Of a DNA stretch of 64,000 bases, positions 1-64,000 are shown in pieces. The notes under the pieces are model-generated. The model was not told where the DNA came from, ran no database searches, and was given only the letters and a program-made list of their open reading frames with translations. Numbering within the stretch: position 1 is the first letter of the stretch; every line of letters begins with the position of its first letter. Origin of the DNA: Flavobacteriales bacterium (lineage in GTDB: Bacteria; Bacteroidota; Bacteroidia; Flavobacteriales_C; GCA-002722245); assembly GCA_049430665.1 (NCBI GenBank), contig JBMTCG010000001.1, forward strand, positions 41,742 through 105,741, in the 5' to 3' direction. The position numbers were made by a program, and so were the translations under genes.

Positions 1-1553
1 GCAGTAGCTTCGGCGATGGTGGCCACTGTTGTTTCTTCCTCAGCACCAAAGGCTGCGCTGCTTTTGTTTTTTCGTCTCCAGTTGTCTTCTAATTTACGTT
101 GTCCCCATAGGGCTGCAAATTTTGCTTTTCCGGCGCTTACCAACGACGGATTGTAGAAATACCATTTGCCACTTTGGTCGCTTTGTAAAGTGTTGTTTTG
201 TTTGGTGGCCGCATCGGCATTAAGCAATTCTTGTTCTTTGCGTTGGTCTTCTTCTTCAATAAAGCGGGCAATGGTTTTATCAATCTTTTTTAAACGCGCT
301 TCTTCGGGCATTTTGGCTAAGGTAAGTAAGCTATCTTGTGTATTGATGATTTCAATTTGAACCACTAAATCTTTGAGGTTGTTCTTTTTGATTTCGGTAG
401 GCTCGTAAAGTGCATCTTCTGCGGGCATCACGGTAAGTGAACTGTCGTAATAAGAAGCTGCACCTAAATAATCTGATTTTTTAAAGTTGATTTCTGCAAC
501 AGCCAAAAAAGCCAGAGCTTTTTGTTTTCTGTTTTTTACGCTTTTGTTGGCAGCCAATAGATAGTATTCGGTGGCTTTAACCTCATCGCCATTTTGATGA
601 TAGATTTGAGCAACGGTGTAATAAATTTGATCGAGGTATTCTTTGTTCTTTTCTTCTTTTGCCATCTTTAGCAACGAACGCGCAAAATCATCTGATTTGT
701 TACCAGCACTTTGCGCTTTTGTCATTTCTATTACAGCGCTAAACTGCATATCGTAATTACTAACGCCGCTTGTTACTTTTTTGTAAGCTGCAATGGCTTC
801 TGTTTTATTGCCTTCTCTAGTTTGCAATTGCGCTAAAACATAATACCATCTTGTTTTTAATTTCTTTTTGGCTTTAAAGGTTAGCGCTTCATTCAATGCT
901 TTAATGGCTTCTTTATTGTCGTTGGTTTTAATGAAGTACTGTGCTTTTGCGACTAAATAGTAGCCTTTTTTCTTCTTTGGAACTTCTGTATCGTTATCAA
1001 GTTTATCTATGATTTTTCTTGCTTCTTCGTATTTCTCATCGGCAACATAAGCGCGCATCAACCAAATTAAGGCATCGTATTTTATCTTTTTCTTGTCGTA
1101 TTCTTTGGCAATGTATTCAAAGGTGTTGGCGGCATTGCTGAATTCTCTTTTGTAGAAATACGATTTGCCTAGAAGGAGATAACAATCGTCGATAAAAGGA
1201 TTCACTTCTCTTTCTTCAGTTTTGCCGTCTTTTTTGTTTTTCAATTTAAAGCGCATACTGTGGCGATCTATGCCTTTTGATGCTTTTTGAATACTAATGT
1301 CTAACAGAGAAGCTACTTCTTTTGAGGAGCTTTCGTCGCCATCGGGAAAAACAGAAATGATGTTTTGATATTCATCGACCGTACCGGTGTATAGCTTTTG
1401 TTCCGACTCTTTTAGTTTTTCATTACCATTGAAGAAAACGTTGTAGCGTGTGGTAAGTGCATGGTAGCCTTTATTCACTAAAGAATTGCGCTCTTTGCTG
1501 CAACTTGCCAAAAAGAGAATCAAAAGAATACTATAAAATTTTATGCTTTTCAA
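1..1553 (-). CDS. TPR-repeat lipoprotein, partial (N-terminus in window, C-terminus beyond coordinate 1)
   Basis: My own translation of the minus strand gives an uninterrupted ORF from a TTG near 1553 (LKSIKFYSILLILFLASCSKERNS...) running off the window start. It has a lipobox LASC and TPR-like helical repeats. It is absent from the ORF track because it has no stop in the window. Confidence 0.5.
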   Translation of the reverse strand, partial: MKSIKFYSILLILFLASCSKERNSLVNKGYHALTTRYNVFFNGNEKLKESEQKLYTGTVDEYQNIISVFPDGDESSSKEVASLLDISIQKASKGIDRHSMRFKLKNKKDGKTEEREVNPFIDDCYLLLGKSYFYKREFSNAANTFEYIAKEYDKKKIKYDALIWLMRAYVADEKYEEARKIIDKLDNDTEVPKKKKGYYLVAKAQYFIKTNDNKEAIKALNEALTFKAKKKLKTRWYYVLAQLQTREGNKTEAIAAYKKVTSGVSNYDMQFSAVIEMTKAQSAGNKSDDFARSLLKMAKEEKNKEYLDQIYYTVAQIYHQNGDEVKATEYYLLAANKSVKNRKQKALAFLAVAEINFKKSDYLGAASYYDSSLTVMPAEDALYEPTEIKKNNLKDLVVQIEIINTQDSLLTLAKMPEEARLKKIDKTIARFIEEEDQRKEQELLNADAATKQNNTLQSDQSGKWYFYNPSLVSAGKAKFAALWGQRKLEDNWRRKNKSSAAFGAEEETTVATIAEAT

Positions 1554-1623
1554 TGAGGTATAAACTAAAAACGAGTAAAAATATTTTAATTTTCTCTATT
1601 ATTGAAGATAAATAAATCAGCAA

Positions 1624-2427
1624 TTGAAAAAACCGGTAACCGTTAAAAGTAAGAAAATACTGGGGATAATTAAGAAACAGCACGTTTTGCTGGTTCATGA
1701 AGAATCTCAAACGGGCACTGCTGTGCTCTTTTTTAAGTCGCGTTTGGTAAGTATTGTCTTGGTTTCTCTGGCTATTTTTCTAGTGATCTTTGCCTTGGCT
1801 TTTGTTATTTTGGCTTATACTCCTGTGCAGCAATATGTGCCCGGCTTTTTAAGCGATCACCAAAAAGAAATATTGCTAGATGATGCCCGTAAGACCGACG
1901 CTTTAGAAGAAGAGCTTAAGGGTAAGGAGGTGTATTATTCACATTTAGATTCGTTGATAGAAGAGTGGATTCCAAAGAACGATACTTTAAAAGGAGAGGT
2001 AAATGCGGCCAATATTTCGGTGCTGATGCCCGCCGAAGAGCAAATGAAAGCCATTAAAAACTTTTACTTCTATGCTCCGCTTCACGGCTTAATTTCTAAG
2101 CATTTCAATTATCAGGAAAAGCATTACGGAGTGGATATTGTATCGAAAAAAAACGAAGCGGTGAAAGCTACTTTAAATGGAAGAATAATATTGTCCACTT
2201 GGTCGGCAGAAACAGGAAATACTATTGTTTTACAACATTCAAACAATTTAATTTCGGTGTACAAACATTGCTCGGCCATGCTTAAAAAGGAAGGACAGTT
2301 TTGCAAGGCAGGCGAGGTAATCGCCATTATTGGTAATACGGGTGAAGATTCTTCGGGTCCGCATTTGCATTTTGAATTGTGGTTGAATGGAACGCCGTTG
2401 AATCCGGCGTCACATATGAGTTTTTAA
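1624..2427 (+). CDS. M23 family metallopeptidase (LytM/EnvC-like) with N-terminal TM anchor
   Basis: C-terminal motif GNTGEDSSGPHLHFELWLNG is the M23 zinc-site signature. A hydrophobic segment lies near the N-terminus. The exact start is uncertain. Confidence 0.7.
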   Translation: MKKPVTVKSKKILGIIKKQHVLLVHEESQTGTAVLFFKSRLVSIVLVSLAIFLVIFALAFVILAYTPVQQYVPGFLSDHQKEILLDDARKTDALEEELKGKEVYYSHLDSLIEEWIPKNDTLKGEVNAANISVLMPAEEQMKAIKNFYFYAPLHGLISKHFNYQEKHYGVDIVSKKNEAVKATLNGRIILSTWSAETGNTIVLQHSNNLISVYKHCSAMLKKEGQFCKAGEVIAIIGNTGEDSSGPHLHFELWLNGTPLNPASHMSF

Positions 2428-2636
2428 TGTTAAGCACGCAAATATTTTACTTGTTGTTTATTGCTGTTACGTGGTTTGGTAGCTATTCGTATGTGCAGAA
2501 GCAGATTATGCCGATACCTAAATTGCAAAGTATTTTTAAGGTGCAATGGCAAAAAACAGTAGCGACGTATTTGCTGTCATTAATTTTAGCACTGGCGATT
2601 ACTCAGTTGGCGATTTATAGCACGAAGTTTTTTTAA
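2379..2636 (+). CDS. small hydrophobic ORF, hypothetical
   Basis: 85-aa ORF with two hydrophobic segments that overlaps the M23 gene end. There is no homology I can name, so it may be spurious. Confidence 0.2.
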   Translation: MVEWNAVESGVTYEFLMLSTQIFYLLFIAVTWFGSYSYVQKQIMPIPKLQSIFKVQWQKTVATYLLSLILALAITQLAIYSTKFF

Positions 2637-2641
2637 GTAAA

Positions 2642-2741
2642 GGACAATAGTTCCTTCGGGGTACCTCAGGATGACAAACTGGGTAAGAGCTACCTTTAAG
2701 AGTGGTTGTCATCCTGAGGTACCCCGAAGGAACTATTGTCC
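2642..2741. repeat. perfect 36-bp inverted repeat (GGACAATAGTTCCTTCGGGGTACCTCAGGATGACAA / reverse complement) with 28-nt spacer; palindromic interspersed element, copy 1
   Basis: Arms at 2642-2677 and 2706-2741 are exact reverse complements. The element sits between convergent gene ends (2636 and 2753), so it likely also acts as a bidirectional terminator hairpin. A related copy is at 57207-57300. Confidence 0.8.
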
Positions 2742-2752
2742 TATACGTTAAT

Positions 2753-5071
2753 TTAAGGCGCTATTGTCTCAGGAATGGAATCTATTATAATATTCTCCGC
2801 TCCCACCGAATCAATTTCTACCACCACAGTATCCATTTTTGGAGCTTTCATTCTGCAGTTGTGTGGCACATCAATAGGGAAAGGCTCTTTAGGGAAAGGA
2901 GTAGGTTTTAGTTTGCTTTTCTTATCGGCAAATGCTTTTTGCATAAACAAACCAAAAATTGGCAAGGCGGTTTTCATACCTTCACCCGTTGCCGAGTTTT
3001 TAAAGTGTACACAACGGTCTTCCGCACCCACCCAAGTTCCACCAATCAATCCGGTGGTTACACCAACATACCAACCATCGGAATAGTTGTTTGAAGTCCC
3101 GGTTTTACCGCCCATTTGTGCGTTGTTGCCAAACAGAGCATATTGAAATAAAGCTTGCGATGTACCATTGTATTCTTCCACAGTTCCTCTTAGCATATAC
3201 GACATCAACCAAGCGGTTTCCTCTGTTAATGCTCTTTCTTGGGTAGAATTGAATCGTGCTATTTCTTCTCCTTTTTGATTCACGATGTGTGTAACCAAAA
3301 TAGGTTTAATTCTAAATCCGCCGTTGATGAAAGTCGCGTATGCAGTGGTTAATTCCAAGAGGTTAACATCATTGGTTCCTAAACCGATAGAAGGTACTGC
3401 CATTAACGGACTCTCAATTCCGCATTTTTTGGCGGTTTGGGCAACGTTATCCGGACCGCATTGTAGGGTTAATTGCACCGCTATGCTGTTAATAGAATTA
3501 GCCATGGCTCTGCGCAATGTAAGCGTATCGCCCGAGAAATGTCGGCTTGCATTTTTAGGTTCCCAAACGTGATGCACACCATCTTCATCGTATTCGTGAC
3601 GAACATAGCGGTCTATTCTTGTATCACATGGTCCGTTGCCTTGCTCGAAAGCTGTTGCATAAACAAAAGGCTTAAAGGTAGAACCCGGCTGACGTTTAGA
3701 TTGTGTGATATGGTCGAATTTCATGATTTTGTAGTTCCAGCCACCCACCCATGTTTTGATGTGTCCGTTTTTCGGGTCGAGAGTGAAGAAACCACAACGC
3801 AACATTTTTTTGTAATGCGCCAATGAATCGTAAGAACTCATCATCTTTTTGGTGAAGCCAGCATCGTGTGTAAATATTTCGCAAAGGTGAGGTTTGCGTA
3901 AGAAATATTGAATGGTATCTTCATTGTCTTCCCAGCGTTTTTTAAGTGCACGATACACATCTGTTTGTTTGATAGCATTTTCTAAATAGCCTGGTATCTC
4001 TTGTTTTTTGGCATCAACCCAAGGATTTTGACCAGCCCATTGCGCATCAAATTTACCTTGTAATGATTTCATGTGTTCTTGAACTGCTTCTTGCGCGTGC
4101 ATTTGCAAATTCAAATCAATGGTGGTGTAAATTTTTAATCCGTCGCTGTAAATATCATAACCGTTATCGCTACACCATTCTTCTAGTTCGCGCGCAACTG
4201 CGGCACGAACGTAGGGTACTTTGCAATCTTCTGGGTTTTCAACGTGATAATCTAGAGTAATAGGTTTGTCAATGGCTTTAGCGTATTCTTTATCGGTAAT
4301 TACGCCATGTTTTTTCATCAACGATAAAACAACATTTCTTCTTTCCAAAGATTTTTCGGGATGTAAAACCGGATTGTAAGTAGTGGTAGCTTTAAGCATA
4401 CCAATTAAAACAGCCGATTCATCGGCCGTTAAATCTTTTGGTTTTTTATTGAAATAGGTTTTAGCGGCAGTATTGATACCAAAGGCATTGCTGCCAAAAT
4501 CTACTGTGTTCATGTACAACAACAAGATTTCTTCTTTGCTGTAATTTTCTTCCAAACGTTTGGCCACCATCCATTCTTTAACCTTCACATTCACAGTGCT
4601 AATGCCTGGAATGTAGCTCAATAAACCTTTGTTTACTTTACGCATTTTAAAGATATTTTTGGCCAGCTGCATGGTAATGGTACTACTACCTCTTTTATCT
4701 CCTTTGATCATGTACCACAAAATGGCAATATTGGCTTTCCAGTCGATGCCGGTGTGCTCGTAAAAACGCACATCTTCGGTAGCTACCAAACCTTTGTGAA
4801 AAAGCGGATTGATGTCCTTATATCCTACAGAAGAGCGATTTTCACGAAAAAACTTGCCAATAACCTGACCGTCTTCAGCATAAATAACAGATGCAACAGG
4901 CAACTTAGGGTCTTTCAATTCTTTCACCGAAGGCATATTTCCCATTAACCATAGGAAATTGTGTTGAACAACTAAGTATAGAAATATGATGGTGAGAATA
5001 GGGTAGCGATAGCGTTTTTTCTTCCAAAGATAGATTCCGGCACTTTTAACTTTCTCCCAAATTTTCTTCAT
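2753..5071 (-). CDS. mrcA: penicillin-binding protein 1A (class A PBP: GT51 transglycosylase + transpeptidase)
   Basis: Transglycosylase motifs (ATEDVRFYEHTGID; GSSTITMQLAKN). Transpeptidase SxxK (QPGSTFKPFVYATA), plus SxN and KTG motifs (KTGTS). Confidence 0.85.
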   Translation of the reverse strand: MKKIWEKVKSAGIYLWKKKRYRYPILTIIFLYLVVQHNFLWLMGNMPSVKELKDPKLPVASVIYAEDGQVIGKFFRENRSSVGYKDINPLFHKGLVATEDVRFYEHTGIDWKANIAILWYMIKGDKRGSSTITMQLAKNIFKMRKVNKGLLSYIPGISTVNVKVKEWMVAKRLEENYSKEEILLLYMNTVDFGSNAFGINTAAKTYFNKKPKDLTADESAVLIGMLKATTTYNPVLHPEKSLERRNVVLSLMKKHGVITDKEYAKAIDKPITLDYHVENPEDCKVPYVRAAVARELEEWCSDNGYDIYSDGLKIYTTIDLNLQMHAQEAVQEHMKSLQGKFDAQWAGQNPWVDAKKQEIPGYLENAIKQTDVYRALKKRWEDNEDTIQYFLRKPHLCEIFTHDAGFTKKMMSSYDSLAHYKKMLRCGFFTLDPKNGHIKTWVGGWNYKIMKFDHITQSKRQPGSTFKPFVYATAFEQGNGPCDTRIDRYVRHEYDEDGVHHVWEPKNASRHFSGDTLTLRRAMANSINSIAVQLTLQCGPDNVAQTAKKCGIESPLMAVPSIGLGTNDVNLLELTTAYATFINGGFRIKPILVTHIVNQKGEEIARFNSTQERALTEETAWLMSYMLRGTVEEYNGTSQALFQYALFGNNAQMGGKTGTSNNYSDGWYVGVTTGLIGGTWVGAEDRCVHFKNSATGEGMKTALPIFGLFMQKAFADKKSKLKPTPFPKEPFPIDVPHNCRMKAPKMDTVVVEIDSVGAENIIIDSIPETIAP

Positions 5072-5076
5072 GATGA

Positions 5077-6267
5077 TTATTTAAGTAATCCAAGGGCAAT
5101 GTAAGCCATAAGTCCCATACCCGTTTCTAAAGCACTTTCGTCGATATCGAAAGTAGAAGTATGTATGCCCGAAGTAATTCCTTTGTTGGCATTTCTAACG
5201 CCTAAGCGGTAGAAACAAGAAGGCATTACTTGCGAGTAAAAGGCAAAATCTTCAGAGGTCATTCTTAGGTCTAATTCCTCCACGTTTTCTTTGCCCAAAT
5301 AGTCATCGGCCAAAGCCCATGATTTAACGGTAGTATTTTCTTCGTTTACCAAGAAAGGATATCCTTTTTGAATGTCGAAATCAACGCTGCCACCCATTCC
5401 TTCAGCCACGCTATTGGCCAATTTAAACATGATATCGTGCGCTTTCACCCTCCATTCTTCGTCCATTGTTCTGAATGTTCCTTCCATCTTTACAATATCG
5501 GGCACCACATTGGTAACGCCCAAACCTTCAATTCTTCCGAAAGAAAGAACAGATGGAATGATAGGAGAATTATGGCGACTCACTACTTGCTGCATGGCAA
5601 CAATCATGTGAGAAGCAATTAAAATAGGGTCGATATTGTTGTGAGGCATAGCGCCGTGTCCGCCTTTACCTTTAACAGTAACATAAATTTCATCGCAGCT
5701 TGCCATGTACATTCCTCGGCGAAAACCTACTTTTCCAGCATCCATAGAAGGGAAGACATGCTGCCCAATAATCAATTCTGCATCGGGATTTTTAAGTGCT
5801 CCTTCTTTAATCATTAAGGAAGCACCGCCCGGCAATACTTCTTCACCTGGCTGAAAAATCAACTTCACGGTACCTTCAAACTGATCTTTTAGCGCATTCA
5901 ATATTTTTGCTGTACCCAACAACGAAGAGGTGTGCACATCGTGTCCGCAAGCATGCATTACCCCAGGATTTGTTGAGCAATACGATACTTCATTCTCTTC
6001 TAAAATAGGAAGAGCGTCCATATCGGCGCGCAATGCAATTACTTTTTTACTCGGATTTTTACCTTCAATATGCGCCACAATTCCTGTTTCTACGTAACCT
6101 GCAGTAAAAGGAATGCCATTGTCTGTAAGGAATTGCTGAATGTATTTAGATGTTTTGTATTCTTTAAAAGACAACTCTGGATTGGCGTGCAAATACCTAC
6201 GCACCTGAATAATATCTTTCAGGTAATCTTTTGCTAAACCGTGTACTTTGTCTTTCATTAGGGGCAA
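5077..6267 (-). CDS. M20 family amidohydrolase (N-acyl-L-amino acid amidohydrolase-like)
   Basis: MHACGHDVHTS and DMDALPI motifs, typical of M20D metal-binding sites, in a roughly 396-aa protein. Confidence 0.75.
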   Translation of the reverse strand: MPLMKDKVHGLAKDYLKDIIQVRRYLHANPELSFKEYKTSKYIQQFLTDNGIPFTAGYVETGIVAHIEGKNPSKKVIALRADMDALPILEENEVSYCSTNPGVMHACGHDVHTSSLLGTAKILNALKDQFEGTVKLIFQPGEEVLPGGASLMIKEGALKNPDAELIIGQHVFPSMDAGKVGFRRGMYMASCDEIYVTVKGKGGHGAMPHNNIDPILIASHMIVAMQQVVSRHNSPIIPSVLSFGRIEGLGVTNVVPDIVKMEGTFRTMDEEWRVKAHDIMFKLANSVAEGMGGSVDFDIQKGYPFLVNEENTTVKSWALADDYLGKENVEELDLRMTSEDFAFYSQVMPSCFYRLGVRNANKGITSGIHTSTFDIDESALETGMGLMAYIALGLLK

Positions 6268-6537
6268 AGATATAAAAATTAGGTTAGGGCAGAAAGGGCT
6301 TTGTGAAATGTAAAAAGCACTAAAAAATGATTTTCAGTTTTTAGCGGTACTGATTAATATTACGTCGATTTACTTGACAAGGGGCTAAAAAAAAAAGTAA
6401 ATTCTACTACTTGCACTACTACTGCTATGGCGTCAACACATTTATTTGAATTAATTCACTCTCTTTCTCCTACTGAGAAAGGGTAAATTAAAAAAACCGC
6501 TTTTTCATCCTCAAACGGTGAAGAGAAATCGTACATA

Positions 6538-7368
6538 TTGTTGTTCGATGCTCTCGCCAATCAAGAGGTGTATGATGAAGACAAAATCATCAAGAAGTTT
6601 AAGGGCGCAGCATTCATCAAAAATTTATCGAAAAGCAAGAATCATCTGTACCATGTTATTTTAAAGCGATTAGCACAATACCACGAAGAAAATATCATTG
6701 AGATTAAAATTAAGGGTTTAGTGAATCAGGCTACCATTTTGTATAAGAAAGGATTGTACGAACATGCAGTGATTCACTACGAAAAGGCCTTGCGTTTAGC
6801 TTTAGACGCAGAAGAATTGGAAGTGGCCTTAGAAATTTATACCTGTCTTTTAGACATCTACTTTGTGGGAAGTATGGGCATAAAATTTCCTTATGAAGAG
6901 GAAATGAAAGTGCTTTCAAAAAAACTGAACAATGAACATTTGATAGCGCAACTGCACACCAAAATTGCAGAGAAAATGTTCTCCGACGATTTTAATTCTG
7001 AGCCAGAACAGGTGCAAAGTATTCACGATATTTTGAATGCGCCTTTGCTTCAAAAAATTAACGATAACGATAGTTTTTTTGCACAGTGGGGCAAGATGTG
7101 CATTCATACCCACAGCTACTATCTGCTAAGTCAGCATGAAGATGCCGATGCTATGAAAGCAAAGCAACTGGAGTTTTTGCGTACCCACCCAGCCATGACC
7201 AGTAAAACGCCCATGCGCTATGTAAAACATTTGGCCAACATGATCAATGGCAAATTAAATACTTGCCATTATGATGACATTCCTTCTCTTTTAGAAGAAT
7301 TGAAAAACTTTCAAAGCAACGAAAATTTGTTAGAGCATATTAAACCTTTACAGCTCTCGGTATATTAG
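6538..7368 (+). CDS. helical-repeat (TPR-like) hypothetical protein, N-terminal part; same frame as the next ORF, separated by one TAG
   Basis: ORF with a TTG start. The stop TAG at 7366-7368 lies in the same frame as the ORF starting at 7378. Confidence 0.45.
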   Translation: MLFDALANQEVYDEDKIIKKFKGAAFIKNLSKSKNHLYHVILKRLAQYHEENIIEIKIKGLVNQATILYKKGLYEHAVIHYEKALRLALDAEELEVALEIYTCLLDIYFVGSMGIKFPYEEEMKVLSKKLNNEHLIAQLHTKIAEKMFSDDFNSEPEQVQSIHDILNAPLLQKINDNDSFFAQWGKMCIHTHSYYLLSQHEDADAMKAKQLEFLRTHPAMTSKTPMRYVKHLANMINGKLNTCHYDDIPSLLEELKNFQSNENLLEHIKPLQLSVY

Positions 7369-7377
7369 ATTCAATCG

Positions 7378-7962
7378 TTGTCTTTATATACTCAAATTAA
7401 TCAACTCGACAAGGCTTATGCTCTCTTAGATGAAAGTATATTGTGGTTCGAAAAGAATGAACATTTGGTATCAGACTACTTTAAAATCATCTTTTACGAC
7501 TCAGTTTTCTTAGTGTATTTTATGAAAGGTGAGTTTAAAAAATGCATTCCTTGGATGAATAAAATAGCACATTCGAAAACGCCTTTCAGAAAAGAGTTGC
7601 GCTTGAGTTTAAAACTAAATTTATTGCTGTTACATTTTGAGCTTAAGAATTACGAATTGATTAGCTATCAAATCAAATCGTTGTACCGTGAAATACTAAA
7701 ACAAGAAAACAATCAAGAATCAACAAAATACATTCTACGCTGGTTTCAAGATTGTTTGAAAGACGCTAATAACGAAGCGTCACTTAAGAAATCAGCTGAG
7801 GAAATTAAATATCGTTTGCATAAAATGACTGAAAGTGGCGAGTGGAAACTGCTACTAGAAATGCGCTTATTTCACGCATGGTTGGAATCGAAAATCAATA
7901 AAAAGTCGGTTGCTGAAAACTACGCTAAAGAATATTTATTAGAATTAGCAGAACCAATCTAA
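7378..7962 (+). CDS. helical-repeat hypothetical protein, C-terminal part of a possibly interrupted gene
   Basis: Frame-1 ORF beginning 9 nt after the in-frame TAG of the previous ORF, with the same composition and repeat style. Confidence 0.4.
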   Translation: MSLYTQINQLDKAYALLDESILWFEKNEHLVSDYFKIIFYDSVFLVYFMKGEFKKCIPWMNKIAHSKTPFRKELRLSLKLNLLLLHFELKNYELISYQIKSLYREILKQENNQESTKYILRWFQDCLKDANNEASLKKSAEEIKYRLHKMTESGEWKLLLEMRLFHAWLESKINKKSVAENYAKEYLLELAEPI

Positions 7963-8010
7963 AGAGATACTAAACAAAAAAGTCCTACCGATTTCACTCG
8001 AAAGGACTTC

Positions 8011-8032
8011 TGCTCTCCCTCTTGGACTTGAA
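8011..8032. repeat. att-site direct repeat (distal copy of the tRNA-Asn 3' end)
   Basis: Exact 22-nt match to 12726-12747. It lacks the upstream tRNA body, so it is a partial tRNA 3' end only. Confidence 0.7.
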
Positions 8033-8337
8033 GCCTAAGAGGAAATGCTGTAATATTAAGTCATTTAGAACTATCAACTTTTAGGGACACCTAATTTGTC
8101 ACCTAATTCTTAAAAAGAACCATATAGCAAATATACAGTTTTCAGTTTTTGAACACTAAAATTCCTCTACAAATTAAAGCCTGTATGGAGAAATATATTT
8201 GACTTCTCCTTACTAAAGTATTTTCATCGTTATCATCAATTGGATAAATTCCTGAATATATCCATTCATTGTATGAGTACCTGAACCATCTGCGCGTACA
8301 GATATTTTCACTCCGTTTTAAGGGATTATTCCGATTT

Positions 8338-9375
8338 TTATTGCAAAATAATCTTTTTTACTTCAACCAAATTACCTGAACCGTCTATAATATTAACAAA
8401 ATAAGTTCCAGTACTAAATGTATTAAGGTTAACTGAATATGACGGCTGACTGATTGTTTGTTGGTAAACCTCTTGATTCAATGTATTCAAAATTTTAATT
8501 TGGTAGCCATTGCTAGTTGAGTTGGCAATAGAAATATTTAACTGGTCATTAGTAGGGTTCGGGAAAATCTTAATGTTATTGGAATAACTAATAGGATTGA
8601 ATCCTGTTACATTCAGATTGATGACTAATGTATCCGTAACCGTCAAGTTTTGTAAGCATAGACTTTCATTGTACAATGCGGTTACTTCATTAGCGGTTAT
8701 TGCTCGGTCATAAATTCGATAATCATCAAGCGTTCCATCAAAATGCCCACCAGCTGGCCACACTTGGTGCGCACCAATAAATAAATCTGTACCATTGGTA
8801 ATTGGAGCCATTGCGCTACCTGATTGACTACCAGTTTGAGATACTAGTACATTGTCAATGTAAATTTTGAATTGTGAAGCCATTACAGAGCCAGCAGCCC
8901 CATCGTAAACGCCAACAACATGATGCCAGCTTCCATCGCGATATGTTCCATCTGTCATTTGGCCAATTGATTTTGCAGGACCATCATTGTTGAAAAGAAC
9001 TCTTCCATCATAAAACCCGCCTGTTATTGAGTGAAGATGTATTGTTAAACCATCTTGATTGTTTAACCCGCGTCCGCTAATTATTATACCGCCATAAGTG
9101 GTTTTAAACCAAGCAGAAATAGTATAAGAAGTCACATTGGTTTGTTGCAGACTTACTTGAATGGTGTCGTTGCCGTCAAACTGATAAGCATGATTGGGTC
9201 TTCCAAATCTGTCTGCTGTAAGTACTGCCCCTTTAACAGTTCCGTTGTGTCCGTTACCTGAGTTGTCACTAGCATTTCCCGTAAACGACCAATAAGCCAC
9301 CAATCCATTAGTTGGTATTTGAGCAATTGATGTCATTGCCAAAACCATTAGTAAAAAAGTAAACGTTTTTTTCAT
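8338..9375 (-). CDS. secreted LamG/concanavalin-like jelly-roll domain protein with T9SS C-terminal sorting domain
   Basis: N-terminal signal peptide. The central region is typical of the LamG-like (Laminin_G_3) fold. The C-terminal roughly 80 aa (KIFPNPTNDQLNI...GTYFVNIIDGSGN...KKIILQ) match the type A T9SS sorting domain pattern. Confidence 0.65.
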   Translation of the reverse strand: MKKTFTFLLMVLAMTSIAQIPTNGLVAYWSFTGNASDNSGNGHNGTVKGAVLTADRFGRPNHAYQFDGNDTIQVSLQQTNVTSYTISAWFKTTYGGIIISGRGLNNQDGLTIHLHSITGGFYDGRVLFNNDGPAKSIGQMTDGTYRDGSWHHVVGVYDGAAGSVMASQFKIYIDNVLVSQTGSQSGSAMAPITNGTDLFIGAHQVWPAGGHFDGTLDDYRIYDRAITANEVTALYNESLCLQNLTVTDTLVINLNVTGFNPISYSNNIKIFPNPTNDQLNISIANSTSNGYQIKILNTLNQEVYQQTISQPSYSVNLNTFSTGTYFVNIIDGSGNLVEVKKIILQ

Positions 9376-9412
9376 AACTGATTTTTAAAGTTTTGGGAAA
9401 TATAAGGAAAAA

Positions 9413-9461
9413 TCTCCATATATGGAGAAAACAATTCTTTTGCATCTCTCCATTTTAGGAG
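9413..9461. promoter_or_regulatory. two TCTCC-N6-GGAGA palindromic operator-like sites in the divergent promoter region (9413-9428 perfect palindrome TCTCCATATATGGAGA; 9446-9461 TCTCCATTTTAGGAGA)
   Basis: Seen directly. The second site ends 2 nt before the XRE gene ATG at 9463. A related GGAGA-N13-TCTCC arrangement with a TATGGAGAAA half-site is at 8188-8210. Confidence 0.5.
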
Positions 9462-9462
9462 A

Positions 9463-9753
9463 ATGAAAAAATCTCTAAAGACAAGTCAATCTAAGAAGCC
9501 ACGACGAATACTAAAGTCTGATGAGAGAAACGATTTCAACAAAAAAATAGGTGACTATATTCGTGAGAAGCGAGAAGAAGCGAAATTAACACAAACCCAA
9601 TTAGCGGATAAACTTTATGATGGTCAAATGGAACCCAAAGGAGTATGGAAAATAGAAAATGGCTTGTACACCCCTAATCTTTATGTTATTGCGGAAATAG
9701 CAAAGGTTTTTAATCTTTCGTTATCAGAATTCCTAAAAGATTTCAAGTATTAA
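9463..9753 (+). CDS. XRE-family helix-turn-helix transcriptional regulator
   Basis: The LTQTQLADKLYDGQ...VWKIENG segment is a classic Cro/C1-type HTH. It is a small, 96-aa protein. Confidence 0.65.
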   Translation: MKKSLKTSQSKKPRRILKSDERNDFNKKIGDYIREKREEAKLTQTQLADKLYDGQMEPKGVWKIENGLYTPNLYVIAEIAKVFNLSLSEFLKDFKY

Positions 9754-9857
9754 CACCTCATTATACTTCCCTTTTTACCCTTACCGCCTCCTTTAAGCCC
9801 CCCTATATCAAATAGCTAAAACAAAAAAACAAGCGCAATTACCGCGTTTATTACTAT

Positions 9858-10718
9858 GTGCTACCATGCAGCACAATATTCAAAGGCATTTATGTCCGAA
9901 TCGCCAGCAATTTTTTCGGTTTTCAATTTCACTTGTGTCATTTGACACATATCATAAATAAAGAAATTTTACTCGGAGAAGTCCCATTTGACACACTTTC
10001 ACCTTTTGGTCAGTATTTATATTCAAATAACAACTTGTATTACCGAAGGTGCGTCCAGATGAAAGCATACATGACAACAAAAGAATTTCTTGCGAAAGCA
10101 AATACCAGCAGGTCATCATTAATCAGATTAACAAAAGATTTAATGAAGAAAAAAGCTGAATGGAAAATAACTTATATCAAAGAAACAGCTAAAGGAAACT
10201 TGTTTCACCACTCATTACTTTCTCAATTCATTCCCGAATGGTGTTTAAATAAGTTAGTCGAATACGAAGAACATTTTGATGACATGAGAAATTTAGTAGC
10301 TGTATTGGAAGACTCCAATTCATTGCCATATATATTATATAAGATGAAATGGGATAGTTTCATTACGGTTGCTTATGCCAAAACTTATAAGCCGGAAAGA
10401 TGCTTTATCATGATGTCAGAAGTCGCCAACATACTAGAAGAAAAATGCGGGAAGGGAATCGAATTCCGTATGTTTTTTACTACAGAATCATTTTCCCATC
10501 GGGAAGGACACCACAATCATTTTTTCCTTCGGGTAGGAAACCATGAAAGAAGAGAATACGCATTAGATTTTATCAAGGATTACTTTGCTGGTGACCGAGT
10601 AGATATTAAATCATACGACCAAGAAAAAGCTGGCCTATTTTATATTGCCAAAAGTGGTTTGCAGGGAACCGAATGGGACATAAGAGGGAATAACTTAGGT
10701 AATGCCCAAACCAAATGA
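9858..10718 (+). CDS. hypothetical element protein with HUH-like motif (HHNHFFL) followed by Y..K residues; probable true start at ATG 10059
   Basis: The ORF track start of 9858 is probably too early: MKAYMTTKEF at 10059 follows a promoter-like region with TTTGACACA repeats. The His cluster plus downstream Tyr resembles rolling-circle Rep/relaxase HUH motifs, but only weakly. Confidence 0.35.
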   Translation: MLPCSTIFKGIYVRIASNFFGFQFHLCHLTHIINKEILLGEVPFDTLSPFGQYLYSNNNLYYRRCVQMKAYMTTKEFLAKANTSRSSLIRLTKDLMKKKAEWKITYIKETAKGNLFHHSLLSQFIPEWCLNKLVEYEEHFDDMRNLVAVLEDSNSLPYILYKMKWDSFITVAYAKTYKPERCFIMMSEVANILEEKCGKGIEFRMFFTTESFSHREGHHNHFFLRVGNHERREYALDFIKDYFAGDRVDIKSYDQEKAGLFYIAKSGLQGTEWDIRGNNLGNAQTK

Positions 10719-10848
10719 AAAAGGTAATACTAACCAAAAAGCAAATCTTAATGGTAATTAATGCTATGAAATCCGGTGAAATCAAAGTCCCAATTTATAT
10801 GAGCGGAGCTACTTTTAATGCTGTTTTCAATACTAAAAGCAACAAAAT

Positions 10849-10876
10849 GTTGTGTCCGCCGCAGGCGGATCACAAC
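10849..10876. terminator. GC-rich hairpin between convergent element genes (bidirectional terminator candidate)
   Basis: GTTGTGTCCGCC-GCAG-GCGGATCACAAC forms an 11-bp stem with one bulge. It has T-rich flanks on both strands and lies between the gene ends at 10718 and 10905. Confidence 0.4.
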
Positions 10877-10904
10877 ACCGTTTATTGATTATATCTCTGC
10901 AAAA

Positions 10905-11177
10905 TCAAATAGCGTTAAAATAGTATTCAATTGATTTTCGAGAATAATACCAAGCACCATTTAGCTTCTTTGATTTAATTTTTTGATTAACTCTTAAAGA
11001 CTTTAGCGTGTTCGCGGAGCAACTTAAAATCTCACGAGCTTCACCACCTTTTACCCATTCCTTATTATTAGTTTGTGTTTTTTCGGACAACATTTGTCCG
11101 ATTTCGTGTAAGAGTTCTGTTTTTAAACTGCGGATGATTAATTGTAAATCGTCATGTGATACTAAATTTAGGTTCAT
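10905..11177 (-). CDS. excisionase-family (MerR-like HTH_17) DNA-binding protein
   Basis: The C-terminal segment EWVKGGEAREILSCSANTLKSLRVNQKIKSKKLNGAWYYSRKSIEYYF matches the excisionase/HTH_17 pattern. It lies immediately upstream of the integrase on the same strand. Confidence 0.55.
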   Translation of the reverse strand: MNLNLVSHDDLQLIIRSLKTELLHEIGQMLSEKTQTNNKEWVKGGEAREILSCSANTLKSLRVNQKIKSKKLNGAWYYSRKSIEYYFNAI

Positions 11178-11213
11178 TATTCATGTTGTTTAACCTATTG
11201 TTATTGTGGGTGG

Positions 11214-12611
11214 CTATGAAGCCAGTTTTATGATTTTAATTTTTTTGGAGAGGGCTTTTCCTTTTTTCAATTTCTTTTCAAGTTGCGCCATATCATTTTG
11301 AATTTTGGCATTACCAATTTTGGCATATATTTTTGTTGTCTTTAAATCCCTATGTGACAAAATTTCGCTTACTGTTTCAATAGGGACGCCATTTGCTAAA
11401 GCAACAGTTGTCGCAAATTTGTGACGTGCTGCGTGGTAACTTATTTCTTTGTTGATACCACATAAAGCTGCGATTTTCTTTAAATAATCATTGGTGGTTT
11501 GGTGACTATAAATTGGAAATATTTTATTCTTTTCGATAGAAATAGGGTGATTTTTATACTTCTCTACAATTCGTTTTGCTTCAGGGAGTAATGGCAAATT
11601 AATCTTCTCGTCTGTTTTTTTTCGATTGGTTACAATCCAGTATTTACCATCAATTCCACGTATTATTTCACTACTTTGAAGTTTACTAACATCTGCGAAT
11701 GCTAATGCTGTATAGCACGAAAACACGAATACATCACGAACAAGCGAAAGGCTTGGATTACTCAAATTTTCTTGTTCTAATTTTAGTAACTCTTCAGAAT
11801 TTAAAAAAGGACGTTGGGTGTCTTTGAAAACACCATTCCAATGTTCTGACAAATTATTGTTGAGCCATTTATTTCTATACGCCATACTAAGTATTTTCTT
11901 TAAGGCTTTACAATACCCTATGGCAGTGTTAAACTGGTGTTTGTATTCTGTTCTTAAAAAGTATTCAAAATCGCCAATGATAGTTGTAGAAAGGTCATTT
12001 AAAGCAATATCCTTAGTAAGGAAACGAAAAGAAATAAAGGCTTTAAGCATACGCAAGGCTATTTCATGTTTTTCAAGTCGTGATTCGGAAACCTTGCCAA
12101 TGCTTACCTGTTCTTTGAAATCTTTATTATGTAATTCGTATGCTTCTATTAAGGTATATTGTTTTTCACCAATGCCTTTTAGCAGATTTACAATCATTTC
12201 GGGAGTAGCCGTTTTTCCAGCCAATTGTAAAGTATTATAATGCTTTCGCACCTCATTAGATTTACTAGACAAAAAGCAATTCAATATTTGAGCCTCTTCT
12301 TTATTGCCTTTAGCTTTTTGGGCTTTAGAATCCCACTGAGAAGGTAAAATCCATTGTTTAGTACTTAGGTCTGAACGATTGCCGTTAATTGTTATGCGCA
12401 AATAGATAGGCGTTGCGCCCGTTTGTCTGTTCTTCTTCGCACCGCGAAGGTAAAATAAGGTTGAAACCATTCTTTGAAACCATTTTTTTTCTTTGTTATT
12501 GTTTTTCATTAGTATAAACAATTTAAAATTAATAATCAAGTGCCTGTTGCAGATTTCTTGGAGAAATAGAAGAAAATAGGTGTCCCTGTTTTGCTGGGTT
12601 AATAAGGACAC
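11214..12611 (-). CDS. tyrosine-type site-specific integrase (probable true start ATG near 12509, MKNNNKEKKWF)
   Basis: The N-terminus is Bacteroidota integrase-like (ATPIYLRITINGNRSDLSTKQW). The C-terminal catalytic region HAARHKFATT...LSHRDLKTTKIYAKI carries the RHR-Y-type catalytic residues. It sits next to tRNA-Asn. Confidence 0.8.
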   Translation of the reverse strand: MSLLTQQNRDTYFLLFLQEICNRHLIINFKLFILMKNNNKEKKWFQRMVSTLFYLRGAKKNRQTGATPIYLRITINGNRSDLSTKQWILPSQWDSKAQKAKGNKEEAQILNCFLSSKSNEVRKHYNTLQLAGKTATPEMIVNLLKGIGEKQYTLIEAYELHNKDFKEQVSIGKVSESRLEKHEIALRMLKAFISFRFLTKDIALNDLSTTIIGDFEYFLRTEYKHQFNTAIGYCKALKKILSMAYRNKWLNNNLSEHWNGVFKDTQRPFLNSEELLKLEQENLSNPSLSLVRDVFVFSCYTALAFADVSKLQSSEIIRGIDGKYWIVTNRKKTDEKINLPLLPEAKRIVEKYKNHPISIEKNKIFPIYSHQTTNDYLKKIAALCGINKEISYHAARHKFATTVALANGVPIETVSEILSHRDLKTTKIYAKIGNAKIQNDMAQLEKKLKKGKALSKKIKIIKLAS

Positions 12612-12660
12612 CGAAAAGGCACCCTACTTTTGATAGTTTTTGATGTTTTTTGCTGGGGTA

Positions 12661-12699
12661 TTAAAACAAAAAACCGTGCAACCTTCTATTGTTGCACGG
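12661..12699 (-). terminator. intrinsic terminator downstream of tRNA-Asn
   Basis: CCGTGCAAC-CTTCTATT-GTTGCACGG is a 9-bp stem. On the minus strand it is followed by a U-run (complement of AAAAAACAAAA at 12661-12673). Confidence 0.55.
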
Positions 12700-12727
12700 C
12701 TTTGACCACATTTGCTCTCTGGTCTTG

Positions 12728-12801
12728 CTCTCCCTCTTGGACTTGAACCAAGGACCCTCTGATTAACAGTCAGATGCTCTAACCAGCTGAGCTAAGGAAG
12801 A
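12728..12801 (-). tRNA. tRNA-Asn (anticodon GTT)
   Basis: Manual fold of the minus strand gives acceptor TCTTCCT/AGGGAGA (one G-U pair), D-arm GCTC-AGCTGGTTA-GAGC, anticodon arm TCTGA-CTGTTAA-TCAGA (GTT), variable loop GGGTC, T-arm CTTGG-TTCAAGT-CCAAG and discriminator G. CCA is not encoded. A 5' UCC start occurs in E. coli tRNA-Asn too. Confidence 0.8.
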
Positions 12802-12890
12802 ATGGTTTTCCGAAAAACGGAGTGCAATAATAGTTCAAAGTTTGGAATTATGCAATATATTAGCGCCTACAAACGCAAAAAAAATTTATC

Positions 12891-13820
12891 ATGAGCTTAG
12901 TTATCGTTGGAACAGTAGCATTTGACGCTATAGAAACCCCTTTTGGAAAAACAGACAAAATCGTTGGTGGATCAGCTACTTACGTGGGTTTGTCGGCTGC
13001 AAAACTCGGACAAAAACCAAAATTAATTGCAGTGGTTGGAGATGATTTTCCGAAGACTGCCATTGATATGTTGAAGCAAAATAATTTCGATTTAGAAGGT
13101 TTAGAAATCAAAAAAGGAGAAAAAACTTTCTTCTGGTCGGGTAAATATCATTTCGACATGAACTCTCGCGATACTTTGGTTACTGAATTAAATGTGTTGG
13201 CTGGTTTCGACCCTGAAATGCCCGCTTCTTACCAAGATTGCGAATACTTAATGTTGGGAAATTTAGCTCCTGCCATTCAACAAAAAGTGATTAAAAGCAT
13301 GACTAAGCGTCCGAAATTAATCGTTATGGATACCATGAACTTTTGGATGGACATCGCATTAGAAGAGTTGAAACAAACTATTTCTATGGTAGATGTGGTT
13401 ACAGTAAACGACGAAGAAGCGCGCCAATTAACAGGCGAATATTCATTGATTAATGCGGCACACAAAATATTAACCATGGGTCCTAAATACCTTATCATTA
13501 AAAAAGGTGAGCACGGCGCATTATTGTTCGATAAAGAAAGAATGTTCTTCGCTCCTGCCCTTCCATTGGCCGATGTAGTTGACCCTACTGGTGCTGGTGA
13601 TACTTTTGCTGGTGGATTCATTGGCTATATCGCTAAAACGGGTGATATTTCTTTCGATAATTTCAAACGTGCCGTAATTCACGGTTCGGCTTTGGCGTCT
13701 TTCTGTGTGCAAGATTTTGGAACTAAAAGAATGGAAACGTTAACTTACAGTGAAGTTCGCGATAGAATAGATAAGTTTGTGAGCCTAACAAGATTTGAAT
13801 TAGAAGCAGTAGCTTATTAA
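12891..13820 (+). CDS. PfkB-family carbohydrate kinase (ribokinase-like)
   Basis: The DPTGAGDTFAGGF motif is the PfkB signature 2. Size is about 309 aa. Confidence 0.7.
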   Translation: MSLVIVGTVAFDAIETPFGKTDKIVGGSATYVGLSAAKLGQKPKLIAVVGDDFPKTAIDMLKQNNFDLEGLEIKKGEKTFFWSGKYHFDMNSRDTLVTELNVLAGFDPEMPASYQDCEYLMLGNLAPAIQQKVIKSMTKRPKLIVMDTMNFWMDIALEELKQTISMVDVVTVNDEEARQLTGEYSLINAAHKILTMGPKYLIIKKGEHGALLFDKERMFFAPALPLADVVDPTGAGDTFAGGFIGYIAKTGDISFDNFKRAVIHGSALASFCVQDFGTKRMETLTYSEVRDRIDKFVSLTRFELEAVAY

Positions 13821-13885
13821 TCAAGAATCATAAAATGAAAAGCCCCAAGTATTAAAATACTTGGGGCTTTTTCTATTTTAGCAAG

Positions 13886-14866
13886 ATGATGAACATTAGC
13901 CTTGAAGAAAAAACATTAGAACTAAAATTCACTTGGAAGATAGCACGCAACGCATCTGATTTTAAAAGGAATTTTTTTGTAAAAGTAAGCGATGGCGACT
14001 ATCACGCTATGGGAGAAGCAGCGCCCAACGTGCGCTACGGAGAAAGTGCCGAATTAATTATTACCCAATTTCAAGAACTTATGAGCGCTGGCTTATCTGC
14101 TATTAAAAATGTGGAAATGCTGCATGCTCTCTTTCAAAAAATTACAACATGCAATTCTTTACGCTTTGGTATCGAATCGGCTTTCGTTAATTATTGGAGT
14201 AAAAATGAAGTTGAACAATACTTGGCCATTCCTAAAGCCAAAGAAATATTTACGGCCTTTACCATGCCTATTATGCCCATTGGGGAAATGTGCGATTTTT
14301 ATAAAAAGCACGATTTGCAGCGTTTCAAATATGTAAAACTTAAAATCAATGCCGAAAATGGTGTAGATGCCTTGAAAGAAATCTCTAAAGTATCCAAACA
14401 AGAAATCATGATTGATGGAAATGAGGCATTTCAAAATCCCGACGAAGTACTTAAATACATTGAATTCATTGAGAAATACCCTATCGCCTTTTTAGAACAG
14501 CCCATGCCTTCATCAAAAGTTGAGGAATACAAGCAGCTAAAACCCAAAAGCTCCGTCTTGTTGATGGGCGACGAATCTATAACCGATAACCCCGATATGG
14601 ATTCCATTGCACAACAGTTTCACGGTGTAAACATGAAATTACAGAAAGCAGGAGGTTATATCAATGGTTTGCGCATTATTAATGAGGCTAGAAAAAGAAA
14701 TTTAAAAACCATGATAGGTTGTATGGTAGAAACAAGTATGGGTATTGGCAGCGCGATGCACCTTTGCGCGAATATTGATTTTATTGACCTCGACGGATTT
14801 TTAATTTTAAAAGAAGAACCATTTCAGCGCATTAAAGAGCGTAATGGAAATTTATCTTTCCAATAG
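13886..14866 (+). CDS. enolase-superfamily dipeptide epimerase (L-Ala-D/L-Glu epimerase-like)
   Basis: KLKI..., IDGNEAF and FLEQP metal-ligand region motifs of the MR/MLE subgroup. Size is about 326 aa. Confidence 0.6.
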   Translation: MMNISLEEKTLELKFTWKIARNASDFKRNFFVKVSDGDYHAMGEAAPNVRYGESAELIITQFQELMSAGLSAIKNVEMLHALFQKITTCNSLRFGIESAFVNYWSKNEVEQYLAIPKAKEIFTAFTMPIMPIGEMCDFYKKHDLQRFKYVKLKINAENGVDALKEISKVSKQEIMIDGNEAFQNPDEVLKYIEFIEKYPIAFLEQPMPSSKVEEYKQLKPKSSVLLMGDESITDNPDMDSIAQQFHGVNMKLQKAGGYINGLRIINEARKRNLKTMIGCMVETSMGIGSAMHLCANIDFIDLDGFLILKEEPFQRIKERNGNLSFQ

Positions 14867-14920
14867 AAGTAACTATTTCAATTTTTGTAGCTCTTAGCTA
14901 TAAGAACAAAAAAATATACT

Positions 14921-15430
14921 ATGAAAACGAAAATAAAAGTATTGCTTCTCTTCATCTTTATTGGCTTAGGGGTGAATGCTCAAAAAAACATCATAAAAAT
15001 GCATACAGGAAACTTCTTTCCATCGCGTTTTAAATTCCAATACGAAAGAAAATTAAGCGAGAAATTAAGCGCTGGCGCAATTGGCTCTTTTTTCATGAAC
15101 AACTACTTGGGTTATCGCATTGAGCCTTATGCAAGATTTTATTTGGGATCGAAATCAACCAGCTTCAACGGCGTATTTTTTCAATTGAAAGGACATTATA
15201 CCTATGTAACCGATAAGAGTCCGGAAAGAGAAATCATCGATGAATACGGCTCATCAATGTGCTTGGGTTATGAAGCGGTGAGCTCGTCTTCGGGCTTAAC
15301 TTTCGACTTTTTTATTGGTCCGCGATTCTCGCAACTAGCCTACAAATCTATTTCTGAATCAACAGAATTATTCAAGATCCTTTACTGCTTACCTGTAGAT
15401 ATGGGTATTTCGGTAGGTTATGCATTTTAA
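14921..15430 (+). CDS. small outer-membrane beta-barrel-like protein, hypothetical
   Basis: Signal peptide. Alternating aromatic/hydrophobic strands and a C-terminal aromatic residue (…VGYAF). Confidence 0.4.
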   Translation: MKTKIKVLLLFIFIGLGVNAQKNIIKMHTGNFFPSRFKFQYERKLSEKLSAGAIGSFFMNNYLGYRIEPYARFYLGSKSTSFNGVFFQLKGHYTYVTDKSPEREIIDEYGSSMCLGYEAVSSSSGLTFDFFIGPRFSQLAYKSISESTELFKILYCLPVDMGISVGYAF

Positions 15431-15486
15431 TTCCTGCATCTGTAACTTATCATCGAGAAAACGCTCTTACAGTTAAACAAGAATGC

Positions 15487-16254
15487 ATGAAAAATTTAAA
15501 ATTCAACTTTCTGCTATCATTTTTCTTGCTGCTAATAAGCGCGTCAAATGGGCAATTTAAGCTTGATATATTTGGCGGCGCTGCTCTACCAGGAAAAGAA
15601 TTAAGTCAATTGAATTTTCCTAAAATTGGGGCAGGCTACAGAGTGGGTTTACATTACAGTTTTTTTAGTGAACATAAACTGCGCTTAGATGCTGGAATCG
15701 ACTTTAATTATATTGTATGCGGAGATAAAAAATACCGATTTGGTGGAGACAAAGATTACTTTTACAACTTGGCATTAACTGCAAATGCAGATGCCCGACT
15801 GGTGCTAAACACAAAAACAATTAAACCATATATTGGTGTGGGTTATGGGGCTTTAGGTACATCAGTAAACGAGAAATTCTACAATTCCAAAACCGCAAAC
15901 ACAACTACAAGTGAGGTGATTACCAACATCACTACTTGGAACAACACCATAGCTGTTGGGTTTCTTATAGAATTAACCGAAGATGTAGAGTTAGATTTTG
16001 GCATTACGCATTTCAATGGAGGTAAAAATAGATTTGTTGATTTCGATTCGGTAAAAACCGACAACAACTATGTGTACATAACTCCTAAAACATCATCTAT
16101 TTTCGATTTGTATTTTCTACACCTTGGTTTTATTTTCACGTTGCATCGCGATTACAACGGTTCAAGTAACTTTCAAGGCGGAAGCTCGATACGAAGTAGT
16201 GTTGGCAGTATAAATACGGGGAAAAGTCACAGATACAGAGGGCCACAAAGATAA
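15487..16254 (+). CDS. outer-membrane beta-barrel (porin-family) protein, hypothetical
   Basis: Signal peptide and beta-strand periodicity. It is a paralog-like neighbour of the previous gene. Confidence 0.4.
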   Translation: MKNLKFNFLLSFFLLLISASNGQFKLDIFGGAALPGKELSQLNFPKIGAGYRVGLHYSFFSEHKLRLDAGIDFNYIVCGDKKYRFGGDKDYFYNLALTANADARLVLNTKTIKPYIGVGYGALGTSVNEKFYNSKTANTTTSEVITNITTWNNTIAVGFLIELTEDVELDFGITHFNGGKNRFVDFDSVKTDNNYVYITPKTSSIFDLYFLHLGFIFTLHRDYNGSSNFQGGSSIRSSVGSINTGKSHRYRGPQR

Positions 16255-16335
16255 TATTGATTATAAACGTTCTTTAAATCGGCATTTTTAAGTTTTCATT
16301 TGTAAATTGCAGCATGAAAGTGAAATCGAAGTAAA

Positions 16336-16818
16336 TTGGACACCAGTAAGTATAACGACATTGTTAAAGAATATACAGCGCCACTGTATAAATTCTTGTA
16401 CAAATCAGTGCGTGATAAAGATGCGGTTAAAGATTTATTGCAAGACACTTTTGTCAAATTGTGGGAACACAAAGACAATGTTCAAATTGAAAAGGTGAAA
16501 TCGTGGCTATTTACTACGGCTTACCATTTTATGCTGAAATACTTAGAAAAGGATAAGCGCAATGTTCGCCAAGAGGAAGAAGTGGTGATACCCACAGCGC
16601 CCAACACCAATTATGAAGCAAAAGAATTGGTAGATATATTAATTAAAAAATTACCCGAAATACAACGCTCAATATTGTTGTTAAGGGATATGGAAGGATA
16701 CGACTATAAAGAGATTGGAGAAATACTTAAATTGAATGAATCGCAGGTGAAAGTTTATCTTTTTCGTGCGCGACAAAAACTAAGAGACGAACTAAAAGCA
16801 ATGAATGTAGATATATGA
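16336..16818 (+). CDS. RNA polymerase ECF-type sigma-70 factor
   Basis: Region 2 (LLQDTFVKLWE) and region 4 (LLLRDMEGYDYKEIGEILKLNESQVKVYLFRARQKLR). Confidence 0.8.
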   Translation: MDTSKYNDIVKEYTAPLYKFLYKSVRDKDAVKDLLQDTFVKLWEHKDNVQIEKVKSWLFTTAYHFMLKYLEKDKRNVRQEEEVVIPTAPNTNYEAKELVDILIKKLPEIQRSILLLRDMEGYDYKEIGEILKLNESQVKVYLFRARQKLRDELKAMNVDI

Positions 16819-17540
16819 TGCAGGAGATTACTCCATATAATTTTGATGAATTTCTTTTCGAATATTTCGAGGGAACGCTTAATGAAGTTGACAAGAAAAA
16901 ATTCTTAGCCTTTATTGAACAAATTCCTTCATATAAAAAAGATATGGAACTGTGGGGGCAATCAATAGTAGCCAGTGACAATATAGATGTGCCAGAAGGA
17001 TTAGAGAACCTATTTACAAGAAAAGAAAGCTTTTGGAAAAGTAGCAAAGGCAAATGGACTATGGGTGTTGTTGCCGTTGGTATCATAGCGGGCAGTGTTG
17101 CATTATATAATCTAAAAGAGACCACATCCACTACTCCAACACTTCCAAAACCCGAGCAAACTGAAATGAAAGCGTTGCAAAAAAATGAGCAAAACAACAC
17201 TCAACAATACTTCAATAGTACTAACGACAAAATAGAAAAAACTGCTTCGGCTACTATTCGCTCGGCAAATGATAATAATAAAATTCCTACAACTTCATTT
17301 ATAGGAAAAGCTAACCAAGAGGAAATAAAAGATGTACCGCATCTCTCTATTGAAAAAGATACAACACAACAAAATTTCAGTAATACAGATGGAGTTATTG
17401 GTAATGCTGAAATAGTAACGCCCTCAGATGGACCAAAAAAGCCCGTTGATCAGCCAGAAATAGAAATCGAAAAAAAGAAAAAAAACCTAGGTAAACCAAA
17501 GAACATCATTGATATGCGAAATAATTTGGAAGAGAATTAG
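16815..17540 (+). CDS. putative anti-sigma factor (single-pass membrane protein)
   Basis: It overlaps the sigma gene by 4 nt. The N-terminal roughly 70 aa form a cytoplasmic domain, followed by one TM helix (VVAVGIIAGSVALY) and a low-complexity extracytoplasmic tail. Confidence 0.5.
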   Translation: MMQEITPYNFDEFLFEYFEGTLNEVDKKKFLAFIEQIPSYKKDMELWGQSIVASDNIDVPEGLENLFTRKESFWKSSKGKWTMGVVAVGIIAGSVALYNLKETTSTTPTLPKPEQTEMKALQKNEQNNTQQYFNSTNDKIEKTASATIRSANDNNKIPTTSFIGKANQEEIKDVPHLSIEKDTTQQNFSNTDGVIGNAEIVTPSDGPKKPVDQPEIEIEKKKKNLGKPKNIIDMRNNLEEN

Positions 17541-18477
17541 TCTTTTGCCTTTTTTTCTGTTCTTCTTTCAAACACTTTCTGCTCAAAATTATACTCCTTT
17601 TTTACAGGGTCAAGCTGCATTTTTATATTATAATCCCGCATTTGCGGGCTCAACAGGCTTTCATAGAGCGGCAATAGGAACAAGCTTTTCAGGTAGCAAA
17701 TTCAATCCCAATTTCCAAAGATATTACGGCTCATATGATCAATACATATCTAAAAGAAAACTTGGATTTGGGGCTATTTCAACCAATATCCCAAAATATC
17801 TAGGCGACGTTAAAAATAAAGTGAACTACAATTTTTTTGAGGTAATGCTCTCACCTAAAGTACGACTAAGCAAAAAGCTAATGCTTTCATTCGGCTTGTC
17901 GGGAAGCGTTGCAGGTCGATCATACAGAAAGAGTGCTATCGATCCCCTTGTGAACAATAGCATCTCAAAGCGACTAAATTTGAACTATTGCGGTGGCCTG
18001 GTATTGAATTCTAAAAGCTTCTATTTTGGCTACAGTTTAAGGCAATACACACCTATTATTGCTTCACAAGACACCTCCTTTAAGTGCGATATTCAAGAAA
18101 TTCCTGCTTTGGTTTCCACTTTTCAGGGAGGTATGATCTTCAAAAGCAATAAAGCTTTCAACTTTGCTCCTTCATTCATTTACCAGCGCTATCACCATGC
18201 AGCAATGCAAGGACAAAATGACCTAACATTAATTGCTAATTTTAAATATCGCACGTTCTTTTGGGCATTGGGATTTGGCAGCACTAACTTGCAACTAAGT
18301 GTAGGTTACTATGGTGAACGTTATCGATTTGGATATTCTAAAGGCCTTATGTACAACGTTAGCAATTCTTCTTACATTTTTGTTGGTCAAGAATTATTCT
18401 TCTCTTATACTTTTGAAGATTTCTCTTCAAAGCTTTTTGCACGTAAAAAAGACGACGCCATAAAAGAAGAAAAGTAA
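17509..18477 (+). CDS. PorP/SprF-family T9SS-associated outer membrane protein (candidate)
   Basis: Signal peptide, then QGQAAFLYYNPAFAGS, which resembles the conserved N-terminal motif of the PorP/SprF family (…NPAxAG). Size and beta-rich composition fit. Confidence 0.5.
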   Translation: MICEIIWKRISLLPFFLFFFQTLSAQNYTPFLQGQAAFLYYNPAFAGSTGFHRAAIGTSFSGSKFNPNFQRYYGSYDQYISKRKLGFGAISTNIPKYLGDVKNKVNYNFFEVMLSPKVRLSKKLMLSFGLSGSVAGRSYRKSAIDPLVNNSISKRLNLNYCGGLVLNSKSFYFGYSLRQYTPIIASQDTSFKCDIQEIPALVSTFQGGMIFKSNKAFNFAPSFIYQRYHHAAMQGQNDLTLIANFKYRTFFWALGFGSTNLQLSVGYYGERYRFGYSKGLMYNVSNSSYIFVGQELFFSYTFEDFSSKLFARKKDDAIKEEK

Positions 18478-18478
18478 A

Positions 18479-21283
18479 CTAAAGTTTCGAAATAAAATCG
18501 GTAATTGAGCCCTCTTCTTTAATACCTAATTTCTCTTTCAATCTGTATTTTCTTTTCTCCACTCCACTTATAGATATGCTTAATAAATCAGCTATTTCCT
18601 TATTCGATTTATTCATGCGTATGTAAGAGCACATCAACAAAGTAGATTCGTTCATTTTAGGGTCGAGTTGCTTTAATTTTTGAAAGAAATTATCGTTCGT
18701 TTTATCGAAATGCATTTGAAATTTCTCCCAGTTTTCAGCTTCTTTATCTTCCACACCAATAGAGCGAATTAAACTTTTTAGTTCACTGTTACTGGCCTCA
18801 TCTTTCATGTTTTTAGATATGTTGGTGAGCTGTGTTTTCAAAAAAGACAAAAACTGCTTTTTCTGCGTAAAAGTTAGAGCCAAAAAGGCCATCTCATCAT
18901 TCTTACGCTGCAATTCCACTTCTAAAATTTCTGTCTTATGCATTGCTTCTTGATTCTGAATTTCCTTTATTTTCTCTAACTCCATTTTTTCTCTTTGAAC
19001 TTTAAAGCGTTGCTGTACTTTCCTTCTAATGAGCACCACCACCAAAACAGTAAATAAAATGTAAAACAAATAGGCCCAAATGGTGCGGTACCAAGGAGGT
19101 AGAATAGTAAATGCCAACACTCCGGCATCAAACATTTTTCCATTCAACTCGGCTTGAACTTTAAAAGTGTACTCTCCTTCGGGAAGATTGGTGTATTCTT
19201 TAAAAGAATTGGTTGATTCATCTTTCCAAACAAAAGAATGGTTACTAGAGCTTAATTCGGTATGGTAAATAATTTTAGAATTTACACCATAAACAGGCAA
19301 AGCAAAACTAAAGGCCAAACTGTTTTGTTTATAGGTATAAGACAAAGTTTTATTTAAGCCCATCAACAAGGTAGAATCGTTATCAGTATTGAGTAATTTA
19401 ACTTGGCGAATCAAACATTTCGGACCCTTCACCCCCGCACTTTTACTTGGATCAAAAAGTGCAAATCCCAATTGTGTAGCAATTAAATATTCACTGTTGG
19501 AGATTTTACCAACGTATTCGGCACTTCCCACCAATTTATCTTTAACATTGGCCGAAGCAACTGCGCTTATCACATACTTTCCTTGCCTTAATTCTATAAA
19601 TGCTGGACGCTCATTCAAAATAATATACAGCTCGTTTACACTTCCTTCCACCATCCGCAAACGCTTAATGGTATTAGGAAAAAAACTAAACTCTTGATCT
19701 TTCACCAACTCATCTTTTTCGTTGATAATATAAATTCCCCCATCAGAAGAAACTTTTAACTCATGATTCACCTTTACGATATCGTTGAAATAACCAGCAT
19801 AAAAATGATACTTATCAGCGTAGTTTTCCACCTTGGTGGCTTTGGTATACTCACTATTGAGTTCTATTCTGTACAATGCGGCAACACCTTGCACCAACCA
19901 CAATACCCCTCTATCATCAATTTCAAACATACGACACGACTCCCCAAAACCTGCAATGGCATTTCTAAATACCCAATGTCCTTTTCTAAAAGCGTACACA
20001 CTTAAATCGGCGTAAGTTCCACAAATCAATAGTGAATCTATTCCGGGTATTTTTTTGAAAGTCCAACCACCATAATACTTCGCTTTCGATATTTTCTTTG
20101 CCTTTATGCCATTCACCTCATACACATCACTTTCATCAGAACAAATGAGTTTACCATTCATCACCTTCATATCGTTGATGATTAAACCAATACCATTCAC
20201 TTTTTGAAAAACGCGATTCTTATTCTTGTTCCACCCAGCAGCATAATACATACCTTGCGATGTACCCAAATACAAAGTATCGTTCAGTAAAACCGATGAG
20301 TAGCCCATGCCCTCCACGCCTTGAATTTCATTGATATAACTGAAAGGAGAATTCCATTTAATTAAGGCGATTCCATTGTTCAAAGAAGCCCATAAAGAGC
20401 CCTTGCTGTCTTTATAAATCTCGTTTACGAAGTTGTTTTTGAGTCCGATTTTCTTATCTAAAACCTCCAACACATTCCCTTCAAAATCGAAAATTAAAAT
20501 ACCATTTAATTCAGTAGAAACAGCCACCGTGTTGTTGTTTAACAATTCGGCATCTGTTGCAATCATGTTCATCTTTCTCTTCAAGAGCTGGCCATCTTCA
20601 ATGGTAGAAAAACCATCTTTTTGAATGATTAAATAACTATTGTCGGACTTCTTCACCACACCCACCACAGCAGAAGTATCGGCCAATTGCCTTTTCATAA
20701 AAAGAGGCTGATATTTACCTTCCATGATTTTTCCCAATCCTCTGTGGTCGTTGTACACAAAAAGTTCATCATCAACCACGCCCACAAAACCAAACTCGCT
20801 TAACTCACCACGGGGTGTTTCTTCGGGCAAAATAATTTCCACTGTTTTTCCATCATAGACATAAATACAGTTGGAAGAAGAGAAATATACCTTTTGGTGG
20901 TAATAAGCGATGTGAAAAATAATGTTGGGATGATTGTAAGGCTTAGGTGCCAAATCCTTTAAAGAAACGAAAGTGGTTTTTCCCTTAGCATCCTTGTCTA
21001 AGAAACCAAAATCTTCAAAAGCACCTAAATATATTTTTCCTTTTTCATCGCGGGTGAAACAAGTCGGACTATGATCAAACACCGCGATAGAACGCCAGCT
21101 ATTGCCATCAAATTCTAAAACCGAATAAGCATTGGCAAAATGCATCATACCCGATGTATCTTCTATTGCGGCATAATTAATAGAGTGACCTTGGTAATCA
21201 TCGGTTGTATAATGATGAATTTCGGGCAAGGTAGCTTTTACAAAAAATGGAAGCAGTAATAAAAGCAGAGTTATTTTTTTCAT
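18479..21283 (-). CDS. transmembrane one-component regulator: periplasmic two-component-regulator propeller repeats + Y_Y_Y domain, TM helix, C-terminal LuxR-type HTH
   Basis: 934 aa. The long N-terminal beta-propeller-like region has a YYY-like segment, followed by a TM helix (WAYLFYILFTVLVVVLI). The C-terminus LLMCSYIRMNKSNKEIADLLSISISGVEKRKYRLKEKLG is a LuxR/GerE HTH. No kinase or receiver domain is present. Confidence 0.65.
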   Translation of the reverse strand: MKKITLLLLLLPFFVKATLPEIHHYTTDDYQGHSINYAAIEDTSGMMHFANAYSVLEFDGNSWRSIAVFDHSPTCFTRDEKGKIYLGAFEDFGFLDKDAKGKTTFVSLKDLAPKPYNHPNIIFHIAYYHQKVYFSSSNCIYVYDGKTVEIILPEETPRGELSEFGFVGVVDDELFVYNDHRGLGKIMEGKYQPLFMKRQLADTSAVVGVVKKSDNSYLIIQKDGFSTIEDGQLLKRKMNMIATDAELLNNNTVAVSTELNGILIFDFEGNVLEVLDKKIGLKNNFVNEIYKDSKGSLWASLNNGIALIKWNSPFSYINEIQGVEGMGYSSVLLNDTLYLGTSQGMYYAAGWNKNKNRVFQKVNGIGLIINDMKVMNGKLICSDESDVYEVNGIKAKKISKAKYYGGWTFKKIPGIDSLLICGTYADLSVYAFRKGHWVFRNAIAGFGESCRMFEIDDRGVLWLVQGVAALYRIELNSEYTKATKVENYADKYHFYAGYFNDIVKVNHELKVSSDGGIYIINEKDELVKDQEFSFFPNTIKRLRMVEGSVNELYIILNERPAFIELRQGKYVISAVASANVKDKLVGSAEYVGKISNSEYLIATQLGFALFDPSKSAGVKGPKCLIRQVKLLNTDNDSTLLMGLNKTLSYTYKQNSLAFSFALPVYGVNSKIIYHTELSSSNHSFVWKDESTNSFKEYTNLPEGEYTFKVQAELNGKMFDAGVLAFTILPPWYRTIWAYLFYILFTVLVVVLIRRKVQQRFKVQREKMELEKIKEIQNQEAMHKTEILEVELQRKNDEMAFLALTFTQKKQFLSFLKTQLTNISKNMKDEASNSELKSLIRSIGVEDKEAENWEKFQMHFDKTNDNFFQKLKQLDPKMNESTLLMCSYIRMNKSNKEIADLLSISISGVEKRKYRLKEKLGIKEEGSITDFISKL

Positions 21284-21503
21284 AGCGAAAGCTTATAGCC
21301 CTAAAGTAGCAAGTAAATTTAATGAAGTCAAATTGTGTCCAATATTTAGTTAATTGATTTTCAATTATTTAAACAATACTGTCCCGTATTTGTCCGGCTA
21401 CAAAATAAAATCCGTCCAGCGCTTGTCACCCCTATTTACTACCCTACAGTTAACTATATACTTAAATTTGTTACAAGAAAAGTAGATTGAATCCCCCAAT
21501 GAG

Positions 21504-21538
21504 CGGACGGTCTCTTCCCAAGAGCCGTCCGTTTTTTT
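21504..21538 (+). terminator. strong intrinsic terminator (12-bp GC-rich stem, CCC loop, T7)
   Basis: CGGACGGTCTCTT-CCC-AAGAGCCGTCCG followed by TTTTTTT. It sits in a divergent intergenic region, with no annotated plus-strand gene upstream. Confidence 0.6.
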
Positions 21539-21594
21539 AAATTCAATTTCAAACAATGTGTTTTCTCGATTGGTTTCAATATAATAGGTTAAAA

Positions 21595-21624
21595 GAGGCC
21601 GATGCTCATCGGCCTCTTTTTTTT
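21595..21624 (+). terminator. second intrinsic terminator (GAGGCCGATG..CATCGGCCTC, T8)
   Basis: Perfect 10-nt inverted repeat followed by eight T, 55 nt upstream of the AraC-family gene start. Confidence 0.6.
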
Positions 21625-21677
21625 AAATTATATCTATAGAAAATTATATCTTTACTTCTATTGCTCCCCACTTATCA

Positions 21678-22778
21678 ATGGCACTGAATTACAAAAAAAC
21701 TGCATTATCTATTTTCGTTGTTGGCACTTTGCTTACAACTATTGCTTTCTTTTTTAGGGAACAAAAATTAAATCTGTTTCCAAACAACTCATATTTCAAA
21801 GTAGCTTCATATACCGATAGCTCAGAAGGGGGAAATTCGATTTTAGAATTAAAAGTTGATCCGGGAAAGTTCGCTTCAATGAATTACACTTTGGGCAACA
21901 AACTAGAATATCCTTTTTTAGGGATGTATTTTCAGAATAAAGTAGACAGCAATTACCTTGATATTAGTGCTTATGAATCGATGGTGATTAACATAAAAGC
22001 CGATAAGGCCTCTATGATTCCTATAGACATTAGTGTGTTTTGTGATGGTATTTCTCAATACGGAAAACCCAACTCGTATGTGAGTCATATTTACGATTTA
22101 AAAGACGAAAAAATAAATGGTGAATATCGAATTTCTCTTGATAAATTCACGGTTCCCGAATGGTGGTATACCGAAAATGCCATAGAAAATAGCGGAAAAT
22201 TGAAATGCAATTTCGAAAAAATGCAATCGATTAATATTGAACAAGGAGTAAATGCCAAAGCAGGGGTGAGCGATAATATTGCCGTGTATGACTTGTATTT
22301 AAAAAAGGAAAATATCTATTACCTCTACATCTTTTTATTATCGATGATTTTAGGCGTAACAGCACTAGTCATTGATTATGTAAAACGCAAAAAAACGGTG
22401 TTTGTACCTTACCAAACCACACCCGAAATTCACAATGGAAATGATGCCTTAGAAAACAAGGTTTTTGATTATATCGCCAACAATTATTCTAATCCCGATT
22501 TATCTCTTTCTAGTATCAATGCCGATACTGGCATTGCCGAAAATAAAATATCAAGCATCATAAAAACCAAGTGCAATCAGTCGTTCAAGCAGTACATCAA
22601 CAACATTAGAATGACCGAAGCCAAACGCTTGTTGAAAGAAAGTGATGCCACCATTTCTGAAATTGCATACTCGGTAGGTTACAACAATGTAACGCACTTT
22701 AACCGTGTGTTTAAAACCGAAACGGGTATTGCGCCAGGCGACTTCAGAAAAAATGCACAAAGTGCAGAAACAGCATAA
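21678..22778 (+). CDS. membrane-anchored AraC-family transcriptional regulator
   Basis: N-terminal TM helix and a second TM segment (YLYIFLLSMILGVTALVI). The C-terminal AraC HTH pair reads …SFKQYINNIRMTEAKRLL…ISEIAYSVGYNNVTHFNRVFKTETGIAPGDFRK. Confidence 0.75.
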   Translation: MALNYKKTALSIFVVGTLLTTIAFFFREQKLNLFPNNSYFKVASYTDSSEGGNSILELKVDPGKFASMNYTLGNKLEYPFLGMYFQNKVDSNYLDISAYESMVINIKADKASMIPIDISVFCDGISQYGKPNSYVSHIYDLKDEKINGEYRISLDKFTVPEWWYTENAIENSGKLKCNFEKMQSINIEQGVNAKAGVSDNIAVYDLYLKKENIYYLYIFLLSMILGVTALVIDYVKRKKTVFVPYQTTPEIHNGNDALENKVFDYIANNYSNPDLSLSSINADTGIAENKISSIIKTKCNQSFKQYINNIRMTEAKRLLKESDATISEIAYSVGYNNVTHFNRVFKTETGIAPGDFRKNAQSAETA

Positions 22779-22823
22779 AAAAGCCTCATCCGTCTTTCAA
22801 CGAATGAGGCCCAGGTAAGAGAA

Positions 22824-24290
22824 CTACTCTACATACCACTTTACCACCCTATTCTCCCCTTCCTTGTTCAATTTCAAAAGATATAAGCCTGTTGGCAAAA
22901 ATTGTTTGCTTTCAGCTAATGTGCCGAAATATTCGTGTAGTTTTTTGCCTTGAATATCGTAAACTGAAATATTGTAATTCTGAGTTAAGGAAAACGCTGT
23001 GCTTTCTTCCTTCACCGTGGTAGTCCAATCGGCAAAACCACCAAATGTAACAAGTATCTTAGAAGGAGAAGAACGTTGCAGAGTCGACGATTGATCGAAC
23101 ACATCATCATAAGCAAAAGCATAAGTTTTGTTGTTGTAGCTGATGCCATTTTCATGAAAAAACTTAGCGTAATAATTACATGGCGCACTTAGATAATACT
23201 GCGATGGATCGGAAAAATTCTGAGTACCAACATTGGGCGTAGTAGTATTAATCACATGGCGCGAAATGGCCGCACATATTTGGGCTTGCATCATTAAATC
23301 GACAGGAGCATCGCCATTGATTTGATTCAACACTCCTTTCCCTTCAAATACTTCTTGCGTTGTTGGTCGGCGACTTATAATAGCCGTTCTTCCGTTAAAT
23401 CCGCCAGATTGGGCCACCATCACCAATTGTACATTTTGCACTCTTCCTTTCCAAACACCAGCATCACCTGCGGAAAAAATCAAATCTTCGTTGGCATACT
23501 TCGTCCAAACGGCGTCGATATAAGGTTTCATGTAATCTACATATGGCCCTATATTCGGCATAGTACCAATGGTTCCATCTGCAAAGGCTTCGGTTTTGGT
23601 TGGGAAAAGAATTACACCAATATTGGGATTATAACAGCCTTGAAATTCAATAGGTACAGAAGCCAGGAAGTCGGCACCAATATCGGTATGCACTTTCAAT
23701 TCTCCTGTTTTTTGATGCGAATTACCACCACCCCACAACTCTAATCCCATTGGATAATTGTATGAGTCAACACGTGTGGTATTTCCCCAGAAACCGTATT
23801 GATTATAAGTCATTTCAATAATTTCGTAAGCGATGCCTTTGTTAGGATCGGTGGGGTCGGTATGGTTGGGAGAAGCATAACCCGACGGCGCACCAGTAGC
23901 TCCAAAGAAATACATATACAAGGGACTTCCAATAGAAATGAACATTCTGCAACCTTGAATACCTGCTAAACTTACTGTTTTATTAGGGATATCGCTTAGT
24001 TTGGTGAAGCAGGCAGCGTACATTCCGTTGTTGCCCGGACCTTTATTACCGCCATACACCGGACCAGCAACAGTGTTGTAGCTTGGACTCATGGGCATTT
24101 GTTGGCCATTGGTCATATCTACCCATACGTGTGCACCCGGCGGACCAGTTAAATCTTCACCCACAATGGCCACATACAATTGGTTATCGGCATAAGGTGA
24201 ATTGTTCTTAATTTCAAAAGGAATAGTTTGGGCAAACAAGGCGTTCGCCCAAACTATAGGGAGGAGAAAAGTAGCTCTTAAAAAATTCAT
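22824..24290 (-). CDS. secreted protein with T9SS C-terminal sorting domain (enzyme-like N-terminal domain of unknown family; possibly glycoside-hydrolase-like)
   Basis: Signal peptide. The C-terminal roughly 90 aa (…ISVYDIQGKKLHEY…GLYLLKLNKEGENRVVKWYVE) fit the type A T9SS sorting domain. I cannot assign the catalytic domain. Confidence 0.55.
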   Translation of the reverse strand: MNFLRATFLLPIVWANALFAQTIPFEIKNNSPYADNQLYVAIVGEDLTGPPGAHVWVDMTNGQQMPMSPSYNTVAGPVYGGNKGPGNNGMYAACFTKLSDIPNKTVSLAGIQGCRMFISIGSPLYMYFFGATGAPSGYASPNHTDPTDPNKGIAYEIIEMTYNQYGFWGNTTRVDSYNYPMGLELWGGGNSHQKTGELKVHTDIGADFLASVPIEFQGCYNPNIGVILFPTKTEAFADGTIGTMPNIGPYVDYMKPYIDAVWTKYANEDLIFSAGDAGVWKGRVQNVQLVMVAQSGGFNGRTAIISRRPTTQEVFEGKGVLNQINGDAPVDLMMQAQICAAISRHVINTTTPNVGTQNFSDPSQYYLSAPCNYYAKFFHENGISYNNKTYAFAYDDVFDQSSTLQRSSPSKILVTFGGFADWTTTVKEESTAFSLTQNYNISVYDIQGKKLHEYFGTLAESKQFLPTGLYLLKLNKEGENRVVKWYVE

Positions 24291-24542
24291 AGTAGTAGAT
24301 TTTGGTGGATTTCCTCCAAACTAAGTGTGCAATGAAAAAAAAGAGAATTTTCTAAGGAAAAAATGAAAAAAAACGACAGTAAAATCATCTCCTTTACACA
24401 CTATTCACAACAATAAATTCAAATTATTTTATTGATTAACAAGCATTTAATTAATCCATCAGAGAATATTTTGAAGAAAAATACCAAAGCGCTTTTTTCA
24501 CAATAATTCATATCCTCCTTTTAGATTTCTTACTTTAGCTTC

Positions 24543-25271
24543 ATGAAAATTTTAGCAGTTATTCCATCGCGATACGCCTCTACCCGTTTTCCAGGAAAAC
24601 CCTTAGTAGATATTAAGGGAAAAACCATGATACAACGTGTTTATGAGCAAGCAAAACTTTGTAAAAGCTTTGCCGAAGTGATAGTGGCTACCGACGACCA
24701 AAGGATACTTAAACACGTGAAAACTTTTGGCGGAAAAGTGATGATGACGAACGAAAATCATCCATCGGGAACCGACCGCTGTGCAGAGGTTTTATCGAAA
24801 TTAGAAGAACAATACGATGCTGTGGTAAATGTTCAAGGCGATGAGCCTTTCATACAACCAGAACAATTGGAACAACTCATTGAATGCTTTAAAAACCCCA
24901 AAACACAAATCGCTACTCTCGTTAAAAAAATTGATACTACCGATGATTTATTGAACATCAATTTACCTAAAGTGATTTTCAATAAGGACATGAAAGCGTT
25001 GTACTTTTCGCGCTTGCCAATACCCGGACAAAAATCGGTGGACACCGAACAATGGGTGAAAAATCATCCCTATTACCGTCATATTGGTTTGTATGGTTAT
25101 AGAGCTTCTGTGCTCAAAGAAATCACCCAACTACCTCCTTCTCCCCTTGAAAACATTGAATCATTAGAGCAATTGCGTTGGTTGGAAGCAGGTTACACCA
25201 TCACTGTTGCCGTCACCGAATTTGAGTCGATAGGTATTGATACTCCTGGGGATTTGGATAAAATCATCTGA
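24543..25271 (+). CDS. kdsB: 3-deoxy-manno-octulosonate cytidylyltransferase (CMP-KDO synthetase)
   Basis: N-terminus MKILAVIPSRYASTRFPGKPL is the KdsB signature. Size is about 242 aa. Confidence 0.85.
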   Translation: MKILAVIPSRYASTRFPGKPLVDIKGKTMIQRVYEQAKLCKSFAEVIVATDDQRILKHVKTFGGKVMMTNENHPSGTDRCAEVLSKLEEQYDAVVNVQGDEPFIQPEQLEQLIECFKNPKTQIATLVKKIDTTDDLLNINLPKVIFNKDMKALYFSRLPIPGQKSVDTEQWVKNHPYYRHIGLYGYRASVLKEITQLPPSPLENIESLEQLRWLEAGYTITVAVTEFESIGIDTPGDLDKII

Positions 25272-25331
25272 CTTTAATCAGTTTTCCTATTGACAATAGT
25301 ATGACAGACGATAGCGCTGCGTTGTTGATAT

Positions 25332-26582
25332 TTGCTACGAATAATTAGCTTTGGCGCGCAAGTGAGGGAATTAAAAATTATAGCTTTTACACACAAAACA
25401 ACCGATATCAATAGTATTGGTTTGTTGCATTTAGATGATTCTCAAAGAGAAACCCGTCTAAAGCAGTTGGTAAATCTTAGCGGCGTTGACGAACTAATGT
25501 ACCTTTCCACTTGTAACCGAGTGGAATTTGTTTTTGTAAGCGGCGAAGAAACAAACAAAACTTTCCTTCATAAATTTTTCACTTCTTTCAATCCTACTGC
25601 CGATGCGCAATGGATGGAAAACAATTGTGCAGTATATGAAGGTGAAAATGCCGTAAAACACCTATTCCACCTAGCATCTTCCTTAGATTCTTTGGTAATT
25701 GGCGAAAGAGAAATTATCACTCAAGTGCGCAATGCCTACGAAGAATGTGCGCAATTGAATTTAACGGGAGACACTATTCGTTTGGCGATTAAACACACGA
25801 TTCAAGCAGCGAAAGAAGTGTACACCAAAACCGATATCGCTAAAAATCCGGTTTCTGTTGTTTCTTTGGCCTACAGAACTTTACGCGAATTCAATCTTAA
25901 AAATAACGCACGCTTCATCATCATTGGCGCAGGCGAAACCAATACCAACATGGCTAAATTCTTAAGCAAACACGGCTTCGAGAATTTTTCTGTGTACAAC
26001 CGTACTTTTTCTAAAGCCGAGAAATTGGCCGAACAACTAAAAGGCAAAGCTTTTCCTTTGGAGGATTTGCACAAAAGAACCGAAGGTTTTGATGTGCTGC
26101 TTACTTGCACTGGCTCTGAAGAACCTATTGTAAAAAGTGCTTTGTACGAGAAATTATTGGCAGGCGAAAACAACAAGAAAATTGTAATCGATTTAGCGCT
26201 TCCTGCAGACATCAACGCTCAAGTTTTAGCTCAATTTCCAATTCATTATATCGGTATTGAAAGCTTAAAAGAAAAGGCCGAAGAGAATATGCGCAAACGA
26301 GAAAAAGAATTGTCACTTTGCCACGATATCATCAATAGCAATTGTATAGAATTTCAAGATATTTTTGCCGAACGTCAAGTCGTTAAAGCCATGCAAGAAG
26401 TACCTCAAAAAGTAAAAGAAATCCGCCAGCACGCCGTAGAAAATGTTTTCGCTAAAGACATTGAATCTTTGGATGAACACTCAAAAGAAGTTCTAGACAA
26501 AGTGTTGGCTTACATGGAGAAGAAATACATCAGCGGACCAATGATCATGGCCAAAGAAATCATGTTGAATAAAACGAATTAA
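25332..26582 (+). CDS. hemA: glutamyl-tRNA reductase
   Basis: Motif LSTCNRVEFVF, an NAD(P)-binding GAGETN-like segment and the size. It lies immediately upstream of hemC/D. Confidence 0.8.
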   Translation: MLRIISFGAQVRELKIIAFTHKTTDINSIGLLHLDDSQRETRLKQLVNLSGVDELMYLSTCNRVEFVFVSGEETNKTFLHKFFTSFNPTADAQWMENNCAVYEGENAVKHLFHLASSLDSLVIGEREIITQVRNAYEECAQLNLTGDTIRLAIKHTIQAAKEVYTKTDIAKNPVSVVSLAYRTLREFNLKNNARFIIIGAGETNTNMAKFLSKHGFENFSVYNRTFSKAEKLAEQLKGKAFPLEDLHKRTEGFDVLLTCTGSEEPIVKSALYEKLLAGENNKKIVIDLALPADINAQVLAQFPIHYIGIESLKEKAEENMRKREKELSLCHDIINSNCIEFQDIFAERQVVKAMQEVPQKVKEIRQHAVENVFAKDIESLDEHSKEVLDKVLAYMEKKYISGPMIMAKEIMLNKTN

Positions 26583-26584
26583 AG

Positions 26585-28150
26585 TTGAGCTCATCTAAAA
26601 CCATCACCATAGGTTCACGCGGCAGCGACCTCGCACTATGGCAAGCCTACCACGTAAAAGCACAATTAGAATCTTTAGGGCAAACAGTTGAGCTTAAAAT
26701 CATAAAAACCAAAGGCGATCAAATACAAAATCTAAGCTTCGATAAAATTGAAGGCAAAGGTTTTTTCACCAAAGAAATTGAAGAAGAATTATTGGCTGGA
26801 ACCATTGATTTGGCGGTACATTCACACAAAGATTTAGAAACAGAACAACCTGCAGGATTGAAAATTGCTTGCGTCTCTAAACGCGAAGACCCAGCAGATA
26901 TATTACTCATTCGCAAATCGCATTTCGAACCATCTAAAAATTTATCGTTGAAAGAAAATGCCATTGTAGGTACTTCTTCTGCACGCAGAAAATCGCAATT
27001 GTTGGCTTTCAGAAATGATTTGGTGATAAACGATTTACGCGGAAATGTTCCTACCCGAATTCAAAAATTACGCGATGGTAAATACGATGCTATAGTTTTA
27101 GCCGCCGCTGGCGTAAGAAGATTGAAATTAAATGTAAGCGATTTACAAGAATTGCGTCTCGACCCGCGAGAATTTGTTGCTGCACCCGCTCAAGGTGTTT
27201 TGGCTTTACAAATTCGTGAAAACGACAAAGAACTCGATGCCATTTTACAAGCGATGAATGCACCTCAAGTGCAAAAAGAAATTGCAGTGGAGCGCAAGGT
27301 TTTGAATAAAATGCAAGGTGGTTGTCAGCTTCCATTGGGTGTTCATTGCATTCACGAAGATGGCATTTTTAAAACATGGGCAGCTTTGGGGAAGAGTGAG
27401 GGTGAAGTGAAGAGAGTGTATACTGAGGGTGAAAATTATGAGGTTTTGGCTGATGAAATTTTGCAAAAAATTCATCAAGAAAGACCTTCGTTTAAGGTGT
27501 TTGTTTCTAAAAAAATCTCTGCCGATTCATTGTTCAACAAAGCTTTTTTAGGCAAAAATGTTGAGGTAATTGGCGAAGCACTCATCGCCTTCAAAGGCAT
27601 TGATTTTACTGATGTTCCAAAGAGTGATTGGATATTTTTCACCAGTAGAAATTCAGCTCGATTTTTCTTTAAAAAGAATCCTGATATTTCAGATAGAAAA
27701 GTGGCTTGTGTAGGTTCGGGCACTTATCAAGAAGTAGTAAAACACGTTTCAAAAATCGATTTCGTTGGAAATGACGTTGACGTAAGAAAAGTGGGTGAAG
27801 CTTTCGCGAAAGAAGTGGGCGGTGGCATTGCGCTTTTCCCTGTTTCCAACATTACCCGCAGAACCATTCAACAATATTTCAAAAACCCATTACAAGCTTT
27901 AGATTTCCCTACCTACGAAACCTTGGAAAAAGTAGAATTCGAGATTCCTTTTTGCGATGTTTTGGTAATGACTAGTCCGAGCAGCGTTCGCGCCTACTTC
28001 ACCAAATACCCTTTACAAGAAAATCAAAAAGTGGTGGCCATCGGACCAACAACAGCCAAAGAATTAGAACTGTTTGGTGTTAGAAATTACACTCAACCAA
28101 AAATTACTGGAGAGTTAGGATTGGTGGATGAGGTGTTGAAGGCAATGTAG
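26585..28150 (+). CDS. hemC: bifunctional hydroxymethylbilane synthase / uroporphyrinogen-III synthase (HemC-HemD fusion)
   Basis: The N-terminal roughly 300 aa are HemC-like (ITIGSRGSDLALWQA...). The C-terminal roughly 220 aa (FVSKKISADSLFNKAF...) are HemD-like. The 521-aa total equals the sum of the two. Confidence 0.7.
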   Translation: MSSSKTITIGSRGSDLALWQAYHVKAQLESLGQTVELKIIKTKGDQIQNLSFDKIEGKGFFTKEIEEELLAGTIDLAVHSHKDLETEQPAGLKIACVSKREDPADILLIRKSHFEPSKNLSLKENAIVGTSSARRKSQLLAFRNDLVINDLRGNVPTRIQKLRDGKYDAIVLAAAGVRRLKLNVSDLQELRLDPREFVAAPAQGVLALQIRENDKELDAILQAMNAPQVQKEIAVERKVLNKMQGGCQLPLGVHCIHEDGIFKTWAALGKSEGEVKRVYTEGENYEVLADEILQKIHQERPSFKVFVSKKISADSLFNKAFLGKNVEVIGEALIAFKGIDFTDVPKSDWIFFTSRNSARFFFKKNPDISDRKVACVGSGTYQEVVKHVSKIDFVGNDVDVRKVGEAFAKEVGGGIALFPVSNITRRTIQQYFKNPLQALDFPTYETLEKVEFEIPFCDVLVMTSPSSVRAYFTKYPLQENQKVVAIGPTTAKELELFGVRNYTQPKITGELGLVDEVLKAM

Positions 28151-28151
28151 C

Positions 28152-28463
28152 TTAGAATTTCTTCAGTTCCTTTTTAAGCTTTTTCGGACTCTGGCGTGTT
28201 TCAAATATGGTGATGATTTGAATTTCAGCTGATTTTACCCTGTAATAAATTGTAGTTTGTTTGGTCACAACACACTTATGAATTCCATTTTGAAGATTTG
28301 AAATGGGGAATGCGTCGGGATTTACACTAATTATGTCAAGAGCTCTATCGAGTTTACCAATAAATTCCTTTTTTACTTCAATTGACCATTCATTTTGAAG
28401 TCGAATAAGCAATTTATCCAACTTTACCGAAGCTCGCTTAGAAATAGAAACCTTCTTCGCCAT
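28152..28463 (-). CDS. type II toxin-antitoxin system RelE/ParE-family toxin (candidate)
   Basis: 103 aa and basic. The TTIYYRV…IQIITIFETRQSP pattern is typical of the RelE/ParE fold. It overlaps the upstream small gene by 1 nt. Confidence 0.5.
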   Translation of the reverse strand: MAKKVSISKRASVKLDKLLIRLQNEWSIEVKKEFIGKLDRALDIISVNPDAFPISNLQNGIHKCVVTKQTTIYYRVKSAEIQIITIFETRQSPKKLKKELKKF

Positions 28464-28726
28464 TATCTATGCTTAGCCATAAATTTTTGGTAGTCCACTT
28501 TCTCGCCTTTATCTAGCTCTTCAATACCAGCAAGTATCTCTTTCTGCTCAGATGAAGTTAACTCATTCCAAAAATCTACATCCTCCTTTTTGATAATACT
28601 TTCAATCATCTTAATCACCGATGTATTGGTGGTGTGTGAGAGATATTGAATGATATTTAACTTTCTTGTTTGGATATTCATAAAGCGAACAATTATTAAA
28701 TCAAATATAATGCATCTAAGATTCAA
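28463..28726 (-). CDS. putative antitoxin (small acidic protein; likely start at internal Met, MNIQTRK...)
   Basis: Small ORF immediately upstream of, and overlapping, the toxin gene. It is acidic and helical. A palindrome GGGCGAATTCAATTCGCCC at about 28800-28818 lies in its promoter region. Confidence 0.4.
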   Translation of the reverse strand: MNLRCIIFDLIIVRFMNIQTRKLNIIQYLSHTTNTSVIKMIESIIKKEDVDFWNELTSSEQKEILAGIEELDKGEKVDYQKFMAKHR

Positions 28727-28861
28727 ATGAAAGTAAGAGTTGATAATTCGAGGCCAATTGAACTACCTAGTTACCTCAGAAATATCAACAAACACCTGTG
28801 GGCGAATTCAATTCGCCCCTACCATTTTATTTTGTATTTTAGTCCACTTTAAAACTAAAAT

Positions 28862-30181
28862 ATGGGTTGCAGCGGATGCGAAACAGGAAGAGGTAATACG
28901 AATGGCGTACCTACGGGGTGCGGCAATAAGGGTCAGTGTGCTGCTCAAGGATGCAATAAATTCAGCGTTTTCGATTGGTTAAGCAATATCTCGGTTCCTT
29001 CTTCAGAAGAGCCTTACTACGGTGTGGAAGTGCGATTTAAAAACGACAGAAAAAGTTATTTCTGGAATGTAGATAAATTGCCTTTGGCCATTGGAGATGC
29101 AGTAGCGGTGGAAGCTTCACCAGGTCACGATATAGGTACTGTTTCTTTAACTGGCGAACTCGTGAAATTGCAAATGAGCAAGCGTAATTTCCCAGAGAGC
29201 GAAATGAAAAAGCTCTATCGTAAAGCCAAACAAACAGATATTGAAAAATGGAATGAAGCTATTTCTTTAGAAAAAGCAACATTGCAGAAAGCCAGAAAAC
29301 TAGCCATCGACCTCGGTTTAGAGATGAAAATTGGCGATGTGGAATACCAAGGCGATCGTTCAAAAGCTACGTTTTTCTATACGGCTAATGGCCGCGTAGA
29401 TTTCCGTCAGCTCATTAAGCAATATGCTGAGCATTTTCGCATTCGTGTGGAAATGCGCCAAATTGGTGCCCGACAAGAGGCATCTAAATTGGGTGGCGTT
29501 GGTTCATGCGGAAGAGAATTGTGTTGCTCTACATGGTTAACCGATTTTAGAACGGTGAATACTTCCGCCGCAAGATATCAGCAGTTGTCGTTGAACCCTC
29601 AAAAGTTGGCCGGACAATGTGGTAAACTAAAATGCTGTTTGAATTATGAATTGGATTCTTACCTCGATGCAGTGAAAGAATTCCCTCAGGTTAACACCAA
29701 TTTGTTCACCAAAAAAGGAGAAGCTTATCAGGTTAAAACAGATATCTTCAAAAGAATCTTGTACTACGTTTATCGTGAAGATCCATCTGTTTTTCACGCA
29801 GTACCAGTGAGTCGCGTGAAAGAAATTATCGCCATGAATCGTGCGGGTAATCATCCTGAAGATTTATTGTTGATTCCTGTTGCTGATAAAACAACCAAGA
29901 AACCAGAACCCGACTATGCAAATGTAGTGGGTGAAGATGACTTAACACGTTTCGACCGCAAACGTGGTGGTGGCAACGACAACAGAAATAGAAATCGTGG
30001 TGGTGGAGGTGGTAACAACAATGGCAATCGCCGTCCGCAAGGGCAGGGTCAGCCGCAAGGCCCCAACCCAAATCGTCCGCGACCAAACAATAACGGTCCG
30101 CGACCGAACAACAACAGACCAAGACCAAACAACAACAATGGTCAGCGACCAAACAACAATCAACCGCCAAAGCAAGTTTAA
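28862..30181 (+). CDS. PSP1 C-terminal domain protein (RicT/YaaT-like) with Cys-rich N-terminus and low-complexity Asn/Pro/Arg-rich C-terminal tail
   Basis: The conserved PSP1 segment GSCGRELCCSTWLTDF and an N-terminal CxxC cluster. The tail reads RPRPNNNGPRPNNNRPRPNNNNGQRPNNN and is encoded by a DNA repeat at about 30060-30170. Confidence 0.7.
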   Translation: MGCSGCETGRGNTNGVPTGCGNKGQCAAQGCNKFSVFDWLSNISVPSSEEPYYGVEVRFKNDRKSYFWNVDKLPLAIGDAVAVEASPGHDIGTVSLTGELVKLQMSKRNFPESEMKKLYRKAKQTDIEKWNEAISLEKATLQKARKLAIDLGLEMKIGDVEYQGDRSKATFFYTANGRVDFRQLIKQYAEHFRIRVEMRQIGARQEASKLGGVGSCGRELCCSTWLTDFRTVNTSAARYQQLSLNPQKLAGQCGKLKCCLNYELDSYLDAVKEFPQVNTNLFTKKGEAYQVKTDIFKRILYYVYREDPSVFHAVPVSRVKEIIAMNRAGNHPEDLLLIPVADKTTKKPEPDYANVVGEDDLTRFDRKRGGGNDNRNRNRGGGGGNNNGNRRPQGQGQPQGPNPNRPRPNNNGPRPNNNRPRPNNNNGQRPNNNQPPKQV

Positions 30182-30714
30182 TGATTAATGTTCGAAGCCT
30201 AATGTTAAGGAAGTCAGATAAAAGAAAGCAAAATCCATTCATCCTTTTGGCTTTTGCCTTCTTACTTTTTGCTTTAACATCTTGCGACTCTTCTTTGGTT
30301 TACAATGAATCTTACCCGGTAAAAGATTTGAAATGGAACCAGAAAACGCCCTATGTTTTCACCACCGATTCCATCACCGATATCAACCAAGGATACAATG
30401 CCTACATCGATTTACGGGTGAATGAAAACTACGCCTACCGCAACATTTACTTCTTTGTAGAAATTGAAATGCCCAACAAGCAAATCATTAGAGATACCGT
30501 AAACGGATTTCTACAAGATGAAGCGGGCAATTGGTTAGAAGATGTTTCGGGCTTTGGCACCATCAAACAAAAAGAATTTTTGTACCGTCAGAAATTTAGA
30601 TTGCCCTTCGCTGGAAAATACAAATTCTCTATTTTTCAAGCCATGCGTTTAGAAAATTTAGAAGATGTAGAGGATGTTGGTTTTAAACTTAAAACCATAG
30701 AACAAGAGCAATAA
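30181..30714 (+). CDS. gldH: gliding-motility lipoprotein GldH-like
   Basis: Lipoprotein of about 160 aa (lipobox LTSCD). It is located between a PSP1-domain gene and a class A PBP gene. Composition and size fit GldH. No alignment was run. Confidence 0.5.
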   Translation: MINVRSLMLRKSDKRKQNPFILLAFAFLLFALTSCDSSLVYNESYPVKDLKWNQKTPYVFTTDSITDINQGYNAYIDLRVNENYAYRNIYFFVEIEMPNKQIIRDTVNGFLQDEAGNWLEDVSGFGTIKQKEFLYRQKFRLPFAGKYKFSIFQAMRLENLEDVEDVGFKLKTIEQEQ

Positions 30715-30793
30715 ATATTTAGAATACAACGAATAATAAAATACACTTTCAAAGAATAAACACTTTCATAATTTTGAGCAAACAATCACAGCA

Positions 30794-33430
30794 ATGGCAT
30801 TAAAAGATTCAATAAAAAAATACAGCAAGCAACTGAAATGGCTTTGGGGCTTGTTTTTTACTGGTGTACTATTGGTTTTTCTTTTCTTTTACGCTATCTC
30901 AGAATGGGAACTTTTTGGAGCGCTTCCCTCTTTCGATGAGTTGGAGAATCCCAAGAGTAATTTAGCGGCAGAAATTTATTCATCTGATCGCGTTTTGTTG
31001 GGGACTTTCTTCAAAGAAAACCGCTCTAATGTGGAATATAAAGAAATTGCCCCAATTGTAATTAAAACATTGATTGCTACAGAAGATGAACGTTTTTTTG
31101 AACATGCAGGTATCGACCCTCGTGCTTTGGCTCGCGCCATTAAAGGTATGGGTAAAGATGGTGGAGGAAGTACTTTAACACAACAGTTGGCTAAGCTTTT
31201 ATTTACAGAGAAACCTGCCGACAATATTCTAGTTCGTGTGATTCAAAAACTAAAAGAATGGGTAATTGCCGTTCGTTTGGAAAGACACTACACCAAAGAA
31301 GAATTGGTGACAATGTACCTTAATAAAGTCGATTTCATCAACAATGCCGTAGGTATTAAATCGGCTTCAAGAATTTATTTCAGTAAACTACCTAGTGAAT
31401 TGAACATGCAGCAGGCAGCTATGTTTGTGGGTATGTGCGTAAATCCATCACTATACAATCCACTGAGAAAAACCAGAGTTGATACAGTGATTTACAGAAG
31501 AAATGTGGTGATGACGCAAATGGTGCGCAGCAACATTATTACGCAAAAACAACGCGACTCCCTAAAGGTATTGCCGCTAGGATTAAAGTTATCGTTGGCT
31601 TCTCATAAAGAAGGAACTGCTACCTATTTTCGTGAGGAATTGAGAAGATACATGTCCGACTGGTGTTCTAAAAATGAAAACCCTAGCACGGGTAAAAACT
31701 ATGATTTGTACCGCGATGGTTTAAAAATTTACACCACCATCAATAGCAAAATGCAGGTTTATGCAGAGAATGCGGTGAAGAGTCACTTAGGTGGTGAATT
31801 ACAAGATGTATTCTTTAAACACTGGAAAAACAAGAGCGGCATGTACAAAAAAATGGCTCCGTTCTATTTTGAAGGTGTAAATGAAAAGCAATACAAAGAG
31901 CAAGTAGATAAAATTATTGTGGAAGGTATTCGTGCTTCATCGCGCTACAATGCAGAGTTAGATTTGCGTCCGCACATTCGTAAAGCCTTAGCGAAATACT
32001 TAAAATACAAAGACCCTGATAACAGCTATGAAGCTCGTTTAAAATCAATGGAAGAAAACAGGTATTTCTACCAAAGTCAGCTCAACAGCTACAAACGCGA
32101 TACAGCCAACTCTCCGCTAGGTGCAGAAAAAGCAGCAGCATTCAAAGATTCTGTTGATCAATTGAAAGAGAGAATGGAAGAATTGCGCAATGAAAGAAAA
32201 GACATTCAAGAAGATGTAGATCGCGCTTGGAAAGCTTATCAACGCGTTTGGAAACCATTTGATGATTCTATCATGCGCGCTTTCAACAAACCTATTAAAA
32301 CCACTGTCTTTACTTGGAAAGGCGACAAAGATACCATTATGAGTTTGCGCGATTCTGTGCATTACGCCAAATGGTATTTGCAAACAGGTATGTTGTCTGT
32401 AGATCCTCAAACGGGCTACATCAAAGCCTGGGTAGGTGGCATCAACTACAAACATTATCAATACGATCACGTGAGTCAGGGCCGCCGCCAGGTAGGGTCA
32501 ACCTTCAAAGCTTTCGTTTATGCTACTGCGGTAGAGAATGGCTGGGGACCATGCGACAAGGTGTTGAACAATCCAGTTACTTTTCCGCAAGGAATGTATG
32601 GTATACAATCCAGTTGGACACCCAAAAACTCAGAAGTATCAAAGTTAGATGGTGAGATAGTTACTTTAAAAATTGCCTTAGCGAACTCTATCAACAACGT
32701 GTCGGCTTTCTTTATGCACGAATACGGTCCGGAAGCCATCATAGATGTAGCGCGTCGTTGCGGTATCACTTCACCATTGGATATGTTACCTTCAATCTGT
32801 TTAGGAACTCCCGATATTTCCTTGAAAGAAATGGTATCGGCTTACGCTTGTTTTGCTAACAAAGGCGTTTGGGTAGAACCTACTTATATTTTAAGAATAG
32901 AAGATAAAAATGGAAATGTGATTTTCAATTCACACCCTAAAACGCGCGAAGCATTGAGTGAAGAGACAGCATTCAAAATGGTAGAATTGTTATCGGGTAT
33001 TGCGGCTTACGGACCGATTATCAAAGGTGAAAAAACCTACGGTACTGGTATTCGTTTGCGCTCATCTGCAAAACCATATGGTAACATTCCATACTCAATT
33101 AAAATCGCAGGAAAAACGGGTACAACACAAAACCAATCTGATGGTTGGTTCATGGGTATAACGCCCGATGTGGTTACTGGTGTGTGGGTAGGTTGCGACG
33201 ACCGAAGTGCGCATTTCACCTCCTTGCGCTTGGGTATGGGTACCAACATGGCCTTGCCAATTTGGGGATATTATATGAACAGTTTGTACAAAGACAAAGA
33301 CCTCAAAATATCTAAAGATGCTATTGAGAAGCCAGCTAGTTTAAGTGGAGTGCGCTTCGATTGTGAAGAGAAGAATAGCGACTTCAACTTTAATATGGAT
33401 GATATTATTGAAGGTGGCGGGGGGATGTAG
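30794..33430 (+). CDS. penicillin-binding protein 1A paralog (class A PBP)
   Basis: GT51 motifs (ATEDERFFEHAGID; GGSTLTQQLAK). Transpeptidase RQVGSTFKAFVYATA, plus SIN and KTGTT motifs. Confidence 0.85.
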   Translation: MALKDSIKKYSKQLKWLWGLFFTGVLLVFLFFYAISEWELFGALPSFDELENPKSNLAAEIYSSDRVLLGTFFKENRSNVEYKEIAPIVIKTLIATEDERFFEHAGIDPRALARAIKGMGKDGGGSTLTQQLAKLLFTEKPADNILVRVIQKLKEWVIAVRLERHYTKEELVTMYLNKVDFINNAVGIKSASRIYFSKLPSELNMQQAAMFVGMCVNPSLYNPLRKTRVDTVIYRRNVVMTQMVRSNIITQKQRDSLKVLPLGLKLSLASHKEGTATYFREELRRYMSDWCSKNENPSTGKNYDLYRDGLKIYTTINSKMQVYAENAVKSHLGGELQDVFFKHWKNKSGMYKKMAPFYFEGVNEKQYKEQVDKIIVEGIRASSRYNAELDLRPHIRKALAKYLKYKDPDNSYEARLKSMEENRYFYQSQLNSYKRDTANSPLGAEKAAAFKDSVDQLKERMEELRNERKDIQEDVDRAWKAYQRVWKPFDDSIMRAFNKPIKTTVFTWKGDKDTIMSLRDSVHYAKWYLQTGMLSVDPQTGYIKAWVGGINYKHYQYDHVSQGRRQVGSTFKAFVYATAVENGWGPCDKVLNNPVTFPQGMYGIQSSWTPKNSEVSKLDGEIVTLKIALANSINNVSAFFMHEYGPEAIIDVARRCGITSPLDMLPSICLGTPDISLKEMVSAYACFANKGVWVEPTYILRIEDKNGNVIFNSHPKTREALSEETAFKMVELLSGIAAYGPIIKGEKTYGTGIRLRSSAKPYGNIPYSIKIAGKTGTTQNQSDGWFMGITPDVVTGVWVGCDDRSAHFTSLRLGMGTNMALPIWGYYMNSLYKDKDLKISKDAIEKPASLSGVRFDCEEKNSDFNFNMDDIIEGGGGM

Positions 33431-33450
33431 AGACGCAAAATGTTGCGTCT
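33431..33450. terminator. hairpin AGACGCAA-AATG-TTGCGTCT between convergent genes
   Basis: 8-bp perfect stem followed by TAATATTT, lying between the gene ends at 33430 and 33491. Confidence 0.4.
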
Positions 33451-33490
33451 TAATATTTAGAGTGAGTGGGAGAGTGAGTTTGGAGTTAGA

Positions 33491-34366
33491 TTACTTCTCC
33501 TCCTCTATCACCTCTTCTTCCACCAATATTTTGCTATCAGCTGGATTTACAGGTTGAACCTTAGGAACACGAGGTTGTGGTAATTTAGCTGCTAATTTAG
33601 CTGCGATATCGGGGAAATATATCTTCACAATATTGCCCACATTGTTTTCTGTACAAGGAAAAGTAGTGGATACTACACCCTTAGAAATGATTTGTCCGCG
33701 ATGATTGTAAACGGTATAATGAAACTTTAAAATGCGATTGTAATTGTTCTCCGACACCTTCACCAAATCAGATAAGTCATTCTCAATATCCATTTCATTT
33801 AAGAAAACAAATAAGTCGGTTTCGTATTTGCCACCTAAATAACCCAGTAATTTCGGGTCTCTAATCATGGTATTCATAAAACGCGGAGTGCTGTTTTGAT
33901 GGGAAATGATTTGTCCGTTTTGCACTCTTGTACCTTCTTCTCCACCTTGTTTTTTCTGTTGTTTGCTTTCAAATTTCTTTAGTACTGGAGCCAATCCTTT
34001 TCCTTCTTCCTTGGGTTCTTCGGGAATAGGTTCATAGCTTCTGCTGATAGAGCCGTACACGCGACGCAAATCTTTCAAAGAGTCTTCTACCAAGTGAATG
34101 AGAGAAGTGGTGCTGTACAGGTATAAAAATTTATTTTGAAGAGCCGCAGCTGCACCATAACGAAAAGAACGCACAATTTGCGCACTGTTCATGTTAGAGG
34201 TGGTAGCCAATTGATTTTGAATGTTGCACACGTACATGTTTTCCTCGAAAGGAACAATCATCACTTTTTCGAACTGATAAGAAGTGTCAATAAGTGTAGT
34301 ATCCTTTTGTGCATGAAGGCTGCCCAAAGAAAGAAAAAACAAAGTGATGAGAGTAAACTTACGCAT
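33491..34366 (-). CDS. secreted hypothetical protein
   Basis: Signal peptide (MRKFTLITLFFLSLGSLHAQ). No recognisable domain. Confidence 0.4.
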   Translation of the reverse strand: MRKFTLITLFFLSLGSLHAQKDTTLIDTSYQFEKVMIVPFEENMYVCNIQNQLATTSNMNSAQIVRSFRYGAAAALQNKFLYLYSTTSLIHLVEDSLKDLRRVYGSISRSYEPIPEEPKEEGKGLAPVLKKFESKQQKKQGGEEGTRVQNGQIISHQNSTPRFMNTMIRDPKLLGYLGGKYETDLFVFLNEMDIENDLSDLVKVSENNYNRILKFHYTVYNHRGQIISKGVVSTTFPCTENNVGNIVKIYFPDIAAKLAAKLPQPRVPKVQPVNPADSKILVEEEVIEEEK

Positions 34367-34444
34367 ATAACAAGTTTACTCATTATAGAAGCCAACGTTA
34401 GATCGCTCTATGAAATATTACTAACAGTAAACTGTGTATTGTGT

Positions 34445-35779
34445 TTAGAAGAAGAATTTCACCACATCGTTGAAGAGGGCAAATGCCATCAACGCGAACA
34501 GTAAAATCATACCACCCATTTGCGCGTACTCCATGAACTTCTCTCCCGGTTTGCGACGGAAGGTAATTTCATACAATAAGAAGAGTACGTGTCCGCCATC
34601 CAAAGCTGGAATAGGCAACAAGTTCATGAAAGCCAATATCACAGAAAGTAAGGCAGTAATACCCCAAAATTTCTCCCAGTAGCCCGGACCGAAATCATCG
34701 GGAAACAAACTACCCAAAGTACCAAAACTTCCTAAATTGCTTGCGCCTTCTTTGGTGAAAATCAATTTGAATTGTTTTACATAACCTACCAAGGTTTCAA
34801 CCGCTACATCTAAACCTGCAGGAATAGATTCGAAAAAGCCGTATTCTGTTTTCTTGGTTTCAAGGAAAGTAACTGGAGATTGAGGAACAGCACCAATAAT
34901 GCCTTCCTCCGTAACATCGCATTTAACGTGAACCGTATCGGCTTTTCTCAATACAACAAGATCAACCTTTTGCTTTTTATGCTTTAAAATTTCGGTATGA
35001 AAATCAGAAAAATAAAGAGTAGAAACAGTATCAATACCAATCAATTGATCACCTTTTTGCAAGCCCGATTTTGATGCAGGTAAATCGGCAATTAAATCAT
35101 TAATCACAAATGGAATTCTTGGTTGAAAAAGCGCTTGCTTCTTCTCTGCCATCATCGTTTTATGGAAATCGGCAGGCAGTGTAATTACTTTTTGTTCACC
35201 GTTCCTATCAACCGTTACATTGCGCTTTCCATCGAGCATAATCATCAATGTAACATCACGCGTATCTTTAGGTTTTGTGGTATCTACAAAAAGAATTTTA
35301 TCGCCATCTTGAAATCCATTTTGAAGCAACAAAGAATCGTAAGCGTAACCATATTTCGCATTTTCAACAGGAAGATATTCTTGTCCCCACGTAAACAAAG
35401 ACATACTGTAAATTGCCCAAGCTAAAAGTGCATTTACAGTAACGCCCCCAATCATAATAATCAAACGTTGCCAAGCCGGTTTAGAGCGAAATTCCCAAGG
35501 TTGAGCAGGCTCTTTCATCGCCTCCTTGTCCATCGACTCATCAATCATTCCCGCTATTTTCACATAACCACCAAAAGGCAACCAGCCAATACCGTATTCG
35601 GTTTCACCGCGTTTGAATTTGAACAAAGAAAACCAAGGATCGAAGAACAAATAAAATTTCTCTACTTTGGTTTTGAAGAGGCGCGCAGGAATAAAGTGTC
35701 CTGCTTCGTGTAATAAAACGAGAATAGATAAGCTTAAAATTAAACTTACCGCTTTTACAAATATTTCTGAGTATTCCAT
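34445..35779 (-). CDS. rseP: RIP metalloprotease RseP (site-2 protease, M50)
   Basis: HEAGHFIPARLF HExxH motif in TM1, PDZ-like middle region and a C-terminal LDGG motif (ALDGGHVLFLLYE). Confidence 0.85.
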   Translation of the reverse strand: MEYSEIFVKAVSLILSLSILVLLHEAGHFIPARLFKTKVEKFYLFFDPWFSLFKFKRGETEYGIGWLPFGGYVKIAGMIDESMDKEAMKEPAQPWEFRSKPAWQRLIIMIGGVTVNALLAWAIYSMSLFTWGQEYLPVENAKYGYAYDSLLLQNGFQDGDKILFVDTTKPKDTRDVTLMIMLDGKRNVTVDRNGEQKVITLPADFHKTMMAEKKQALFQPRIPFVINDLIADLPASKSGLQKGDQLIGIDTVSTLYFSDFHTEILKHKKQKVDLVVLRKADTVHVKCDVTEEGIIGAVPQSPVTFLETKKTEYGFFESIPAGLDVAVETLVGYVKQFKLIFTKEGASNLGSFGTLGSLFPDDFGPGYWEKFWGITALLSVILAFMNLLPIPALDGGHVLFLLYEITFRRKPGEKFMEYAQMGGMILLFALMAFALFNDVVKFFF

Positions 35780-35787
35780 TGAGTGGC

Positions 35788-36951
35788 TTAAACCGTTTTT
35801 ACTATTATTTCATTTGCCATTGCTCTGGCATTTTTGTCTGTTTCTAGATAATCCTCTAATGTAGGAGTGCTCAACCATTTCACATCGTTCATGCATTGCG
35901 CAATCACATCGGGCATCTCTGTAAATCTAAGCTTATTTTTCAAAAAAGCATCAACCACAATTTCGTTGGCAGCATTCAAAATGCAAGGAGCATTTCCGCC
36001 GCGTTTCATTGCTTCGTAAGCCAAATCGAGATTTCTAAAGGTTTTCTTATCGGGTGCTTCGAAAGTTAGTGAAGGATAATTCAAAAAGTTAAATCTTTTG
36101 AAATCAGATTTAATACGCTGTGGATAGGCCAAAGCATACTGAATAGGCAACTTCATATCTGGCAAGCCCATTTGCGCTTTCATTGATCCATCTTCAAACT
36201 GAACAATAGAATGAACGATAGATTGAGGATGCACAATCACATCAATTTGTTCGGCATTTAAACCAAACAACCATTTGGCTTCAATCACCTCTAAACCTTT
36301 GTTCATCATCGATGCAGAGTCGATGGTGATTTTTGCACCCATCTCCCAATTGGGATGTTTCAAAGCTTGTTCTCTGCTAACATTCGCCAACTGTTCAGCG
36401 CTCCATCCGCGGAATGGTCCGCCAGAAGCCGTTAAATAAATCTTCTCTATCTTATTGTGAAACTCACCCGCTAAACATTGAAAAATAGCAGAGTGTTCTG
36501 AATCTACAGGATAAATATTTACCCCTTTTTCACGTGCCAATTTCGTTACCATTTCACCTGCAACCACCAAAGTTTCTTTGTTGGCTAAAGCGATGTGTTT
36601 ACCAGCGTTAATAGCGGCTAATGTGGGTTTCAATCCGGCAAAACCAACCACAGCGGTAAGCACCACATCAATAGCCTCTGCTTCCATAGCTTGCGCCAAG
36701 GCAGCCTCACCAGCCCACACATGAACGTCTTCACTCGCCAATGCCTCTTTCACATAAGTGTACTTCGATTCGTCGGCGATAACAACGGTATTGGGCTTAA
36801 ATTTCTTGGTTTGTTCAATGAGCAAATCGGCGTTAGAATTAACCGTTAATACTTCCACTTCAAACTGATCGGGATGTTCTTGAATCACCTCTAAAGCTTG
36901 TGTTCCAATAGAACCTGAAGAACCTAGTATGGCGATTTTTTTCTTTTCCAT
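35788..36951 (-). CDS. dxr: 1-deoxy-D-xylulose 5-phosphate reductoisomerase
   Basis: N-terminal KIAILGSSGSIGTQALEV NADPH-binding motif and the size. It is adjacent to rseP, as in many bacteria. Confidence 0.85.
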   Translation of the reverse strand: MEKKKIAILGSSGSIGTQALEVIQEHPDQFEVEVLTVNSNADLLIEQTKKFKPNTVVIADESKYTYVKEALASEDVHVWAGEAALAQAMEAEAIDVVLTAVVGFAGLKPTLAAINAGKHIALANKETLVVAGEMVTKLAREKGVNIYPVDSEHSAIFQCLAGEFHNKIEKIYLTASGGPFRGWSAEQLANVSREQALKHPNWEMGAKITIDSASMMNKGLEVIEAKWLFGLNAEQIDVIVHPQSIVHSIVQFEDGSMKAQMGLPDMKLPIQYALAYPQRIKSDFKRFNFLNYPSLTFEAPDKKTFRNLDLAYEAMKRGGNAPCILNAANEIVVDAFLKNKLRFTEMPDVIAQCMNDVKWLSTPTLEDYLETDKNARAMANEIIVKTV

Positions 36952-36966
36952 TTTGTTGAATACGAA

Positions 36967-38034
36967 CTACTTCTTGCCTAAACCTTGAAGAGTCCAGTCG
37001 AAAGTATCCATCTCTTTGATGCACGCCGTAAGCAAATCAATGGCGCCTTGAATGTCGTTTTTATCACTCATCTCAATCACTTGGTGAATGTGACGCGTAG
37101 GTATAGAAATGCATCCAGCAATAGAACCACCAGCGTTAGAACGCTGAATTCCTGCGGTGTCTGTTCCACCACCCGTAAGGATTTCTGGTTGCCATTTGAT
37201 TTTATTTTTATCGGCCGTTTTCTTCATGAACTTCACCATACGCGTATCGCAAATGGTAGAAGAATCCATAATTTTTATAGCCACTCCTTTACCTAAAGAG
37301 GTAATTTTTTCATGCTCGGGAGCACCAGGTAAATCGTAAGCGATGGTAGTATCTAAGCCAATTCCAAAATCGGGATTGATTTCTAAAGCAGATACATTGG
37401 CACCACGAATTCCAACTTCTTCTTGCACCGTAAATACAGCGTTTAGCGTGTAAGGAATTTTTTTGCCTTTTAATTTTTTGAGTGTTTCTATCAAAATAAA
37501 AACAGAAACTCTATTGTCGAGAGATTTTGCATTAACGCAATTCCCCATTTCAATCAATTCGCGCTGACGCGTAACAGGAGAGCCAATCTCTACAATCTTT
37601 TCTACCTCTTTTGCATCTAAACCTAGGTCGATATAGAAATCGGAAATTTTTGCCGGATGATTTCTTTCTTCTGGCGACATTACGTGAATAGGTTTTGAGC
37701 CCATAACGCCAATAATATCCTCCTTTCCATGAACAATAACGCGCTGTGCGGTTAAAGTTTTTGGGTCGAAGCCACCTAGAGGATGAAATTTTAAGAATCC
37801 ATTTTTGTCGATGTGCGTCACGATGAAACCAATTTCATCCATGTGCGCCGCCACCATAATTTGTTTGTTTTTAGTTCCTTTAACAACAGCATTTACATTG
37901 CCCATGTTGTCGAAACGAACCTCATCACACAAACCTTTTAATTCACGAAGAACCAATTGACGCACGCGCTCCTCAAAGCCTGGCGCACCAGCTACTTCAG
38001 TAATTTCTTTGAGTAAAGCAACGTTGATGCTCAT
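36967..38034 (-). CDS. M42 family aminopeptidase (FrvX/YpdE-like)
   Basis: HMDEIGFIV motif. Size is about 355 aa. Confidence 0.7.
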   Translation of the reverse strand: MSINVALLKEITEVAGAPGFEERVRQLVLRELKGLCDEVRFDNMGNVNAVVKGTKNKQIMVAAHMDEIGFIVTHIDKNGFLKFHPLGGFDPKTLTAQRVIVHGKEDIIGVMGSKPIHVMSPEERNHPAKISDFYIDLGLDAKEVEKIVEIGSPVTRQRELIEMGNCVNAKSLDNRVSVFILIETLKKLKGKKIPYTLNAVFTVQEEVGIRGANVSALEINPDFGIGLDTTIAYDLPGAPEHEKITSLGKGVAIKIMDSSTICDTRMVKFMKKTADKNKIKWQPEILTGGGTDTAGIQRSNAGGSIAGCISIPTRHIHQVIEMSDKNDIQGAIDLLTACIKEMDTFDWTLQGLGKK

Positions 38035-38035
38035 A

Positions 38036-39484
38036 TTAGCAAACCTGACTTAATTTTATCGTATTTGTTTTTCCTTTTTCGTGAATCGGCATAGAAGCGA
38101 TGTTGATGTAGAAATCATCTTTTTCTAAATGACCTTTCGACACCAAGAATTCTTCTAAGTCGCTAATGGTTTTATCGGTACTTTCATACTTGTCGTAGTA
38201 GAAACCTTTAACACCCCAAATTAAACTCACCATAGCCAATAATTCTCTGTTGGCAGTGAATACGTAAGTGTAGGCTTTAGGTCGGTGACTAGCAATTTTA
38301 AAAGCAGTATAGCCAGAGTGCGTCATGGTGATGATGGCTTTTGCGCCAACTCTATCAGAGAGACGAACACCAGAGATACAAATGTTATCTGTTACCAATC
38401 TTTCCGGACGGTGAATAGCGTCAAATCTGTGGTTGTAGATACCTTCAAATTCTTCCATTTTGCGAACGATATTCGACATAGTTTCAATAACTAAATCGGG
38501 ATGTTTACCCACCGATGTTTCACCACTCAACATCACTGCATCGGCACCATCCATCACCGCATTGGCAACGTCGTTCACCTCAGCACGAGAAGGTGTAATA
38601 CCATCAATCATACTCTCCATCATTTGTGTTGCCACAATGATAGGTTTAGAATGTTGTTGGCATTTTTTAATCATCATTTTTTGCAACAATGGAACATCTT
38701 GGTAAGGAACCTCAATACCTAAATCACCACGCGCTACCATGATAGCATCGGTAGCTTCAATAATTTCGTCGATACACTCAATAGCTTCAGGTTTTTCAAT
38801 CTTAGCAATGATGCGAGCAGTACTTCCTTTTTTATCCATAATCGCGCGCAAATCATGAATACATTTTGCTGTACGCACAAAAGAAAGTGCAATCCATTCT
38901 ACCTTTTGTTCTAAAGCGAAATCTAAGTCTCTCAAATCTTTCTCAGATAGAGAAGGAAGAGACACTTTTGTATTGGGAAGGTTAACACCTTTTTTCGATT
39001 TTAAAACGCCAGTATGTTGCATTTCAACAACTACCTCGTCTACTCTATTGGTAGAAACTACTTGAATTTGTAGTTTACCATCGTCGATTAATATTTTTTC
39101 TCCTGGATTAACATCGCGCGGAAAAGCTTGGTAGGTCATGAAAACGCGCTCAGCATTACCCACGCATTCTTTAGTAGTAATGGTAAAGCGTTGTCCGGCT
39201 TTTATTTCTAACCCGTCGTTTTCCATCATACCAATACGCAATTTCGGACCTTGTAAATCGGCCAAAATAGCTACGTTAGTACCCAATTCTTTGGCTACAG
39301 AACGAACAGCATCTAAATTACCTTTGTGGAAAGCATGGTCGCCATGCGAAAAATTCAAGCGACAAACATCTACTCCTTTTCTAATCATTTTAGTGAGCAT
39401 TTCACTGCTGTTACAAGCAGGGCCCATCGTAGCGACAATCTTAGTTCTCTTTGGAATCATTTCGAGTTTTTTTGAAGGAACCAA
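38036..39484 (-). CDS. pyk: pyruvate kinase
   Basis: N-terminal RTKIVATMGPA, the MVARGDLGIE active-site motif and the size of 482 aa. Confidence 0.9.
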   Translation of the reverse strand: MVPSKKLEMIPKRTKIVATMGPACNSSEMLTKMIRKGVDVCRLNFSHGDHAFHKGNLDAVRSVAKELGTNVAILADLQGPKLRIGMMENDGLEIKAGQRFTITTKECVGNAERVFMTYQAFPRDVNPGEKILIDDGKLQIQVVSTNRVDEVVVEMQHTGVLKSKKGVNLPNTKVSLPSLSEKDLRDLDFALEQKVEWIALSFVRTAKCIHDLRAIMDKKGSTARIIAKIEKPEAIECIDEIIEATDAIMVARGDLGIEVPYQDVPLLQKMMIKKCQQHSKPIIVATQMMESMIDGITPSRAEVNDVANAVMDGADAVMLSGETSVGKHPDLVIETMSNIVRKMEEFEGIYNHRFDAIHRPERLVTDNICISGVRLSDRVGAKAIITMTHSGYTAFKIASHRPKAYTYVFTANRELLAMVSLIWGVKGFYYDKYESTDKTISDLEEFLVSKGHLEKDDFYINIASMPIHEKGKTNTIKLSQVC

Positions 39485-39571
39485 ATATAGTTTTTTTGTT
39501 TAAGGTTTAGGCCTTAATCAGCAAAGTTTTTTGAACAGCAATTTGGGGTAAAAAATATAGTAAAGTCTTTG

Positions 39572-39991
39572 TTAAATCAATAAGCTTGCACCCGATTTTA
39601 AAGTAGTAGGGTCGATGCTAAAAGCAGTGAGTACATTGGGTACTTTTTTGAGCTTTTCTACTTCTTGTTCAAGCTCTTCATCTTCAAGCGGACCGCGTAT
39701 TTGCAAAAAGTAGTCGACTGTTTTCATTTCGGGAATCAAAATACCTGCATCACCTCTGTTGGCGATGAGTGAATAGTGAATATGATTCTCTTCATCTTCG
39801 TAAGAAAAAATAGAGAACAAACTTTTGGTCTTCAACTTATCAACAATCATTGATAAGTCGTCTTCTCTTTTGAGCTGATAATTTAGGTGCTGATTCAAAT
39901 TCCAAACAAAGCGATAATCTTTGAGGTGACAAGAAATGCCAATCAACAAAAAGTCGAATTCGGGTTCAAAATCTAAAGTGAGTTTTGCCAT
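39572..39991 (-). CDS. IPExxxVDY-family small conserved protein of unknown function
   Basis: Contains IPEMKTVDYFLQIRG. It lies immediately downstream of rnc and overlaps it by 19 nt. Confidence 0.4.
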   Translation of the reverse strand: MAKLTLDFEPEFDFLLIGISCHLKDYRFVWNLNQHLNYQLKREDDLSMIVDKLKTKSLFSIFSYEDEENHIHYSLIANRGDAGILIPEMKTVDYFLQIRGPLEDEELEQEVEKLKKVPNVLTAFSIDPTTLKSGASLLI

Positions 39992-40707
39992 GTGTCGAAG
40001 AATCCCGATAAAAATAGCTTTTTCGCGGCAGATTGTTCTGCTTCTTTTTTAGATTTTCCCATCGCTTCCTCCTTCATGTCGTCTTCAATGAAGAGTCCGA
40101 TACGAAATGATTTATTATGCTCCTCCACTCCTTCATCCAACACTTTGAAATACACACGAACCTTATTTTTTTGCGACCACTCAATCAATTTACTTTTAAA
40201 ATTATGGTCGGTATCTTTTATCTCCTGCATGTTGTAAAAAGGAATGAGCATTTTTTGATGCACAAATTTTCGCGCTGCACTCAATCCCTGGTCGAGATAT
40301 ATTGCGCCAATCAATGCCTCCAAAGCATTGCCGCCTAGTGACAATGGAAAATTCTCTTGATTCATTTTGGCTTTCACCAAATGTTTTAGTTCCAAAGAAT
40401 CGGCAATGCCGTTGAGTGTTTTTCTACTCACCATGGCCGATTTAATTTTGGTTAATGTTCCTTCGTCTTCGTTGGGAAATTCTTCATACAAAAACTCGGC
40501 AATAACAATCCCCAAAACAGAGTCGCCCAAATATTCTAAACGATCGTTGTATTCGTGTGGCTTTGCATTATTTCCCAAAATGGAACGATGTGTAAAAGCC
40601 GTTTTGTAGAGGTCGATATTAGAAGGAAAAAACCCGGTCACTTTTCGTAACCGGGTAATGAATTGTTTGTCTTTAGAAAAATAATATCTGATGCGATTAA
40701 GCAACAT
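39973..40707 (-). CDS. rnc: ribonuclease III
   Basis: The RNase III signature ERLEYLGDSVLG and a C-terminal dsRBD-like region. Confidence 0.85.
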   Translation of the reverse strand: MLLNRIRYYFSKDKQFITRLRKVTGFFPSNIDLYKTAFTHRSILGNNAKPHEYNDRLEYLGDSVLGIVIAEFLYEEFPNEDEGTLTKIKSAMVSRKTLNGIADSLELKHLVKAKMNQENFPLSLGGNALEALIGAIYLDQGLSAARKFVHQKMLIPFYNMQEIKDTDHNFKSKLIEWSQKNKVRVYFKVLDEGVEEHNKSFRIGLFIEDDMKEEAMGKSKKEAEQSAAKKLFLSGFFDTWQNSL

Positions 40708-40709
40708 TA

Positions 40710-41963
40710 TTAGCCTTCGTAAGCTTTAAAGATAATGCTTGCGTTGTGACCGCCAAACCCGAAAGTATTGGTTAAAGCATATTTTATTGTTCTCTCTTGC
40801 GCTTTGTTGAAAGTGAAATTCAATTTATTATCCAATTCAGGATCATCGGTAAAGTGATTGATGGTTGGTGGAACAATTCCATTTTGAATTGCCAACACAC
40901 AAGCCAATGCTTCAATCGCTCCGGCAGCACCCAAAAGGTGACCTGTCATCGATTTCGTTGAACTGATATTTAAATTGTAAGCATGCGCTCCAAATACTTT
41001 TTGAATAGCCTTTGTTTCGGCTAAATCTCCAAGCGGAGTAGAAGTACCGTGAACGTTGATGTAATCAATATCCGTTGGTTTAATATTTCCATCTTCCAAA
41101 GCCATTCGCATTACGTTCATAGCGCCCAATCCTTCAGGATGAGGAGCAGTGATATGGTGTGCATCGGCAGATAAACCACCACCTACAACTTCAGCATAAA
41201 TTTTAGCACCACGAGCTTTAGCATGTTCGTACTCTTCTAACACCATTGAACCCGCACCTTCACCTAAAACAAACCCTTCGCGGTCTTTGTCGAACGGACG
41301 AGATGCAGTTTCAGGAGAATCGTTACGAGTTGATAATGCTTGAAGAGCATTGAATCCACCTACACCAGCAGCATTTACAGCAGCTTCAGAACCACCTGAC
41401 ACTATGATATCAGCTTTCCCTAAACGAATGTAGTTAAATGCATCAATTATAGCATGGGTAGAAGAAGCACAAGCAGAAACGGTGGCGAAGTTCGGACCTC
41501 TAAATCCGAATTTCATGGAAATATGACCAGCTGCGATATCGGCAATCATTTTAGGGATAAAGAAAGGATTGAAACGAGGTGTTCCATCTCCTTTGGCGAA
41601 AGCTTCCACTTCTTGTTGGAAAGTCTCCAATCCGCCAATACCAGAACCCCAAATCACACCAATGCGATCTGGATTCTCTTTTTCAATATCAATACCAGCA
41701 TGTTGTACAGCTTCGGTAGCACATACAATAGCATATTGAGCATAGCGGTCGATTTTTCTACCTTCTTTGCGATCAAAATGCTCTTCGGCATTAAAATTTT
41801 TTACTTCGCAGGCGAAACGCGTTTTAAACTTCGAGGCATCAAAACGAGTGATAGGCGCAGCGCCACTCACTCCGTTTTTTAGTCCCTCCCAAAAAGAAGG
41901 AACATTGTTGCCAAGAGGTGTTAACGCGCCAAGGCCCGTAATAACAACCCTTTTCAGTTCCAT
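40710..41963 (-). CDS. fabF: beta-ketoacyl-ACP synthase II
   Basis: Active-site Cys context (ATVSACASSTHAI), the His-His motifs and the 417-aa size. It is adjacent to acpP. Confidence 0.9.
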   Translation of the reverse strand: MELKRVVITGLGALTPLGNNVPSFWEGLKNGVSGAAPITRFDASKFKTRFACEVKNFNAEEHFDRKEGRKIDRYAQYAIVCATEAVQHAGIDIEKENPDRIGVIWGSGIGGLETFQQEVEAFAKGDGTPRFNPFFIPKMIADIAAGHISMKFGFRGPNFATVSACASSTHAIIDAFNYIRLGKADIIVSGGSEAAVNAAGVGGFNALQALSTRNDSPETASRPFDKDREGFVLGEGAGSMVLEEYEHAKARGAKIYAEVVGGGLSADAHHITAPHPEGLGAMNVMRMALEDGNIKPTDIDYINVHGTSTPLGDLAETKAIQKVFGAHAYNLNISSTKSMTGHLLGAAGAIEALACVLAIQNGIVPPTINHFTDDPELDNKLNFTFNKAQERTIKYALTNTFGFGGHNASIIFKAYEG

Positions 41964-41975
41964 TATACTAGAGAA

Positions 41976-42212
41976 TTACTTTGCGTTAGTCTCGATATAT
42001 TTGATAGCATCTCCTACAGTACCAATTTTTTCAGCTTGGTCGTCTGGAATAGCAATGTTGAATTCTTTTTCGAATTCCATGATTAATTCTACGGTATCCA
42101 ATGAATCCGCTCCTAAATCGTTGGTGAAGCTCGCTTCGTTAGTTACTTCGCTTTCGTCAACTCCTAATTTATCAACGATGATTGCTTTTACTCTAGATGA
42201 AATGTCAGACAT
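41976..42212 (-). CDS. acpP: acyl carrier protein
   Basis: [17 protein letters not shown] phosphopantetheine-attachment motif. Size is 78 aa. Confidence 0.9.
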
Positions 42213-42301
42213 TGTCTATTGGTTTTTTTGGTTAAACAAGATTACAAAGAAAACAATTTTTACGAAAAGCCACAATCCTTTGCATTTTTTCTTCATAATA
42301 A

Positions 42302-42886
42302 TTGCACTTTTGTAGAAACACAGAACAAATGAACATAGCAGTATTCGCCTCGGGCTCGGGCAGCAACGCACAAAAAATTTTCGATCATTTTAAAAATCAC
42401 CCACGCATTAAAGTGACGCTAGTGTTATGTAACAAGCCAAACGCTTTTGTAATTGAAAGAGCGAAACAAGAGAATATTCCAGTCTTAATGATAGACAAAA
42501 GCACCTTCACAGACGAAACATATATATTATCGGCATTAAAAAGTTATCAGGTCGATTTTATCGTTTTAGCAGGTTTTTTATGGTTAATTCCTAGCTTCCT
42601 CACCAAAGCCTTCCCCAATAAGATGGTAAACATTCATCCGGCATTGTTGCCAAAATATGGTGGAAAAGGCATGCACGGACATTTTGTTCACGAAGCGGTT
42701 TTTGAGAATAAAGAAAAAGAATCGGGTATTACCATACATTATGTAAATGAAGTGTACGATTCGGGTGAAATTATTTTTCAAGCCAAGTGCAATGTAGAGG
42801 GATTAAATCCCGAAGAAATTGCTGCTGCGGTTTTAAAACTAGAGCATGAACATTTTCCAAAAGTGATTGAAAAACTATTGAGTTAA
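42302..42886 (+). CDS. purN: phosphoribosylglycinamide formyltransferase
   Basis: N-terminal IAVFASGSGSNAQ and the formyl-transferase core. Confidence 0.8.
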   Translation: MHFCRNTEQMNIAVFASGSGSNAQKIFDHFKNHPRIKVTLVLCNKPNAFVIERAKQENIPVLMIDKSTFTDETYILSALKSYQVDFIVLAGFLWLIPSFLTKAFPNKMVNIHPALLPKYGGKGMHGHFVHEAVFENKEKESGITIHYVNEVYDSGEIIFQAKCNVEGLNPEEIAAAVLKLEHEHFPKVIEKLLS

Positions 42887-43362
42887 TGGCAAACGTTACT
42901 ATATATACAGATGGTGCCGCAAAGGGGAATCCGGGCAGAGGTGGTTACGGCGTGGTATTGATGAGCGGACCCCATAAAAAAGAACTATCGCAAGGCTACG
43001 AGCATACCACCAACAACAGAATGGAATTGCTAAGTGTGATTGTTGGTTTAGAATCACTCACCAAACCCGATTGTAATGTTACCATTTACTCCGACTCCAA
43101 ATACGTAGTTGATTCTGTAGAAAAAAAATGGGTCTTCGGCTGGCAAAAAAAAGGCTTTAAAGGCAAAAAGAACGCTGATTTATGGAAGCGCTTCTTGTTG
43201 ATATACCCCAAGCACAAAGTGAAATTCGTTTGGGTGAAAGGTCACGCCGGAAACCCTATGAACGAGCGCTGTGATGTGTTAGCCGTAGCCGCCGCCGAAA
43301 GTAGAGAACTACTTAAAGACGAAGGCTACGAAGCTTCTAAAGATACAGGGAGCGAAGATTAG
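42886..43362 (+). CDS. rnhA: ribonuclease HI
   Basis: VTIYTDGAAKGNPGRGGYGVVL and the downstream D…E…D catalytic spacing. Confidence 0.85.
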   Translation: MANVTIYTDGAAKGNPGRGGYGVVLMSGPHKKELSQGYEHTTNNRMELLSVIVGLESLTKPDCNVTIYSDSKYVVDSVEKKWVFGWQKKGFKGKKNADLWKRFLLIYPKHKVKFVWVKGHAGNPMNERCDVLAVAAAESRELLKDEGYEASKDTGSED

Positions 43363-43994
43363 TTTAATTTGAATGCTGCGTTAAACTCCAATTTCACTAA
43401 ATCATCACAAGCAGCCATCATCATGGTTGGAGGAGCAATACCGAAATCGGTCATTTTGATAGAGAAAGCACCTACAACGCTCATTTCTTTACCTACATAT
43501 CTTTTTTTAGCTTGAAAAGAAATCGCTTTGGTTACATTGTGGAAAGTTAGATTTCCTTTCACCGTTAAAACAGAATCTTTGTTGGCGATATATGTACTAA
43601 TGAATTTCACCATTGGGTATTTCAAAGCCTCGGTAACTTCTAAAGTATGACTGTCGCGACTGGCATTATCTGAATTGAAACAAGAAACAGCGCAAACCAT
43701 AGCTACTGCGTTGATGGTTTTTAAACTATCGTTGTACACAATATTGCAGCTAATGCCTTTGCAGGTTCCCGACCAATCGTGCGCAGGATGCGACATGTAA
43801 TAGGTAATGTATGATTTCGATTTATCGGCAGCCAGTTTAGAAATATTGCCAGCAGGATGAAAAGAAATCAATAGAATTGCAAAAAGCAACGACAACGAAA
43901 TTTTTGTAAATGTATTCATAAAACAGATTTTAAAATTTAATCGACACAAATGCTGCCGTAAATGTAAGTGCGGTAAATCCGCCAGATATAGCAT
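43359..43994 (-). CDS. YceI-family periplasmic protein (probable true start about 43919, MNTFTKISLSLL... signal peptide)
   Basis: VKGNLTFHNVTKAISFQA matches the YceI G-L-T-hG-T motif. A signal peptide is present. Confidence 0.55.
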   Translation of the reverse strand: MLYLADLPHLHLRQHLCRLNFKICFMNTFTKISLSLLFAILLISFHPAGNISKLAADKSKSYITYYMSHPAHDWSGTCKGISCNIVYNDSLKTINAVAMVCAVSCFNSDNASRDSHTLEVTEALKYPMVKFISTYIANKDSVLTVKGNLTFHNVTKAISFQAKKRYVGKEMSVVGAFSIKMTDFGIAPPTMMMAACDDLVKLEFNAAFKLN

Positions 43995-44604
43995 GTGCTC
44001 TCTTCCACATAGTATAATTCTGAGGATATTTACTTGGAAGTCCGCTCAATATATTAGTGGTAATCATTCCAGTAATATGCATCACCGCGAAAAACTTATG
44101 CCAATCTATACTACTCCACTTACCGCCCTTATAAGAAAGCAATGGCGGTGGCGCTAAAAAAGCCAAAGCAGCACCAGCAATATAACCAGCATTGGTGGCT
44201 GCAACAAATCCCTCATGAATATCTTTAGTAATATAATTATTGTACAACAACAACCCAGTAGTGGCAGTACCCAACATGGCAGCTAACGTACCGTAACCCA
44301 CCACTTGATGCGTAACCAACATGGCGCGACGCACCTTCATTTCTTTTTCTCTATTGGTCAAAGTAAGTGGCACCCATCCTGTGGCTCTCAACAATCCTTT
44401 TTCGCCATAAATCCAGCGCTGCGTAAAAATCATACGCTCGGGTAATAAAGGGGGAGTTTCTTCCAACATCATATCGCCCATCAACAATGAAGTATCACTA
44501 AAAACAGCAGAAGTATCTCCCAAAAGGCTATCGCTTGGGGTGTTTTGAGCGTTTGAAAGTGAAAACGCTAAACCTAAGATGAGAGAGAGAAATAACTTGC
44601 GCAT
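43930..44604 (-). CDS. membrane protein, hypothetical
   Basis: Signal peptide plus several hydrophobic helices. No family assigned. Confidence 0.4.
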   Translation of the reverse strand: MRKLFLSLILGLAFSLSNAQNTPSDSLLGDTSAVFSDTSLLMGDMMLEETPPLLPERMIFTQRWIYGEKGLLRATGWVPLTLTNREKEMKVRRAMLVTHQVVGYGTLAAMLGTATTGLLLYNNYITKDIHEGFVAATNAGYIAGAALAFLAPPPLLSYKGGKWSSIDWHKFFAVMHITGMITTNILSGLPSKYPQNYTMWKRAHAISGGFTALTFTAAFVSIKF

Positions 44605-44648
44605 AAATTAATTGTTTGTACAATGATAGAAATAATTAAAAGAAAAGT

Positions 44649-44666
44649 ATGTGATATATATCACAT
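44649..44666. promoter_or_regulatory. perfect 18-nt palindrome ATGTGATATATATCACAT upstream of the membrane-protein gene
   Basis: Seen directly. It is AT-rich and lies in the promoter region of the 43930..44604 gene, immediately 3' of pepN. This is operator-like rather than terminator-like. Confidence 0.35.
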
Positions 44667-44683
44667 TTAAGAATGATTGAGAT

Positions 44684-47380
44684 TTATTCTGATTTCGTTT
44701 GCTGCAACACGTTCTTATAAAACTGCGCCAACTCTTTGTCTTTCTCTTTGGCGATGGCCAAGTTGATTTTATCTTCTATTTTCTTTCTTTCTTCTTTAAG
44801 TTTATCAAATTTTTCTTGCATTTGTTTAGCGTCGAAAGAACCTTTTTTGGTGTCTTTGTTGTCGTTGATGTCGCGCTGCAAATCGGCCATTCTTGCATCG
44901 TAATAACCACGCAAACCCGCCATCGCCAAAACAGCTTCCTTTCTTACTTCTACATCGTCATCGTTAGTGGCAATATTGTACAAAGAATCTAATCCTTTGA
45001 AGAAAATTTCTTTTTTCTGTTTCACTAAATACATTCCAAAATGTTCTACCAATTGAGCCTGGCGCGCTCCTTCGTAATGGGCAATGGCATTGGTGTAAAA
45101 GGAGTAGATTTCTTCTTTGTTTTTGTAGCCTTTGTAAATGTCGCCTAGCGTTAATGAAACCCACTCGGCATAAGATTGTTCTTTTTGTTTAATGATGTCG
45201 TAAGCCTCTTCTTTTTTGTAGATAGAATATGCGCGAATGGTAGTTGCCACCACATAATTGCTCGAATCGTTAAAGGTTTTCTTTAATACTGGTTCTGCTT
45301 CTTCGAAAGAATAATTTTTTCTAATGAAGCGAATGGCCGCAGCGCGCACGTGCGATTTAGGGTCTTTCACCGCCAATTTAAAAGTTTTGTCCATTACATC
45401 GGTAAGCAAAGAATCACTTAGTGTAGTGTCGGCCGACAAGTGATCTAAGGCCATTAATTTAATGGCCCAAAACTTATCGTTCAAAGCCGTTACCAAGAAA
45501 TCATCTTTAGTTCTTTTGGGCGTGGTATCTGCCATTACATGCTCAAAAGCTTCATATCTATCAAATATATTTTTGCTTTTTTCAAACTGAGTAAGCCATT
45601 CGTTGGTAGATTTTCTTTCGTTTTTTTCGCACAACAAAACTTTGTCGGCATCAATGCTTACCCATTCTGGTTCGCCATTGGCAATTACTCTAAAAGTATC
45701 GCATTTGTTGGTCATCCAAACGCGTGAACGTTTTGGTTTGCCACCCGAATAAACATCAATATCAATAGGAAAACGATACACGCTCGATTCTAATAAAGGC
45801 TGTGTTTGCTCAACAATCACCGAAATAGAATCGGAAACCTTATCGTAGCGGTAAGAAATATCTAGCATAGGATGTCCTTTGGTAAAGAACCATTGATTGA
45901 AAAACCAATATAAATCTTCGCCCGTAATTTTCTCGAAAGACATGCGCAACTGCGCCATCTCCGTAGATTTAAATTTATTGCTTTCTAGGTAATCTTGAAC
46001 AGCTGCAAAGAAGGCCTCTTCACCCACATAATTGCGCAACATGTGCAACACCAAAGAGCCCTTTTGATAGCTATGTCTGTCGAACATATCGTCGATAAAA
46101 GAATAGTTGTAGCGCACCAATCTTTCCTTTTTGCTTTGTGCTTCATCTAAATAAGCTTGCAAATCCAGTAATCTGTGGTAATCTCCTTCGTCTTTTCCGT
46201 ATTTATGGTCGATCCACAAACACTCGCCCATTGTGGCAAACGATTCATTTAAAGGCAAATTGGCCCACGATTCACAAGTAACCAAATCGCCAAACCAATG
46301 GTGAAAAAGTTCATGCGCTATTACATCTTCATGGTCTTCATCTAACAACTCTTTTTTAGAACGCATCACGTAAGGCGCATGAATCACCGCCGAAGTGTTT
46401 TCCATTGCGCCCCAATGAAACTCGCGCACTATCATTTGAGAATACTTCTCCCAAGGATAAGGCACGCCCAACTTTTGCGAAAAGAAAGTAAGCATCTCGG
46501 GCGTATTGCCAAACACCGCCAAAGCATCGGCAGAATCTTTGTGTTCTACATAATATTCTAGCAATACATTATTCCACTTAGATTTAATCACTGCAAATTC
46601 ACCAACAGCCACCATCACCAAATAAGTAGAATGCGGCAAATCTTGTTTCCAATAATCGGTGCGTGTGCCATCGCTGTTTTTAGTAGAACTTTTGAGCAAA
46701 CCATTGGATAAAGTTTGAAATTGCTCATCTACATTAATGTAAACCTCTTGGGTCATTTTTTCTGCTGTGGCTTCAATGGTAGGAAACCAACAAGAAGAAG
46801 ATTCGGCTTCACCTTGAGTCCAAATTTGTTTGGGTTTGTGCGGATTATTGCCATCAGCATGCACAAAAAACAAACCTTTTTCTTTGTCCTCGGCAATTAA
46901 TTTTTTCTCTAAAAGCTTTTCGGGTTGGGCGGTATAATCAATAAAAATTTTGTACGATTCGGTTCTTTTGTATTCTTTATCCAACTGAATCGCAATGGTT
47001 TTATCGTTGTATTTGTAAGTAAGTTTTTTCTTATTGCCCAAAGAATCGAGCAAAGAAACTTCTTTAATAATCATTCCTTTGGCATCCAATTCCAAAGTTT
47101 TAGTAGCATAGAAATAAGGCTTTAAAGTAAGCGTAGCTTTGCCATACACCTCTTTGTTTTGCCAATTAAAACGAAGATCTAAAACGGTGTGTACTAAATC
47201 TTGTTTTAAAGTACGAGCAGCATGATAAACAGGTCTTTTTTCTGAAACAATAGGTGTTTGCGGAGGAACAACAGTGCTTTTCTTTTGTTGCAACAGCTGA
47301 CAAGCCGAAGCAAATACAGCGAAGGTAAAAGGTAAAAGCCAAAAACGAGTTAGTTTTATCATGCGCACCAATTTCCACAA
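44684..47380 (-). CDS. pepN: M1 family aminopeptidase N with C-terminal HEAT/ARM-like repeats
   Basis: A GAMEN-like motif (WGAMENTSA) upstream of the zinc site HELFHHWFGD…ESFATMGE. Confidence 0.85.
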   Translation of the reverse strand: MWKLVRMIKLTRFWLLPFTFAVFASACQLLQQKKSTVVPPQTPIVSEKRPVYHAARTLKQDLVHTVLDLRFNWQNKEVYGKATLTLKPYFYATKTLELDAKGMIIKEVSLLDSLGNKKKLTYKYNDKTIAIQLDKEYKRTESYKIFIDYTAQPEKLLEKKLIAEDKEKGLFFVHADGNNPHKPKQIWTQGEAESSSCWFPTIEATAEKMTQEVYINVDEQFQTLSNGLLKSSTKNSDGTRTDYWKQDLPHSTYLVMVAVGEFAVIKSKWNNVLLEYYVEHKDSADALAVFGNTPEMLTFFSQKLGVPYPWEKYSQMIVREFHWGAMENTSAVIHAPYVMRSKKELLDEDHEDVIAHELFHHWFGDLVTCESWANLPLNESFATMGECLWIDHKYGKDEGDYHRLLDLQAYLDEAQSKKERLVRYNYSFIDDMFDRHSYQKGSLVLHMLRNYVGEEAFFAAVQDYLESNKFKSTEMAQLRMSFEKITGEDLYWFFNQWFFTKGHPMLDISYRYDKVSDSISVIVEQTQPLLESSVYRFPIDIDVYSGGKPKRSRVWMTNKCDTFRVIANGEPEWVSIDADKVLLCEKNERKSTNEWLTQFEKSKNIFDRYEAFEHVMADTTPKRTKDDFLVTALNDKFWAIKLMALDHLSADTTLSDSLLTDVMDKTFKLAVKDPKSHVRAAAIRFIRKNYSFEEAEPVLKKTFNDSSNYVVATTIRAYSIYKKEEAYDIIKQKEQSYAEWVSLTLGDIYKGYKNKEEIYSFYTNAIAHYEGARQAQLVEHFGMYLVKQKKEIFFKGLDSLYNIATNDDDVEVRKEAVLAMAGLRGYYDARMADLQRDINDNKDTKKGSFDAKQMQEKFDKLKEERKKIEDKINLAIAKEKDKELAQFYKNVLQQTKSE

Positions 47381-47429
47381 ACATAAACAATAGCTTTTTC
47401 AAATAAAATAAATCACGTAAGTTTGTTAC

Positions 47430-47900
47430 ATGTTGCAAATCAAAGTAAACAATCAAGAAATTAAAACGCTTTCGCTTTCTTCTTCTGCCGAAGTAGAGAT
47501 GCTAGAGCCAGGCAGATTTCTTTTGCGCAAAGACAACAAAGTGTTTGAAATATTTTTGTTGGGCGAAAGTGAAGATGGCAACGAGATGGAAATACAAATC
47601 AACCAGCATTATTTCAAAGTAAATATTCAAAATGAGCTCGATCAACTCTTAAACAGTTTGGGCTTTAAGAGCAGCGATGTGAAGAAAGTGAAAGAGTTAA
47701 AATCGCCTATGCCTGGTAAAATAGTGGCGGTGATGGTAAATGAAGGAGATGAAGTGAAGCCTGGACAGCCCCTACTGATTTTAGAAGCCATGAAAATGGA
47801 GAACGCATTGCAGGCCATTTCAGAGGGGAAAGTGGAAAAAATTATGGTAGAAAAAGGAACATCTGTAAATAAGAACGACATATTGATTAAGTTTGCATAA
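47430..47900 (+). CDS. biotin/lipoyl-attachment (BCCP-like) protein
   Basis: EAMKMEN biotinylation motif near the C-terminus. Size is 156 aa. Confidence 0.65.
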   Translation: MLQIKVNNQEIKTLSLSSSAEVEMLEPGRFLLRKDNKVFEIFLLGESEDGNEMEIQINQHYFKVNIQNELDQLLNSLGFKSSDVKKVKELKSPMPGKIVAVMVNEGDEVKPGQPLLILEAMKMENALQAISEGKVEKIMVEKGTSVNKNDILIKFA

Positions 47901-48759
47901 AATAAGAGTGCGTATGTTTAAATATATTTTACCAATAATTACATTGTTTTTTGTTGCTTGTGGAGACAGCGATAACGAAGGAGGAAAACAAAATACACAA
48001 GAAAATTTTGCGCAAAACAACTCTCAGTTTGGCAGAAAAAGAGCTTTGGTGATCAGCAAAGACGGCATAACCTTAACCGAACAAACAGATTACCCAGTAT
48101 TTAAAGATGCGGAAATCACGATGATTAGTCCGAAAGACAAAGCCACCCCAGGCAAAACTAACTTCGAATTTTCTGTAGGCAATTTCACCTTAGGCGAACA
48201 AACCTCTGAACAAGAAAAATTAGGGTTTAAAGGAGAAGAAGACGGCCAATTCATCACCTTCATAAGTAGTGGTCATTTGCCAAAGCATTCGATAGAATCA
48301 ACTATTGAAGAGATGATAAACCCTGGGGAAAACTACGTATTTGCTGCACTAACCCGCTCTTACAACATGTCGGTACACGATGCCGCCAAAGGTTTTGTTT
48401 TTTCTAAAATCACTATTGAAGACAACAACAAATCAAAAATCACCAAACCAACTGGCAGCCACATTGTGCCTTTGAGTCCGATGGGCGAATACCCCTTTGA
48501 ATTCTCTAAAAAAATATTATTAGATTTCTTCTTAATCGATACCAAATTGAGCGATGGCGGAAACTACGTTTTGATTACAATCGACAACACAGAATTTAAA
48601 ATTACCAAATGGGCTTCATTCTCTATTGAAGGGTTGAGTTTTGGTAGTCACAGTATTTCTTTCAAACTGATGGATGCCAAAAATCAAGTGATACCCGGAC
48701 CCTTTAACGACCTTGGTAGAATTGAATTTAGCTTAAAGGAAAAAGAAATTACTTTGTAG
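47893..48759 (+). CDS. lipoprotein, hypothetical
   Basis: Signal peptide plus FFVACGDS lipobox. No family assigned. Confidence 0.4.
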   Translation: MHKIRVRMFKYILPIITLFFVACGDSDNEGGKQNTQENFAQNNSQFGRKRALVISKDGITLTEQTDYPVFKDAEITMISPKDKATPGKTNFEFSVGNFTLGEQTSEQEKLGFKGEEDGQFITFISSGHLPKHSIESTIEEMINPGENYVFAALTRSYNMSVHDAAKGFVFSKITIEDNNKSKITKPTGSHIVPLSPMGEYPFEFSKKILLDFFLIDTKLSDGGNYVLITIDNTEFKITKWASFSIEGLSFGSHSISFKLMDAKNQVIPGPFNDLGRIEFSLKEKEITL

Positions 48760-48761
48760 TA

Positions 48762-49421
48762 CTATTGGTGAATCACCAATATGTCTTCTTTAATCTCGAA
48801 TTTGTAATCTTTAGAATAACCCGCTAAGAAATCTTGCACTTCTTTAACCGTTGGGTAATCTCTTGTGCCGTTGAACAAACGAGCATCGTCAACCAAAATA
48901 ATGTGATTTTTTACTGGGTGCTCTAGCACCGTTTTCAACTCTTTAATGATGGGAGTTTCTAAAACACCTTTGGCGGTGATATCACCCGAATAGTGACCAT
49001 CAAGCCAAAACAAAATAGGCTCATTAATATCTTTAATCACTTGAGGCAACATGCTTCCGCTATCGCCAAAAACGATGTTTACATTTTTATCGTTCTCAAA
49101 TTTCTTGATAGCATTTTTGTATAAAATTTCACTCAACTCAATAGAGTACAATTTTTTAAACTGACCCTTCATAGAATTGATCATGATGCCTAAAAAAGTA
49201 CCGCTTTCTACAAAAACCTGAATGTTGTGTTTGTTGGCAAAATGACGAATAACGTCTTGCTTAGCCGAATGTGGAACAGGAACAGAATTAGGATTAGACG
49301 CTCTTTGTTTAATGAACTCATTGTTCGATTGATCATATATCTTTTGCAAAGCATCAATTCTCATTTTCTCATAAACAGATGTTGGCAAAAATGTGCGTAA
49401 GAGCGTTTCTTTAATCTTCAT
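48762..49421 (-). CDS. class I SAM-dependent methyltransferase (TylF/MycF-like, candidate)
   Basis: VFVESGTFLGIMI is a motif I-like Rossmann segment. ILVDDA and WLDGHY segments are also present. This is a weak call. Confidence 0.35.
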   Translation of the reverse strand: MKIKETLLRTFLPTSVYEKMRIDALQKIYDQSNNEFIKQRASNPNSVPVPHSAKQDVIRHFANKHNIQVFVESGTFLGIMINSMKGQFKKLYSIELSEILYKNAIKKFENDKNVNIVFGDSGSMLPQVIKDINEPILFWLDGHYSGDITAKGVLETPIIKELKTVLEHPVKNHIILVDDARLFNGTRDYPTVKEVQDFLAGYSKDYKFEIKEDILVIHQ

Positions 49422-49523
49422 ATCTTAATTTTTCTAAAGTGGCGAAGGTAGCTAATTTTCTAGCGCTCTAAAAATGGAATTTTAGCTATCTTAGTGGCGC
49501 AGCAACAAAAATTCTGAAACAGC

Positions 49524-50642
49524 ATGATTTATCAAGGTATTGCCATGTCGAATCGCTTTCCTTCGGGAAGAAAAAGCGTAACTATTGAAATCGGATTGAG
49601 CGACATCGTGTTTTCTTTAGACGAAGAAAAAATTCGCTTCTCATTGCAAGGTACCGACATTAGCGTAGGTGGCGCTTCAGATAGATTGATTTATTTCAAT
49701 CATCCATCTCATCCCGATATTTCTTTTTACACCACCGATAAAAAAATACTGAAAGACCCTAATTTACATTACCACGAACACGCGCAAAGCGGCGTGAAAA
49801 AAGTAAAGAAAACAAGAGCCATCAATTGGACAATTTGGTTGAGCATCTTAGGATTTTTCCTTGCCATCATTCTTTCGCTCTTCATCTTTAGAACAAACAT
49901 AATGAAAGGCGTGGCCAACCAAGTTCCGCCATCATGGGAAAAAGAAGTAGGCGACAAACTTTTTGAAGAAGTTAAAACAGAATACAAATTGATTAAAGAT
50001 TCTGCATTGATTGCCGAACTTACACAAACCTTGCAGCCATTGGTAAATGGCATTGGCGACACCTCTTTTCATTTTAAATTTTACATCGCCAACAATCCAA
50101 CAATGAACGCTTTTGCTATGCCGGGGGGCAATGTAGTAATACACTCGGGTATTATTCAAAAAGCAGCGTCGTGGGAAGAATTGATGGGTGTTTTAGCGCA
50201 CGAGTTAGCGCACGTTACACAGCGTCATCATGTGCGTGGCATCATTTCTAACTTAGGCATTTATGTGGCACTTTCTGCATTGGTGGGCGATGCCAGCGCA
50301 TTATTGGGAACCTTAGCTCAAGCAAGTGGCTCTTTAACTTCTTTGAAAACCAGCAGAGAATACGAAACCGAATCAGATGAAACAGGATGGCAATATTTAT
50401 TAAATGCCAACATCAATCCCGAAGGAATGATAGGTATGTTTAAAAAATTACAAAAAGAATATCCCGAAGACAAAGACACCGAAGAGCTCACTTCTTTGAT
50501 AAGCAGTCACCCTGCTATTGGCGAAAGAATTGAATTGTTAACCACAAAGAAAAGTGAATTAAAAAACAAAAAAATCATCACATTTAAAAATTCTTTTGAT
50601 ACATTTAAAACGCGCTTAAAAACAGATTTAGATAAACAATAA
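49524..50642 (+). CDS. M48 family zinc metallopeptidase with N-terminal cytoplasmic domain and TM anchor
   Basis: HELAHVTQRH HExxH motif plus the downstream E…D, and a TM helix (WTIWLSILGFFLAIILSLFIF). Confidence 0.75.
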   Translation: MIYQGIAMSNRFPSGRKSVTIEIGLSDIVFSLDEEKIRFSLQGTDISVGGASDRLIYFNHPSHPDISFYTTDKKILKDPNLHYHEHAQSGVKKVKKTRAINWTIWLSILGFFLAIILSLFIFRTNIMKGVANQVPPSWEKEVGDKLFEEVKTEYKLIKDSALIAELTQTLQPLVNGIGDTSFHFKFYIANNPTMNAFAMPGGNVVIHSGIIQKAASWEELMGVLAHELAHVTQRHHVRGIISNLGIYVALSALVGDASALLGTLAQASGSLTSLKTSREYETESDETGWQYLLNANINPEGMIGMFKKLQKEYPEDKDTEELTSLISSHPAIGERIELLTTKKSELKNKKIITFKNSFDTFKTRLKTDLDKQ

Positions 50643-50645
50643 CAG

Positions 50646-51305
50646 ATGGAAATTAATTTAACAGGAAAACCTGCTTTCAATTACGTAAACGTAGATTTAC
50701 AGCCAGGTGAAACCATTATTGCCGAAGCAGATGCTATGGCAAGTATGGCCGCCGAATTAACAATGGAAGCCAAAATGAACGGCGGATTTTTTGGCGGATT
50801 GGTAAAAAAATATGTGGGCGGAGAAAGCTTCTTCGTAAATCACGTTACCAACAACAGCAACGCTGTAAAACGCATTACACTAACACAACCAACACCTGGC
50901 GACATGAAAGTGCTAGAACTTAATGGCGACAGCTATTGCCTGCAAGGCGGTGCCTATGTGGCGTCAACTCCGGGAGTGAAATTGGGCGTTAAGTGGGCTG
51001 GTATCGCTTCTTTCATTGGTGGCGAAGGATTATTTAAACTTCAAGTTTCTGGCACAGGAAAAGTGATTTTTGGTGCTTACGGTGCTTTAATAGAAAAAGA
51101 AATTGATGGCGAATACATTGTAGATTCGAGTCATTTGGTGGGTTATACTCCCGATATGAAATTGAAAATGCAACTATCAGGAGGCATTTTCTCTAGCTTC
51201 TTTGGTGGCGAAGGACTCGTTACAAGAGTAGAAGGAAAAGGCAAAATCATCATTCAATCGCGCAGCGTGAGCGGACTCACAAAGTGGTTAAATAAATTCT
51301 TTTAA
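50646..51305 (+). CDS. AIM24/TIGR00266 (DUF124) family protein, paralog 1
   Basis: The GEsfF, GGEGLF and GG-GE motifs are spaced as in AIM24-family proteins. It is one of three tandem paralogs. Confidence 0.6.
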   Translation: MEINLTGKPAFNYVNVDLQPGETIIAEADAMASMAAELTMEAKMNGGFFGGLVKKYVGGESFFVNHVTNNSNAVKRITLTQPTPGDMKVLELNGDSYCLQGGAYVASTPGVKLGVKWAGIASFIGGEGLFKLQVSGTGKVIFGAYGALIEKEIDGEYIVDSSHLVGYTPDMKLKMQLSGGIFSSFFGGEGLVTRVEGKGKIIIQSRSVSGLTKWLNKFF

Positions 51306-51349
51306 CCCAGCTAACATTGAACTTTAAACATTAAACATTGAACTAATTT

Positions 51350-52027
51350 ATGAATGTTAAGATAGAAAAAGGTCCGGGTGCAGCAGCTGCAAAAGTAACC
51401 TTACTTCCCGGAGAATCATTCACTGCAGAAGCAGGTGCGATGATAGCCATGAGCGACAATTTACAAATTGAAACAACCACACATAAAAAGAATTCGCGCG
51501 GCATTATGAAAGCCATCAAAAGAATGGTTTCGGGCGAAAGTTTTTTCTTAAATCATTTCACTGCAGGTTCTCAAGGTGGCGAAGTGTATTTGGGTACAGC
51601 ATTGCCTGGCGACATGTTTACTTACGAATTGAATGGCGATAAACTAATCGTTCAGGCTGGTTCTTACGTAGCTTCAGATCATGATGTAAACATTGAATTC
51701 AACTGGCAAGGTTTCAAATCTTTGTTCTCTGGCGAAAGTGCATTTTGGTTGAGTGCCAGCGGAAGAGGAACAGTAATTTTAAATTCATTTGGCGCTATTT
51801 ATCCTATTGAAGTTGATGGCGAATACATTGTAGATACAGGTCACATCGTAGCTTTTCAAGAAAGCTTAAATTTCAGTATTTCAAAAGCGGGAACAAGTTG
51901 GATTAATTCTTATTTCGGCGGAGAAGGCTTAGTTTGTCGCTTCAAAGGAAAAGGAATAGTTTGGTGCCAATCGCACAACGATAACTCATTTGGATTTACT
52001 TTAACTCCTGGATTAACACCTAGATAA
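51350..52027 (+). CDS. AIM24/TIGR00266 family protein, paralog 2
   Basis: Same motif pattern (SGESFFLNHF … GGEGLVCRFKGKG). It is tandem to paralog 1. Confidence 0.6.
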   Translation: MNVKIEKGPGAAAAKVTLLPGESFTAEAGAMIAMSDNLQIETTTHKKNSRGIMKAIKRMVSGESFFLNHFTAGSQGGEVYLGTALPGDMFTYELNGDKLIVQAGSYVASDHDVNIEFNWQGFKSLFSGESAFWLSASGRGTVILNSFGAIYPIEVDGEYIVDTGHIVAFQESLNFSISKAGTSWINSYFGGEGLVCRFKGKGIVWCQSHNDNSFGFTLTPGLTPR

Positions 52028-52028
52028 A

Positions 52029-52703
52029 ATGGAAAACACATTCGAACATTATATGGAAGGACAACCCGATTACGCGTTGTTAACCGTTAAAATTCCTTCG
52101 GGAAAAACATTAAAAGTAGAGGCTTCGGCCATGGCTACCATGGATACGAACCTTAAAATGAAAACCAAGATGAAAGGCGGCTTGGGCCGTTTACTCACTG
52201 GCGAATCTATTTTCATTAACGATTTTACTGCCGAAAATGGTGATGCAGAAATTAAAATCGCTCCTTCTTCTCCAGGTGATTTGGTGCGCTATGCCATGAA
52301 TGGCAGCGAAACTTTCTATTTGCAAAGCTCGGCTTTTGTGGCTTCTGCTCCATCGGTAACCGTTAATTCTAAATGGCAAGGGTTCAAAGGATTTTTTAGC
52401 GGTGCTGGATTGTTCTTGGCGCAGGTAAGCGGACAAGGCGATCTTTGGTTCAACTCCTTTGGTGGAATTTTAGAGATAGATGTAAAAGATTCTTATGTAG
52501 TTGACACTGGAAATATAGTGGCGTTCACTGGTGGATTACAATACCAAGTAACGCGCTTTGGCGGATACAAATCTTTGTTCTTCTCTGGCGAAGGATTGGT
52601 GTGCCGATTTAGCGGTGAAGGTAAAGTGTGGATTCAAACGCGCAAACCTGGTCCAATGGCTTCCTGGGCTTATCCATTTAGACCAGAAGGCAAAAACAAT
52701 TAA
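52029..52703 (+). CDS. AIM24/TIGR00266 family protein, paralog 3
   Basis: Same motif pattern (TGESIFINDF … SGEGLVCRFSGEG). It starts 1 nt after the stop of paralog 2. Confidence 0.6.
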   Translation: MENTFEHYMEGQPDYALLTVKIPSGKTLKVEASAMATMDTNLKMKTKMKGGLGRLLTGESIFINDFTAENGDAEIKIAPSSPGDLVRYAMNGSETFYLQSSAFVASAPSVTVNSKWQGFKGFFSGAGLFLAQVSGQGDLWFNSFGGILEIDVKDSYVVDTGNIVAFTGGLQYQVTRFGGYKSLFFSGEGLVCRFSGEGKVWIQTRKPGPMASWAYPFRPEGKNN

Positions 52704-52711
52704 ACACTAAT

Positions 52712-55700
52712 GTGACTTCATCAAAAAGAAATATTGTAATAAGCAGTGGTTTGGCGATAGCTCTGCTGCTTATTACTTCTTTCCTCTATTTTCAACACAG
52801 CGCCAACAACCTAAGCACTTCTCTACAAGAAAATTTCGCGCAAGAACTTAGCGCACAGCAAAAATTACTACAACTAGAACTAAGTAATCTAGCCACTCAA
52901 AACAACAACGAAGAAGAACTGCTCAGCACCAAATTTTTAGCGTTCAAAAACTTGTATGAAAAAGAAGGTATAAGTCTCTTCATCTACAAAGATTCTTCCC
53001 TAGTTTTTTGGAGCAACAACGAAGAACCTATCGACAATTTATTATTGACCAAAGATGGATTTTTGAATTCGTTGGGTGGATTTTACGAGAAAATCTCTCT
53101 GCAAAAAAACAACAAAACTTATGTGGCCTTGCTCACCATTAAACAAGAGCATCAATTTGAAAATTCATTTGTAAACACCACCTTTCAAAAAAGATTTACG
53201 CTACCTAAAAACGTTGATATCACTGTAGATAATAAAATAAGTGACTTTCCTTCCTTATCAAATAATTACTTGCATCTCGATTTCTCAAAGGCCGAAAATC
53301 ACAGCAACATCACGGTTTCATTCATAGAATTTTTCGCAATTTTACTATTGCTTTTTGCGCTCTTCCACACAATTAAAAACACTGCGCTTTTCATCTCCTG
53401 TTTGCTATTACTAAGATATTTATTGCTCGAATTTCAATTTCCTTTTCATCTCTACGAAGCAACATTAATGGCCCCCGAATTCTTTGCTTACTCAACGTGG
53501 TTACCCTCTTTAGGAGATTTGTTGTTGCACAGCATTTTTGCTCTTACATTCATTCTGTTCATTGCCAAACAAGAAATTAAATTGAATGCAGCGCCACGAA
53601 TTACAACATTCCTTGTGCTCTTCGCGCTGCTATGTGCCTCCGTATTGCTTTCAGAAACCATTGAAGTTTTGGTTTTCAACTCGAATGTTGAATTGGATGT
53701 AAAAAAAGTATTCGCCCTCGATTTCTACAGTTTTACGAGTCTGTTCATCATCTTAATTTTAATGTATTCTTTCCTGCTCTTCGCCATTAAAATGAGCAAA
53801 GTATTGAAAGAAAACAATATTGAAAACAAGTTGATTGCAAGCAACATCATCATTTGTTTAAGTATCGCATGTATATTCTATTTTGTATTAGATGAGATAG
53901 ATGACATTTACACTTTGTTACTTATTATTCCTATTGCTGCTATACTGTTCTTCCGCACCTACAAAGGATATTCCACGTTTGAGCCAAGTTCTACGGTGTT
54001 TCTAATGCTCTTTATTTCCTTCTATGTTTCGGCCGTTTTAGAAAACAATTTAGAGCGCAAAGAAAAAAATTACCGCAAACAAAAAATATCGTTGATGTCG
54101 ACTAACCGCGACCCCATTGCCGAATACCTTTTTAACAGTGTTGTACCTAAAATTAAGAGTGATAGCATACTTTTTTATATCGACGATTCTTTGCTTACCA
54201 TTCAATATTTAAGAGAAAATTTCTCTGATAAATATTGGGATAAATACGATTTAAATGTGGTAAACAACGATGATCTTTCAAAGATGGAAATGATTTATCC
54301 TAATCTTTTTCATTCAGAAAATTTATCGAAAAATGGAGCCTATATTGCCGAATTTCCCTTGCCGGAAAATCACAAATTTCATGTATCACTCACCCCCAGA
54401 GATATGCCCGATGAGCCAGGATTTCCGGTACTTTTGGTAAACAAAGAAACCGAAAACAACACTTTAAATGCCGAATACTCATCAGCCAAATATTACGATG
54501 GAAAATTGGTGAACAATAATGGCGCTTACCACTACCCTTTGGCGCTCTCTTCTTTCACCAATAACAACGATGAAGAATTTCAATGGTTGGAAACAAATGG
54601 ATACAATCATTTGCTTTACCGAATCGACAAAAATTCAAGCATCATCATCAGCTTAGAATCGTGGGGCGTATGGAATTTATTTTCTGTTTATTCTTACCTC
54701 TTCATCTTGTTTTGCTTAATTGCACTAGTCTCTTTCTCACTCTCCTATCTATTTTCTCACTCTCCAGTTCAGCCATCGTTTAAAAACCGACTACAATTCA
54801 GTATGCTTATTTTGCTTTTTTTCTCAGCAGTAATGACGGGTGCTGGTTCGGTATATTATATAAGCAAACAATACAACAAAAAGAACGAAGAAGCCATTAC
54901 TGAGAAAATAAAATCGGTGAAGATGGGTGTAGAACGCCGACTCAAACGCAGAAATGGTTTTAGCGACAAAGAATTGATACAAGAAAAACTTGATAGATAC
55001 TCTAAAATATTTTTTAGTGATATCAATCTTTTCGATGCCAATGGAAGAATAATTGCTTCTTCACGCAACGAAATTTTTAGCGAAGGTTTACTGTCGCAAA
55101 ACATGCACCCACAAGCTTTCTATCAAATGCATTATTTGCACAAAACGCATTACACGCAAACCGAAGAAATCGAATCGATGAAATATCTATCGGCTTATAC
55201 TCCTTTTTTCGATGACAAAAGCAAAGTAATGGGTTACCTTAATTTGCCTTATTTCTCTCGACAAAATGAATTGAGTACAGAGATTTCGAACTTCTTGGTG
55301 GCCTTGGTAAACATTTACGGATTGTTGGTAGTATTATCACTTTTAGCTGCTTTAGTAGTGTCAAATTATATTACCAAACCACTTAGTATCATTCAAGAAA
55401 AATTGAAAAATATTTCATTAGGCAAACGCAACGAAATGATTCAATGGAGTGGCACTGATGAAATTGGAAGTTTGGTTTCTGAATACAATAGAAAGGTTTT
55501 AGAATTGAGCGAAAGTGCAGAAAAATTAGCCAAATCGGAACGTGAAGGTGCATGGCGTGAAATGGCTAAACAGGTAGCACACGAAATTAAAAATCCGCTC
55601 ACACCCATGAAGCTCAATGTGCAATATTTAAAACGTTTGTACAAGGATATTCCACAAGATGAATTTGAAGAAAGACTCACCAAAATTTCAAACAGTTTAA

Positions 55701-56221
55701 TTGAACAAATTGATACGCTCTCGAACATTGCTACTGAATTTTCGAACTTCGCGCGCATGCCCGATCCTGTTTTGGAAGAAGTAGATATGTTGAGTGTATT
55801 AGAAAATTGTCAGCAACTCTATTCCGATAAAGAGGAAGTAAAAATTAACATAGAAAATCACGCTAAAAATACTTTGGTAAAAGCTGATAAAGATCAAATG
55901 TTGCGCGTTTTCAATAACTTGGTGAAAAATGCCATTCAATCTATACCCGAGGATAGAAGCGGAAAAATTGAAATGATTCTTAAAAATTTGAACAACAAAA
56001 TTATCATTGAAATTCGCGACAATGGAAAAGGAATTTCTGAAGACGTTAAAGAGAAAATTTTTATTCCTAATTTCACAACGAAGAATTCGGGCATGGGGCT
56101 CGGACTCGCCATGGTGAAAAAAATGATAGAAGGGATTGATGGTAAAATTTGGTTTGAAAGCACCGAAAATATCGGCACTACATTTTATATAGAATTGCCA
56201 ACATTGAACATTGAACATTAA
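52712..56221 (+). CDS. very large multi-TM sensor histidine kinase (periplasmic N-domain, polytopic membrane region, second sensor region, HAMP, HisKA, HATPase_c)
   Basis: H-box AHEIKNPLTPM. N, G1 and G2 boxes (NLVKNAIQS … IRDNGKGI … GMGLGLAMVKKM). There are at least 8 hydrophobic helices. No receiver domain is present. Confidence 0.8.
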   Translation: MTSSKRNIVISSGLAIALLLITSFLYFQHSANNLSTSLQENFAQELSAQQKLLQLELSNLATQNNNEEELLSTKFLAFKNLYEKEGISLFIYKDSSLVFWSNNEEPIDNLLLTKDGFLNSLGGFYEKISLQKNNKTYVALLTIKQEHQFENSFVNTTFQKRFTLPKNVDITVDNKISDFPSLSNNYLHLDFSKAENHSNITVSFIEFFAILLLLFALFHTIKNTALFISCLLLLRYLLLEFQFPFHLYEATLMAPEFFAYSTWLPSLGDLLLHSIFALTFILFIAKQEIKLNAAPRITTFLVLFALLCASVLLSETIEVLVFNSNVELDVKKVFALDFYSFTSLFIILILMYSFLLFAIKMSKVLKENNIENKLIASNIIICLSIACIFYFVLDEIDDIYTLLLIIPIAAILFFRTYKGYSTFEPSSTVFLMLFISFYVSAVLENNLERKEKNYRKQKISLMSTNRDPIAEYLFNSVVPKIKSDSILFYIDDSLLTIQYLRENFSDKYWDKYDLNVVNNDDLSKMEMIYPNLFHSENLSKNGAYIAEFPLPENHKFHVSLTPRDMPDEPGFPVLLVNKETENNTLNAEYSSAKYYDGKLVNNNGAYHYPLALSSFTNNNDEEFQWLETNGYNHLLYRIDKNSSIIISLESWGVWNLFSVYSYLFILFCLIALVSFSLSYLFSHSPVQPSFKNRLQFSMLILLFFSAVMTGAGSVYYISKQYNKKNEEAITEKIKSVKMGVERRLKRRNGFSDKELIQEKLDRYSKIFFSDINLFDANGRIIASSRNEIFSEGLLSQNMHPQAFYQMHYLHKTHYTQTEEIESMKYLSAYTPFFDDKSKVMGYLNLPYFSRQNELSTEISNFLVALVNIYGLLVVLSLLAALVVSNYITKPLSIIQEKLKNISLGKRNEMIQWSGTDEIGSLVSEYNRKVLELSESAEKLAKSEREGAWREMAKQVAHEIKNPLTPMKLNVQYLKRLYKDIPQDEFEERLTKISNSLIEQIDTLSNIATEFSNFARMPDPVLEEVDMLSVLENCQQLYSDKEEVKINIENHAKNTLVKADKDQMLRVFNNLVKNAIQSIPEDRSGKIEMILKNLNNKIIIEIRDNGKGISEDVKEKIFIPNFTTKNSGMGLGLAMVKKMIEGIDGKIWFESTENIGTTFYIELPTLNIEH

Positions 56222-56235
56222 ACTTTGAACTAAAT

Positions 56236-57198
56236 ATGAAATACACTATTGGAATCGACATTGGAGGAACCAACACAGAAATTGGATTGGTAGATGAAAA
56301 CGGACACGTTGTAGCTTACAAAAACTTATCTACAAAGGCTTATCCGGTTTTTGAAATGTTTGTAGATACTTTATCTGATGAAATTAAAACCATCATCAAC
56401 GCCAACAAAGACAAGGAATGTTTAGGTATTGGTATTGGTGCGCCAAACGCGAACTATTACAACGGTATGATTCAAGAAGCCGTGAATTTGTTGTGGAGAG
56501 GTGATTTACCATTGAAAAAAGAAGTAGAAAAACGAACAGGCTTAAGCGTTTATGTTACCAACGATGCGAACGCTGCTGCTATTGGTGAAAAACTATTTGG
56601 TGCTGCTAAAGGTATGCGCGATTTCGCTGTTATTACTTTGGGTACAGGCGTGGGCTCTGGCATTGTAGTAAATGACGAAATGGTGTATGGTCACGATGGA
56701 TTTGCAGGTGAGCTAGGACACATCATCATTGAAGAAAACGGACGCTTATGCAACTGCGGAAGATACGGCTGTTTGGAGACTTACGCTTCTGTTACGGGCT
56801 TGGTAAATACTGCCCGACAAATGGCAGAAAACTATACAGGTAATTCAACTTTAAAAGCTGTAGGCAAGGAAAATATCACAGGTAAAATGATTGGTGATGC
56901 TGCGCGTGATGGCGATGAATTGGCAATTGAAATTTTCGATTACACTGCAAGAAAATTAGGAATAGGCTTGGCAAATTTGGTTGCTATCACAAGACCAGAA
57001 GCCATAATTTTATACGGTGGTATGGTTAAAGCCAACGAAGTATTGCTTGTACCAACAGAAAAATACATGAACGAATTCATGCTACACATGTGGAAAGGAA
57101 AAGTGAAATTGTTGAAATCAACTCTGCCTGGTCCGAACGCCGCAATTGTTGGCGCCGCTGCATTAGCTGCTGAAGAAGTTAGTAAAGGAAGAAAATAA
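56236..57198 (+). CDS. ROK-family glucokinase
   Basis: N-terminal IGIDIGGTNTEIGLV and the ROK zinc motif CNCGRYGCLETYAS. Confidence 0.8.
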   Translation: MKYTIGIDIGGTNTEIGLVDENGHVVAYKNLSTKAYPVFEMFVDTLSDEIKTIINANKDKECLGIGIGAPNANYYNGMIQEAVNLLWRGDLPLKKEVEKRTGLSVYVTNDANAAAIGEKLFGAAKGMRDFAVITLGTGVGSGIVVNDEMVYGHDGFAGELGHIIIEENGRLCNCGRYGCLETYASVTGLVNTARQMAENYTGNSTLKAVGKENITGKMIGDAARDGDELAIEIFDYTARKLGIGLANLVAITRPEAIILYGGMVKANEVLLVPTEKYMNEFMLHMWKGKVKLLKSTLPGPNAAIVGAAALAAEEVSKGRK

Positions 57199-57206
57199 AT
57201 AAGTAG

Positions 57207-57300
57207 GGCAATAGTCCCGTCGGTTTAAGGGTGACAACTACTACTCAAGTAACACTTACCCAGTATGTCATCCTGAGGTACCCCGAAGGAACTATTGTCC
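57207..57300. repeat. second copy of the palindromic interspersed element (right arm 57266-57300 exact; left arm degenerate)
   Basis: CTTACCCAGTATGTCATCCTGAGGTACCCCGAAGGAACTATTGTCC matches copy 1 (2642-2741) over 46 nt with one mismatch. The left arm GGGCAATAGTCCCGTCGG…GGTGACAA is a diverged partner. Confidence 0.7.
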
Positions 57301-57319
57301 TGCACATCAAACCACAATT

Positions 57320-58093
57320 ATGAGCTACACCAATATCATATCACAAATTGCGGATGGAATCTCCACCATCACCATCAACCGTCCGCAACAACTCAATGTG
57401 CTCAACAAACAAACCATTGAAGAGTTAAACTCCGCATTGAATGAATTAGAAAATAATGCGTCTGTGCGTGTTGTCATCATCACAGGTGCTGGTGAAAAAG
57501 CATTTGTTGCTGGTGCCGACATCAAAGAATTTGCTCAATTCTCTACCGAACAAGGCAAACAACTGAGCGCCAAAGGTCACGAATTGTTGTTCGATAAAGT
57601 CGCCAATTTCTCCAAACCTGTTATTGCAGCCATCAACGGATTTGCATTGGGTGGAGGGTTGGAATTAGCCATGGCTTGTCACATTAGAATTGCCTCTGAA
57701 AATGCACGTATGGGCTTACCTGAAGTCGGACTTGGCGTTATCCCTGGCTATGGCGGAACACAGCGCTTACCTCAACTCATTGGCAAATCAAAAGCCATGG
57801 AAATGATTCTCACAGCCGAAATGATTGATGTTAAAATTGCATTGCACTACGGCTTGATAAATCGCGTAGTTCCATCAACAGAATTACTCGCAAAAGCGAC
57901 CGACATCGCAAAAAAAATAATGAAGAATTCTCCTATGGCTTTAACGTCTGCTATAAAAGCGGTAAATGCCAATTATACTGATGGTCTAAACGGTTTTGCA
58001 GAAGAAATAAAACTCTTTGGTGAATGCTTCGGCACCAAAGATTTTGAGGAAGGAACCACTGCATTTTTAGAAAAAAGAAAAGCGAATTTTTAA
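57320..58093 (+). CDS. enoyl-CoA hydratase/isomerase family protein
   Basis: Crotonase fold motifs AAINGFALGGGLELAMACH and the catalytic Glu context. Confidence 0.85.
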   Translation: MSYTNIISQIADGISTITINRPQQLNVLNKQTIEELNSALNELENNASVRVVIITGAGEKAFVAGADIKEFAQFSTEQGKQLSAKGHELLFDKVANFSKPVIAAINGFALGGGLELAMACHIRIASENARMGLPEVGLGVIPGYGGTQRLPQLIGKSKAMEMILTAEMIDVKIALHYGLINRVVPSTELLAKATDIAKKIMKNSPMALTSAIKAVNANYTDGLNGFAEEIKLFGECFGTKDFEEGTTAFLEKRKANF

Positions 58094-58174
58094 GAAATAT
58101 AAACAATCAAATCTTAATAGTTCCTGCCATTTATAAGTGCACAAACAAGAGTTTAGGCCTATCTTCGAAGCCTA

Positions 58175-59683
58175 ATGAGTGCAATTAAAAAATTACTCGG
58201 ACAAACAGCCGTTTACGGACTAAGCAGCATATTGGGCAGAATGGCCAATTACCTCTTGCTTACTCCCCTTTTTGCACGCGTTTTTTCTGTTGAACAATTT
58301 GGCGTAATCACCAACACCTACTCATGGGTGGCCATGATGATTATTTTCTTTACTTACGGTTTAGAAACTGGTTTTTTCCGTTATGCCTCGTCACATGAAG
58401 ACCGCAAAGATGAGGTGTATTCTACCGCCTTTATCTCTGTGCTATCCACCTCCATTCTTTTGGTGGGCGCTATTGTCTTCTTCTCTCAAGATATTGCTAA
58501 TGCAATGAAATATCCCGACCATAGTGAGTTCATCACCTATCTTGGCATAATCGTAGGTATCGATGCGTTAACCGCCATTCCGTTTGCTGGTTTAAGAATG
58601 AAGGAAAAGGCTAAAAAATTTGCATTTATACGATTGTTCTCATTGGGTGTAAATATTTTCCTCAATTTCTTCTTTTATGTACTTTGCCCTTACCTCACTA
58701 GTGAATACAACTACGAGTGGTTCAACAAATTGATTTATTTAGTTTACGAACCACATGTTGGTGTTCGCTATGTCTTTATTGCGAACCTCATAGCTAGCAT
58801 TGTGACCTTCTTACTACTGCTTCCCGAAATTGTAAATCACCGTTGGAAATTCGATGTTCCTCTTTGGAAAAAGCTAATTCCTTACTCAGCACCCATGCTT
58901 TTTGTTGGCGTTGCTGGAGCGGTAAATCAGCATTTCGATAAATTAGTGACCAACTACCTATTACCCGAAAAATTAGCCTTACACGAAATTGGAATTTACG
59001 GCGCCATATTCAAATTGTCTATCATGATTACGCTGTTTATTCAAGCCTATCAATACGCTGGAGAACCCTTCTTCTTCAAGAAAAGTAAAGATGTTGATGC
59101 TAAAAAAACCTTCGCTGATGTTGCCAAATATTTCACACTAATTACCTGTATCGGTTTCTTGGGAATTATGCTGGGGGCCGAACTTTTACTCAATACTCTT
59201 TTAGGCAAAGAAGAATTTAAAGAAGGTTTATTTGTGTTGCCGCTAATTATGATGGGCTCTATCTTTTACGGCATTTACTATAGCTTAAGCAACTGGTATA
59301 AGTTGAGCAACAAAACATATTTTGGCGGACTCATTTCCTCTTTCGGAAGCGTGATTACCTTGGTGGGTAATTTCTTGCTAATTCCCTTTTTCGAAAAGCT
59401 AATGCCTGGCAAAGGCTACTTGGGTTGCGCCATTACCAACTTTACGTGTTATTTGGCGATGGTGGTGATTTCGTATTATCTCGGACAAAAATATTACCCC
59501 ATCAACTATCCAGTAAAACGTATTTTATTCTATTTGGCTTTGGCCATGGCACTTGTAGCGGTAGATATGCTCATCACTTCACACCTTGGCACAGTGCTTA
59601 GATATTCTATTTCAAGCGTACTGTTTTTGGGCTACATAGCATTGGCTTACATTTTAGAAAAACCGAAAAAAATTATACCTTAG
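58175..59683 (+). CDS. polysaccharide biosynthesis/oligosaccharide flippase-family (MOP superfamily) membrane protein
   Basis: Predicted polytopic membrane protein of about 500 aa, with about 12-14 helices. This is the typical Wzx-like architecture. Confidence 0.55.
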
Positions 59684-59702
59684 AACACCAATATTTGCGA
59701 GC

Positions 59703-60140
59703 ATGACGAAAGTGAAAGTGATCAATAAATCGAAGCATAGTTTACCCAAATACGAAACATTGTTTTCGGCAGGTATGGACCTTCGCGCAAACATGGAAAA
59801 TCCTATTGTTTTAAAACCGCTCGAAAGAGCTTTGATTCCAACAGGATTGTTCATTCAACTGCCGCAAAATTGTGAAGCACAAATTCGTCCGCGCAGCGGC
59901 TTAGCCTTCAAAAAAGGAATCACCGTTTTAAATTCTCCAGGCACCATTGATGCCGATTATCGCGGAGAAATTGGCGTTTTGTTGGTGAACCTTTCGGCGC
60001 AAGATTTTGTAGTTGAAGATGGAGAGCGCGTAGCACAAATGGTTGTTGCCGAGTTCAAACAAATAGCATGGGATGAGAGTGCAGAATTAGAAAACACAGA
60101 TAGAGGCGCTGGTGGTTTCGGAAGTACAGGAGTTAAATAA
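59703..60140 (+). CDS. dut: dUTP diphosphatase
   Basis: Motifs [18 protein letters not shown] and [13 protein letters not shown]. Confidence 0.9.
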
Positions 60141-60160
60141 ATTATATAAAAATCAACCGC

Positions 60161-61162
60161 ATGAAAATTATCGTTCCAATGGCAGGTATGGGTAAAAGAA
60201 TGAGACCTCATACACTTACCACTCCAAAACCTTTGATTCCTGTTGCAGGAAAATCAATCGTTAAAAGTTTAGTTGAAGACCTTGTAGGTGTTTGCAAAGA
60301 AAAAGTTGACGAAATTGGTTTCGTTATTGGCGACTTCGGTAAAGAGGTTGAAAAAGAATTAATCGCTATTGCAGAAAGCTTAGGCGCTAAAGGAAAAATA
60401 TTTTATCAGAAAGAAGCATTGGGTACAGCGCACGCTATTCTTTGTGCACAAGAGCTTTTGGTGGGTAAAACCATTGTAGCTTTTGCAGATACTTTGTTCA
60501 AAGCAAATTTCACTTTAGATGACGCTGCAGATGGTATTATTTGGGTTCACAAAGTAGAAGATCCGCGTGCTTACGGTGTGGTGAAAATCGACGCCAACAA
60601 CCACATCACCGACTTCGTTGAAAAACCAGAAACTTTTGTAAGTGACTTGGCCATCATTGGTATTTACTACGTGAAAGATGGTGAAATGCTAAGAAAAGAA
60701 ATGCAGTACTTAATCGACAACGATTTAAAAGACAAAGGAGAATATCAATTGACTAACGCTTTGGAAACAATGAAACAAAAAGGCGTGAAATTCACTCCGG
60801 GCGCTGTTGATGAGTGGTTAGATTGCGGTAACAAAAATGCCACAGTAAACGCCAACCAACGTGTGTTGGAATTCAAAAAAGGAGACGCTTCATTGAAAGG
60901 TTCTTTCAAAATTGTTAACTCTGTTATCATTGAGCCTTGCTTCATTGGCAATGGCGTAGAGTTGGTAAATTCGGTGGTGGGTCCGCATGTATCTATCGGA
61001 GACAATACCAAAATCACTTCTTCCGTTATCAGCAACAGCATCGTACAAAAAAACACCAAAATTTCTAATTCAAACATTAAAAATTCTATGGTAGGCAACT
61101 ATGCTGAAATTACAGGCGCAGCGCGTGAATTGAGCGTGGGCGACTATAACACAGAGAATTAA
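60161..61162 (+). CDS. sugar-phosphate nucleotidyltransferase with C-terminal left-handed beta-helix (hexapeptide) domain
   Basis: N-terminal MKIIVPMAGMGKRMRP…PKPLIPVAGK is the NTP-transferase G-x-G-x-R motif. Hexapeptide repeats lie in the C-terminal third. Confidence 0.7.
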   Translation: MKIIVPMAGMGKRMRPHTLTTPKPLIPVAGKSIVKSLVEDLVGVCKEKVDEIGFVIGDFGKEVEKELIAIAESLGAKGKIFYQKEALGTAHAILCAQELLVGKTIVAFADTLFKANFTLDDAADGIIWVHKVEDPRAYGVVKIDANNHITDFVEKPETFVSDLAIIGIYYVKDGEMLRKEMQYLIDNDLKDKGEYQLTNALETMKQKGVKFTPGAVDEWLDCGNKNATVNANQRVLEFKKGDASLKGSFKIVNSVIIEPCFIGNGVELVNSVVGPHVSIGDNTKITSSVISNSIVQKNTKISNSNIKNSMVGNYAEITGAARELSVGDYNTEN

Positions 61163-61164
61163 TA

Positions 61165-62892
61165 TTGATGCAATGGCGTTTAGCGATAGCTTTAGTACTG
61201 CTTGTTTTTGCTTCGTGTAAAAACAAGCAGTTGCTTAGCGCCAATGATGAAAAAAAGCTCTCTCCCGACGACGACTTCAAATTCAACTACCACTTTGTAG
61301 AAGCCAAAAGGTGTCAGATTTTACACCAAAACGACAAAGCAAAAGCGAATTTCGAAAGTGCTTTAAAAATCGACAACACCTGCGCTACCTGCTACTACGA
61401 ATTGGCCATTATGGCCGATGAAGCCCACAACACTGCTGATGCACTTCGTTTGCTTAAAAAAGCCTTGAAATACGATGGCGAAAACAAATGGATTTTACGT
61501 TTCTACGCCGAGCTTACCCGTGAGCAAAAAATGTACGAAGAATGCATTTGGGCTTATGAAAAAATGGTGAAGGTTGAACCTACCGAACTGCAACATTACT
61601 ACGATTTAGCACAAACACACATTGAAAACAGAAATTACGAAAAAGCCATAGTGGTTTACAACTCAGCTGAACAAAAATCGGGAATTAAAGCAGAAACTTC
61701 CATTCAAAAACATTCAATCTACGCTCGTTTAAACAAACCAACAGAAGCTATTGGTGAATTGCAAAAACTCATTGCCCACTTTCCAAAGGAAACTAAATAT
61801 TTAATTCTGCTGGCCGATTACTACCACTATCTTAAACGGGATGAAGAAGCGGTAAAGATTTATGAAGATGCTGTAAATGTAATCCCTTGCCTTACACAAG
61901 CCCGACTATCTCTTTACGATTTCTATAGAACGCAAAACGAAAGAACAAAAGCTTTCGATCAGCTAGAAAAAGCATTCAAGTGCAAAGACATGAATGTAGA
62001 TAGCAAAGTGGAAATTCTACTAAAATATTACAGCATTTCTAAAAACGATTCAATGCTGAGCAAAGAAATCTATCATTTGCTAGAGGTGGTCAATACCACT
62101 CACCCTAACGAAGCAGTTGCCATAACATTATTGGCCGATTATTACTACCGCGACAACGCATTCGAGAAGGCACGCAACGAATACAAAAAGGCATTAGATT
62201 TACAAGGCGATAAGTATTTAATTTGGAGACAAATTTTAGAAGTTGATGCTCAATTAAAAGACTATCAAAATATGTTTGATGAAGCTAATAAAGCTTTAGA
62301 ATTATTTCCCATTCAAGCCGAATTGTATTGGTACAAAGGCATAGCAGCTATGCAACTTAAAAAGAACGACGATGCAATTGAAGCACTTGAAAGCGGAGTT
62401 GAATTGGTAGAAGGCAACAAGGCCTTAAAAGCCGAATTTTACTCGTACTTGGGCGATTTGTACAACACCAAAAAACTATATTCAAAATCTGATGAAAATT
62501 ATGATAAAGCGCTAGAACTCGACCCTAAAAACTTCTATGTTCTCAACAATTATTCATACTACCTATCATTGCGAAAAGAACAATTGGAAAAAGCAGCAGA
62601 GATGTCGAAACTATCCAACGAATTGTCGCCAGAAAATGCATCGTTTGAAGATACCTATGGATGGATTTTGTACGAACAAAAGAAATACAGCGAAGCATTG
62701 GAATGGCTGCATAAAGCCGAGCAACATGGCGGAGAAAATAACGGCACTATTTTAGAACACATTGGAGATGCTTACTTTCGCAACGGAAATGTAGAAGAAG
62801 CAATGAATTATTGGAAAAAAGCCAAGGCTTCGGGGAACGAAATAAGTGATACTTTAGATTTGAAAATACAGCGTAAAAAAATTATTGATTGA
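61165..62892 (+). CDS. tetratricopeptide-repeat lipoprotein
   Basis: Lipobox VFASCKN. It has multiple TPR units, for example AYEKMVKVEPTELQHYYDLAQTHIENRNYEKA. Confidence 0.65.
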   Translation: MMQWRLAIALVLLVFASCKNKQLLSANDEKKLSPDDDFKFNYHFVEAKRCQILHQNDKAKANFESALKIDNTCATCYYELAIMADEAHNTADALRLLKKALKYDGENKWILRFYAELTREQKMYEECIWAYEKMVKVEPTELQHYYDLAQTHIENRNYEKAIVVYNSAEQKSGIKAETSIQKHSIYARLNKPTEAIGELQKLIAHFPKETKYLILLADYYHYLKRDEEAVKIYEDAVNVIPCLTQARLSLYDFYRTQNERTKAFDQLEKAFKCKDMNVDSKVEILLKYYSISKNDSMLSKEIYHLLEVVNTTHPNEAVAITLLADYYYRDNAFEKARNEYKKALDLQGDKYLIWRQILEVDAQLKDYQNMFDEANKALELFPIQAELYWYKGIAAMQLKKNDDAIEALESGVELVEGNKALKAEFYSYLGDLYNTKKLYSKSDENYDKALELDPKNFYVLNNYSYYLSLRKEQLEKAAEMSKLSNELSPENASFEDTYGWILYEQKKYSEALEWLHKAEQHGGENNGTILEHIGDAYFRNGNVEEAMNYWKKAKASGNEISDTLDLKIQRKKIID

Positions 62893-63695
62893 TGCGACAA
62901 CTGCTCTATATATCTACCTTTTTGCTCTTCGCTGCGTTTGCCTGCAAGGCATCGAAAAAGAAAGCAAAAACAAAAGAGGCGTACACCGAAAATAATGTGT
63001 CGGTAAAAGCCAAATATTACAATCCGAAATTCAATTGGTTGAAAGGTAAGATGGACATTTCAGGAAGCGATATTCCGGTAGAAGTGAGCGCAAACCTTCG
63101 CATGAAAAAAGACAGTATCATTTGGATTTCGGCTTCCGTTGGCGGTTTTCCAGTGGCTAAACTGGTTTTTACCAAAGATACCCTTATCGTTCTCGACAAT
63201 TTTAAAAACCGCTATTTCGCTGGCAACTACAAAAAGATTAACGATTCACTGCAAACAAACATCAACTTTGAAATGCTACAGGCTGTTCTTTTGGGTGAAT
63301 TTTATCCTTTGTTTCACGACTCAACATACACTTCTTATCAAGAAAATTTAAGTGTTTTATACTGCACTCCTAAAAGAGAGCAAACCGAATTGGCTATTCA
63401 AAACAAAGGATTTTCTTCATCTTCAAAACCCTTTCATGCTATTTGGCTAAACGACGACAGCACTCGTGTTCAGAGAGTTTACTATCAAGAACCCCTTAAA
63501 AAAGTAATTTTAGATATCGTGTACTTAAGTAGGCACGATGACGATAAAAAATTACCTAAAATAACAGAGGTAAGAATGAAAGGCAAAGACGAAAAAGAAA
63601 GCACTATTCGTTTAGAATTAAACAAAATGGATATTCAAAAAGATGCTTTAGATACCGAAATAAAAATTCCTCAAGGATATGTTAAGATGCAATAA
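62889..63695 (+). CDS. DUF4292-like lipoprotein (LolA-like fold, candidate)
   Basis: Lipobox AFACKAS and the 268-aa size. Its position after a TPR gene and before an EnvC-like gene matches the usual Bacteroidota arrangement. It overlaps the neighbouring genes by 4 nt and 17 nt. Confidence 0.45.
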   Translation: MMRQLLYISTFLLFAAFACKASKKKAKTKEAYTENNVSVKAKYYNPKFNWLKGKMDISGSDIPVEVSANLRMKKDSIIWISASVGGFPVAKLVFTKDTLIVLDNFKNRYFAGNYKKINDSLQTNINFEMLQAVLLGEFYPLFHDSTYTSYQENLSVLYCTPKREQTELAIQNKGFSSSSKPFHAIWLNDDSTRVQRVYYQEPLKKVILDIVYLSRHDDDKKLPKITEVRMKGKDEKESTIRLELNKMDIQKDALDTEIKIPQGYVKMQ

Positions 63696-64000
63696 AATAT
63701 TCTTAGTCGTTTTACTTTTTTCTTTTTCGCTAGGCTACGCGCAAAAAGACAATCAGAGCGAACTTGCTAAAAAGAAAAGCAAAAAGGAAAAAGAAATGCA
63801 AGACTTAATTGCATTGGAAAAGGAGACAAAACTCAAAAAGAAATCTACCGAACTTACGCTCTTCATCCTCAACAAAAAAATAAGTGTGCGCGAGCAAATG
63901 ATTAACGCATACAACCAAGAAATTAGGAAAGTCGCTCGCAATATTGAAGGACAACAATCGGTGGTTAGAAAACTAGAACGCGATTTAACTAGTTTGAAAA
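63679..64000 (+). CDS. EnvC-like coiled-coil N-terminus of a probable M23 peptidase/murein hydrolase activator (partial, runs off window end)
   Basis: My own translation from ATG 63679 is MLRCNKIFLVVLLFSFSLGYAQKDNQSELAKKKSKKEKEMQDLIALEKETKLKK…, a signal peptide plus coiled coil. It is not in the ORF track because there is no stop in the window. Confidence 0.45.
   Translation, partial: MLRCNKIFLVVLLFSFSLGYAQKDNQSELAKKKSKKEKEMQDLIALEKETKLKKKSTELTLFILNKKISVREQMINAYNQEIRKVARNIEGQQSVVRKLERDLTSLK

Follow-up and report, generated by a model that had tools for sequence, protein, structure and literature searches.

A lineage-specific family of mosaic palindromic repeats in an uncultured freshwater clade of Flavobacteriales

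Is a long, perfect palindrome between two bacterial genes a terminator that belongs to its site, or is it one member of a dispersed repeat family? The question is raised by positions 2642 to 2741 of a 64,000-nucleotide stretch of Flavobacteriales DNA (here, the window), where two 36-nt arms enclose a 28-nt spacer (2678-2705). A first-pass annotation of the same DNA had described the arms as exact reverse complements, and they are; beyond them, complementarity extends weakly to 2632-2751, at 93%. The left arm of this copy (copy 1) matches the family consensus arm, as derived from 88 arm ends. Three occurrences of a 34-nt arm core lie in the 64-kb window, two of them in copy 1 and the third at 57267-57300, compared with none expected from 100 shuffles; a search of the whole window for further copies or variant arms beyond copy 1 and the second copy (copy 2) found none. 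The 46-nt core singled out earlier is correct as read on the minus strand of copy 1; copy 2 departs from it at 1 nt. The coordinates of both copies and of their neighbors are listed in Table 1. As detailed below, they belong to a previously undescribed, lineage-specific family of non-coding palindromic repeats in an uncultured freshwater Flavobacteriales clade. It is an ordinary kind of bacterial junk or regulatory repeat and no new type of system; the family itself is new.

Table 1. Window positions of the two palindromic copies, their parts, and the adjacent genes
Feature	Positions	Strand	Sequence	Remarks
Copy 1, left outer flank	2631-2641			Weak match to reverse complement of outer consensus TACACATCAAA
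Copy 1, left arm, A-long type	2642-2677		GGACAATAGTTCCTTCGGGGTACCTCAGGATGACAA	Exact reverse complement of 2706-2741
Copy 1, spacer, class a	2678-2705	- strand reads	CCACTCTTAAAGGTAGCTCTTACCCAGT	Family CCAC...AGT polarity
Copy 1, right arm, A-long	2706-2741		TTGTCATCCTGAGGTACCCCGAAGGAACTATTGTCC	
Copy 1, right outer flank	2742-2752		TATACGTTAAT	Abuts PBP1A stop codon (2753-2755, - strand)
Class A penicillin-binding protein (transglycosylase + transpeptidase), PBP1A	2753-5071	-		Converges on copy 1
ROK-family sugar kinase	56236-57198	+		Gene upstream of copy 2
Copy 2, left arm, variant "B-module" type, 32 nt	57206-57237		GGGCAATAGTCCCGTCGGTTTAAGGGTGACAA	
Copy 2, spacer, class a	57238-57264	+	CTACTACTCAAGTAACACTTACCCAGT	
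Copy 2, right arm, A-long	57265-57300		ATGTCATCCTGAGGTACCCCGAAGGAACTATTGTCC	
Copy 2, right outer flank	57301-57311		TGCACATCAAA	Fits family outer consensus
Enoyl-CoA hydratase	57320-58093	+		Gene downstream of copy 2

Exact scanning of one genome per GTDB species for the arm motif CATCCTGAGGNNNCCCGAAGGAAC returned 52 loci, all of them in four related metagenome-assembled genomes (MAGs), three labelled Chryseobacterium (gleum) and one listed as a groundwater "Flavobacteriales bacterium". The Chryseobacterium labels are doubtful, because the closest named relatives of PBP1A are only ~50% identical and come from Cytophagales; other records name the same lineage "Flavobacteriales bacterium". The same scan of metagenome contigs found 68 further loci in freshwater, estuarine, and brackish samples. 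Many of the arm-motif matches are located at contig ends, as expected of multicopy repeats. Instead of only two loci conserved in distant relatives, the outcome that had been named as speaking for a conserved terminator, related genomes and metagenomes supply at least 120 additional loci (individual loci are cited below by their L numbers). Neither BLAST searches of plasmid and phage collections with the element nor a pattern scan of IMG/VR produced a match. Rfam searches with the whole window (gathering thresholds) and with the copy 1 region (by E-value) matched the element only to generic miRNA-hairpin models, far below gathering. A full-text literature search for the arm sequence retrieved unrelated primer matches only, and a literature search for the peptide-like string FDKLRMT, which may come from similar Bacteroidetes repeats, gave no match.

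The tabulated occurrences include 89 two-armed and 43 single-arm copies. Two-armed copies are 88 to 125 bp long and contain no open reading frames (ORFs) except for chance overlaps. The 30-nt arm core ATAGTTCCTTCGGGGTACCTCAGGATGACA is near invariant across the family, a conservation that looks inflated because the sample was ascertained by an exact 21-nt arm pattern, so that one arm per locus was picked by the search itself. Stem positions 7 to 35 pair in 93 to 100% of 73 distinct copies. The outer arm tip is variable (GGGC, GGAC, GAAC, etc.), the tips being less conserved than the inner arm. Spacers range from 16 to 61 nt and form class a (~27 to 30 nt), which is the commonest among the 89 full copies, class b (31 to 38 nt), class c (22 nt), and class d (42 to 44 nt). 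All of these classes have the same CCAC...AGT polarity, and the two orientations are found at a ratio of 37:44 across the family.

The partner arms of apparently single matches are mostly recurrent variants rather than products of decay. These include a short arm that lacks 3 nt (CCTGAGG[A/C]ACGAAGG) and the B module, in which the arm core is swapped for a 16-nt mini-palindrome, such as the perfect CCCGTCTGCAGACGGG, with CGTC or AGTC as alternatives. B modules are combined with each other in B/B palindromes at L064/L065 and at L009, where the palindrome adjoins an A/A copy, and with A arms in the A/B hybrid elements of L096, L128, and L071. The B-type palindromes (L064:9857-9979, L065:5828-5950, and L009:896-1014) have 29-nt perfect arms (CATGGCGCCAGTCTCCAGACTGGTGAC...) with a mini-palindrome in each; in L009, the distance to the A-type copy is ~40 nt. 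Tail-to-tail dimers are found at one site (L021/L082/L098). A single arm is located in frame inside a histidine kinase gene (L025:7061-7096; also L033, L104, and L125), where it contributes VILRYPEGTNAL to the linker joining the HisKA (residues 82 to 146) and HATPase_c (residues 195 to 304) domains. The family is a mosaic in which three arm variants (A-long, A-short, and B-module) and at least four spacer classes are freely combined.

Past the arms, a weak outer consensus TACACATCAAA extends to about +11 or +12, after which the information content falls to background. At the junction, position 0 is A in 92%, position +1 is T in 95% (84/88), and position +2 is A in 65% of the ends. The two outer flanks pair no better than shuffled controls and were not kept as stem. 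A flank like the right one of copy 2 is missing at L064, where a different palindrome holds the site, so the flank travels with the element. The outer flanks are part of the element and not of its target.

Copy 2 spans 57206-57300, in the gap between the co-directional ROK kinase and enoyl-CoA hydratase genes. It had been reported as a second, partly degenerate copy at 57207-57300; it is real and intergenic, it starts at 57206, and its left arm is a recurrent variant and not a decayed one. It should rather be called a hybrid copy with a variant arm. The left arm retains the outer GGGCAATAGT and inner GTGACAA ends around a replaced core, and similar replaced cores recur in the partner arms of L012, L039/L066/L089, L071, and L096/L128; the copy 2 orthologue in L060/L061 has a normal arm at this place. 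The right arm matches the copy 1 arm in 35 of 36 positions, with an identical 34-nt core, and its outer flank ends 8 nt 5' of the hydratase ATG (57320).

The gap between these two genes is occupied orthologously in the window, in the MAG CAYORT01 (L060/L061/L017), in the groundwater MAG (L057), and in the L058/L059 lineage; CAYORT01 is the nearest family-bearing MAG, with ~79% identity over window positions 51018-58093. The window itself belongs to none of the four family-bearing MAGs; a hydratase 100% identical to that of the window is on record for a MAG named "Flavobacteriales bacterium". In all, a palindrome is found at this site in five lineages, with different subfamilies and spacers and, in one of them, a different palindrome. 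Copy 2 combines one variant arm with a class a spacer, L057 has two short-type arms and a class c spacer, and L058 has two arms with common symmetric substitutions and a unique 49-nt spacer. In L064/L065, with the hydratase 88% identical, the gap contains the different, B-type palindrome with 29-nt arms (-87 kcal/mol), and in L062/L063 (74% identical) it contains only a small hairpin. As the copy 2 site is occupied orthologously in several species, part of the family is old, and it may owe its persistence to selection or recombination instead of to recent transposition.

The same site provides an example of spacer inversion. The spacer of copy 2 is homologous to that of L060 and is inverted relative to L061/L017, and the inversion between L060 and L061/L017 (L061:9919-9945) distinguishes two assemblies with 100% identical flanks. 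Inverted spacers were found at no fewer than six orthologous loci, with the pairs defined by both flanks. Spacer-only inversions between identical or nearly identical loci are also seen in L031 versus L050, L034 versus L084, L092 versus L123, and L051 versus L131. At flank identities of 88 to 94%, the spacer class itself is swapped (L023 versus L093/L120, L041 versus L070/L121, and L015 versus L088). The simplest explanation is inversion through recombination between the arms and replacement through gene conversion from other copies; the inversions may be a real flip-flop or, in principle, an assembly error.

Gene neighbors, taken from crude ORF calls, could be assigned for 63 non-redundant two-armed copies, of which 31 are located between convergent genes, 31 between tandem genes, and 1 between divergent genes. 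As background, these loci contain 70 convergent, 298 tandem, and 73 divergent gaps. The arm end follows the upstream stop codon at a median distance of 17 nt, and in tandem contexts the downstream start codon comes after a median of 40 nt; copies also turn up within an operon-like cco/hemN cluster, between its genes. The orientation of the spacer shows no relation to transcription direction (16:11). Copies are thus located almost exclusively downstream of genes, directly after stop codons.

Copy 1 had been placed in a 116-bp gap between convergent genes. That length holds only if the small ORF ending at 2636, whose stop codon (2634-2636) is overlapped by the left outer flank of the element, is a gene; this ORF has no Pfam match, and the relatives' loci L134/L135 and L053 contain no DNA homologous to it. 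With the small ORF discounted, the gap extends from the stop codon of an M23 peptidase gene at 2427 to the PBP1A stop codon at 2753. In relatives with 87 to 89% nucleotide identity, the PBP gene is followed by 11 nt and a convergent PMT_2 glycosyltransferase gene (L053:2339-2351), and the M23 peptidase gene is followed by a hairpin, a T-run, and a convergent atpG gene (L134 to L137; L134:3671-3760). Their homology to the window ends at the M23 and PBP stop codons, neither of the two sites has the element, and the ~210-nt segment with the small ORF (2428-2636) has no counterpart at the L134 or L053 sites. This shows that copy 1 is located at a lineage-specific synteny breakpoint (window 2427-2752) and that its site is not conserved among relatives. 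The gene neighbors differ too, and its absence from the relatives is not a clean empty site. The M23/atpG gap (L134:3672-3759) has a canonical bidirectional intrinsic terminator, with an A-run, a GC hairpin (AAGCCT..AGGCTT), and a T-run; ordinary intrinsic terminators thus coexist with the palindromic repeats in this clade.

Copy 1 is predicted to fold into a hairpin of -80.4 kcal/mol on the plus strand and -78.2 kcal/mol on the minus strand (z of about -14.5), and none of 200 shuffled sequences was as stable. The copy 2 hairpin is weaker (-42.8 kcal/mol; z, -5.5), and the family hairpins fold at -62 to -87 kcal/mol. No T-run or U-tract was found after the hairpin on either strand of either window copy, a scan gave no terminator-like site there, and no consensus promoter was found at either of them. 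The earlier remark that the structure is far longer than an ordinary terminator is accurate: it is a long hairpin with no U-tract. In tandem contexts it cannot be a strong terminator, because the downstream start codons follow so closely. Covariation in the stem is modest, symmetric variants being better read as subfamily markers, and in a test of G-U wobble asymmetry the transcribed strand was not enriched (18 GU versus 35 AC). With so little covariation and no strand asymmetry, the stems do not demonstrate selection for an RNA hairpin.

How, then, did the copies arise? The reading of locus-specific, conserved bidirectional terminators, or of a structured non-coding RNA gene, in which the copies would only look alike and nothing would have spread, draws on the palindromes at the orthologous copy 2 site in five lineages, on the placement of the elements exactly where terminators sit, and on the relative with an ordinary hairpin and T-run at the equivalent M23 3' end. 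However, a near-identical 30-nt arm core and common spacer classes recur at more than 120 unrelated loci, the U-tract and above-threshold Rfam matches are missing, spacer orientation is independent of the transcription direction, and copy 1 is absent in close relatives; copy number and shared sequence largely refute this reading, which we consider highly improbable. A classical MITE derived from an insertion sequence (IS), mobilized in trans by a DDE transposase acting on its terminal inverted repeats, would fit the 100- to 125-bp non-coding body with such repeats, its multicopy and lineage-restricted occurrence, and the ..TA and TA/TG.. that usually flank the 100-bp body on its left and right, respectively; a TA duplication, as in IS630/Tc1-like elements and Correia, would be possible. 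Yet no 2- to 9-bp direct repeat rose above the control at offsets 0 to 19 on either side of 76 copies, and a TA duplication is not separable from the element, since TA belongs to the conserved junction and conservation runs to +11. The window and 133 loci (~1.1 Mb) yielded neither an IS-like repeat of >300 bp nor a gene with an arm on each side, and no transposase or IS with arm ends turned up in this family-bearing DNA (MAGs are often without IS copies). Two candidate cassettes were rejected: the two copies 610 nt apart in L100 (L100:340-1158), viewed as a "REPtron", bracket only a frame-broken, small lipoprotein-like ORF and no transposase cassette, and the pair of copies in L109 lies to either side of ordinary cco genes. 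The L100 pair is located just downstream of the end of an SmpB-like gene. Moreover, the inner arm is more conserved than the termini, the opposite of most MITEs, and tail-to-tail dimers, single units, and hybrid dimers are unexpected from cut-and-paste of a fixed element. This origin is in our judgment unlikely. Among the loci, which were chosen for carrying the element, there was no precise empty site, only partial deletions (L015/L022 and L130/L019).

An origin of the REP/BIME type, in which the 36-nt arm would be the mobile unit of an HUH tyrosine transposase similar to RAYT or TIRYT that acts on single-stranded DNA and the palindromes would be head-to-head dimers, agrees with the organization of the REP and TIR families (PMC3733652), namely, their dimers, singletons, heterodimers, hybrids, intragenic units, and downstream location, as well as with the junction consensus GTAGGG and the perfect mini-palindrome CCCGTCTGCAGACGGG of the B module. 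The latter is the only mini-palindrome within a unit and is confined to the rarer B module, whereas the 47-nt A unit alone has no self-structure (-6.5 kcal/mol; z, +1.27; 187 of 200 shuffled sequences fold as well). The GTAG tag is weak, with the completing G at 37 of 88 ends (~42%), the sequence does not fit the GGGGWSAS motif of TIRYT-associated repeats, and a tblastn search with IS200 TnpA, an approximate query of low sensitivity and so a weak test, found no match in the window or the 133 loci. We rate this reading as rather more doubtful than a MITE origin. With no target-site duplication or parental IS detected, no stem-loop in the unit, and no firm GTAG tag, the element is filed as neither MITE nor REP. 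Accordingly, the first-pass label of a mobile MITE/REP-like family stands as far as a dispersed, intergenic, palindromic family with at least 120 further loci is concerned; its assignment to MITEs or REPs and its mobility are not established, and "MITE/REP-like" is acceptable as a description and unproven as a mechanism. As no transposase, target-site duplication, or precise empty site was found, mobility is something that we infer and do not show. Four other classes were rejected from the sequence: integron attC sites (no R or L boxes in the element), CRISPR (no arrays), a hammerhead-like core (no CUGAUGA/GAAA core), and uptake sequences.

The account that we favor, and regard as probably correct, is that of mosaic, clade-specific palindromic repeats that have spread in trans, recombine with one another, and are kept at gene 3' ends as RNA hairpins. 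The units would have spread by a trans-acting mechanism, such as non-autonomous transposition of the MITE or REP-dimer type, and would remain only at places where they do no harm or are of use, right after stop codons. Co-transcription with the upstream gene would produce a very stable 36-bp RNA hairpin, which may serve as a barrier to 3'-exonucleases, as a processing site (e.g., an RNase III target), or as a leaky, weak terminator; such a role would account for copies being tolerated or retained at gene 3' ends and intercistronic sites and nowhere else. Recombination and gene conversion between copies and between arms would keep the units alike and shuffle the spacers. Of all this, the pattern is what the data display; spread, retention, and recombination are the steps that we infer. 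A bolder, and improbable, variant is that the arm core ATAGTTCCTTCGGGGTACCTCAGGATGACA is the recognition site of a dedicated trans-acting protein of the clade that copies the units, assembles them at gene 3' ends into head-to-head and tail-to-tail dimers, and returns repeatedly to the same intergenic sites, i.e., a Bacteroidota analogue of REP/RAYT with non-hairpin units, possibly co-opted as a 3'-end formation signal. If such an enzyme does exist, REP/RAYT-like biology would extend to Bacteroidota.

Among the known systems, REP dimers (BIMEs) and TIR repeats (Di Nocera et al. 2013; PMC3733652) are similarly mosaic, with unit variants and few conserved types of 20- to 100-bp spacers. They, too, occur mostly as head-to-head dimers, with rare tail-to-tail dimers, singletons, hybrids, and occasional in-frame intragenic units, are found downstream of genes and between convergent ORFs, and as dimers can fold into one long hairpin. 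The present family differs from them in its A unit, which, unlike the 20- to 40-bp imperfect palindrome of a REP, forms no stem-loop by itself, in its weak consensus for the GTAG (or CGTC) that marks one end of a REP unit, in that no RAYT or TIRYT was found in the ~1.1 Mb analyzed, in its Flavobacteriales host, and in sharing no sequence similarity with described REPs. With MITEs, which measure ~70 to 300 bp, it shares a short, non-coding body and long terminal inverted repeats, of 36 nt compared with the typical 15 to 30 bp. Correia/NEMIS of Neisseria and other bacterial MITEs such as RUP and ERIC/IRU, for which PMC3733652 gives background, are likewise ~100 to 150 bp long, mostly consist of long inverted repeats, and are multicopy and intergenic; they are co-transcribed with neighboring genes into long RNA hairpins that can be RNase III substrates or affect mRNA stability, and their subfamilies differ internally. 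In contrast to them, the present arms are longer (36 nt, perfect) and better conserved in their inner part than at their tips, sequence similarity is lacking, and the TA duplication, IHF site, and promoters of Correia, of which the duplication has been demonstrated, could not be shown here. Rickettsia palindromic elements (RPEs) resemble the family in being able to sit in frame in protein-coding genes, but they are longer, typically intragenic, and from an unrelated lineage, whereas intragenic copies are exceptional here (one orthologous site). In the small hairpin-loop inversions of plastids, a segment between short inverted repeats likewise flips between close relatives, with high homoplasy and no functional strand preference; those inversions are a mutational phenomenon at unique hairpins, whereas the present case is a dispersed repeat family.

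Small palindromic repeats (REP/BIME, ERIC, Correia, RUP, and RPE) have a bearing on termination, on mRNA stability, on how genomes rearrange, and on how well they assemble. Almost all of the families described so far come, to our knowledge, from Proteobacteria and Firmicutes; here, the same phenomenon is documented in an uncultured freshwater lineage of Flavobacteriales. Its distinctive traits are the interchangeable arm and spacer modules, the inversion and exchange of spacers, and the occupation of one intergenic site by different palindromes in different lineages. In practical terms, these repeats break metagenome assemblies, as seen from the many copies at contig ends, and can give rise to spurious small ORFs; they could also serve as a strain-typing marker for the clade.

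Two further features of the window may be mentioned. The sole above-threshold Rfam match in it is a tRNA gene on the minus strand (12728-12801). At 30064-30159, a short imperfect direct repeat is present in three 30-nt units (CAACCCAAATCGTCCGCGACCAAACAATAA-like), with irregular start-to-start spacings of 21 and 45 nt, and is probably a repetitive coding segment.

Follow-up and report, generated by a model that had tools for sequence, protein, structure and literature searches.

At one end of a tRNA-Asn gene, the 64-kb stretch of Flavobacteriales DNA that we analyzed (hereafter the window, 64,000 nucleotides) contains a compact cluster of genes and short sites lying between two copies of a 22-nt sequence. 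All five ORFs that had been proposed in the initial annotation of this interval are present where it placed them and its domain calls hold. The features, in order along the window, are as follows:

7972–8010, minus strand: native tRNA-Asn intrinsic terminator, hairpin plus U-run (−15.5 kcal/mol, z = −4.76)
8011–8032, no strand assigned: attR core, 22-nt copy of the tRNA-Asn 3′ end (exact repeat, 0 by chance)
8081–8108, plus strand: candidate arm-type integrase binding sites GGACACCTAAT / GTCACCTAAT
8338–9375, minus strand: secreted LamG-fold protein with a T9SS C-terminal sorting domain (Pfam Laminin_G_3, 1e-21; Por_Secre_tail, 4e-12)
9463–9753, plus strand: XRE-family HTH regulator (Pfam HTH_3, 7e-10; PHROG transcriptional repressor families)
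9934–9995, plus strand: conserved non-coding motifs upstream of rep, palindrome TGTGTCAttTGACACA (9934–9949) and CATTTGACACA (9985–9995)
10059–10718, plus strand: Rep-like HUH endonuclease with an N-terminal winged helix, 219 aa, uncatalogued family
10715–10888, plus strand: small ORF, 57 aa, its start overlapping the rep stop codon, conserved in the sister element
10905–11177, minus strand: HTH_17 protein downstream of int, candidate excisionase (recombination directionality factor)
11214–12509, minus strand: tyrosine integrase of the IntCTnDOT subgroup, 431 aa (Arm-DNA-bind_5, Phage_int_SAM_5 and Phage_integrase)
12575–12630, no strand assigned: candidate arm-type sites of the int-proximal arm, GGACACC at 12579–12585 (minus) and 12606–12612 (plus)
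12670–12703, minus strand: element-borne intrinsic terminator, 13-bp stem plus T-run (−26.9 kcal/mol, z = −6.98)
12726–12747, no strand assigned: attL core, 22-nt exact repeat overlapping the 3′ end of the intact tRNA
12728–12801, minus strand: tRNA-Asn(GTT), integration target, intact (ARAGORN and Rfam)

The sequence TGCTCTCCCTCTTGGACTTGAA has exactly two copies in the 64-kb window, at the attR and attL positions, a count that stays at two when up to three mismatches are allowed, and a matching repeat arose in 0 of 100 dinucleotide-preserving shuffles (chance expectation 0). ARAGORN places the tRNA-Asn(GTT) at 12727–12801 on the minus strand and Rfam at 12728–12801 (67.5 bits), and from these coordinates it follows that the repeat comprises the final 20 nt of the tRNA and 2 nt past its 3′ end. 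The direct repeat of the tRNA 3′ end that had been reported is therefore exact, and the shuffles show it to be non-random. The integrase gene lies inside the element, 217 nt from attL and adjoining the intact tRNA, and the displaced tRNA 3′ end and native terminator lie at the far border, which agrees with the earlier proposal of a tRNA-targeting integrative element; we conclude that a site-specific integrative element of 4,715 bp occupies the interval at the tRNA-Asn end. None of 200 shuffles of 7972–8010 was as stable as the native terminator, and the native terminator hairpin is found directly 3′ of intact tRNA-Asn in L083 (12988–13019) and in L095 and L096. In the window the insertion has come between the tRNA body and this terminator, which identifies the chromosomal side of attR, and the rebuilt tRNA-Asn at the right end is now served by the element-borne terminator at 12670–12703.

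A sister element of 4,654 bp is present in L083, its proteins being 79–86% identical to those of the window element (LamG excepted). The window and L083–L087 share a constant set of LamG, XRE, Rep, small ORF, HTH_17 and Int genes; the element of L088 has LamG, Rep and Int genes and a 14-nt repeat at tRNA-Asn and is without the HTH_17 gene. The element ORFs are all intact in three lineages, and integration took place at a genuine tRNA-Asn in the window and at a tRNA-Asn-like pseudo-tRNA in L083. Nucleotide identity to L083 is 92% over 7972–8137, 75–84% over the remaining element and ~83% in the flanks. As the two elements occupy almost the same locus and their divergence is near that of their hosts, much of their shared history may be vertical. 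Comparison with close relatives, which had been suggested as a check, did turn up an exact empty site, namely that of the sister element: in L095, a metagenomic contig 94–97% identical to the L083 flanks, positions 1139–2998 match L083 6085–7944 and positions 2977–4962 match L083 12599–14605 (94–97% nucleotide identity), so that the 4,654-bp element is precisely missing and one 22-nt core is left. For the lineage of the window itself we found no empty site, attP junction or excised circle. The more distant relatives L003, L004, L008 and L010 have the tRNA-Asn–pfkB linkage and the terminator, and in these the element is absent.

Each of the three integrase domains (PF17293, PF13102 and PF00589) scores above cutoff. 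The gene and domains were as first described, although the start most likely lies at 12509, as in relatives, and not at 12611. Alignment with XerD shows conservation of the catalytic K, HxxR, H and Y, and replacement of Arg I by Ala; an R-x-K sequence (NRKKT) is found in the protein. Arg I is also missing from the CTnDOT and Tn5520 integrases, and its loss is tolerated in the IntCTnDOT subgroup via a downstream Arg (PMC8138268). The candidate arm-type sites at 8081–8108 fall in an element end of 105 nt with 92% identity to the sister element. GGACACC occurs seven times in the window versus 2.3 expected, with three of the seven at the element ends, and the motif is present at both ends of the L088 element. 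For the neighboring gene at 10905–11177, which had been called excisionase-type, the HTH_17 domain and proximity to int stand (28.5 bits against a Pfam cutoff of 27, barely above, and no match in NCBIfam), and the role as excisionase is putative, the gene being absent from L088.

The LamG-fold protein, one of a very large cellular family, has a signal peptide. The att borders enclose its gene in each of the three diverged members (window, L083 and L088), and the protein is 49% identical to the L083 copy versus the 79–86% of the other element proteins. The domains of the T9SS-secreted cargo protein described earlier were thus borne out, but the protein is not free cargo, being conserved in all three members; it is a conserved, fast-evolving surface or secreted protein. 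The XRE gene, first described as encoding a repressor, precedes rep and is oriented divergently from the LamG gene, and its HTH_3 domain call holds. The motifs at 9934–9995, kept in the window and L083 and partly in L088, represent a candidate operator or origin based on their conservation, and folding of the whole intergenic region upstream of rep revealed nothing unusual (z = −0.94).

The protein annotated at 9858–10718 as having an HUH motif most likely starts at 10059 or, alternatively, at 10071 (215 aa), and not at 9858. It matched no family at the thresholds of Pfam, NCBIfam or PHROG, and none of the element's proteins matched the relaxase families in these collections. Across 50 relatives the only invariant residues are W98, E143, H152, H154, Y195 and K198, which are laid out as FITVAY (motif I), E143, H152-N-H154 and Y195-x-x-K198, with the Tyr motif C-terminal to the HUH motif and Asn as the central residue of the latter (H-N-H, not H-hydrophobic-H). 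The predicted topology, β1(motif I)-α-β2(E)-β3(HxH)-α-β-α(YxxK)-β, places the HUH motif on the central sheet and the Tyr on a helix, and comparison of the predicted fold gave matches to viral Rep nuclease domains, those named in BFVD being microvirus replication initiators, a REP_ORF2-G2P protein and Rep proteins of uncultured circular viruses. Profile alignment paired FFTTE..GyHnHf with FFQVE..GYHIHV of NS1 (E ~0.03), and PF23343 reached at best 25.5 bits versus a cutoff of 27.8, in distant relatives, both matches being below curated thresholds. A winged helix makes up the N-terminal domain and has weak similarity to HTH_17 and MobI. The invariant E/H/H/Y/K set and the Rep-type predicted fold uphold the HUH call and support a Rep-class HUH nuclease core, for which nicking is predicted. 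We identified no nick site, origin or oriT in the element. The 57-aa ORF that follows rep has 79% identity over 39 aa to a 42-aa gene of L083 and matched no family.

We consider it probable (roughly 0.7) that the locus is a minimal integrative element, likely mobilizable, which would replicate or transfer by rolling-circle nicking. For integration, the CTnDOT-type integrase would recombine the element's copy of the tRNA-Asn 3′ end (the attP core) with the chromosomal tRNA (attB), and the structure seen at the locus is that outcome, a tRNA rebuilt at attL, with the displaced 3′ end and its native terminator left at attR. Excision would presumably use Int with the HTH_17 protein as putative directionality factor, after which the 219-aa winged-helix and HUH protein would introduce a single-strand nick into the circle at an origin, which most plausibly lies within the conserved 300-bp region upstream of rep. 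The nick may lead to rolling-circle replication or to single-stranded DNA being passed to a helper conjugation apparatus, the XRE protein being the likely switch. Relaxases related to RCR Reps are thought to act in this way in streptococcal integrative mobilizable elements (IMEs). The 64-kb window itself shows no helper element, whether a T4SS or a phage.

Very small size and a lack of transfer genes would also be expected of a phage satellite or the remnant of a temperate ssDNA phage, with single-stranded circles made by Rep and packaged by a helper virus and a LamG protein that is virion-related or located at the host surface. The initial annotation had allowed for a satellite-type element, and consistent with one are the structural neighbors of Rep in the viral library (microvirus initiators, REP_ORF2-G2P and Reps of uncultured circular viruses) and the match of LamG to PHROG 8510, "virion structural protein" (2.5e-14). 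However, LamG bears a signal peptide and T9SS sorting domain and is a member of a large cellular family, genes for a capsid, packaging, a primase or capsid redirection are lacking, and the PHROG matches are only to XRE, Int, HTH_17 and the LamG domain, none being to phage-interference or primase-helicase genes. In addition, tblastn of Rep against 50,697 phage records gave no match, the single IMG/VR relative is distant and lies beside serine recombinases, and neither the element's arm sequence, scanned against the IMG/VR virome contigs, nor its integrase was found there. With no phage-type genes and these results from phage and virome collections, we regard the satellite option as very unlikely. 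A Microviridae-type provirus was rejected separately, as there is no VP1 capsid gene and the large ORF besides int is only that of the LamG/T9SS protein.

The almost unchanged position of the element in two lineages and the roughly co-divergent flanks (~83%) and element (75–84%) could instead reflect a fixed, immobile islet, an old insertion inherited vertically whose genes were domesticated (LamG for the host, Rep and XRE as regulators), and an excised form was not seen. We think this unlikely, as genomes 94–97% identical differ by the precise presence or absence of the element, the att cores are perfect, motifs are common to both arms and the element end is 92% identical versus the less-conserved genes; moreover, the ORFs are intact in three lineages, the targets differ between the window and L083, and the catalytic residues of Rep are invariant across its 50 relatives. 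This invariance also bears on whether the 219-aa protein might be a DNA-binding regulator or recombination accessory factor, which would reduce the element to an int/xis cassette plus cargo. Its winged helix with weak HTH_17/MobI similarity would suit such a role, all matches to Rep families are sub-threshold and the ferredoxin-like fold is common, but the invariant residues are only the HUH metal and catalysis set (E, H, H, Y, K) and W98, on the expected secondary structure, and the independent weak matches converge on REP_ORF2-G2P, Rep_N and NS1 and none on regulators, making this role highly improbable.

Among known systems, the Bacteroides IMEs NBU1 and NBU2 resemble the window element in being inserted at a tRNA 3′ end by an IntCTnDOT-subgroup integrase with a small directionality factor, putative in the window element (PMC8138268), and in having no mating apparatus and depending, for the window element presumably, on a helper (PMC5704250). 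NBU1 differs in its size (~10 kb versus 4.7 kb), its MobP relaxase and oriT in place of a Rep-type HUH protein, and its retention of Arg I, which is Ala here. Tn5520 of Bacteroides fragilis (~4.7 kb), the smallest mobilizable transposon, likewise has a tyrosine integrase without Arg I and one DNA-processing protein; it has an AT-rich site preference, no cargo and a conventional mobilization protein, whereas the window element is tRNA-specific and encodes LamG, XRE, HTH_17 and HUH Rep-like proteins. The general kind of the element is ordinary, with the exception of its HUH gene of an uncatalogued family. Streptococcal IMEs with an RCR-Rep-related relaxase as the only transfer gene have been documented, some of them without a coupling protein (PMC5704250). 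These IMEs (Rep_2, PHA00330, Viral_Rep and MobT) are similarly small, use tyrosine or serine recombinases and have an HUH/RCR Rep relative as sole transfer or replication gene, and by analogy the HUH protein could serve as a helper-used relaxase. They are found in Firmicutes, whereas the window element belongs to Bacteroidota and its Rep is unrelated in sequence, below every curated threshold; transfer is putative for the window element, as for most streptococcal Rep-relaxase IMEs. The HUH Reps of ssDNA viruses and plasmids (microvirus initiator, inovirus gpII/REP_ORF2-G2P, parvovirus NS1 and SIRV1 ORF119) have in common with the 219-aa protein the motif order I-II-III, the upstream Glu and HxH metal site, the YxxK helix and the fold (predicted here), but identity to it is 10–21%, and it differs in its central Asn, its N-terminal Xis-like winged helix, its lack of a helicase domain and its being encoded in integrated elements with recombinases rather than in viral genomes.

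The Rep family is rare, with ~200 clusters among 1.84 billion representatives. In most contexts that we read, only a few kb separate a member from a recombinase; L089 has its integrase genes ~8 kb off, at the island's far end. The recombinase is of the tyrosine type in the window, L083, L088 and L092 and of the serine type in L090, L091 and L093, a modular swapping also seen in streptococcal IMEs, and defense cargo (type I R-M, DarTG) is often beside the Rep relatives. The HUH protein defines a small family marking recombinase-bearing mini-islands of Flavobacteriia. A broader reading, which taken as a whole we hold tentatively and at slightly under even odds, is that the 219-aa protein founds an uncatalogued clade of HUH Reps together with modular, minimal "integrase + Rep" rolling-circle elements of Flavobacteriia, that these elements exchange recombinases of the tyrosine and serine types and carry defense systems (type I R-M, DarTG) or a T9SS surface protein that evolves fast, and that they may move as single-stranded circles without transfer genes of their own. 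As in the window, small overlapping ORFs lie downstream of rep in L090 and L092.

The only tRNA gene of the window, tRNA-Asn(GTT), lies on the minus strand at 12727-12801 as predicted by ARAGORN (12728-12801 by Rfam, 67.5 bits), and the 22-mer TGCTCTCCCTCTTGGACTTGAA occurs in the window in two exact copies, at 8011-8032 (attR core) and 12726-12747 (attL core), with a spacing of 4,715 bp. The exact 22-mer search and shuffles bore out the claim of the initial annotation that this repeat comprises the final 20 nt of tRNA-Asn and 2 nt past it; the copy number remains two with up to three mismatches allowed, and a chance origin was rejected because 100 dinucleotide-preserving shuffles contained no copy. 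The genes and terminators at and between the two cores are:

7972-8010, minus strand: hairpin and U-run directly after the repeat copy at 8011-8032 (-15.5 kcal/mol, z = -4.76)
8338-9375, minus strand: LamG-fold protein with signal peptide and T9SS sorting domain (Laminin_G_3, 1e-21; Por_Secre_tail, 4e-12)
9463-9753, plus strand: XRE regulator (HTH_3, 7e-10)
10059-10718, plus strand: 219-aa protein, Rep (no Pfam, NCBIfam or PHROGs match)
10715-10888, plus strand: 57-aa ORF overlapping the stop codon of rep (no family match)
10905-11177, minus strand: HTH_17 protein (28.5 bits against a cutoff of 27)
11214-12509, minus strand: tyrosine integrase, Int (Arm-DNA-bind_5, Phage_int_SAM_5 and Phage_integrase)
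12670-12703: second, stronger terminator, within the element after the intact tRNA (-26.9 kcal/mol, z = -6.98)

As the hairpin at 7972-8010 also stands immediately 3' of the intact tRNA-Asn in L083 (12988-13019), a contig with a sister element, in the metagenomic contig L095 and in contig L096, it is the native tRNA terminator, stranded at attR by the insertion. The border layout is as expected for an element that carries its own copy of the tRNA 3' end and recombines within that copy. GGACACC-type motifs lie just within both ends of the element (8085, 12579, and 12606) and at both ends of the more distant family member in contig L088 (8503 and 12124), and may represent arm-type integrase sites. 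The attR-proximal 105 nt of the element share 92% identity with the sister element, against 75–84% for the remainder. An Rfam scan of the element gave no match apart from the tRNA, and a sigma-70 promoter scan, with a model that does not cover Bacteroidota promoters, returned 23 sites where 20.5 were expected.

Linkage of tRNA-Asn to the pfkB kinase is widespread in Bacteroidota; four relatives (L003, whose kinase is 92% identical, L004, L008, and L010) lack the element, and a terminator and unrelated genes come after their tRNA. L003, the nearest GTDB relative, was rejected as a strict empty site, since its homology to the window runs only from 12726 rightwards and its left flank is therefore rearranged. 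Five contigs (L083-L087), with host flanks of ~83% nucleotide identity to the window, carry the sister element at the same locus with the same gene order (protein identity to the window: Int 86%, HTH_17 81%, Rep 79%, XRE 79%, and LamG 49%), its target being a tRNA-Asn-like pseudo-tRNA that adjoins the true tRNA-Asn. The initial annotation had proposed comparison with close genomes for an empty site, and the attB sequence predicted from native terminator, core, and tRNA, when scanned against metagenome contigs of JGI/ENA, yielded one in L095, for the sister element rather than for the window's lineage. L095 is colinear with L083 on both sides at 94–97% nucleotide identity (1139-2998 with 6085-7944, and 2977-4962 with 12599-14605), lacks precisely the 4,654 bp that lie between the repeats of L083, and retains a single 22-nt core; in a three-way alignment attB equals attR-left plus core plus attL-right, the classical relation. 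The L088 element consists of LamG, Rep, and Int only (36, 59, and 43% identical to those of the window, respectively) and lies between two 14-nt copies of the 3' end of its own tRNA-Asn, with the native terminator again outside attR. The exact borders, the empty site in L095, and the element-free relatives together solidly establish that the element is a genuine insertion with exact boundaries, for whose presence near-identical genomes are polymorphic.

Exact-protein look-ups with the flanks and element genes matched only three contigs of the window's own population (L001, L002, and L094), and for this lineage no empty site and no excised form came to light; the LamG sequence read from its first ATG was not on record in these look-ups. 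The MAG GCA_049429285.1 has the same element at 99.9% identity, split across two contigs within rep (L002 ends at window position 10531 and L094 begins at 10529), and the Logan contig L001 begins within the tRNA at 12769; these contig breaks may reflect strain heterogeneity at the locus. A small cargo difference was also seen between attR and the LamG gene, where L083 encodes a 64-aa protein (8079-8273 within 8050-8289) and the window has ~200 nt of unrelated non-coding sequence (8138-8337).

The tyrosine integrase and HTH gene of the initial annotation were confirmed, although the long N-terminal extensions it gave to Int (start 12611) and Rep (start 9858) are unsupported by homologues or by the gene calls of relatives. 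In an alignment with XerD, Int retains Lys, HxxR, His, and Tyr but has Ala in place of the first Arg. It also contains an R-x-K motif (NRKKT in the window; KRQKT in L088), which may be the equivalent of the downstream CTnDOT arginine. The first Arg is missing from the CTnDOT, ERL, and Tn5520 integrases, members of the IntCTnDOT subgroup, in which a downstream Arg substitutes for it (Smyshlyaev et al., PMC8138268).

We put at about 85% the probability that the 219-aa protein, whose central motif residue is Asn and which passes no curated threshold, belongs to an uncatalogued family of Rep-class HUH endonucleases. The family is rare: a word-indexed search found 22 relatives, and when 1.84 billion representatives were searched exhaustively by profile, no more than 204 clusters reached E <= 1e-3. 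The alignment contains three motifs in Rep order (W..FITVAY, FFTTE.F..R.G.HNHF, and YD..KAGLFYI.K), and the sole invariant positions in 50 members, down to ~15–20% identity, are W98, E143, H152, H154, Y195, and K198. With W98 set aside, these residues are those expected of an HUH nuclease whose metal site is Glu/His/His and whose catalytic tyrosine sits in a YxxK motif. The AlphaFold model (mean pLDDT 77.5; core 84–97) places motif I on b1 (100-105), the Glu on b2 (136-144), the H-N-H on b3 (151-159), and the Tyr on a helix (188-197), with a b-a-a-b-b winged helix (residues 4-50) ahead of the core. In a Foldseek search of BFVD the named matches were replication initiators without exception, namely microvirus initiators, a REP_ORF2-G2P protein, and Rep proteins of uncultured circular viruses. 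Below threshold, PF23343 (REP_ORF2-G2P) matched three of 19 Rep members (best 3e-4) and four of 10 distant relatives (up to 25.5 bits against a cutoff of 27.8), and Rep_N matched one distant relative. A 19-sequence profile gave no meaningful match to PDB sequences; the top PDB matches of the 50-sequence profile were all parvovirus NS1 nuclease domains, at marginal E-values of ~0.03–0.07, with FFTTE..GyHnHf paired with FFQVE..GYHIHV. The invariant residues, predicted fold, and converging sub-threshold matches thus support the initial reading of the ORF at 9858-10718 as an HUH protein.

Where contigs were long enough, the Rep relatives adjoin a site-specific recombinase:

Window, L083-L087, L088, and L092: tyrosine integrase beside Rep
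L089: integrase genes at the far end; begins at tRNA-Met; type I R-M with AAA_13 ATPase
L090: large serine recombinase; DarT and Macro (DarG-like)
L091: large serine recombinase; type I R-M with AAA_13 ATPase
L093: large serine recombinase; small resolvase

The distant relatives in L089 (9213-20642), L090, and L091, 36–39% identical to Rep, head defence-carrying islands. This modular association with recombinases argues that Rep has a core mobility or maintenance function and is not cargo.

Taking the borders, gene set, family assignments, and sister-element empty site as observed, we infer a rolling-circle/mobilization mechanism, for which there is good motivation. Int would excise a 4.7-kb circle, assisted by HTH_17 as directionality factor in the elements that have it. 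The winged-helix domain of Rep would then recognize an origin, plausibly within the conserved stretch upstream of rep, where the palindrome TGTGTCAttTGACACA lies at 9934-9949 and a second, CATTTGACACA, at 9985-9995; folded as ssDNA, the rep-upstream region gave no outstanding hairpin, and consequently no origin can be called. Nicking of one strand by Tyr195 would lead to rolling-circle replication of the excised circle, ssDNA transfer via helper conjugation machinery, or both, and the switch would be under XRE control. [quoted passage not shown]

The element resembles NBU1 in targeting a tRNA 3' end with a CTnDOT-subgroup integrase, but it lacks a MobP relaxase and a primase, and on that ground an NBU-type element was rejected. 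It shares the minimalism of Tn5520 but not its target logic, and its DNA-processing gene recalls the streptococcal Rep-relaxase elements although its Rep family is unrelated. It therefore belongs to none of these three types.

That the element might be a phage satellite, as the initial annotation allowed, or a remnant of an ssDNA phage is disfavoured, as capsid, packaging, and primase genes are absent, tblastn of Rep against phage and plasmid records gave no match, and IMG/VR was essentially empty of matches, scans with the element arm sequence and with the integrase returning none; a microvirus provirus was rejected for want of a capsid gene. The pattern of invariant residues likewise disfavours a purely regulatory role for the 219-aa protein. 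A fixed, immobile islet could accommodate the difference in targets, true tRNA-Asn in the window and pseudo-tRNA in L083, through deletion between tandem tRNA copies, and the history of the window and L083 elements may be vertical in large part. The same difference nevertheless counts against immobility, as do the empty-site polymorphism, perfect att cores, intact ORFs, and well-conserved arms, and the islet is disfavoured.

The LamG gene lies within the att borders in all three lineages (window, L083, and L088), and for this reason it is not random or incidental cargo. Its product shares only 49% identity between the window and L083 (8290-9324), compared to 79–86% for the other element genes and 97% for the host kinase, and the DNA is alignable at the two ends only, the N-terminus and sorting domain being conserved, a pattern suggestive of diversifying selection or of a central part that has been replaced. 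As the family is very large (at least 979 proteins at E <= 1e-20) and is also found outside such elements, we claim no role for it in mobility. In contig L099 (5679-7074) a small XRE gene and a 49%-identical LamG/T9SS homologue are again divergently paired; the pair adjoins the gene for a 623-aa serine recombinase, and Fic and methyltransferase genes lie close by. The XRE-LamG pair may be a portable module; another homologue, in contig L098, has an uninformative context. The benefit that a mini-element draws from a conserved, fast-diverging surface protein secreted by the T9SS could, speculatively, be surface modification, adhesion, or exclusion.

Much of the unexplained "genomic island" fraction is thought to consist of small, helper-dependent integrated elements, and to our knowledge these are barely charted in environmental Bacteroidota. 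The class of element described here is itself well known; what merits specialist follow-up is the uncatalogued HUH family, which in Flavobacteriia is repeatedly linked to recombinases and defence cargo. The finding supplies a cleanly bounded element of 3.8–4.7 kb with an empty-site control, a winged-helix plus HUH marker protein, unrecognized by current family databases, that could find such islands (defence-carrying ones included), and a compact tRNA-Asn-specific integrase/att pair that could serve as a genetic tool for Flavobacteriales.

Several observations concern the surrounding locus. The 80-nt tRNA-Asn-like pseudo-tRNAs of the relatives (L083 12596-12681 and 13135-13223; L095 2978-3057) have acceptor and T arms identical to those of tRNA-Asn and a TCCCGAAUCUCGGGA hairpin in place of the 5' half of the anticodon arm; ARAGORN reports them as "tRNA-???" and Rfam tRNA scores only 35.5 bits. 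Two copies flank the true tRNA-Asn, one being the integration target of the sister element. L083 also has a 384-nt direct repeat, ~95% identical (7561-7944 and 12659-13042), that includes a 5' fragment of a tRNA, the gene for a 96-aa GIY-YIG nuclease, the terminator hairpin of the tRNA, and the 22-nt core. In this lineage the insertion site is therefore surrounded by a tandem duplication of the GIY-YIG, terminator, and tRNA unit; at the insertion site of the window there is no GIY-YIG gene. The right flanks of the window and L083 are colinear for >10 kb, whereas the left flank is inverted and rearranged (window 32-2428 against L083 5032-2636), and the region left of tRNA-Asn is a rearrangement hotspot. 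Immediately left of attR, two adjacent plus-strand ORFs in the same frame (6538-7368 and 7378-7962), separated by one in-frame TAG (7366-7368), match the N-terminal (38-305) and C-terminal (328-500) portions of NCBIfam NF058569, BT2802 family protein, and represent a nonsense-split gene or pseudogene; the split recurs in the independent MAG contig L002.

Follow-up and report, generated by a model that had tools for sequence, protein, structure and literature searches.

T9SS substrates are normally seen as chromosomal traits, for instance in gliding, polymer degradation and virulence. The closest described precedent on a mobile element is Cryophage (Bellas et al. 2020, Nat Commun; PMC7468147), a large phage in which hypervariable type A T9SS cargo genes, encoding an endoglucanase, a GH39 protein and a PA14 protein, lie within an otherwise conserved element, and for which these authors proposed a function in competition or superinfection exclusion. 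The gene described here was found in a 64,000-nucleotide stretch of DNA, referred to below as the window, from a Flavobacteriales MAG. A preliminary description of this stretch had called it uncommon for a mobile element to supply a substrate for the secretion system of its host; this is true, but the phage-encoded hypervariable cargo reported in 2020 provides a precedent (PMC7468147). No published account of an XRE-LamG-T9SS cassette was found in literature searches, and we regard as new the recurrence of the XRE-LamG pair as a unit, the swapping of its core, and the defence cargo on distant relatives of the element.

The LamG-CTD gene (8338-9375, minus strand) encodes a protein of 345 amino acids comprising a signal peptide, a LamG/ConA-like domain, a linker and a type A T9SS sorting domain. 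A LamG fold with a canonical T9SS sorting domain had been proposed in the preliminary description, which named profile searches as the check, and these returned both domains above cut-off: Laminin_G_3 (PF13385, Pfam) at residues 67-231 (E 1e-21, 78.1 bits, cut-off 27.6), Por_Secre_tail (PF18962, Pfam) at residues 270-343 (E 4.1e-12, 46.7 bits, cut-off 27) and TIGR04183 (NCBIfam) at residues 270-345 of 345 (E 3.5e-10, 39.7 bits, cut-off 23). The sorting domain thus covers amino acids 270-345 (8341-8568, minus strand), and the profile of the LamG-CTD family also matched Por sorting domains of solved structure (8glj_D and 8glk_D). At the N-terminus, MKKTFTFLLMVLAMTSIAQ|IPTNG, an MKK start followed by a hydrophobic stretch and IAQ|IPTNG was recognized by inspection as a Sec signal peptide (amino acids 1-19, 9319-9375, minus strand) with cleavage after IAQ, and the AQ|(I/V)PTNGL junction was kept in an alignment of 28 homologues. 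With a sorting domain at the extreme C-terminus and a signal peptide read by inspection, the protein is predicted to be a type A T9SS cargo protein. The AF2 model contained a confident beta-sandwich over residues 20-235 (pLDDT approximately 90) resembling ConA/LamG-type domains, and the profile score above the gathering cut-off together with this predicted jelly-roll places the protein in the Laminin_G_3 family. In Foldseek searches the model matched solved LamG/ConA-like structures with E values of 2.5e-10 to 4.5e-9, the top compact match being the carbohydrate-binding domain 4 of AbnA (5hon_A, TM 0.74, 22% identity). The family profile matched solved LamG/ConA-like domains, including those of sialidase CBM40 and the pentraxin lectins, at E 1e-5 to 1e-10. 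No catalytic or toxin domain was found in the protein with Pfam or NCBIfam. None of the PADLOC-DB 2.0 models matched it (0 families), and the cassette was therefore left out of the known anti-phage defence systems.

Two further ideas concerning the gene were rejected. The idea of a displaced sorting-domain relic at 8033-8337, 3' of the gene, had come from a repeat of 14 nt (8278-8291 and 8373-8386) and a small ORF (8213-8311); the family CTD HMM returned nothing there in any of the six frames. Gene conversion with host cargo was likewise set aside, the LamG-CTD sorting domain having no similarity to that of the neighbouring chromosomal T9SS protein at 22824-24290. The latter is a second TIGR04183 protein within the window, which also holds a PorP/SprF-family gene at 17509-18477 (Pfam assignment via contig L208); no T9SS core genes (gldKLMN, sprA, porU, porV) were found within the 64 kb.

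The element that carries the LamG-CTD gene is 4,715 bp long. Its ends are marked by two exact copies of a 22-bp direct repeat, TGCTCTCCCTCTTGGACTTGAA, at 8011-8032 (attL) and 12726-12747 (attR), for which the chance expectation is 0. The right copy is the 3' end of a tRNA-Asn(GTT) gene (12727-12801, minus strand; ARAGORN, Rfam tRNA 67.5 bits), the integration target and the only Rfam match in the window, and the predicted empty attB junction reads ...GGACTTC-TGCTCTCCCTCTTGGACTTGAA-CCAAGGACCC... The att region and adjoining element end were 92-95% identical to those of two sister elements, L088 and L209. Within the two element ends lie symmetric sub-terminal inverted repeat arms of 15 nt, AGGGACACCTAATTT (8083-8097) and AAAATAGGTGTCCCT (12573-12587), which are 93% complementary and are possibly arm-type sites of the integrase. 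Besides LamG-CTD the element encodes an XRE/HTH_3 regulator (9463-9753, plus strand, 96 aa), a HUH rolling-circle Rep-like backbone protein (10059-10718, plus strand, 219 aa), an Xis-like HTH_17 protein (10905-11177, minus strand, 90 aa; PF12728, 28.5 bits, cut-off 27; 81% identity to L088) and a Tyr integrase (11214-12509, minus strand, 431 aa from an MKNNNK start; Arm-DNA-bind_5, Phage_int_SAM_5 and Phage_integrase domains; PHROG 1 integrase, 2e-29). Since these four are a regulator and backbone functions, LamG-CTD is the only accessory gene, as had been stated before. A recombinase, direct repeats derived from a tRNA 3' end and an Xis-like directionality factor together identify a tRNA-integrated element. 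All five ORFs are intact; the gene adjoining attL is a pseudogene, interrupted by two in-frame stop codons.

With respect to the Rep-like protein, no direct Pfam, PHROG or NCBIfam match was obtained. The ORF does carry an N-terminal HTH, a nuclease fold and all three HUH motifs (an FxTxT-like motif I, the HUH motif II and a YxxK motif III), which assign it to the HUH rolling-circle Rep superfamily. Its family is rare, with 198 cluster representatives among 1.84 billion, and no relatives were found in IMG/VR. The element encodes no conjugation or virion genes, and its PHROGs matches are confined to the integrase, the repressor, HTH and the LamG segment of a virion protein. A prophage or phage satellite was rejected on these grounds (no virion genes, Rep family not in IMG/VR).

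The closest sister element, L088, occupies the same tRNA-Asn/PfkB site in a related genome, and matches the window element at 75-84% of nucleotides, a level comparable to that of the flank (83%). This copy may therefore be an old resident or have been inherited vertically. Horizontal transfer, as stated earlier for the gene, is plausible at the level of the element family; for this particular copy the common site and flank-like divergence make it less certain. The only other contig with an identical PfkB protein, L208, begins 122 bp upstream of PfkB, breaking at the element edge. A genome-contig search returned no close relatives (identity over the full-length match at most 41%), the source genome not being among its returns.

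The LamG-CTD and XRE genes are divergent and are separated by an 87-bp spacer holding two TCTCC-N6-GGAGA palindromes, which bears out the earlier proposal of a common promoter region with operator sites. Putative operator O1, TCTCCATATATGGAGA (9413-9428), is a perfect 16-bp palindrome, and putative operator O2, TCTCCATTTTAGGAGA (9447-9462), abuts the XRE start codon; no further match to this pattern occurs in the 64-kb window, where 0 would be expected by chance. O1 is identical in L088 and O2 has one mismatch there. Scanning for sigma-70 promoters yielded 23 sites where 19 were expected, and as this model is uninformative for Bacteroidota promoters, the -7 boxes of the LamG genes were read by eye. 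The putative box in the window, TATATTTC (9397-9404, minus strand; consensus TAnnTTTG), lies 8 bp downstream of O1, and an equivalent box follows the palindrome in L088, L002, L003, L014 and L015. Perfect palindromes of 16-20 bp were present in seven of nine cassette intergenic regions (p 0.013-0.036 each, by shuffling), 36-72 bp upstream of the LamG ATG, and in six of these seven a TAnnTTTG-like box followed, L007 being the exception. The regulator itself matched PF01381 (7e-10, 39.2 bits, cut-off 23) as well as PHROG repressor families, and among PADLOC models only generic HTH models. An HTH_3 domain and palindromic sites in a putatively regulated promoter point to a predicted XRE/Cro-CI-type regulator, which could act as an activator or dual regulator instead of a repressor.

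Comparison with the sister elements revealed that the middle of the LamG-CTD gene has been exchanged. Over 8731-9202 (minus strand, approximately amino acids 59-215) there was no nucleotide similarity to either L088 or L209, while the parts of the gene flanking this hypervariable core were 71-77% identical. Protein comparisons gave the same picture: among the sister elements Rep was 79-86% and Int 86% identical, and the signal peptide and sorting domain 74-86%, against 16-30% for the LamG core, where looser structural constraint on loops accounts for part of the lower identity. Relative to L088, identity was 86% for Int, 81% for Xis, 79% for Rep, 77% for XRE, 78% for the signal peptide, 86% for the CTD and 16-19% for the core; relative to L209 it was 79% for Rep, 74% for the CTD and 30% for the core. 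Cores and sorting domains also part company in the wider family. The core nearest to that of the window belongs to P0003 (59%), whose CTD is only 47% identical, and P0002 shares 94-96% CTD identity but 15-32% core identity with P0029, P0082 and P0105. Across all pairs of the LamG family, core and CTD identity were uncorrelated (Spearman rho -0.18). These data describe a constant-variable-constant design in which promoter, signal peptide, first and last strands, linker and CTD are kept and the core is exchanged by recombination, so that sister elements would display different specificities. As a reading of the sequence, a binding protein whose specificity can be swapped and which is exported by the T9SS is a well-supported prediction.

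Ten distinct loci contain the XRE-LamG pair as a unit (the window, L088, L209, L002, L003, L005, L007, L014, L015 and L017), each with a divergent XRE gene 73-125 bp upstream of LamG. The settings of the pair comprise Tyr-integrase elements, Ser-recombinase islands (L003, L005, L007 and L014), a phage-like contig (L002) and housekeeping genes with no recombinase nearby (L015 and L017). The homologue loci (L001-L087 and the window stretch), 897 kb in total, contained only 18 HTH-like ORFs, eight of which, including that of L004 (the same sequence as L003), lay at exactly the XRE position of the cassette. In L209 the Rep is 79% identical to that of the window, yet the XRE is unrelated (24% identity) and the operator region different; L091 has Rep, Int and LamG-CTD and no detectable XRE. 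Genes for polysaccharide utilisation, glycoside hydrolases and SusC/D among them, were absent from beside the cassette at all loci examined; in L005 a SoFic-like gene follows it and an HsdR gene is nearby. More than 1,000 LamG_3 plus CTD homologues were counted in Bacteroidota, in single-LamG (approximately 350 aa) and double-LamG (approximately 575 aa) forms, and as most of the remoter loci have neither XRE nor recombinase, the LamG_3-CTD fold itself appears generic.

Relatives of the element were traced through the Rep family. LamG is the cargo of four of its members (the window, L088/L209, L091 and L014). The others examined carry mostly defence genes: type I RM with AAA_13 in L092 and L207, DarT and Macro in L206, type ISP RM in L108 and L109, an RM methylase with an S subunit in L099, and the PDC-S37/Hhe helicase-nuclease in L102. 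In distant Rep elements HTH_3 lies directly upstream of the type I RM cargo and not of Rep. The link from this cargo to the cassette is one of guilt by association over some ten loci. LamG_3 domains of phage virion proteins are also related to LamG-CTD (PHROG 8510, 2.5e-14). The viral contigs scanned held 100 related LamG ORFs in 80 loci, all distant (at most 37% identity), and the only one with a sorting domain had no XRE nearby.

Our best explanation, to which we would assign a probability of roughly 0.45, is that LamG-CTD is the payload of a self-contained XRE-operator-LamG cassette on the tRNA-Asn element, a binding module exported by the T9SS of its host. From the features above we infer export, sorting-domain removal, repression, ligand and role of the protein along the following lines. 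LamG-CTD would pass the inner membrane via Sec by means of its signal peptide, and the host T9SS would recognize the type A CTD and translocate the protein over the outer membrane, where the CTD would be cut off and the single LamG/ConA-like beta-sandwich released or fixed to the cell surface. There the domain would serve as a lectin-like binding module and not as an enzyme. Transcription would be set by the divergent XRE, with O1, between the -33 and -7 elements of the LamG promoter, as one binding site and O2, over the XRE leader, as a second. The swapping of cores between sister elements suggests, rather than proves, a role in cell-surface conflict. Masking or occupation of variable glycans or receptors (phage or superinfection exclusion), or strain-specific recognition, is accordingly named here, tentatively, as the most likely role, and is considered more likely than nutrient acquisition. 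A bolder form, in which XRE-LamG-CTD would be an unrecognised mobile exclusion or defence module acting outside the cell and riding on a new family of HUH-Rep integrative mini-islands, with a lectin related to phage receptor-binding domains that the host T9SS displays or releases and that occupies or masks a variable receptor, and with a core that is exchanged between constant export signals and so tracks an arms race, is doubtful.

The strongest competing account holds that LamG-CTD is ordinary fitness or 'moron' cargo, a CBM-like binder or adhesin whose core variation reflects different substrates and not conflict. The structural relationship to the carbohydrate-binding AbnA domain, the profile matches to sialidase CBM40 and pentraxin lectin domains, the absence of a catalytic or toxin domain and the many XRE-less homologues in ordinary chromosomal settings are all consistent with it, and glycoside hydrolases are among the T9SS cargo of Cryophage (PMC7468147). 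However, polysaccharide-utilisation genes were absent beside the cassette in every locus examined, the related elements examined carry mostly defence systems, and a dedicated repressor-type regulator combined with core exchange in near-identical elements would be unusual for a substrate-binding helper; we consider this account possible, but on present evidence unlikely. Decay would be a different matter altogether. That LamG-CTD is an inert passenger on a domesticated remnant, currently functionless, might be proposed from an element whose counterpart in a related genome occupies the same site and shows flank-like divergence, and which has a pseudogene with two in-frame stops next to attL. We give this very little credence: none of the five ORFs is disrupted and both att repeats are perfect, the signal peptide, framework strands, CTD and operators are kept in the sister elements, and each of these has an intact yet different core, which argues for selection rather than decay.

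The regulator and the Rep protein invite two further explanations. The preliminary description took XRE to be the repressor of the element, and in this reading it would be a CI-like immunity repressor over Rep and excision, with LamG as a lysogenic-conversion gene sharing the divergent promoter. XRE does lie upstream of Rep on the same strand and matches PHROG repressor families, the two operators, one over the XRE leader, are arranged as in autoregulated immunity regions, and the differing XRE and operator region of L209 on a conserved backbone resembles the heteroimmune module swaps of temperate phages. Against this, the pair occurs on backbones with no Rep homologue and with other or no recombinases (L002, L003, L005, L007, L015 and L017), L091 has Rep, Int and LamG with no detectable XRE, and the distant Rep elements place HTH_3 before their RM cargo. 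An immunity repressor is improbable, and the earlier designation is probably wrong; because the pair persists across unrelated backbones, XRE is probably the controller of the cargo itself and not a master repressor of the element. It is also conceivable that LamG-CTD aids the spread of the element as a surface or vesicle lectin mediating cell-cell or vesicle-cell contact. Proteins exported by the T9SS typically remain attached to the cell surface and also occur on outer-membrane vesicles, which would suit an element with a HUH Rep/relaxase-like protein and no conjugation or virion genes of its own, and with LamG cargo in four members of its Rep family. Most Rep-family elements nevertheless carry defence genes in place of LamG, and the cassette is also found where there is no Rep; this explanation is highly improbable.

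Among solved structures, AbnA domain 4 (5hon), the N-subdomain of clostridial neurotoxin Hc (1af9), CBM40, the pentraxins and pappalysin LG have the same beta-sandwich fold as LamG-CTD, at only 12-22% identity, and as the core is variable the ligand is not transferable by homology. Chromosomal Bacteroidota T9SS proteins with a LamG-like jellyroll (PF13385 and PF18962) have the same architecture and clear homology; unlike most of their remoter loci, members of the present clade are linked to an XRE gene and are mainly carried by mobile elements. Like PF23343 REP_ORF2-G2P, SIRV1 ORF119 and the parvovirus/CRESS Reps, the Rep protein has three HUH motifs in a nuclease fold, but it differs from them in its N-terminal HTH fusion and in its location on chromosomal elements bearing an integrase or serine recombinase. 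This rare and unannotated HUH-Rep family, with its Tyr or Ser recombinases, should be a useful marker for cargo genes of environmental Bacteroidota.

As in C-protein-controlled RM systems, a small HTH_3 regulator and palindromic operators travel with the gene which they putatively control. C genes usually run in the same direction as the gene they control, whereas the layout here is divergent and the putatively controlled product is predicted to be a secreted binding protein and not a nuclease. Prophages and islands are a source of envelope factors, such as receptor-masking lipoproteins and O-antigen modification, that bring about lysogenic conversion and superinfection exclusion. By working analogy LamG-CTD may be compared with these, as an accessory gene on an integrated element with a product that would act at the envelope, but there is no sequence relationship and the export route is that of the T9SS. 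If the conflict reading is true, an extracellular, secretion-dependent layer would be added to the defence-island repertoire of Bacteroidota, and part of a very large unannotated LamG_3-CTD family would be explained. Like Cryophage, the element is a mobile element of Bacteroidota encoding a type A sorting-domain protein that is presumably exported by host machinery. In contrast to Cryophage, it is a 4.7-kb integrase/HUH-Rep element with no virion genes and a single-LamG cargo, with a dedicated XRE and operator and with variation limited to a core between constant ends. The T9SS substrate is here a portable unit with its own regulator, conserved export signals and an interchangeable binding core, and even if it serves plain adhesion or substrate binding, this constant-variable-constant design would represent a natural 'plug-in' scaffold for T9SS display.

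The LamG-CTD gene (8338-9375, minus strand) encodes a 345-aa product whose N-terminus, MKKTFTFLLMVLAMTSIAQ|IPTNG, reads by eye as a Sec-type signal peptide with a junction kept in 28 homologues. Laminin_G_3 was matched at aa 67-231 (E 1e-21, 78 bits; cut-off 27.6), followed by a linker of ~30 residues and, at the extreme C-terminus, a type A T9SS sorting domain (CTD) recognized by both PF18962 (E 4e-12) and TIGR04183 (E 3.5e-10, 39.7 bits; cut-off 23). The LamG fold and T9SS sorting domain proposed in the preliminary description were therefore both recovered by HMM matches above cut-off. With 28 aligned sequences as input, AlphaFold2 modelled the LamG sandwich confidently (pLDDT ~90 across aa 20-235) and predicted disorder in the linker (pLDDT <50). 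Linker residues aa 237-269 (8569-8667) are strongly conserved across the family (consensus CYQxITVTDTLIINxxxTGFNP) and may constitute a T9SS recognition or processing segment, or an additional CTD strand. Foldseek and profile searches matched the LamG part to ConA/LamG-type binding domains, namely carbohydrate-binding domain 4 of the arabinanase AbnA (5hon_A, TM 0.74, 22% identity), the N-subdomain of receptor-binding fragments of clostridial neurotoxins, the LG domain of pappalysin, pentraxins and sialidase CBM40. For the C-terminal part, the hits were two Por sorting domains of solved structure, 8glj_D and 8glk_D. Domain searches of the protein recovered neither a catalytic nor a toxin domain, and an identical LamG protein is on record from a Flavobacteriales MAG.

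The host probably has a T9SS, since the chromosomal flank within the window contains a PorP/SprF-family gene (17509-18477, plus strand) and a second T9SS type A cargo protein (22824-24290, minus strand; 488 aa, TIGR04183 27 bits). This second protein is unrelated to LamG-CTD, and no similarity was observed between the two CTDs. Two PBP1A-family penicillin-binding protein genes were also present in the 64-kb window (2753-5071, minus strand, and 30794-33430, plus strand).

The element which carries LamG-CTD is bounded by a perfect 22-bp direct repeat, TGCTCTCCCTCTTGGACTTGAA, at 8011-8032 (attL) and 12726-12747 (attR), with a chance expectation of 0. attR forms the 3' end of tRNA-Asn(GTT) (12727-12801, minus strand), and a 15-nt inverted repeat lies just within each end (8083-8097 and 12573-12587). 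The 4,715-bp interval holds five genes; the other four encode an XRE/HTH_3 regulator (9463-9753, plus strand), a 219-aa protein (10059-10718, plus strand), an HTH_17 Xis-like protein (10905-11177, minus strand) and a tyrosine integrase (11214-12509, minus strand), leaving LamG-CTD as the sole accessory gene, as had been proposed. The 219-aa protein had no match in Pfam, NCBIfam or PHROG and represents a rare family, with 22 homologues recovered by word-indexed search and 198 cluster representatives among 1.84 billion. Because this family has three invariant HUH motifs (FITVAY, GxHNHF and AGLFYIxK) and PF23343 REP_ORF2-G2P was matched by 13/30 remote homologues, we read the protein as a putative HUH rolling-circle Rep. 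Directly left of attL, a 511-codon BT2802-family (TPR-like) frame (6427-7962, plus strand) is broken by in-frame TAA codon 20 (6484-6486) and TAG codon 314 (7366-7368), and is probably a pseudogene or else the product of MAG assembly errors.

A sister element (L088; also L089 and L090) occupies the same tRNA-Asn/PfkB site. Its flank is 97% identical to the window in PfkB (aa) and 83% in nucleotides, and its proteins are 86% (Int), 81% (Xis), 79% (Rep) and 77% (XRE) identical. Since this same-site sister shows flank-like divergence, the element in the window may be of long standing at its locus. The one other contig found with the identical PfkB protein breaks at the element edge. With respect to LamG, identity between the two is 50% overall, with 78% in the signal peptide, 86% in the CTD and 16-19% in the core (~aa 67-205). 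A third sister (L209) is 95% identical to the window at the att end, 79% in Rep, 74% in the CTD and 30% in the core. Nucleotide similarity to the sisters was undetectable over 8731-9202, and the 5' and 3' parts of the LamG gene were 71-77% identical to them. Among homologues, P0003 has the core most like that of the window (59%), yet its CTD is just 47% identical; P0002 shares 94-96% identity with P0029, P0082 and P0105 in the CTD and 15-32% in the core. Core and CTD identity showed no positive correlation in the 28-member alignment (Spearman rho -0.18, p 5e-4). This phylogenetic incongruence indicates that cores would have been exchanged between constant export 'handles', beyond mere relaxed constraint. 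In L088 the att core occurs three times, a degenerate tRNA-like remnant follows the element and a 96-aa GIY-YIG gene is present in duplicate, its second copy also flanking the left end (features at 5590-5880, 10600-10679, 10688-10978 and 11022-11096), which suggests tandem or nested insertions at that tRNA-Asn.

The XRE and LamG-CTD genes are divergent and share an operator-bearing promoter region, as previously described. Their 87-bp spacer contains two TCTCC-N6-GGAGA palindromes, O1 (9413-9428), a perfect 16-mer palindrome, and O2 (9447-9462), which abuts the XRE start codon; the motif occurs nowhere else in the 64-kb window (chance expectation 0). The sister L088 has an identical O1. On the LamG strand, 8 bp past O1 and 22 nt ahead of the ATG, TATATTTC (9397-9404) fits the -7 consensus of Bacteroidota, TAnnTTTG, with a single mismatch. 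Perfect palindromes of 16-20 bp (arms of at least 8) were found in 7/9 cassette spacers, 36-72 bp ahead of the LamG ATG (p 0.013-0.036 each by shuffling), and in 6/7 a TAnnTTTG-like box follows, the exception being L007. The palindrome sequence is locus-specific (TCGGCATATATGCCGA in L014 and L015 versus TCTCCATATATGGAGA in the window). From this operator geometry, XRE would repress LamG and its own gene, with an activator or dual role also possible.

A small divergent HTH_3 gene was present 73-125 bp upstream of LamG in loci of the nearest homologues (L002, L003/L004, L005, L007; 48-54% identity), and likewise in reference-genome loci L014, L015 and L017 (34-39% identity) and the sisters L088 and L209. 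Eight of 18 HTH-like ORFs in 897 kb (L001-L087 and the window stretch) lay exactly at the divergent LamG position, counting L004, which is the same sequence as L003; none of the ~70 remoter LamG loci had an HTH gene there. The backbone consists of a tyrosine integrase and Rep in the window and L088, the same Rep backbone in L209, a large serine recombinase with DUF2130, DUF2779 and HsdR in L003, L005 and L007, and a serine recombinase with Rep in L014, while L015 (beside MutS, tRNA-Gly and tRNA-Leu) and L017 are 'solo' cassettes amid housekeeping genes. L002, with the closest cassette outside the sister elements, is a phage-like contig with an IS1595 transposase; its five-tRNA cluster and ART-PolyVal, R2K, AAA_33, NUDIX and T4-type RNA ligase genes (155-1837 and 2375-7535) look like a phage or an RNA-repair/counter-defence island. 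A recombinase or transposase was found in the fetched flank of 7/10 XRE-linked loci versus 1/~13 XRE-less full-length loci. The L209 contig, although it has the Rep backbone and att end of the window element, is short and stops before any integrase.

Because the pair recurs on differing backbones, and because L091 (Rep, Int, LamG-CTD) has no detectable XRE in its 370-bp LamG-Rep spacer and L209 pairs its closely related Rep with an unrelated XRE (24% identity), we conclude from these comparisons that XRE would be the cargo's own controller and not the element's master repressor. The preliminary description had assigned it to the element, and an immunity-type repressor keeps some weight: in the window the XRE gene lies ahead of Rep in the same orientation, and swapping of repressor/operator modules is typical of heteroimmune temperate elements. 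Against this stand the solo cassettes, the other backbones and L091 itself. L091 also has a 145-aa Lcl_C-domain protein (5910-6347, minus strand) beyond the LamG gene.

LamG-CTD genes were carried by the closer Rep relatives L088, L209 and L091 (56-79% Rep identity) and by L014 (Rep match E 1e-34); distant relatives (33-39% identity) often had a small resolvase beside Rep and a tyrosine or large serine recombinase. The cargo of these distant relatives comprised type I RM with AAA_13 behind an HTH_3 gene (L092, L207), DarT with Macro (L206), a type ISP RM enzyme (L108, L109), an HSDR_N_2/N6_Mtase protein with an S subunit (L099) and a 1,609-aa PDC-S37/Hhe-like helicase-nuclease (L102). Two further neighbours of distant Rep homologues are candidates for additional cargo with a secreted or competition function: in L101 a 1,720-aa SBBP/Ig_7 protein bearing a type B (CHU_C) T9SS signal (386-5548, minus strand), and in L112 a DUF5977 plus DUF6443/RHS pair (Rhs protein; 383-6939). 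In L005 a SoFic-like gene directly follows the cassette. By guilt by association over ~10 loci, this cargo consistently points to conflict functions.

In the proposed mechanism, the LamG-CTD protein would be exported by Sec and directed by its type A CTD to T9SS translocation, after which the CTD would be removed and the protein released or attached to the surface. It would act as a binding module whose exchangeable core sets specificity, with expression set by XRE at O1 and O2. We tentatively favour, at a probability of roughly one in three, a conflict role at the cell surface, whether by receptor masking, by exclusion or through strain recognition. The absence of a PADLOC match for the LamG protein counts against such a role, as do the generic fold and the large number of homologues that are not mobile. 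A fitness factor of the CBM or adhesin type ranks next, with a slightly lower probability. Phage virion proteins often contain related LamG_3 domains (PHROG 8510, 2.5e-14), with a CTD in 1/100 LamG_3 ORFs from 80 viral loci. All sequences compared are MAG or metagenome derived and sample few genomic contexts.

The preliminary description had considered a T9SS substrate encoded by a mobile element uncommon. There is precedent in a phage: for the hypervariable T9SS-CTD genes of 'Cryophage', Bellas et al. 2020 put forward a role in competition or in superinfection exclusion (PMC7468147); phage and window element alike are mobile elements encoding T9SS cargo. Our literature search found no paper on an XRE-LamG-CTD unit. 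The features that appear to be new are the conserved unit of regulator, operator and cargo, the constant-variable-constant design of that unit, and its location on integrative elements of a rare HUH-Rep family, in which the cargo of the other members examined consists mostly of defence systems.

Follow-up and report, generated by a model that had tools for sequence, protein, structure and literature searches.

The integrated element and its genes

The window analysed here, meaning the whole 64-kb stretch of DNA, contains a 4.7-kb element integrated at a tRNA-Asn gene (12727-12801, minus strand). Its left end is marked by an exact 22-nt direct repeat, TGCTCTCCCTCTTGGACTTGAA (distal att, 8011..8032), the other copy of which lies at the 3' end of tRNA-Asn (proximal att, 12726..12747), and the same repeat is present in sister loci. 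Beside the tRNA lies a gene for a tyrosine integrase with Arm-DNA-bind_5, SAM-like and catalytic domains (11214..12509, minus strand); its open reading frame extends to 12611, with the ATG at 12509 as the likely start (431 aa, like the integrase of the sister element). With an integrase beside the tRNA and a repeat at the far end, this is a tRNA-integrated element with a tyrosine recombinase, and the same chromosomal site holds different islands in two of the related loci (L001 and L011).

The element further encodes an excisionase-like HTH_17 protein of 90 aa (10905..11177, minus strand; PF12728, 1.9e-6), an XRE/HTH_3 regulator of 96 aa (9463..9753, plus strand) and, downstream of the regulator gene, a 219-aa protein (10059..10718, plus strand) that is probably an HUH rolling-circle Rep-like endonuclease. 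A 57-aa open reading frame is also carried. Neither this frame nor the 219-aa protein matched a family in Pfam, PHROGs or NCBIfam, and the Rep-like protein found no match among the plasmids of PLSDB. Divergent to the regulator gene lies a cargo gene (8338..9375, minus strand) for a 345-aa protein with a signal peptide, a LamG/concanavalin-like domain (Laminin_G_3, 1e-21) and a T9SS C-terminal sorting domain (Por_Secre_tail, 4e-12). No phage genes and no R-M genes were found in this element, and an Rfam search over 7900-12900 at E<=1 returned the tRNA as its sole meaningful match.

Paired palindromes upstream of the regulator gene

The intergenic region between the cargo and regulator genes (9376-9462) holds two palindromes, which we treat as putative operators. 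The distal one, O1 (9413..9428), reads TCTCCATATATGGAGA, a perfect palindrome of 16 bp whose half-site centres are separated by 11 bp, whilst the proximal one, O2 (9447..9462), reads TCTCCATTTTAGGAGA and has the same half-sites around an asymmetric, T-rich centre. They are separated by an 18-nt gap (9429..9446) that contains a candidate -7 box for the regulator gene, giving a centre-to-centre distance of 34 bp. The final base of O2 adjoins the ATG of the regulator gene at 9463, a distance of 0 nt. The first-pass annotation had already reported a perfect 16-mer at 9413-9428 and a second palindrome with the same half-sites abutting this ATG. Both descriptions agree with what we find, apart from the coordinates of the second palindrome (9446-9461), which were 1 nt too low, and the spacing, which is 18 rather than 17 nt.

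Exact matches to TCTCC-N6-GGAGA occur in the 64-kb window, on either strand, only at O1 and O2, and none arose in 100 dinucleotide-preserving shuffles; allowing one mismatch added a single, unrelated match at 29706. No operator-like site lies upstream of the gene for the 219-aa protein or at the integrase and excisionase genes, which are 1.2 kb off and on the other strand. Neither operator sequence was found in the searchable literature.

The regulator protein

The regulator matches Pfam HTH_3 (PF01381) with an E-value of 7.1e-10 and a score of 39.2 bits (cutoff 23), and PHROG repressor families match it with E-values down to 2e-12. Searched with the family profile, its best solved sequence relative is the N-terminal domain of lambda cI (E 2.5e-5; residues 24-90 against lambda 13-76). 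An AF2 model (pLDDT 82.6) predicts five helices, at 20-39, 44-54, 58-65, 73-82 and 87-90, preceded by an N-terminal arm of about 19 aa that is low-confidence in the model, basic, and carries a conserved KKPRRILK; the five-helix fold with its helix 2-turn-helix 3 motif is present in this model, and the recognition helix reads KGVWKIENG. Structural neighbours found with Foldseek, at a probability of 1.00 but an E-value of only about 3e-3, were the ComR HTH, C.BclI, ClgR, DdrO and lambda cI, with C.AhdI also among them. The 96-aa protein has no second domain, neither an S24/LexA-like C-terminal domain for dimerisation and self-cleavage nor an extra oligomerisation domain.

An identical regulator sequence has been deposited from a Flavobacteriales MAG. 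A phage origin was considered and set aside, with no relative of the regulator in the IMG/VR viral contigs searched, by protein and by operator DNA pattern, or in the GenBank phage records searched.

Conservation of both sites among relatives of the regulator

Relatives of the regulator were gathered by protein similarity alone, so that the set is unbiased toward loci that bear the palindromes. A single-sequence search returned 6 clusters and a profile search 13 clusters at E<1e-30, among 5.8 billion sequences, and the regulator family is therefore rare. Scans of genome, metagenome and viral contigs contributed one new locus, L011, and otherwise copies of known ones. The genomic context was retrieved for every locus gathered. 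The operator-bearing set comprises the window together with L001-5, L006/7, L008, L014, L011, L009/10, L016/17, L018, L021, L022/23 and L024.

Both sites, the 18-nt gap and the contact of O2 with the ATG recur in all 11 related lineages, whose regulators share 62-79% identity with the window protein. The common layout runs from TCTCC-N6-GGAGA at -50..-35 (O1) through the gap to the second site at -16..-1 (O2) and then the start codon. At L021 the gene caller had run the open reading frame upstream through O2, and the ATG that abuts O2 fits the N-terminus of the family. Across the roughly 69 kb of loci that bear the operators, no further TCTCC-N6-GGAGA was found at up to one mismatch. Pairwise identity reaches 98% in the half-sites of O1 and 95% in those of O2, and 78-79% in the central 6 bp of the two sites, against 49% in the gap, the length of which is invariant, 49% in the 30 nt to the left of O1 and 46% at third codon positions of the regulator gene. 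In 8 of 12 lineages the palindrome of O1 is perfect, and in three the right half of O2 is degenerate (GGCGA, GGATA). Four half-site substitutions were seen in all (GGCGA twice, GAAGA and GGATA), every one of them in a right half and none in a left half.

Since the half-sites are conserved where flank, gap and third codon positions have fallen to 46-49% identity, a neutral background, the half-sites, the length of the gap and the distance from O2 to the ATG are under purifying selection. The comparison shows that O1 and O2 are non-random and that selection strongly preserves their sequence, spacing and position. The absence of the palindromes from orthologous elements that keep the regulator, named beforehand in the first-pass annotation as one of two observations that would speak against its proposal, is the opposite of what was found, with both sites retained in 11 of 11 lineages. 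One relative, L015, has a replaced N-terminus and no operators; its contig, 625 bp long and covered 0.76x, may be chimeric.

Linkage to the regulator and change of the recognition helix

The regulator gene is the sole gene that constantly accompanies O1 and O2, and the divergent and downstream genes vary between loci. The divergent partner is a homologous LamG gene in the window, L001, L006, L008, L014 and L018, a lipoprotein retaining only the LamG signal peptide in L011, and an unrelated protein in L009, L016, L021 and L022. L011 is a whole island without integrase or excisionase and yet has both O1 and O2, and no integrase or HTH_17 gene is in view at L006, L016, L018 or L022 as far as their contigs reach.

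The distant relatives L019 and L020 (P0012 and P0013; 57-59% identical by BLASTP) have no TCTCC/GGAGA sites. In the alignment, helix 3 of all operator-bearing proteins contains KG[VLI]WK[IL]ENG and their helix 2 begins with TQT, whereas the L019 and L020 proteins have KGVSRIENG and TQN instead, a change from WK to SR within the recognition helix. Exactly at the O1 position (-50..-35), these two loci have a different, imperfect palindrome, TGACCTAATTAGATGA, with no convincing palindrome at the O2 position, and their SR-type regulators lie divergent to Type III R-M operons (Mod/Res genes). Across the loci compared, these patterns show that O1 and O2 are linked to the regulator family and that loss of the sites coincides with a change of the recognition helix. 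We regard this joint change of helix and site as the strongest in-silico argument for the XRE protein as the binder.

Candidate promoters

In Bacteroidetes, the main promoter element TAnnTTTG occupies -12..-5, and there are no Shine-Dalgarno sequences in the mRNAs (PMC6847099, PMC9723704). The GGAGA of O2, which ends 0 nt from the ATG, was for these reasons discarded as a Shine-Dalgarno sequence (PMC6847099). A scan for sigma-70-type promoters, a type wrong for this phylum, was likewise discarded, with 23 found against 19 expected and no enrichment.

For the divergent LamG gene, a candidate -7 box, TATATTTC, lies on the minus strand at 9397..9404, 8 nt from the edge of O1, and fits 5 of the 6 specified positions; in L001, L016, L018, L021 and L022 the minus-strand box, 6-8 nt from O1, is a perfect TAnnTTTG, and in most lineages a candidate -7 box for the divergent gene adjoins O1. 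The window box predicts a transcription start at about 9392 and a 17-nt leader, and O1 would then cover about -21 to -36 of the candidate promoter, a repressing position.

For the regulator gene two placements come into question, and neither is secure. A box within the gap, TTCTTTTG (9435-9442, plus strand), fits TAnnTTTG at 5 of its 6 specified positions and would place the transcription start near 9447, the first base of O2, so that O2 would form the entire 16-nt leader; a gap-located box of this quality occurs in only 7 of 13 loci. Alternatively, a box inside O2, CATTTTAG (9451..9458, plus strand; O2 positions 5-12), fits 4 of 6 positions in the window and would give a leaderless mRNA starting at the A of the ATG (9463). 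O2 positions 5-12 read cAnnTTTG in L016, L018, L021, L022 and L024, exactly those loci without a gap-located box. The O2-internal placement would explain the invariant distances of 0 and 18 nt, whereas the gap-located one would not. Because O2 overlaps the core promoter or the start in either case, binding there would give negative autoregulation.

Proposed control circuit

Conservation, linkage and promoter anatomy together support the view that the XRE protein encoded next to O1 and O2 uses them as its operators. We consider it probable, judging from these sequence patterns, that this protein binds both sites and represses its own gene through O2 and the divergent cargo gene through O1; the binding as such, the stoichiometry of the dimers, the location of the promoters and the direction of regulation are all parts of the model that we infer. 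An XRE dimer would sit on each 16-bp palindrome, since half-site centres 11 bp apart correspond to one helical turn and would let the two HTH units reach successive major grooves, a mode of contact that is established for the family. O2 would span the transcription or translation start region of the regulator gene, at +1..+16 or -16..-1 depending on the -7 box used, so that its occupation would turn the regulator's own gene off, and the protein at O1, beside the divergent -7 box, would repress the gene for the secreted LamG/T9SS protein. The first-pass annotation had proposed an autoregulating Cro/CI-like repressor that also controls the divergent gene. O1 and O2 as its putative operators, kept in 11 of 11 lineages, are in line with the first part of that proposal, and the anatomy of the divergent -7 box supports the second.

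The control region of about 85 bp and the regulator gene travel together as a cassette, which meets different divergent partners in different islands. Read as a portable cassette, it is placed before T9SS-secreted LamG surface proteins, and its sister clade with the altered helix before Type III R-M operons.

Two features sit less easily with this circuit. A distance of 34 bp amounts to about 3.2 helical turns, which would leave the two dimers off the same face of the DNA; with this off-face spacing and no oligomerisation domain, simple cooperative repression leaves the invariant spacing unexplained. In addition, the restriction of deviations to right halves (4 of 4) is unexpected for a symmetric dimer.

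Alternative explanations

Palindromes in such a position could also act as RNA hairpins, O2 as a stem-loop in the 5' untranslated region that occludes the start codon and O1 as a terminator-like hairpin on the minus strand. O1 does fold, at -7.1 kcal/mol (z -3.2 and -2.3), is followed by a minus-strand T-run and is matched by a terminator scan, and the pairing of O2 reaches the AUG, and in flavobacteria RNA structure around the start codon affects translation (PMC6847099). However, the O2 region folds no more stably than its shuffles do (z -0.22), no minus-strand gene lies upstream of O1 to be terminated, and Rfam offered no match. The natural half-site substitutions break a pair in four cases of four, with none compensated, and two copies at a fixed spacing, only one of which could lie in the XRE mRNA, better fit a DNA-binding dimer; we hold the hairpin explanation to be highly improbable. 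Much the same applies to a binder other than the XRE protein, be it a host factor, the element's integrase or its HTH_17 excisionase, with the XRE gene merely adjacent. The element does encode these two further DNA-binding proteins, but the sites follow the XRE gene into islands without integrase or HTH_17 genes (L011 as a whole, and the four partial loci given above) and vanish when its recognition helix differs, whilst candidate integrase sites lie elsewhere, as inverted 15-mers beside both att ends. We see next to no prospect for this explanation either. A third operator near the distal att, suggested by the first-pass annotation on the strength of a related half-site there, is likewise very unlikely. 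The letters are present: the 10-mer TATGGAGAAA (8184-8193) occurs only twice in the 64 kb, here and in O1, and GGAGA (8187-8191) is followed by TCTCC (8205-8209), 155 nt inside the att repeat. The geometry is nevertheless everted, GGAGA-N13-TCTCC rather than TCTCC-N6-GGAGA, and the TCTCC arm lacks the conserved A that follows it elsewhere. Six-base half-sites (TCTCCA/TGGAGA) occur at background frequency, 0.53 per kb over the whole window and 0.63 per kb in those parts of the element that exclude O1 and O2, which puts the related half-site at chance level. Homology to the sister element (91% over 8011-8137) stops at 8137, before the site, and the sister has a 64-aa gene there with no extra half-site within its bounds. 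The same letters can be read instead as an 8-bp minus-strand hairpin, 130 nt past the LamG stop (-10.9 kcal/mol, z -2.8). Being unshared by the sister element, different in geometry and no more frequent than background, the site does not bear out the suggestion of a second regulated point at the element boundary.

A rival that keeps the XRE protein as binder and changes the sign of its action at one site deserves more weight. Here the protein on O1, centred at -42.5, would activate a weak leaderless promoter of its own gene whilst repressing the divergent one, and the weaker O2, centred at -8.5, would shut the gene off at high levels of regulator; from the sequence patterns we think this possible, and short of probable. 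It has a precedent in lambda, where cI at OR2, a site with its centre near -42, activates PRM, and the cI transcript made from PRM has no leader. In its position, O1 would also resemble the distal activating site of C proteins (PMC2632904). The invariance of the 0-nt contact and the 18-nt gap in 11 lineages, despite a neutrally diverged gap sequence, speaks for this rival, as a class II-type activator site combined with leaderless transcription demands a fixed geometry. So does the cAnnTTTG inside O2 in the five loci without a gap box, as does the fact that O2 centres are always T-rich ahead of G and O1 centres ATATAT-like. Of the two sites, the distal one comes closer to perfect symmetry, as in C-protein operators, the mRNAs of which are often leaderless (PMC2632904); C.BclI and C.AhdI are among the structural neighbours of the regulator, and sister-clade regulators adjoin Type III R-M operons. 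Against it stand the O2-internal box of the window, CATTTTAG, which reaches only 4 of 6 positions and has C at the near-invariant T-12, the better box in the gap (5 of 6), a layout that differs from the 35-bp C-box, and the low share of leaderless mRNAs among flavobacterial transcripts, only about 5.5% (PMC9723704). Its fullest form, in which a minimal single-protein switch like lambda PRM and C-protein systems would operate in Bacteroidota, leaderless, with the -7 box in O2, O1 activating and the whole a portable cassette, we find doubtful on these patterns. Repression of both genes by the XRE protein is the reading that we prefer.

Implications

To our knowledge, few transcription-factor sites and almost no regulatory circuits of mobile elements have been characterised in Flavobacteriales. 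For this order, the analysis yields a defined and testable regulator-operator pair with a consensus of two copies of TCTCCA-N4-TGGAGA, 34 bp apart, the proximal copy abutting the ATG. In Bacteroidota genetics the cassette could find use as a compact, repressible pair of promoters, and the natural WK and SR helix variants with their different operators form a ready-made specificity-swap system. Should the leaderless switch prove true, the logic of lambda PRM and C proteins would also hold in a phylum that has another sigma factor and does without Shine-Dalgarno sequences.

Comparison with known systems

By analogy, the regulator and its putative operators would work like an autoregulated divergent control region of the Cro/cI or C-protein type, within the XRE/HTH_3 superfamily. 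The N-terminal domain of lambda cI, like the 434 and P22 repressors and Cro, shares with the regulator a five-helix HTH_3 fold with a basic N-terminal arm. The lambda OR region likewise has dyad-symmetric operators of 16-17 bp that are repeated in a divergent intergenic region; there they overlap both promoters, as O1 and O2 may overlap the candidate ones of the window element, and in lambda, too, the regulator gene begins at the edge of an operator. Full-length lambda cI differs in having a C-terminal domain for oligomerisation and S24 self-cleavage, where the window regulator ends at 96 aa. Lambda also has three operators, 23-24 bp apart, against two that are 34 bp apart in the window element; its divergent partner is a Cro-type antagonist rather than a secreted LamG/T9SS protein; and the candidate promoters of the element are of the Bacteroidetes type (TAnnTTTG).

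ImmR of ICEBs1 is an element-encoded XRE repressor that is autoregulating and acts on a multi-site divergent promoter region. With ImmR-type repressors the window element has in common an XRE-family gene on an integrated element, a divergent promoter region and several sites, here putative. Unlike those systems, it lacks an ImmA-like anti-repressor protease, and its divergent gene is cargo rather than xis or transfer genes.

C proteins such as C.PvuII, C.AhdI, C.Esp1396I and C.BclI are, like the regulator, small HTH_3 proteins that stand alone. Their control is autogenous, they often occur in mobile elements outside R-M contexts, and their operators consist of two palindromic copies upstream of their own gene, the distal copy being nearer to the consensus (PMC2632904), an arrangement that O1 and O2 share. 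The C-box, however, spans 35 bp around a conserved central GTG and lies about 17-18 nt from the ATG (PMC2632904), whereas here the unit measures 50 bp (16+18+16), its gap sequence is unconserved (49%) and its distance to the ATG is 0 nt. In further contrast to C proteins, the window element has no R-M genes; only the SR-type regulators of L019 and L020 adjoin Type III Mod/Res genes. The system is neither a full lambda-type cI, as it lacks both an S24 domain and a Cro partner, nor a canonical C-protein system. Its mechanism, as proposed, is an ordinary, textbook one, and its design is a classic one in a Flavobacteriales family that is itself undescribed.

Islands at the tRNA-Asn site

In related genomes, different islands occupy the same chromosomal tRNA-Asn site (4142-4529 and 9184-9683 in L001, the locus of the sister element, and 10017-10697 in L011, the locus of another regulator relative). 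The att 22-mer is present three times in L001, where the element is flanked by two 300-nt copies, 95% identical to each other, each of which contains a GIY-YIG gene together with a tRNA-like fragment. Such a layout, with three att 22-mers and an element between 300-nt copies, suggests tandem or successive integrations. The L011 island at this site (5275-10440) encodes the XRE-operator cassette, with an RHS-repeat lipoprotein among its other cargo, and lacks integrase and excisionase genes. Its gene divergent from the regulator retained the signal peptide of the LamG gene (MKKSLLFIVLAA) fused to an unrelated lipoprotein, and recombination is therefore placed just inside the cargo gene.

Ends of the window element

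Some 50-140 nt inward of each att end, the window element has an inverted repeat of 15 nt, AGGGACACCTAATTT / AAAATAGGTGTCCCT (8083-8097 and 12573-12587), which the sister element also keeps (L001 4580-4594 and 9031-9045). A recombinase or an excisionase probably binds at these repeats near both att ends. The stretch that the first-pass annotation had tentatively read as a third regulator site near the element boundary (window 8187-8209), located 130 nt 3' of the LamG stop codon, folds on the minus strand as an 8-bp hairpin (GGAGAAGT...ATTTCTCC; -10.9 kcal/mol, z -2.8), with no T-run after it. At window 6538-7962 (+) are two adjoining same-strand ORFs, one of 276 aa that gives TPR matches and one of 194 aa, whereas L001 and L011 each have a single TPR gene (832-857 aa) located elsewhere in this neighbourhood. 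The window pair may represent a split or truncated gene adjoining the element boundary.

Variation among regulator relatives

Among the WK-type proteins, those with the KG[VLI]WK[IL]ENG recognition helix, the sole exception was P0006 (L015; 625-bp contig, coverage 0.76), in which the N-terminal third is replaced and the upstream operators are absent; it is a rearranged copy or else a chimera produced by assembly. For the L021 regulator (251-562), the public gene call begins at an upstream ATG and reads through the operator gap and O2 (MKYFFLHFWR...); family alignment places the true start at the ATG abutting O2, position 281. Convergent to the L022 regulator gene, at 2458-3714 (-), is a gene whose 418-aa product matches both Peptidase_M78 (ImmA-like) and Mrr_cat. 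An ImmA-type anti-repressor protease in this position may be a clue to the way some elements lift repression; the window element has no gene of this type.

In L019 (3889-6318) and L020 (3973-6318), the regulators share 57-59% identity with the window protein and carry SR, not WK, in the recognition helix, and TGACCTAATTAGATGA is common to their upstream regions at -50 to -35. Divergent from both are Type III restriction-modification operons (N6_N4_Mtase and ResIII). This pairing of a regulator with a Type III operon, found here in uncultured bacteria, resembles the layout of C-proteins.
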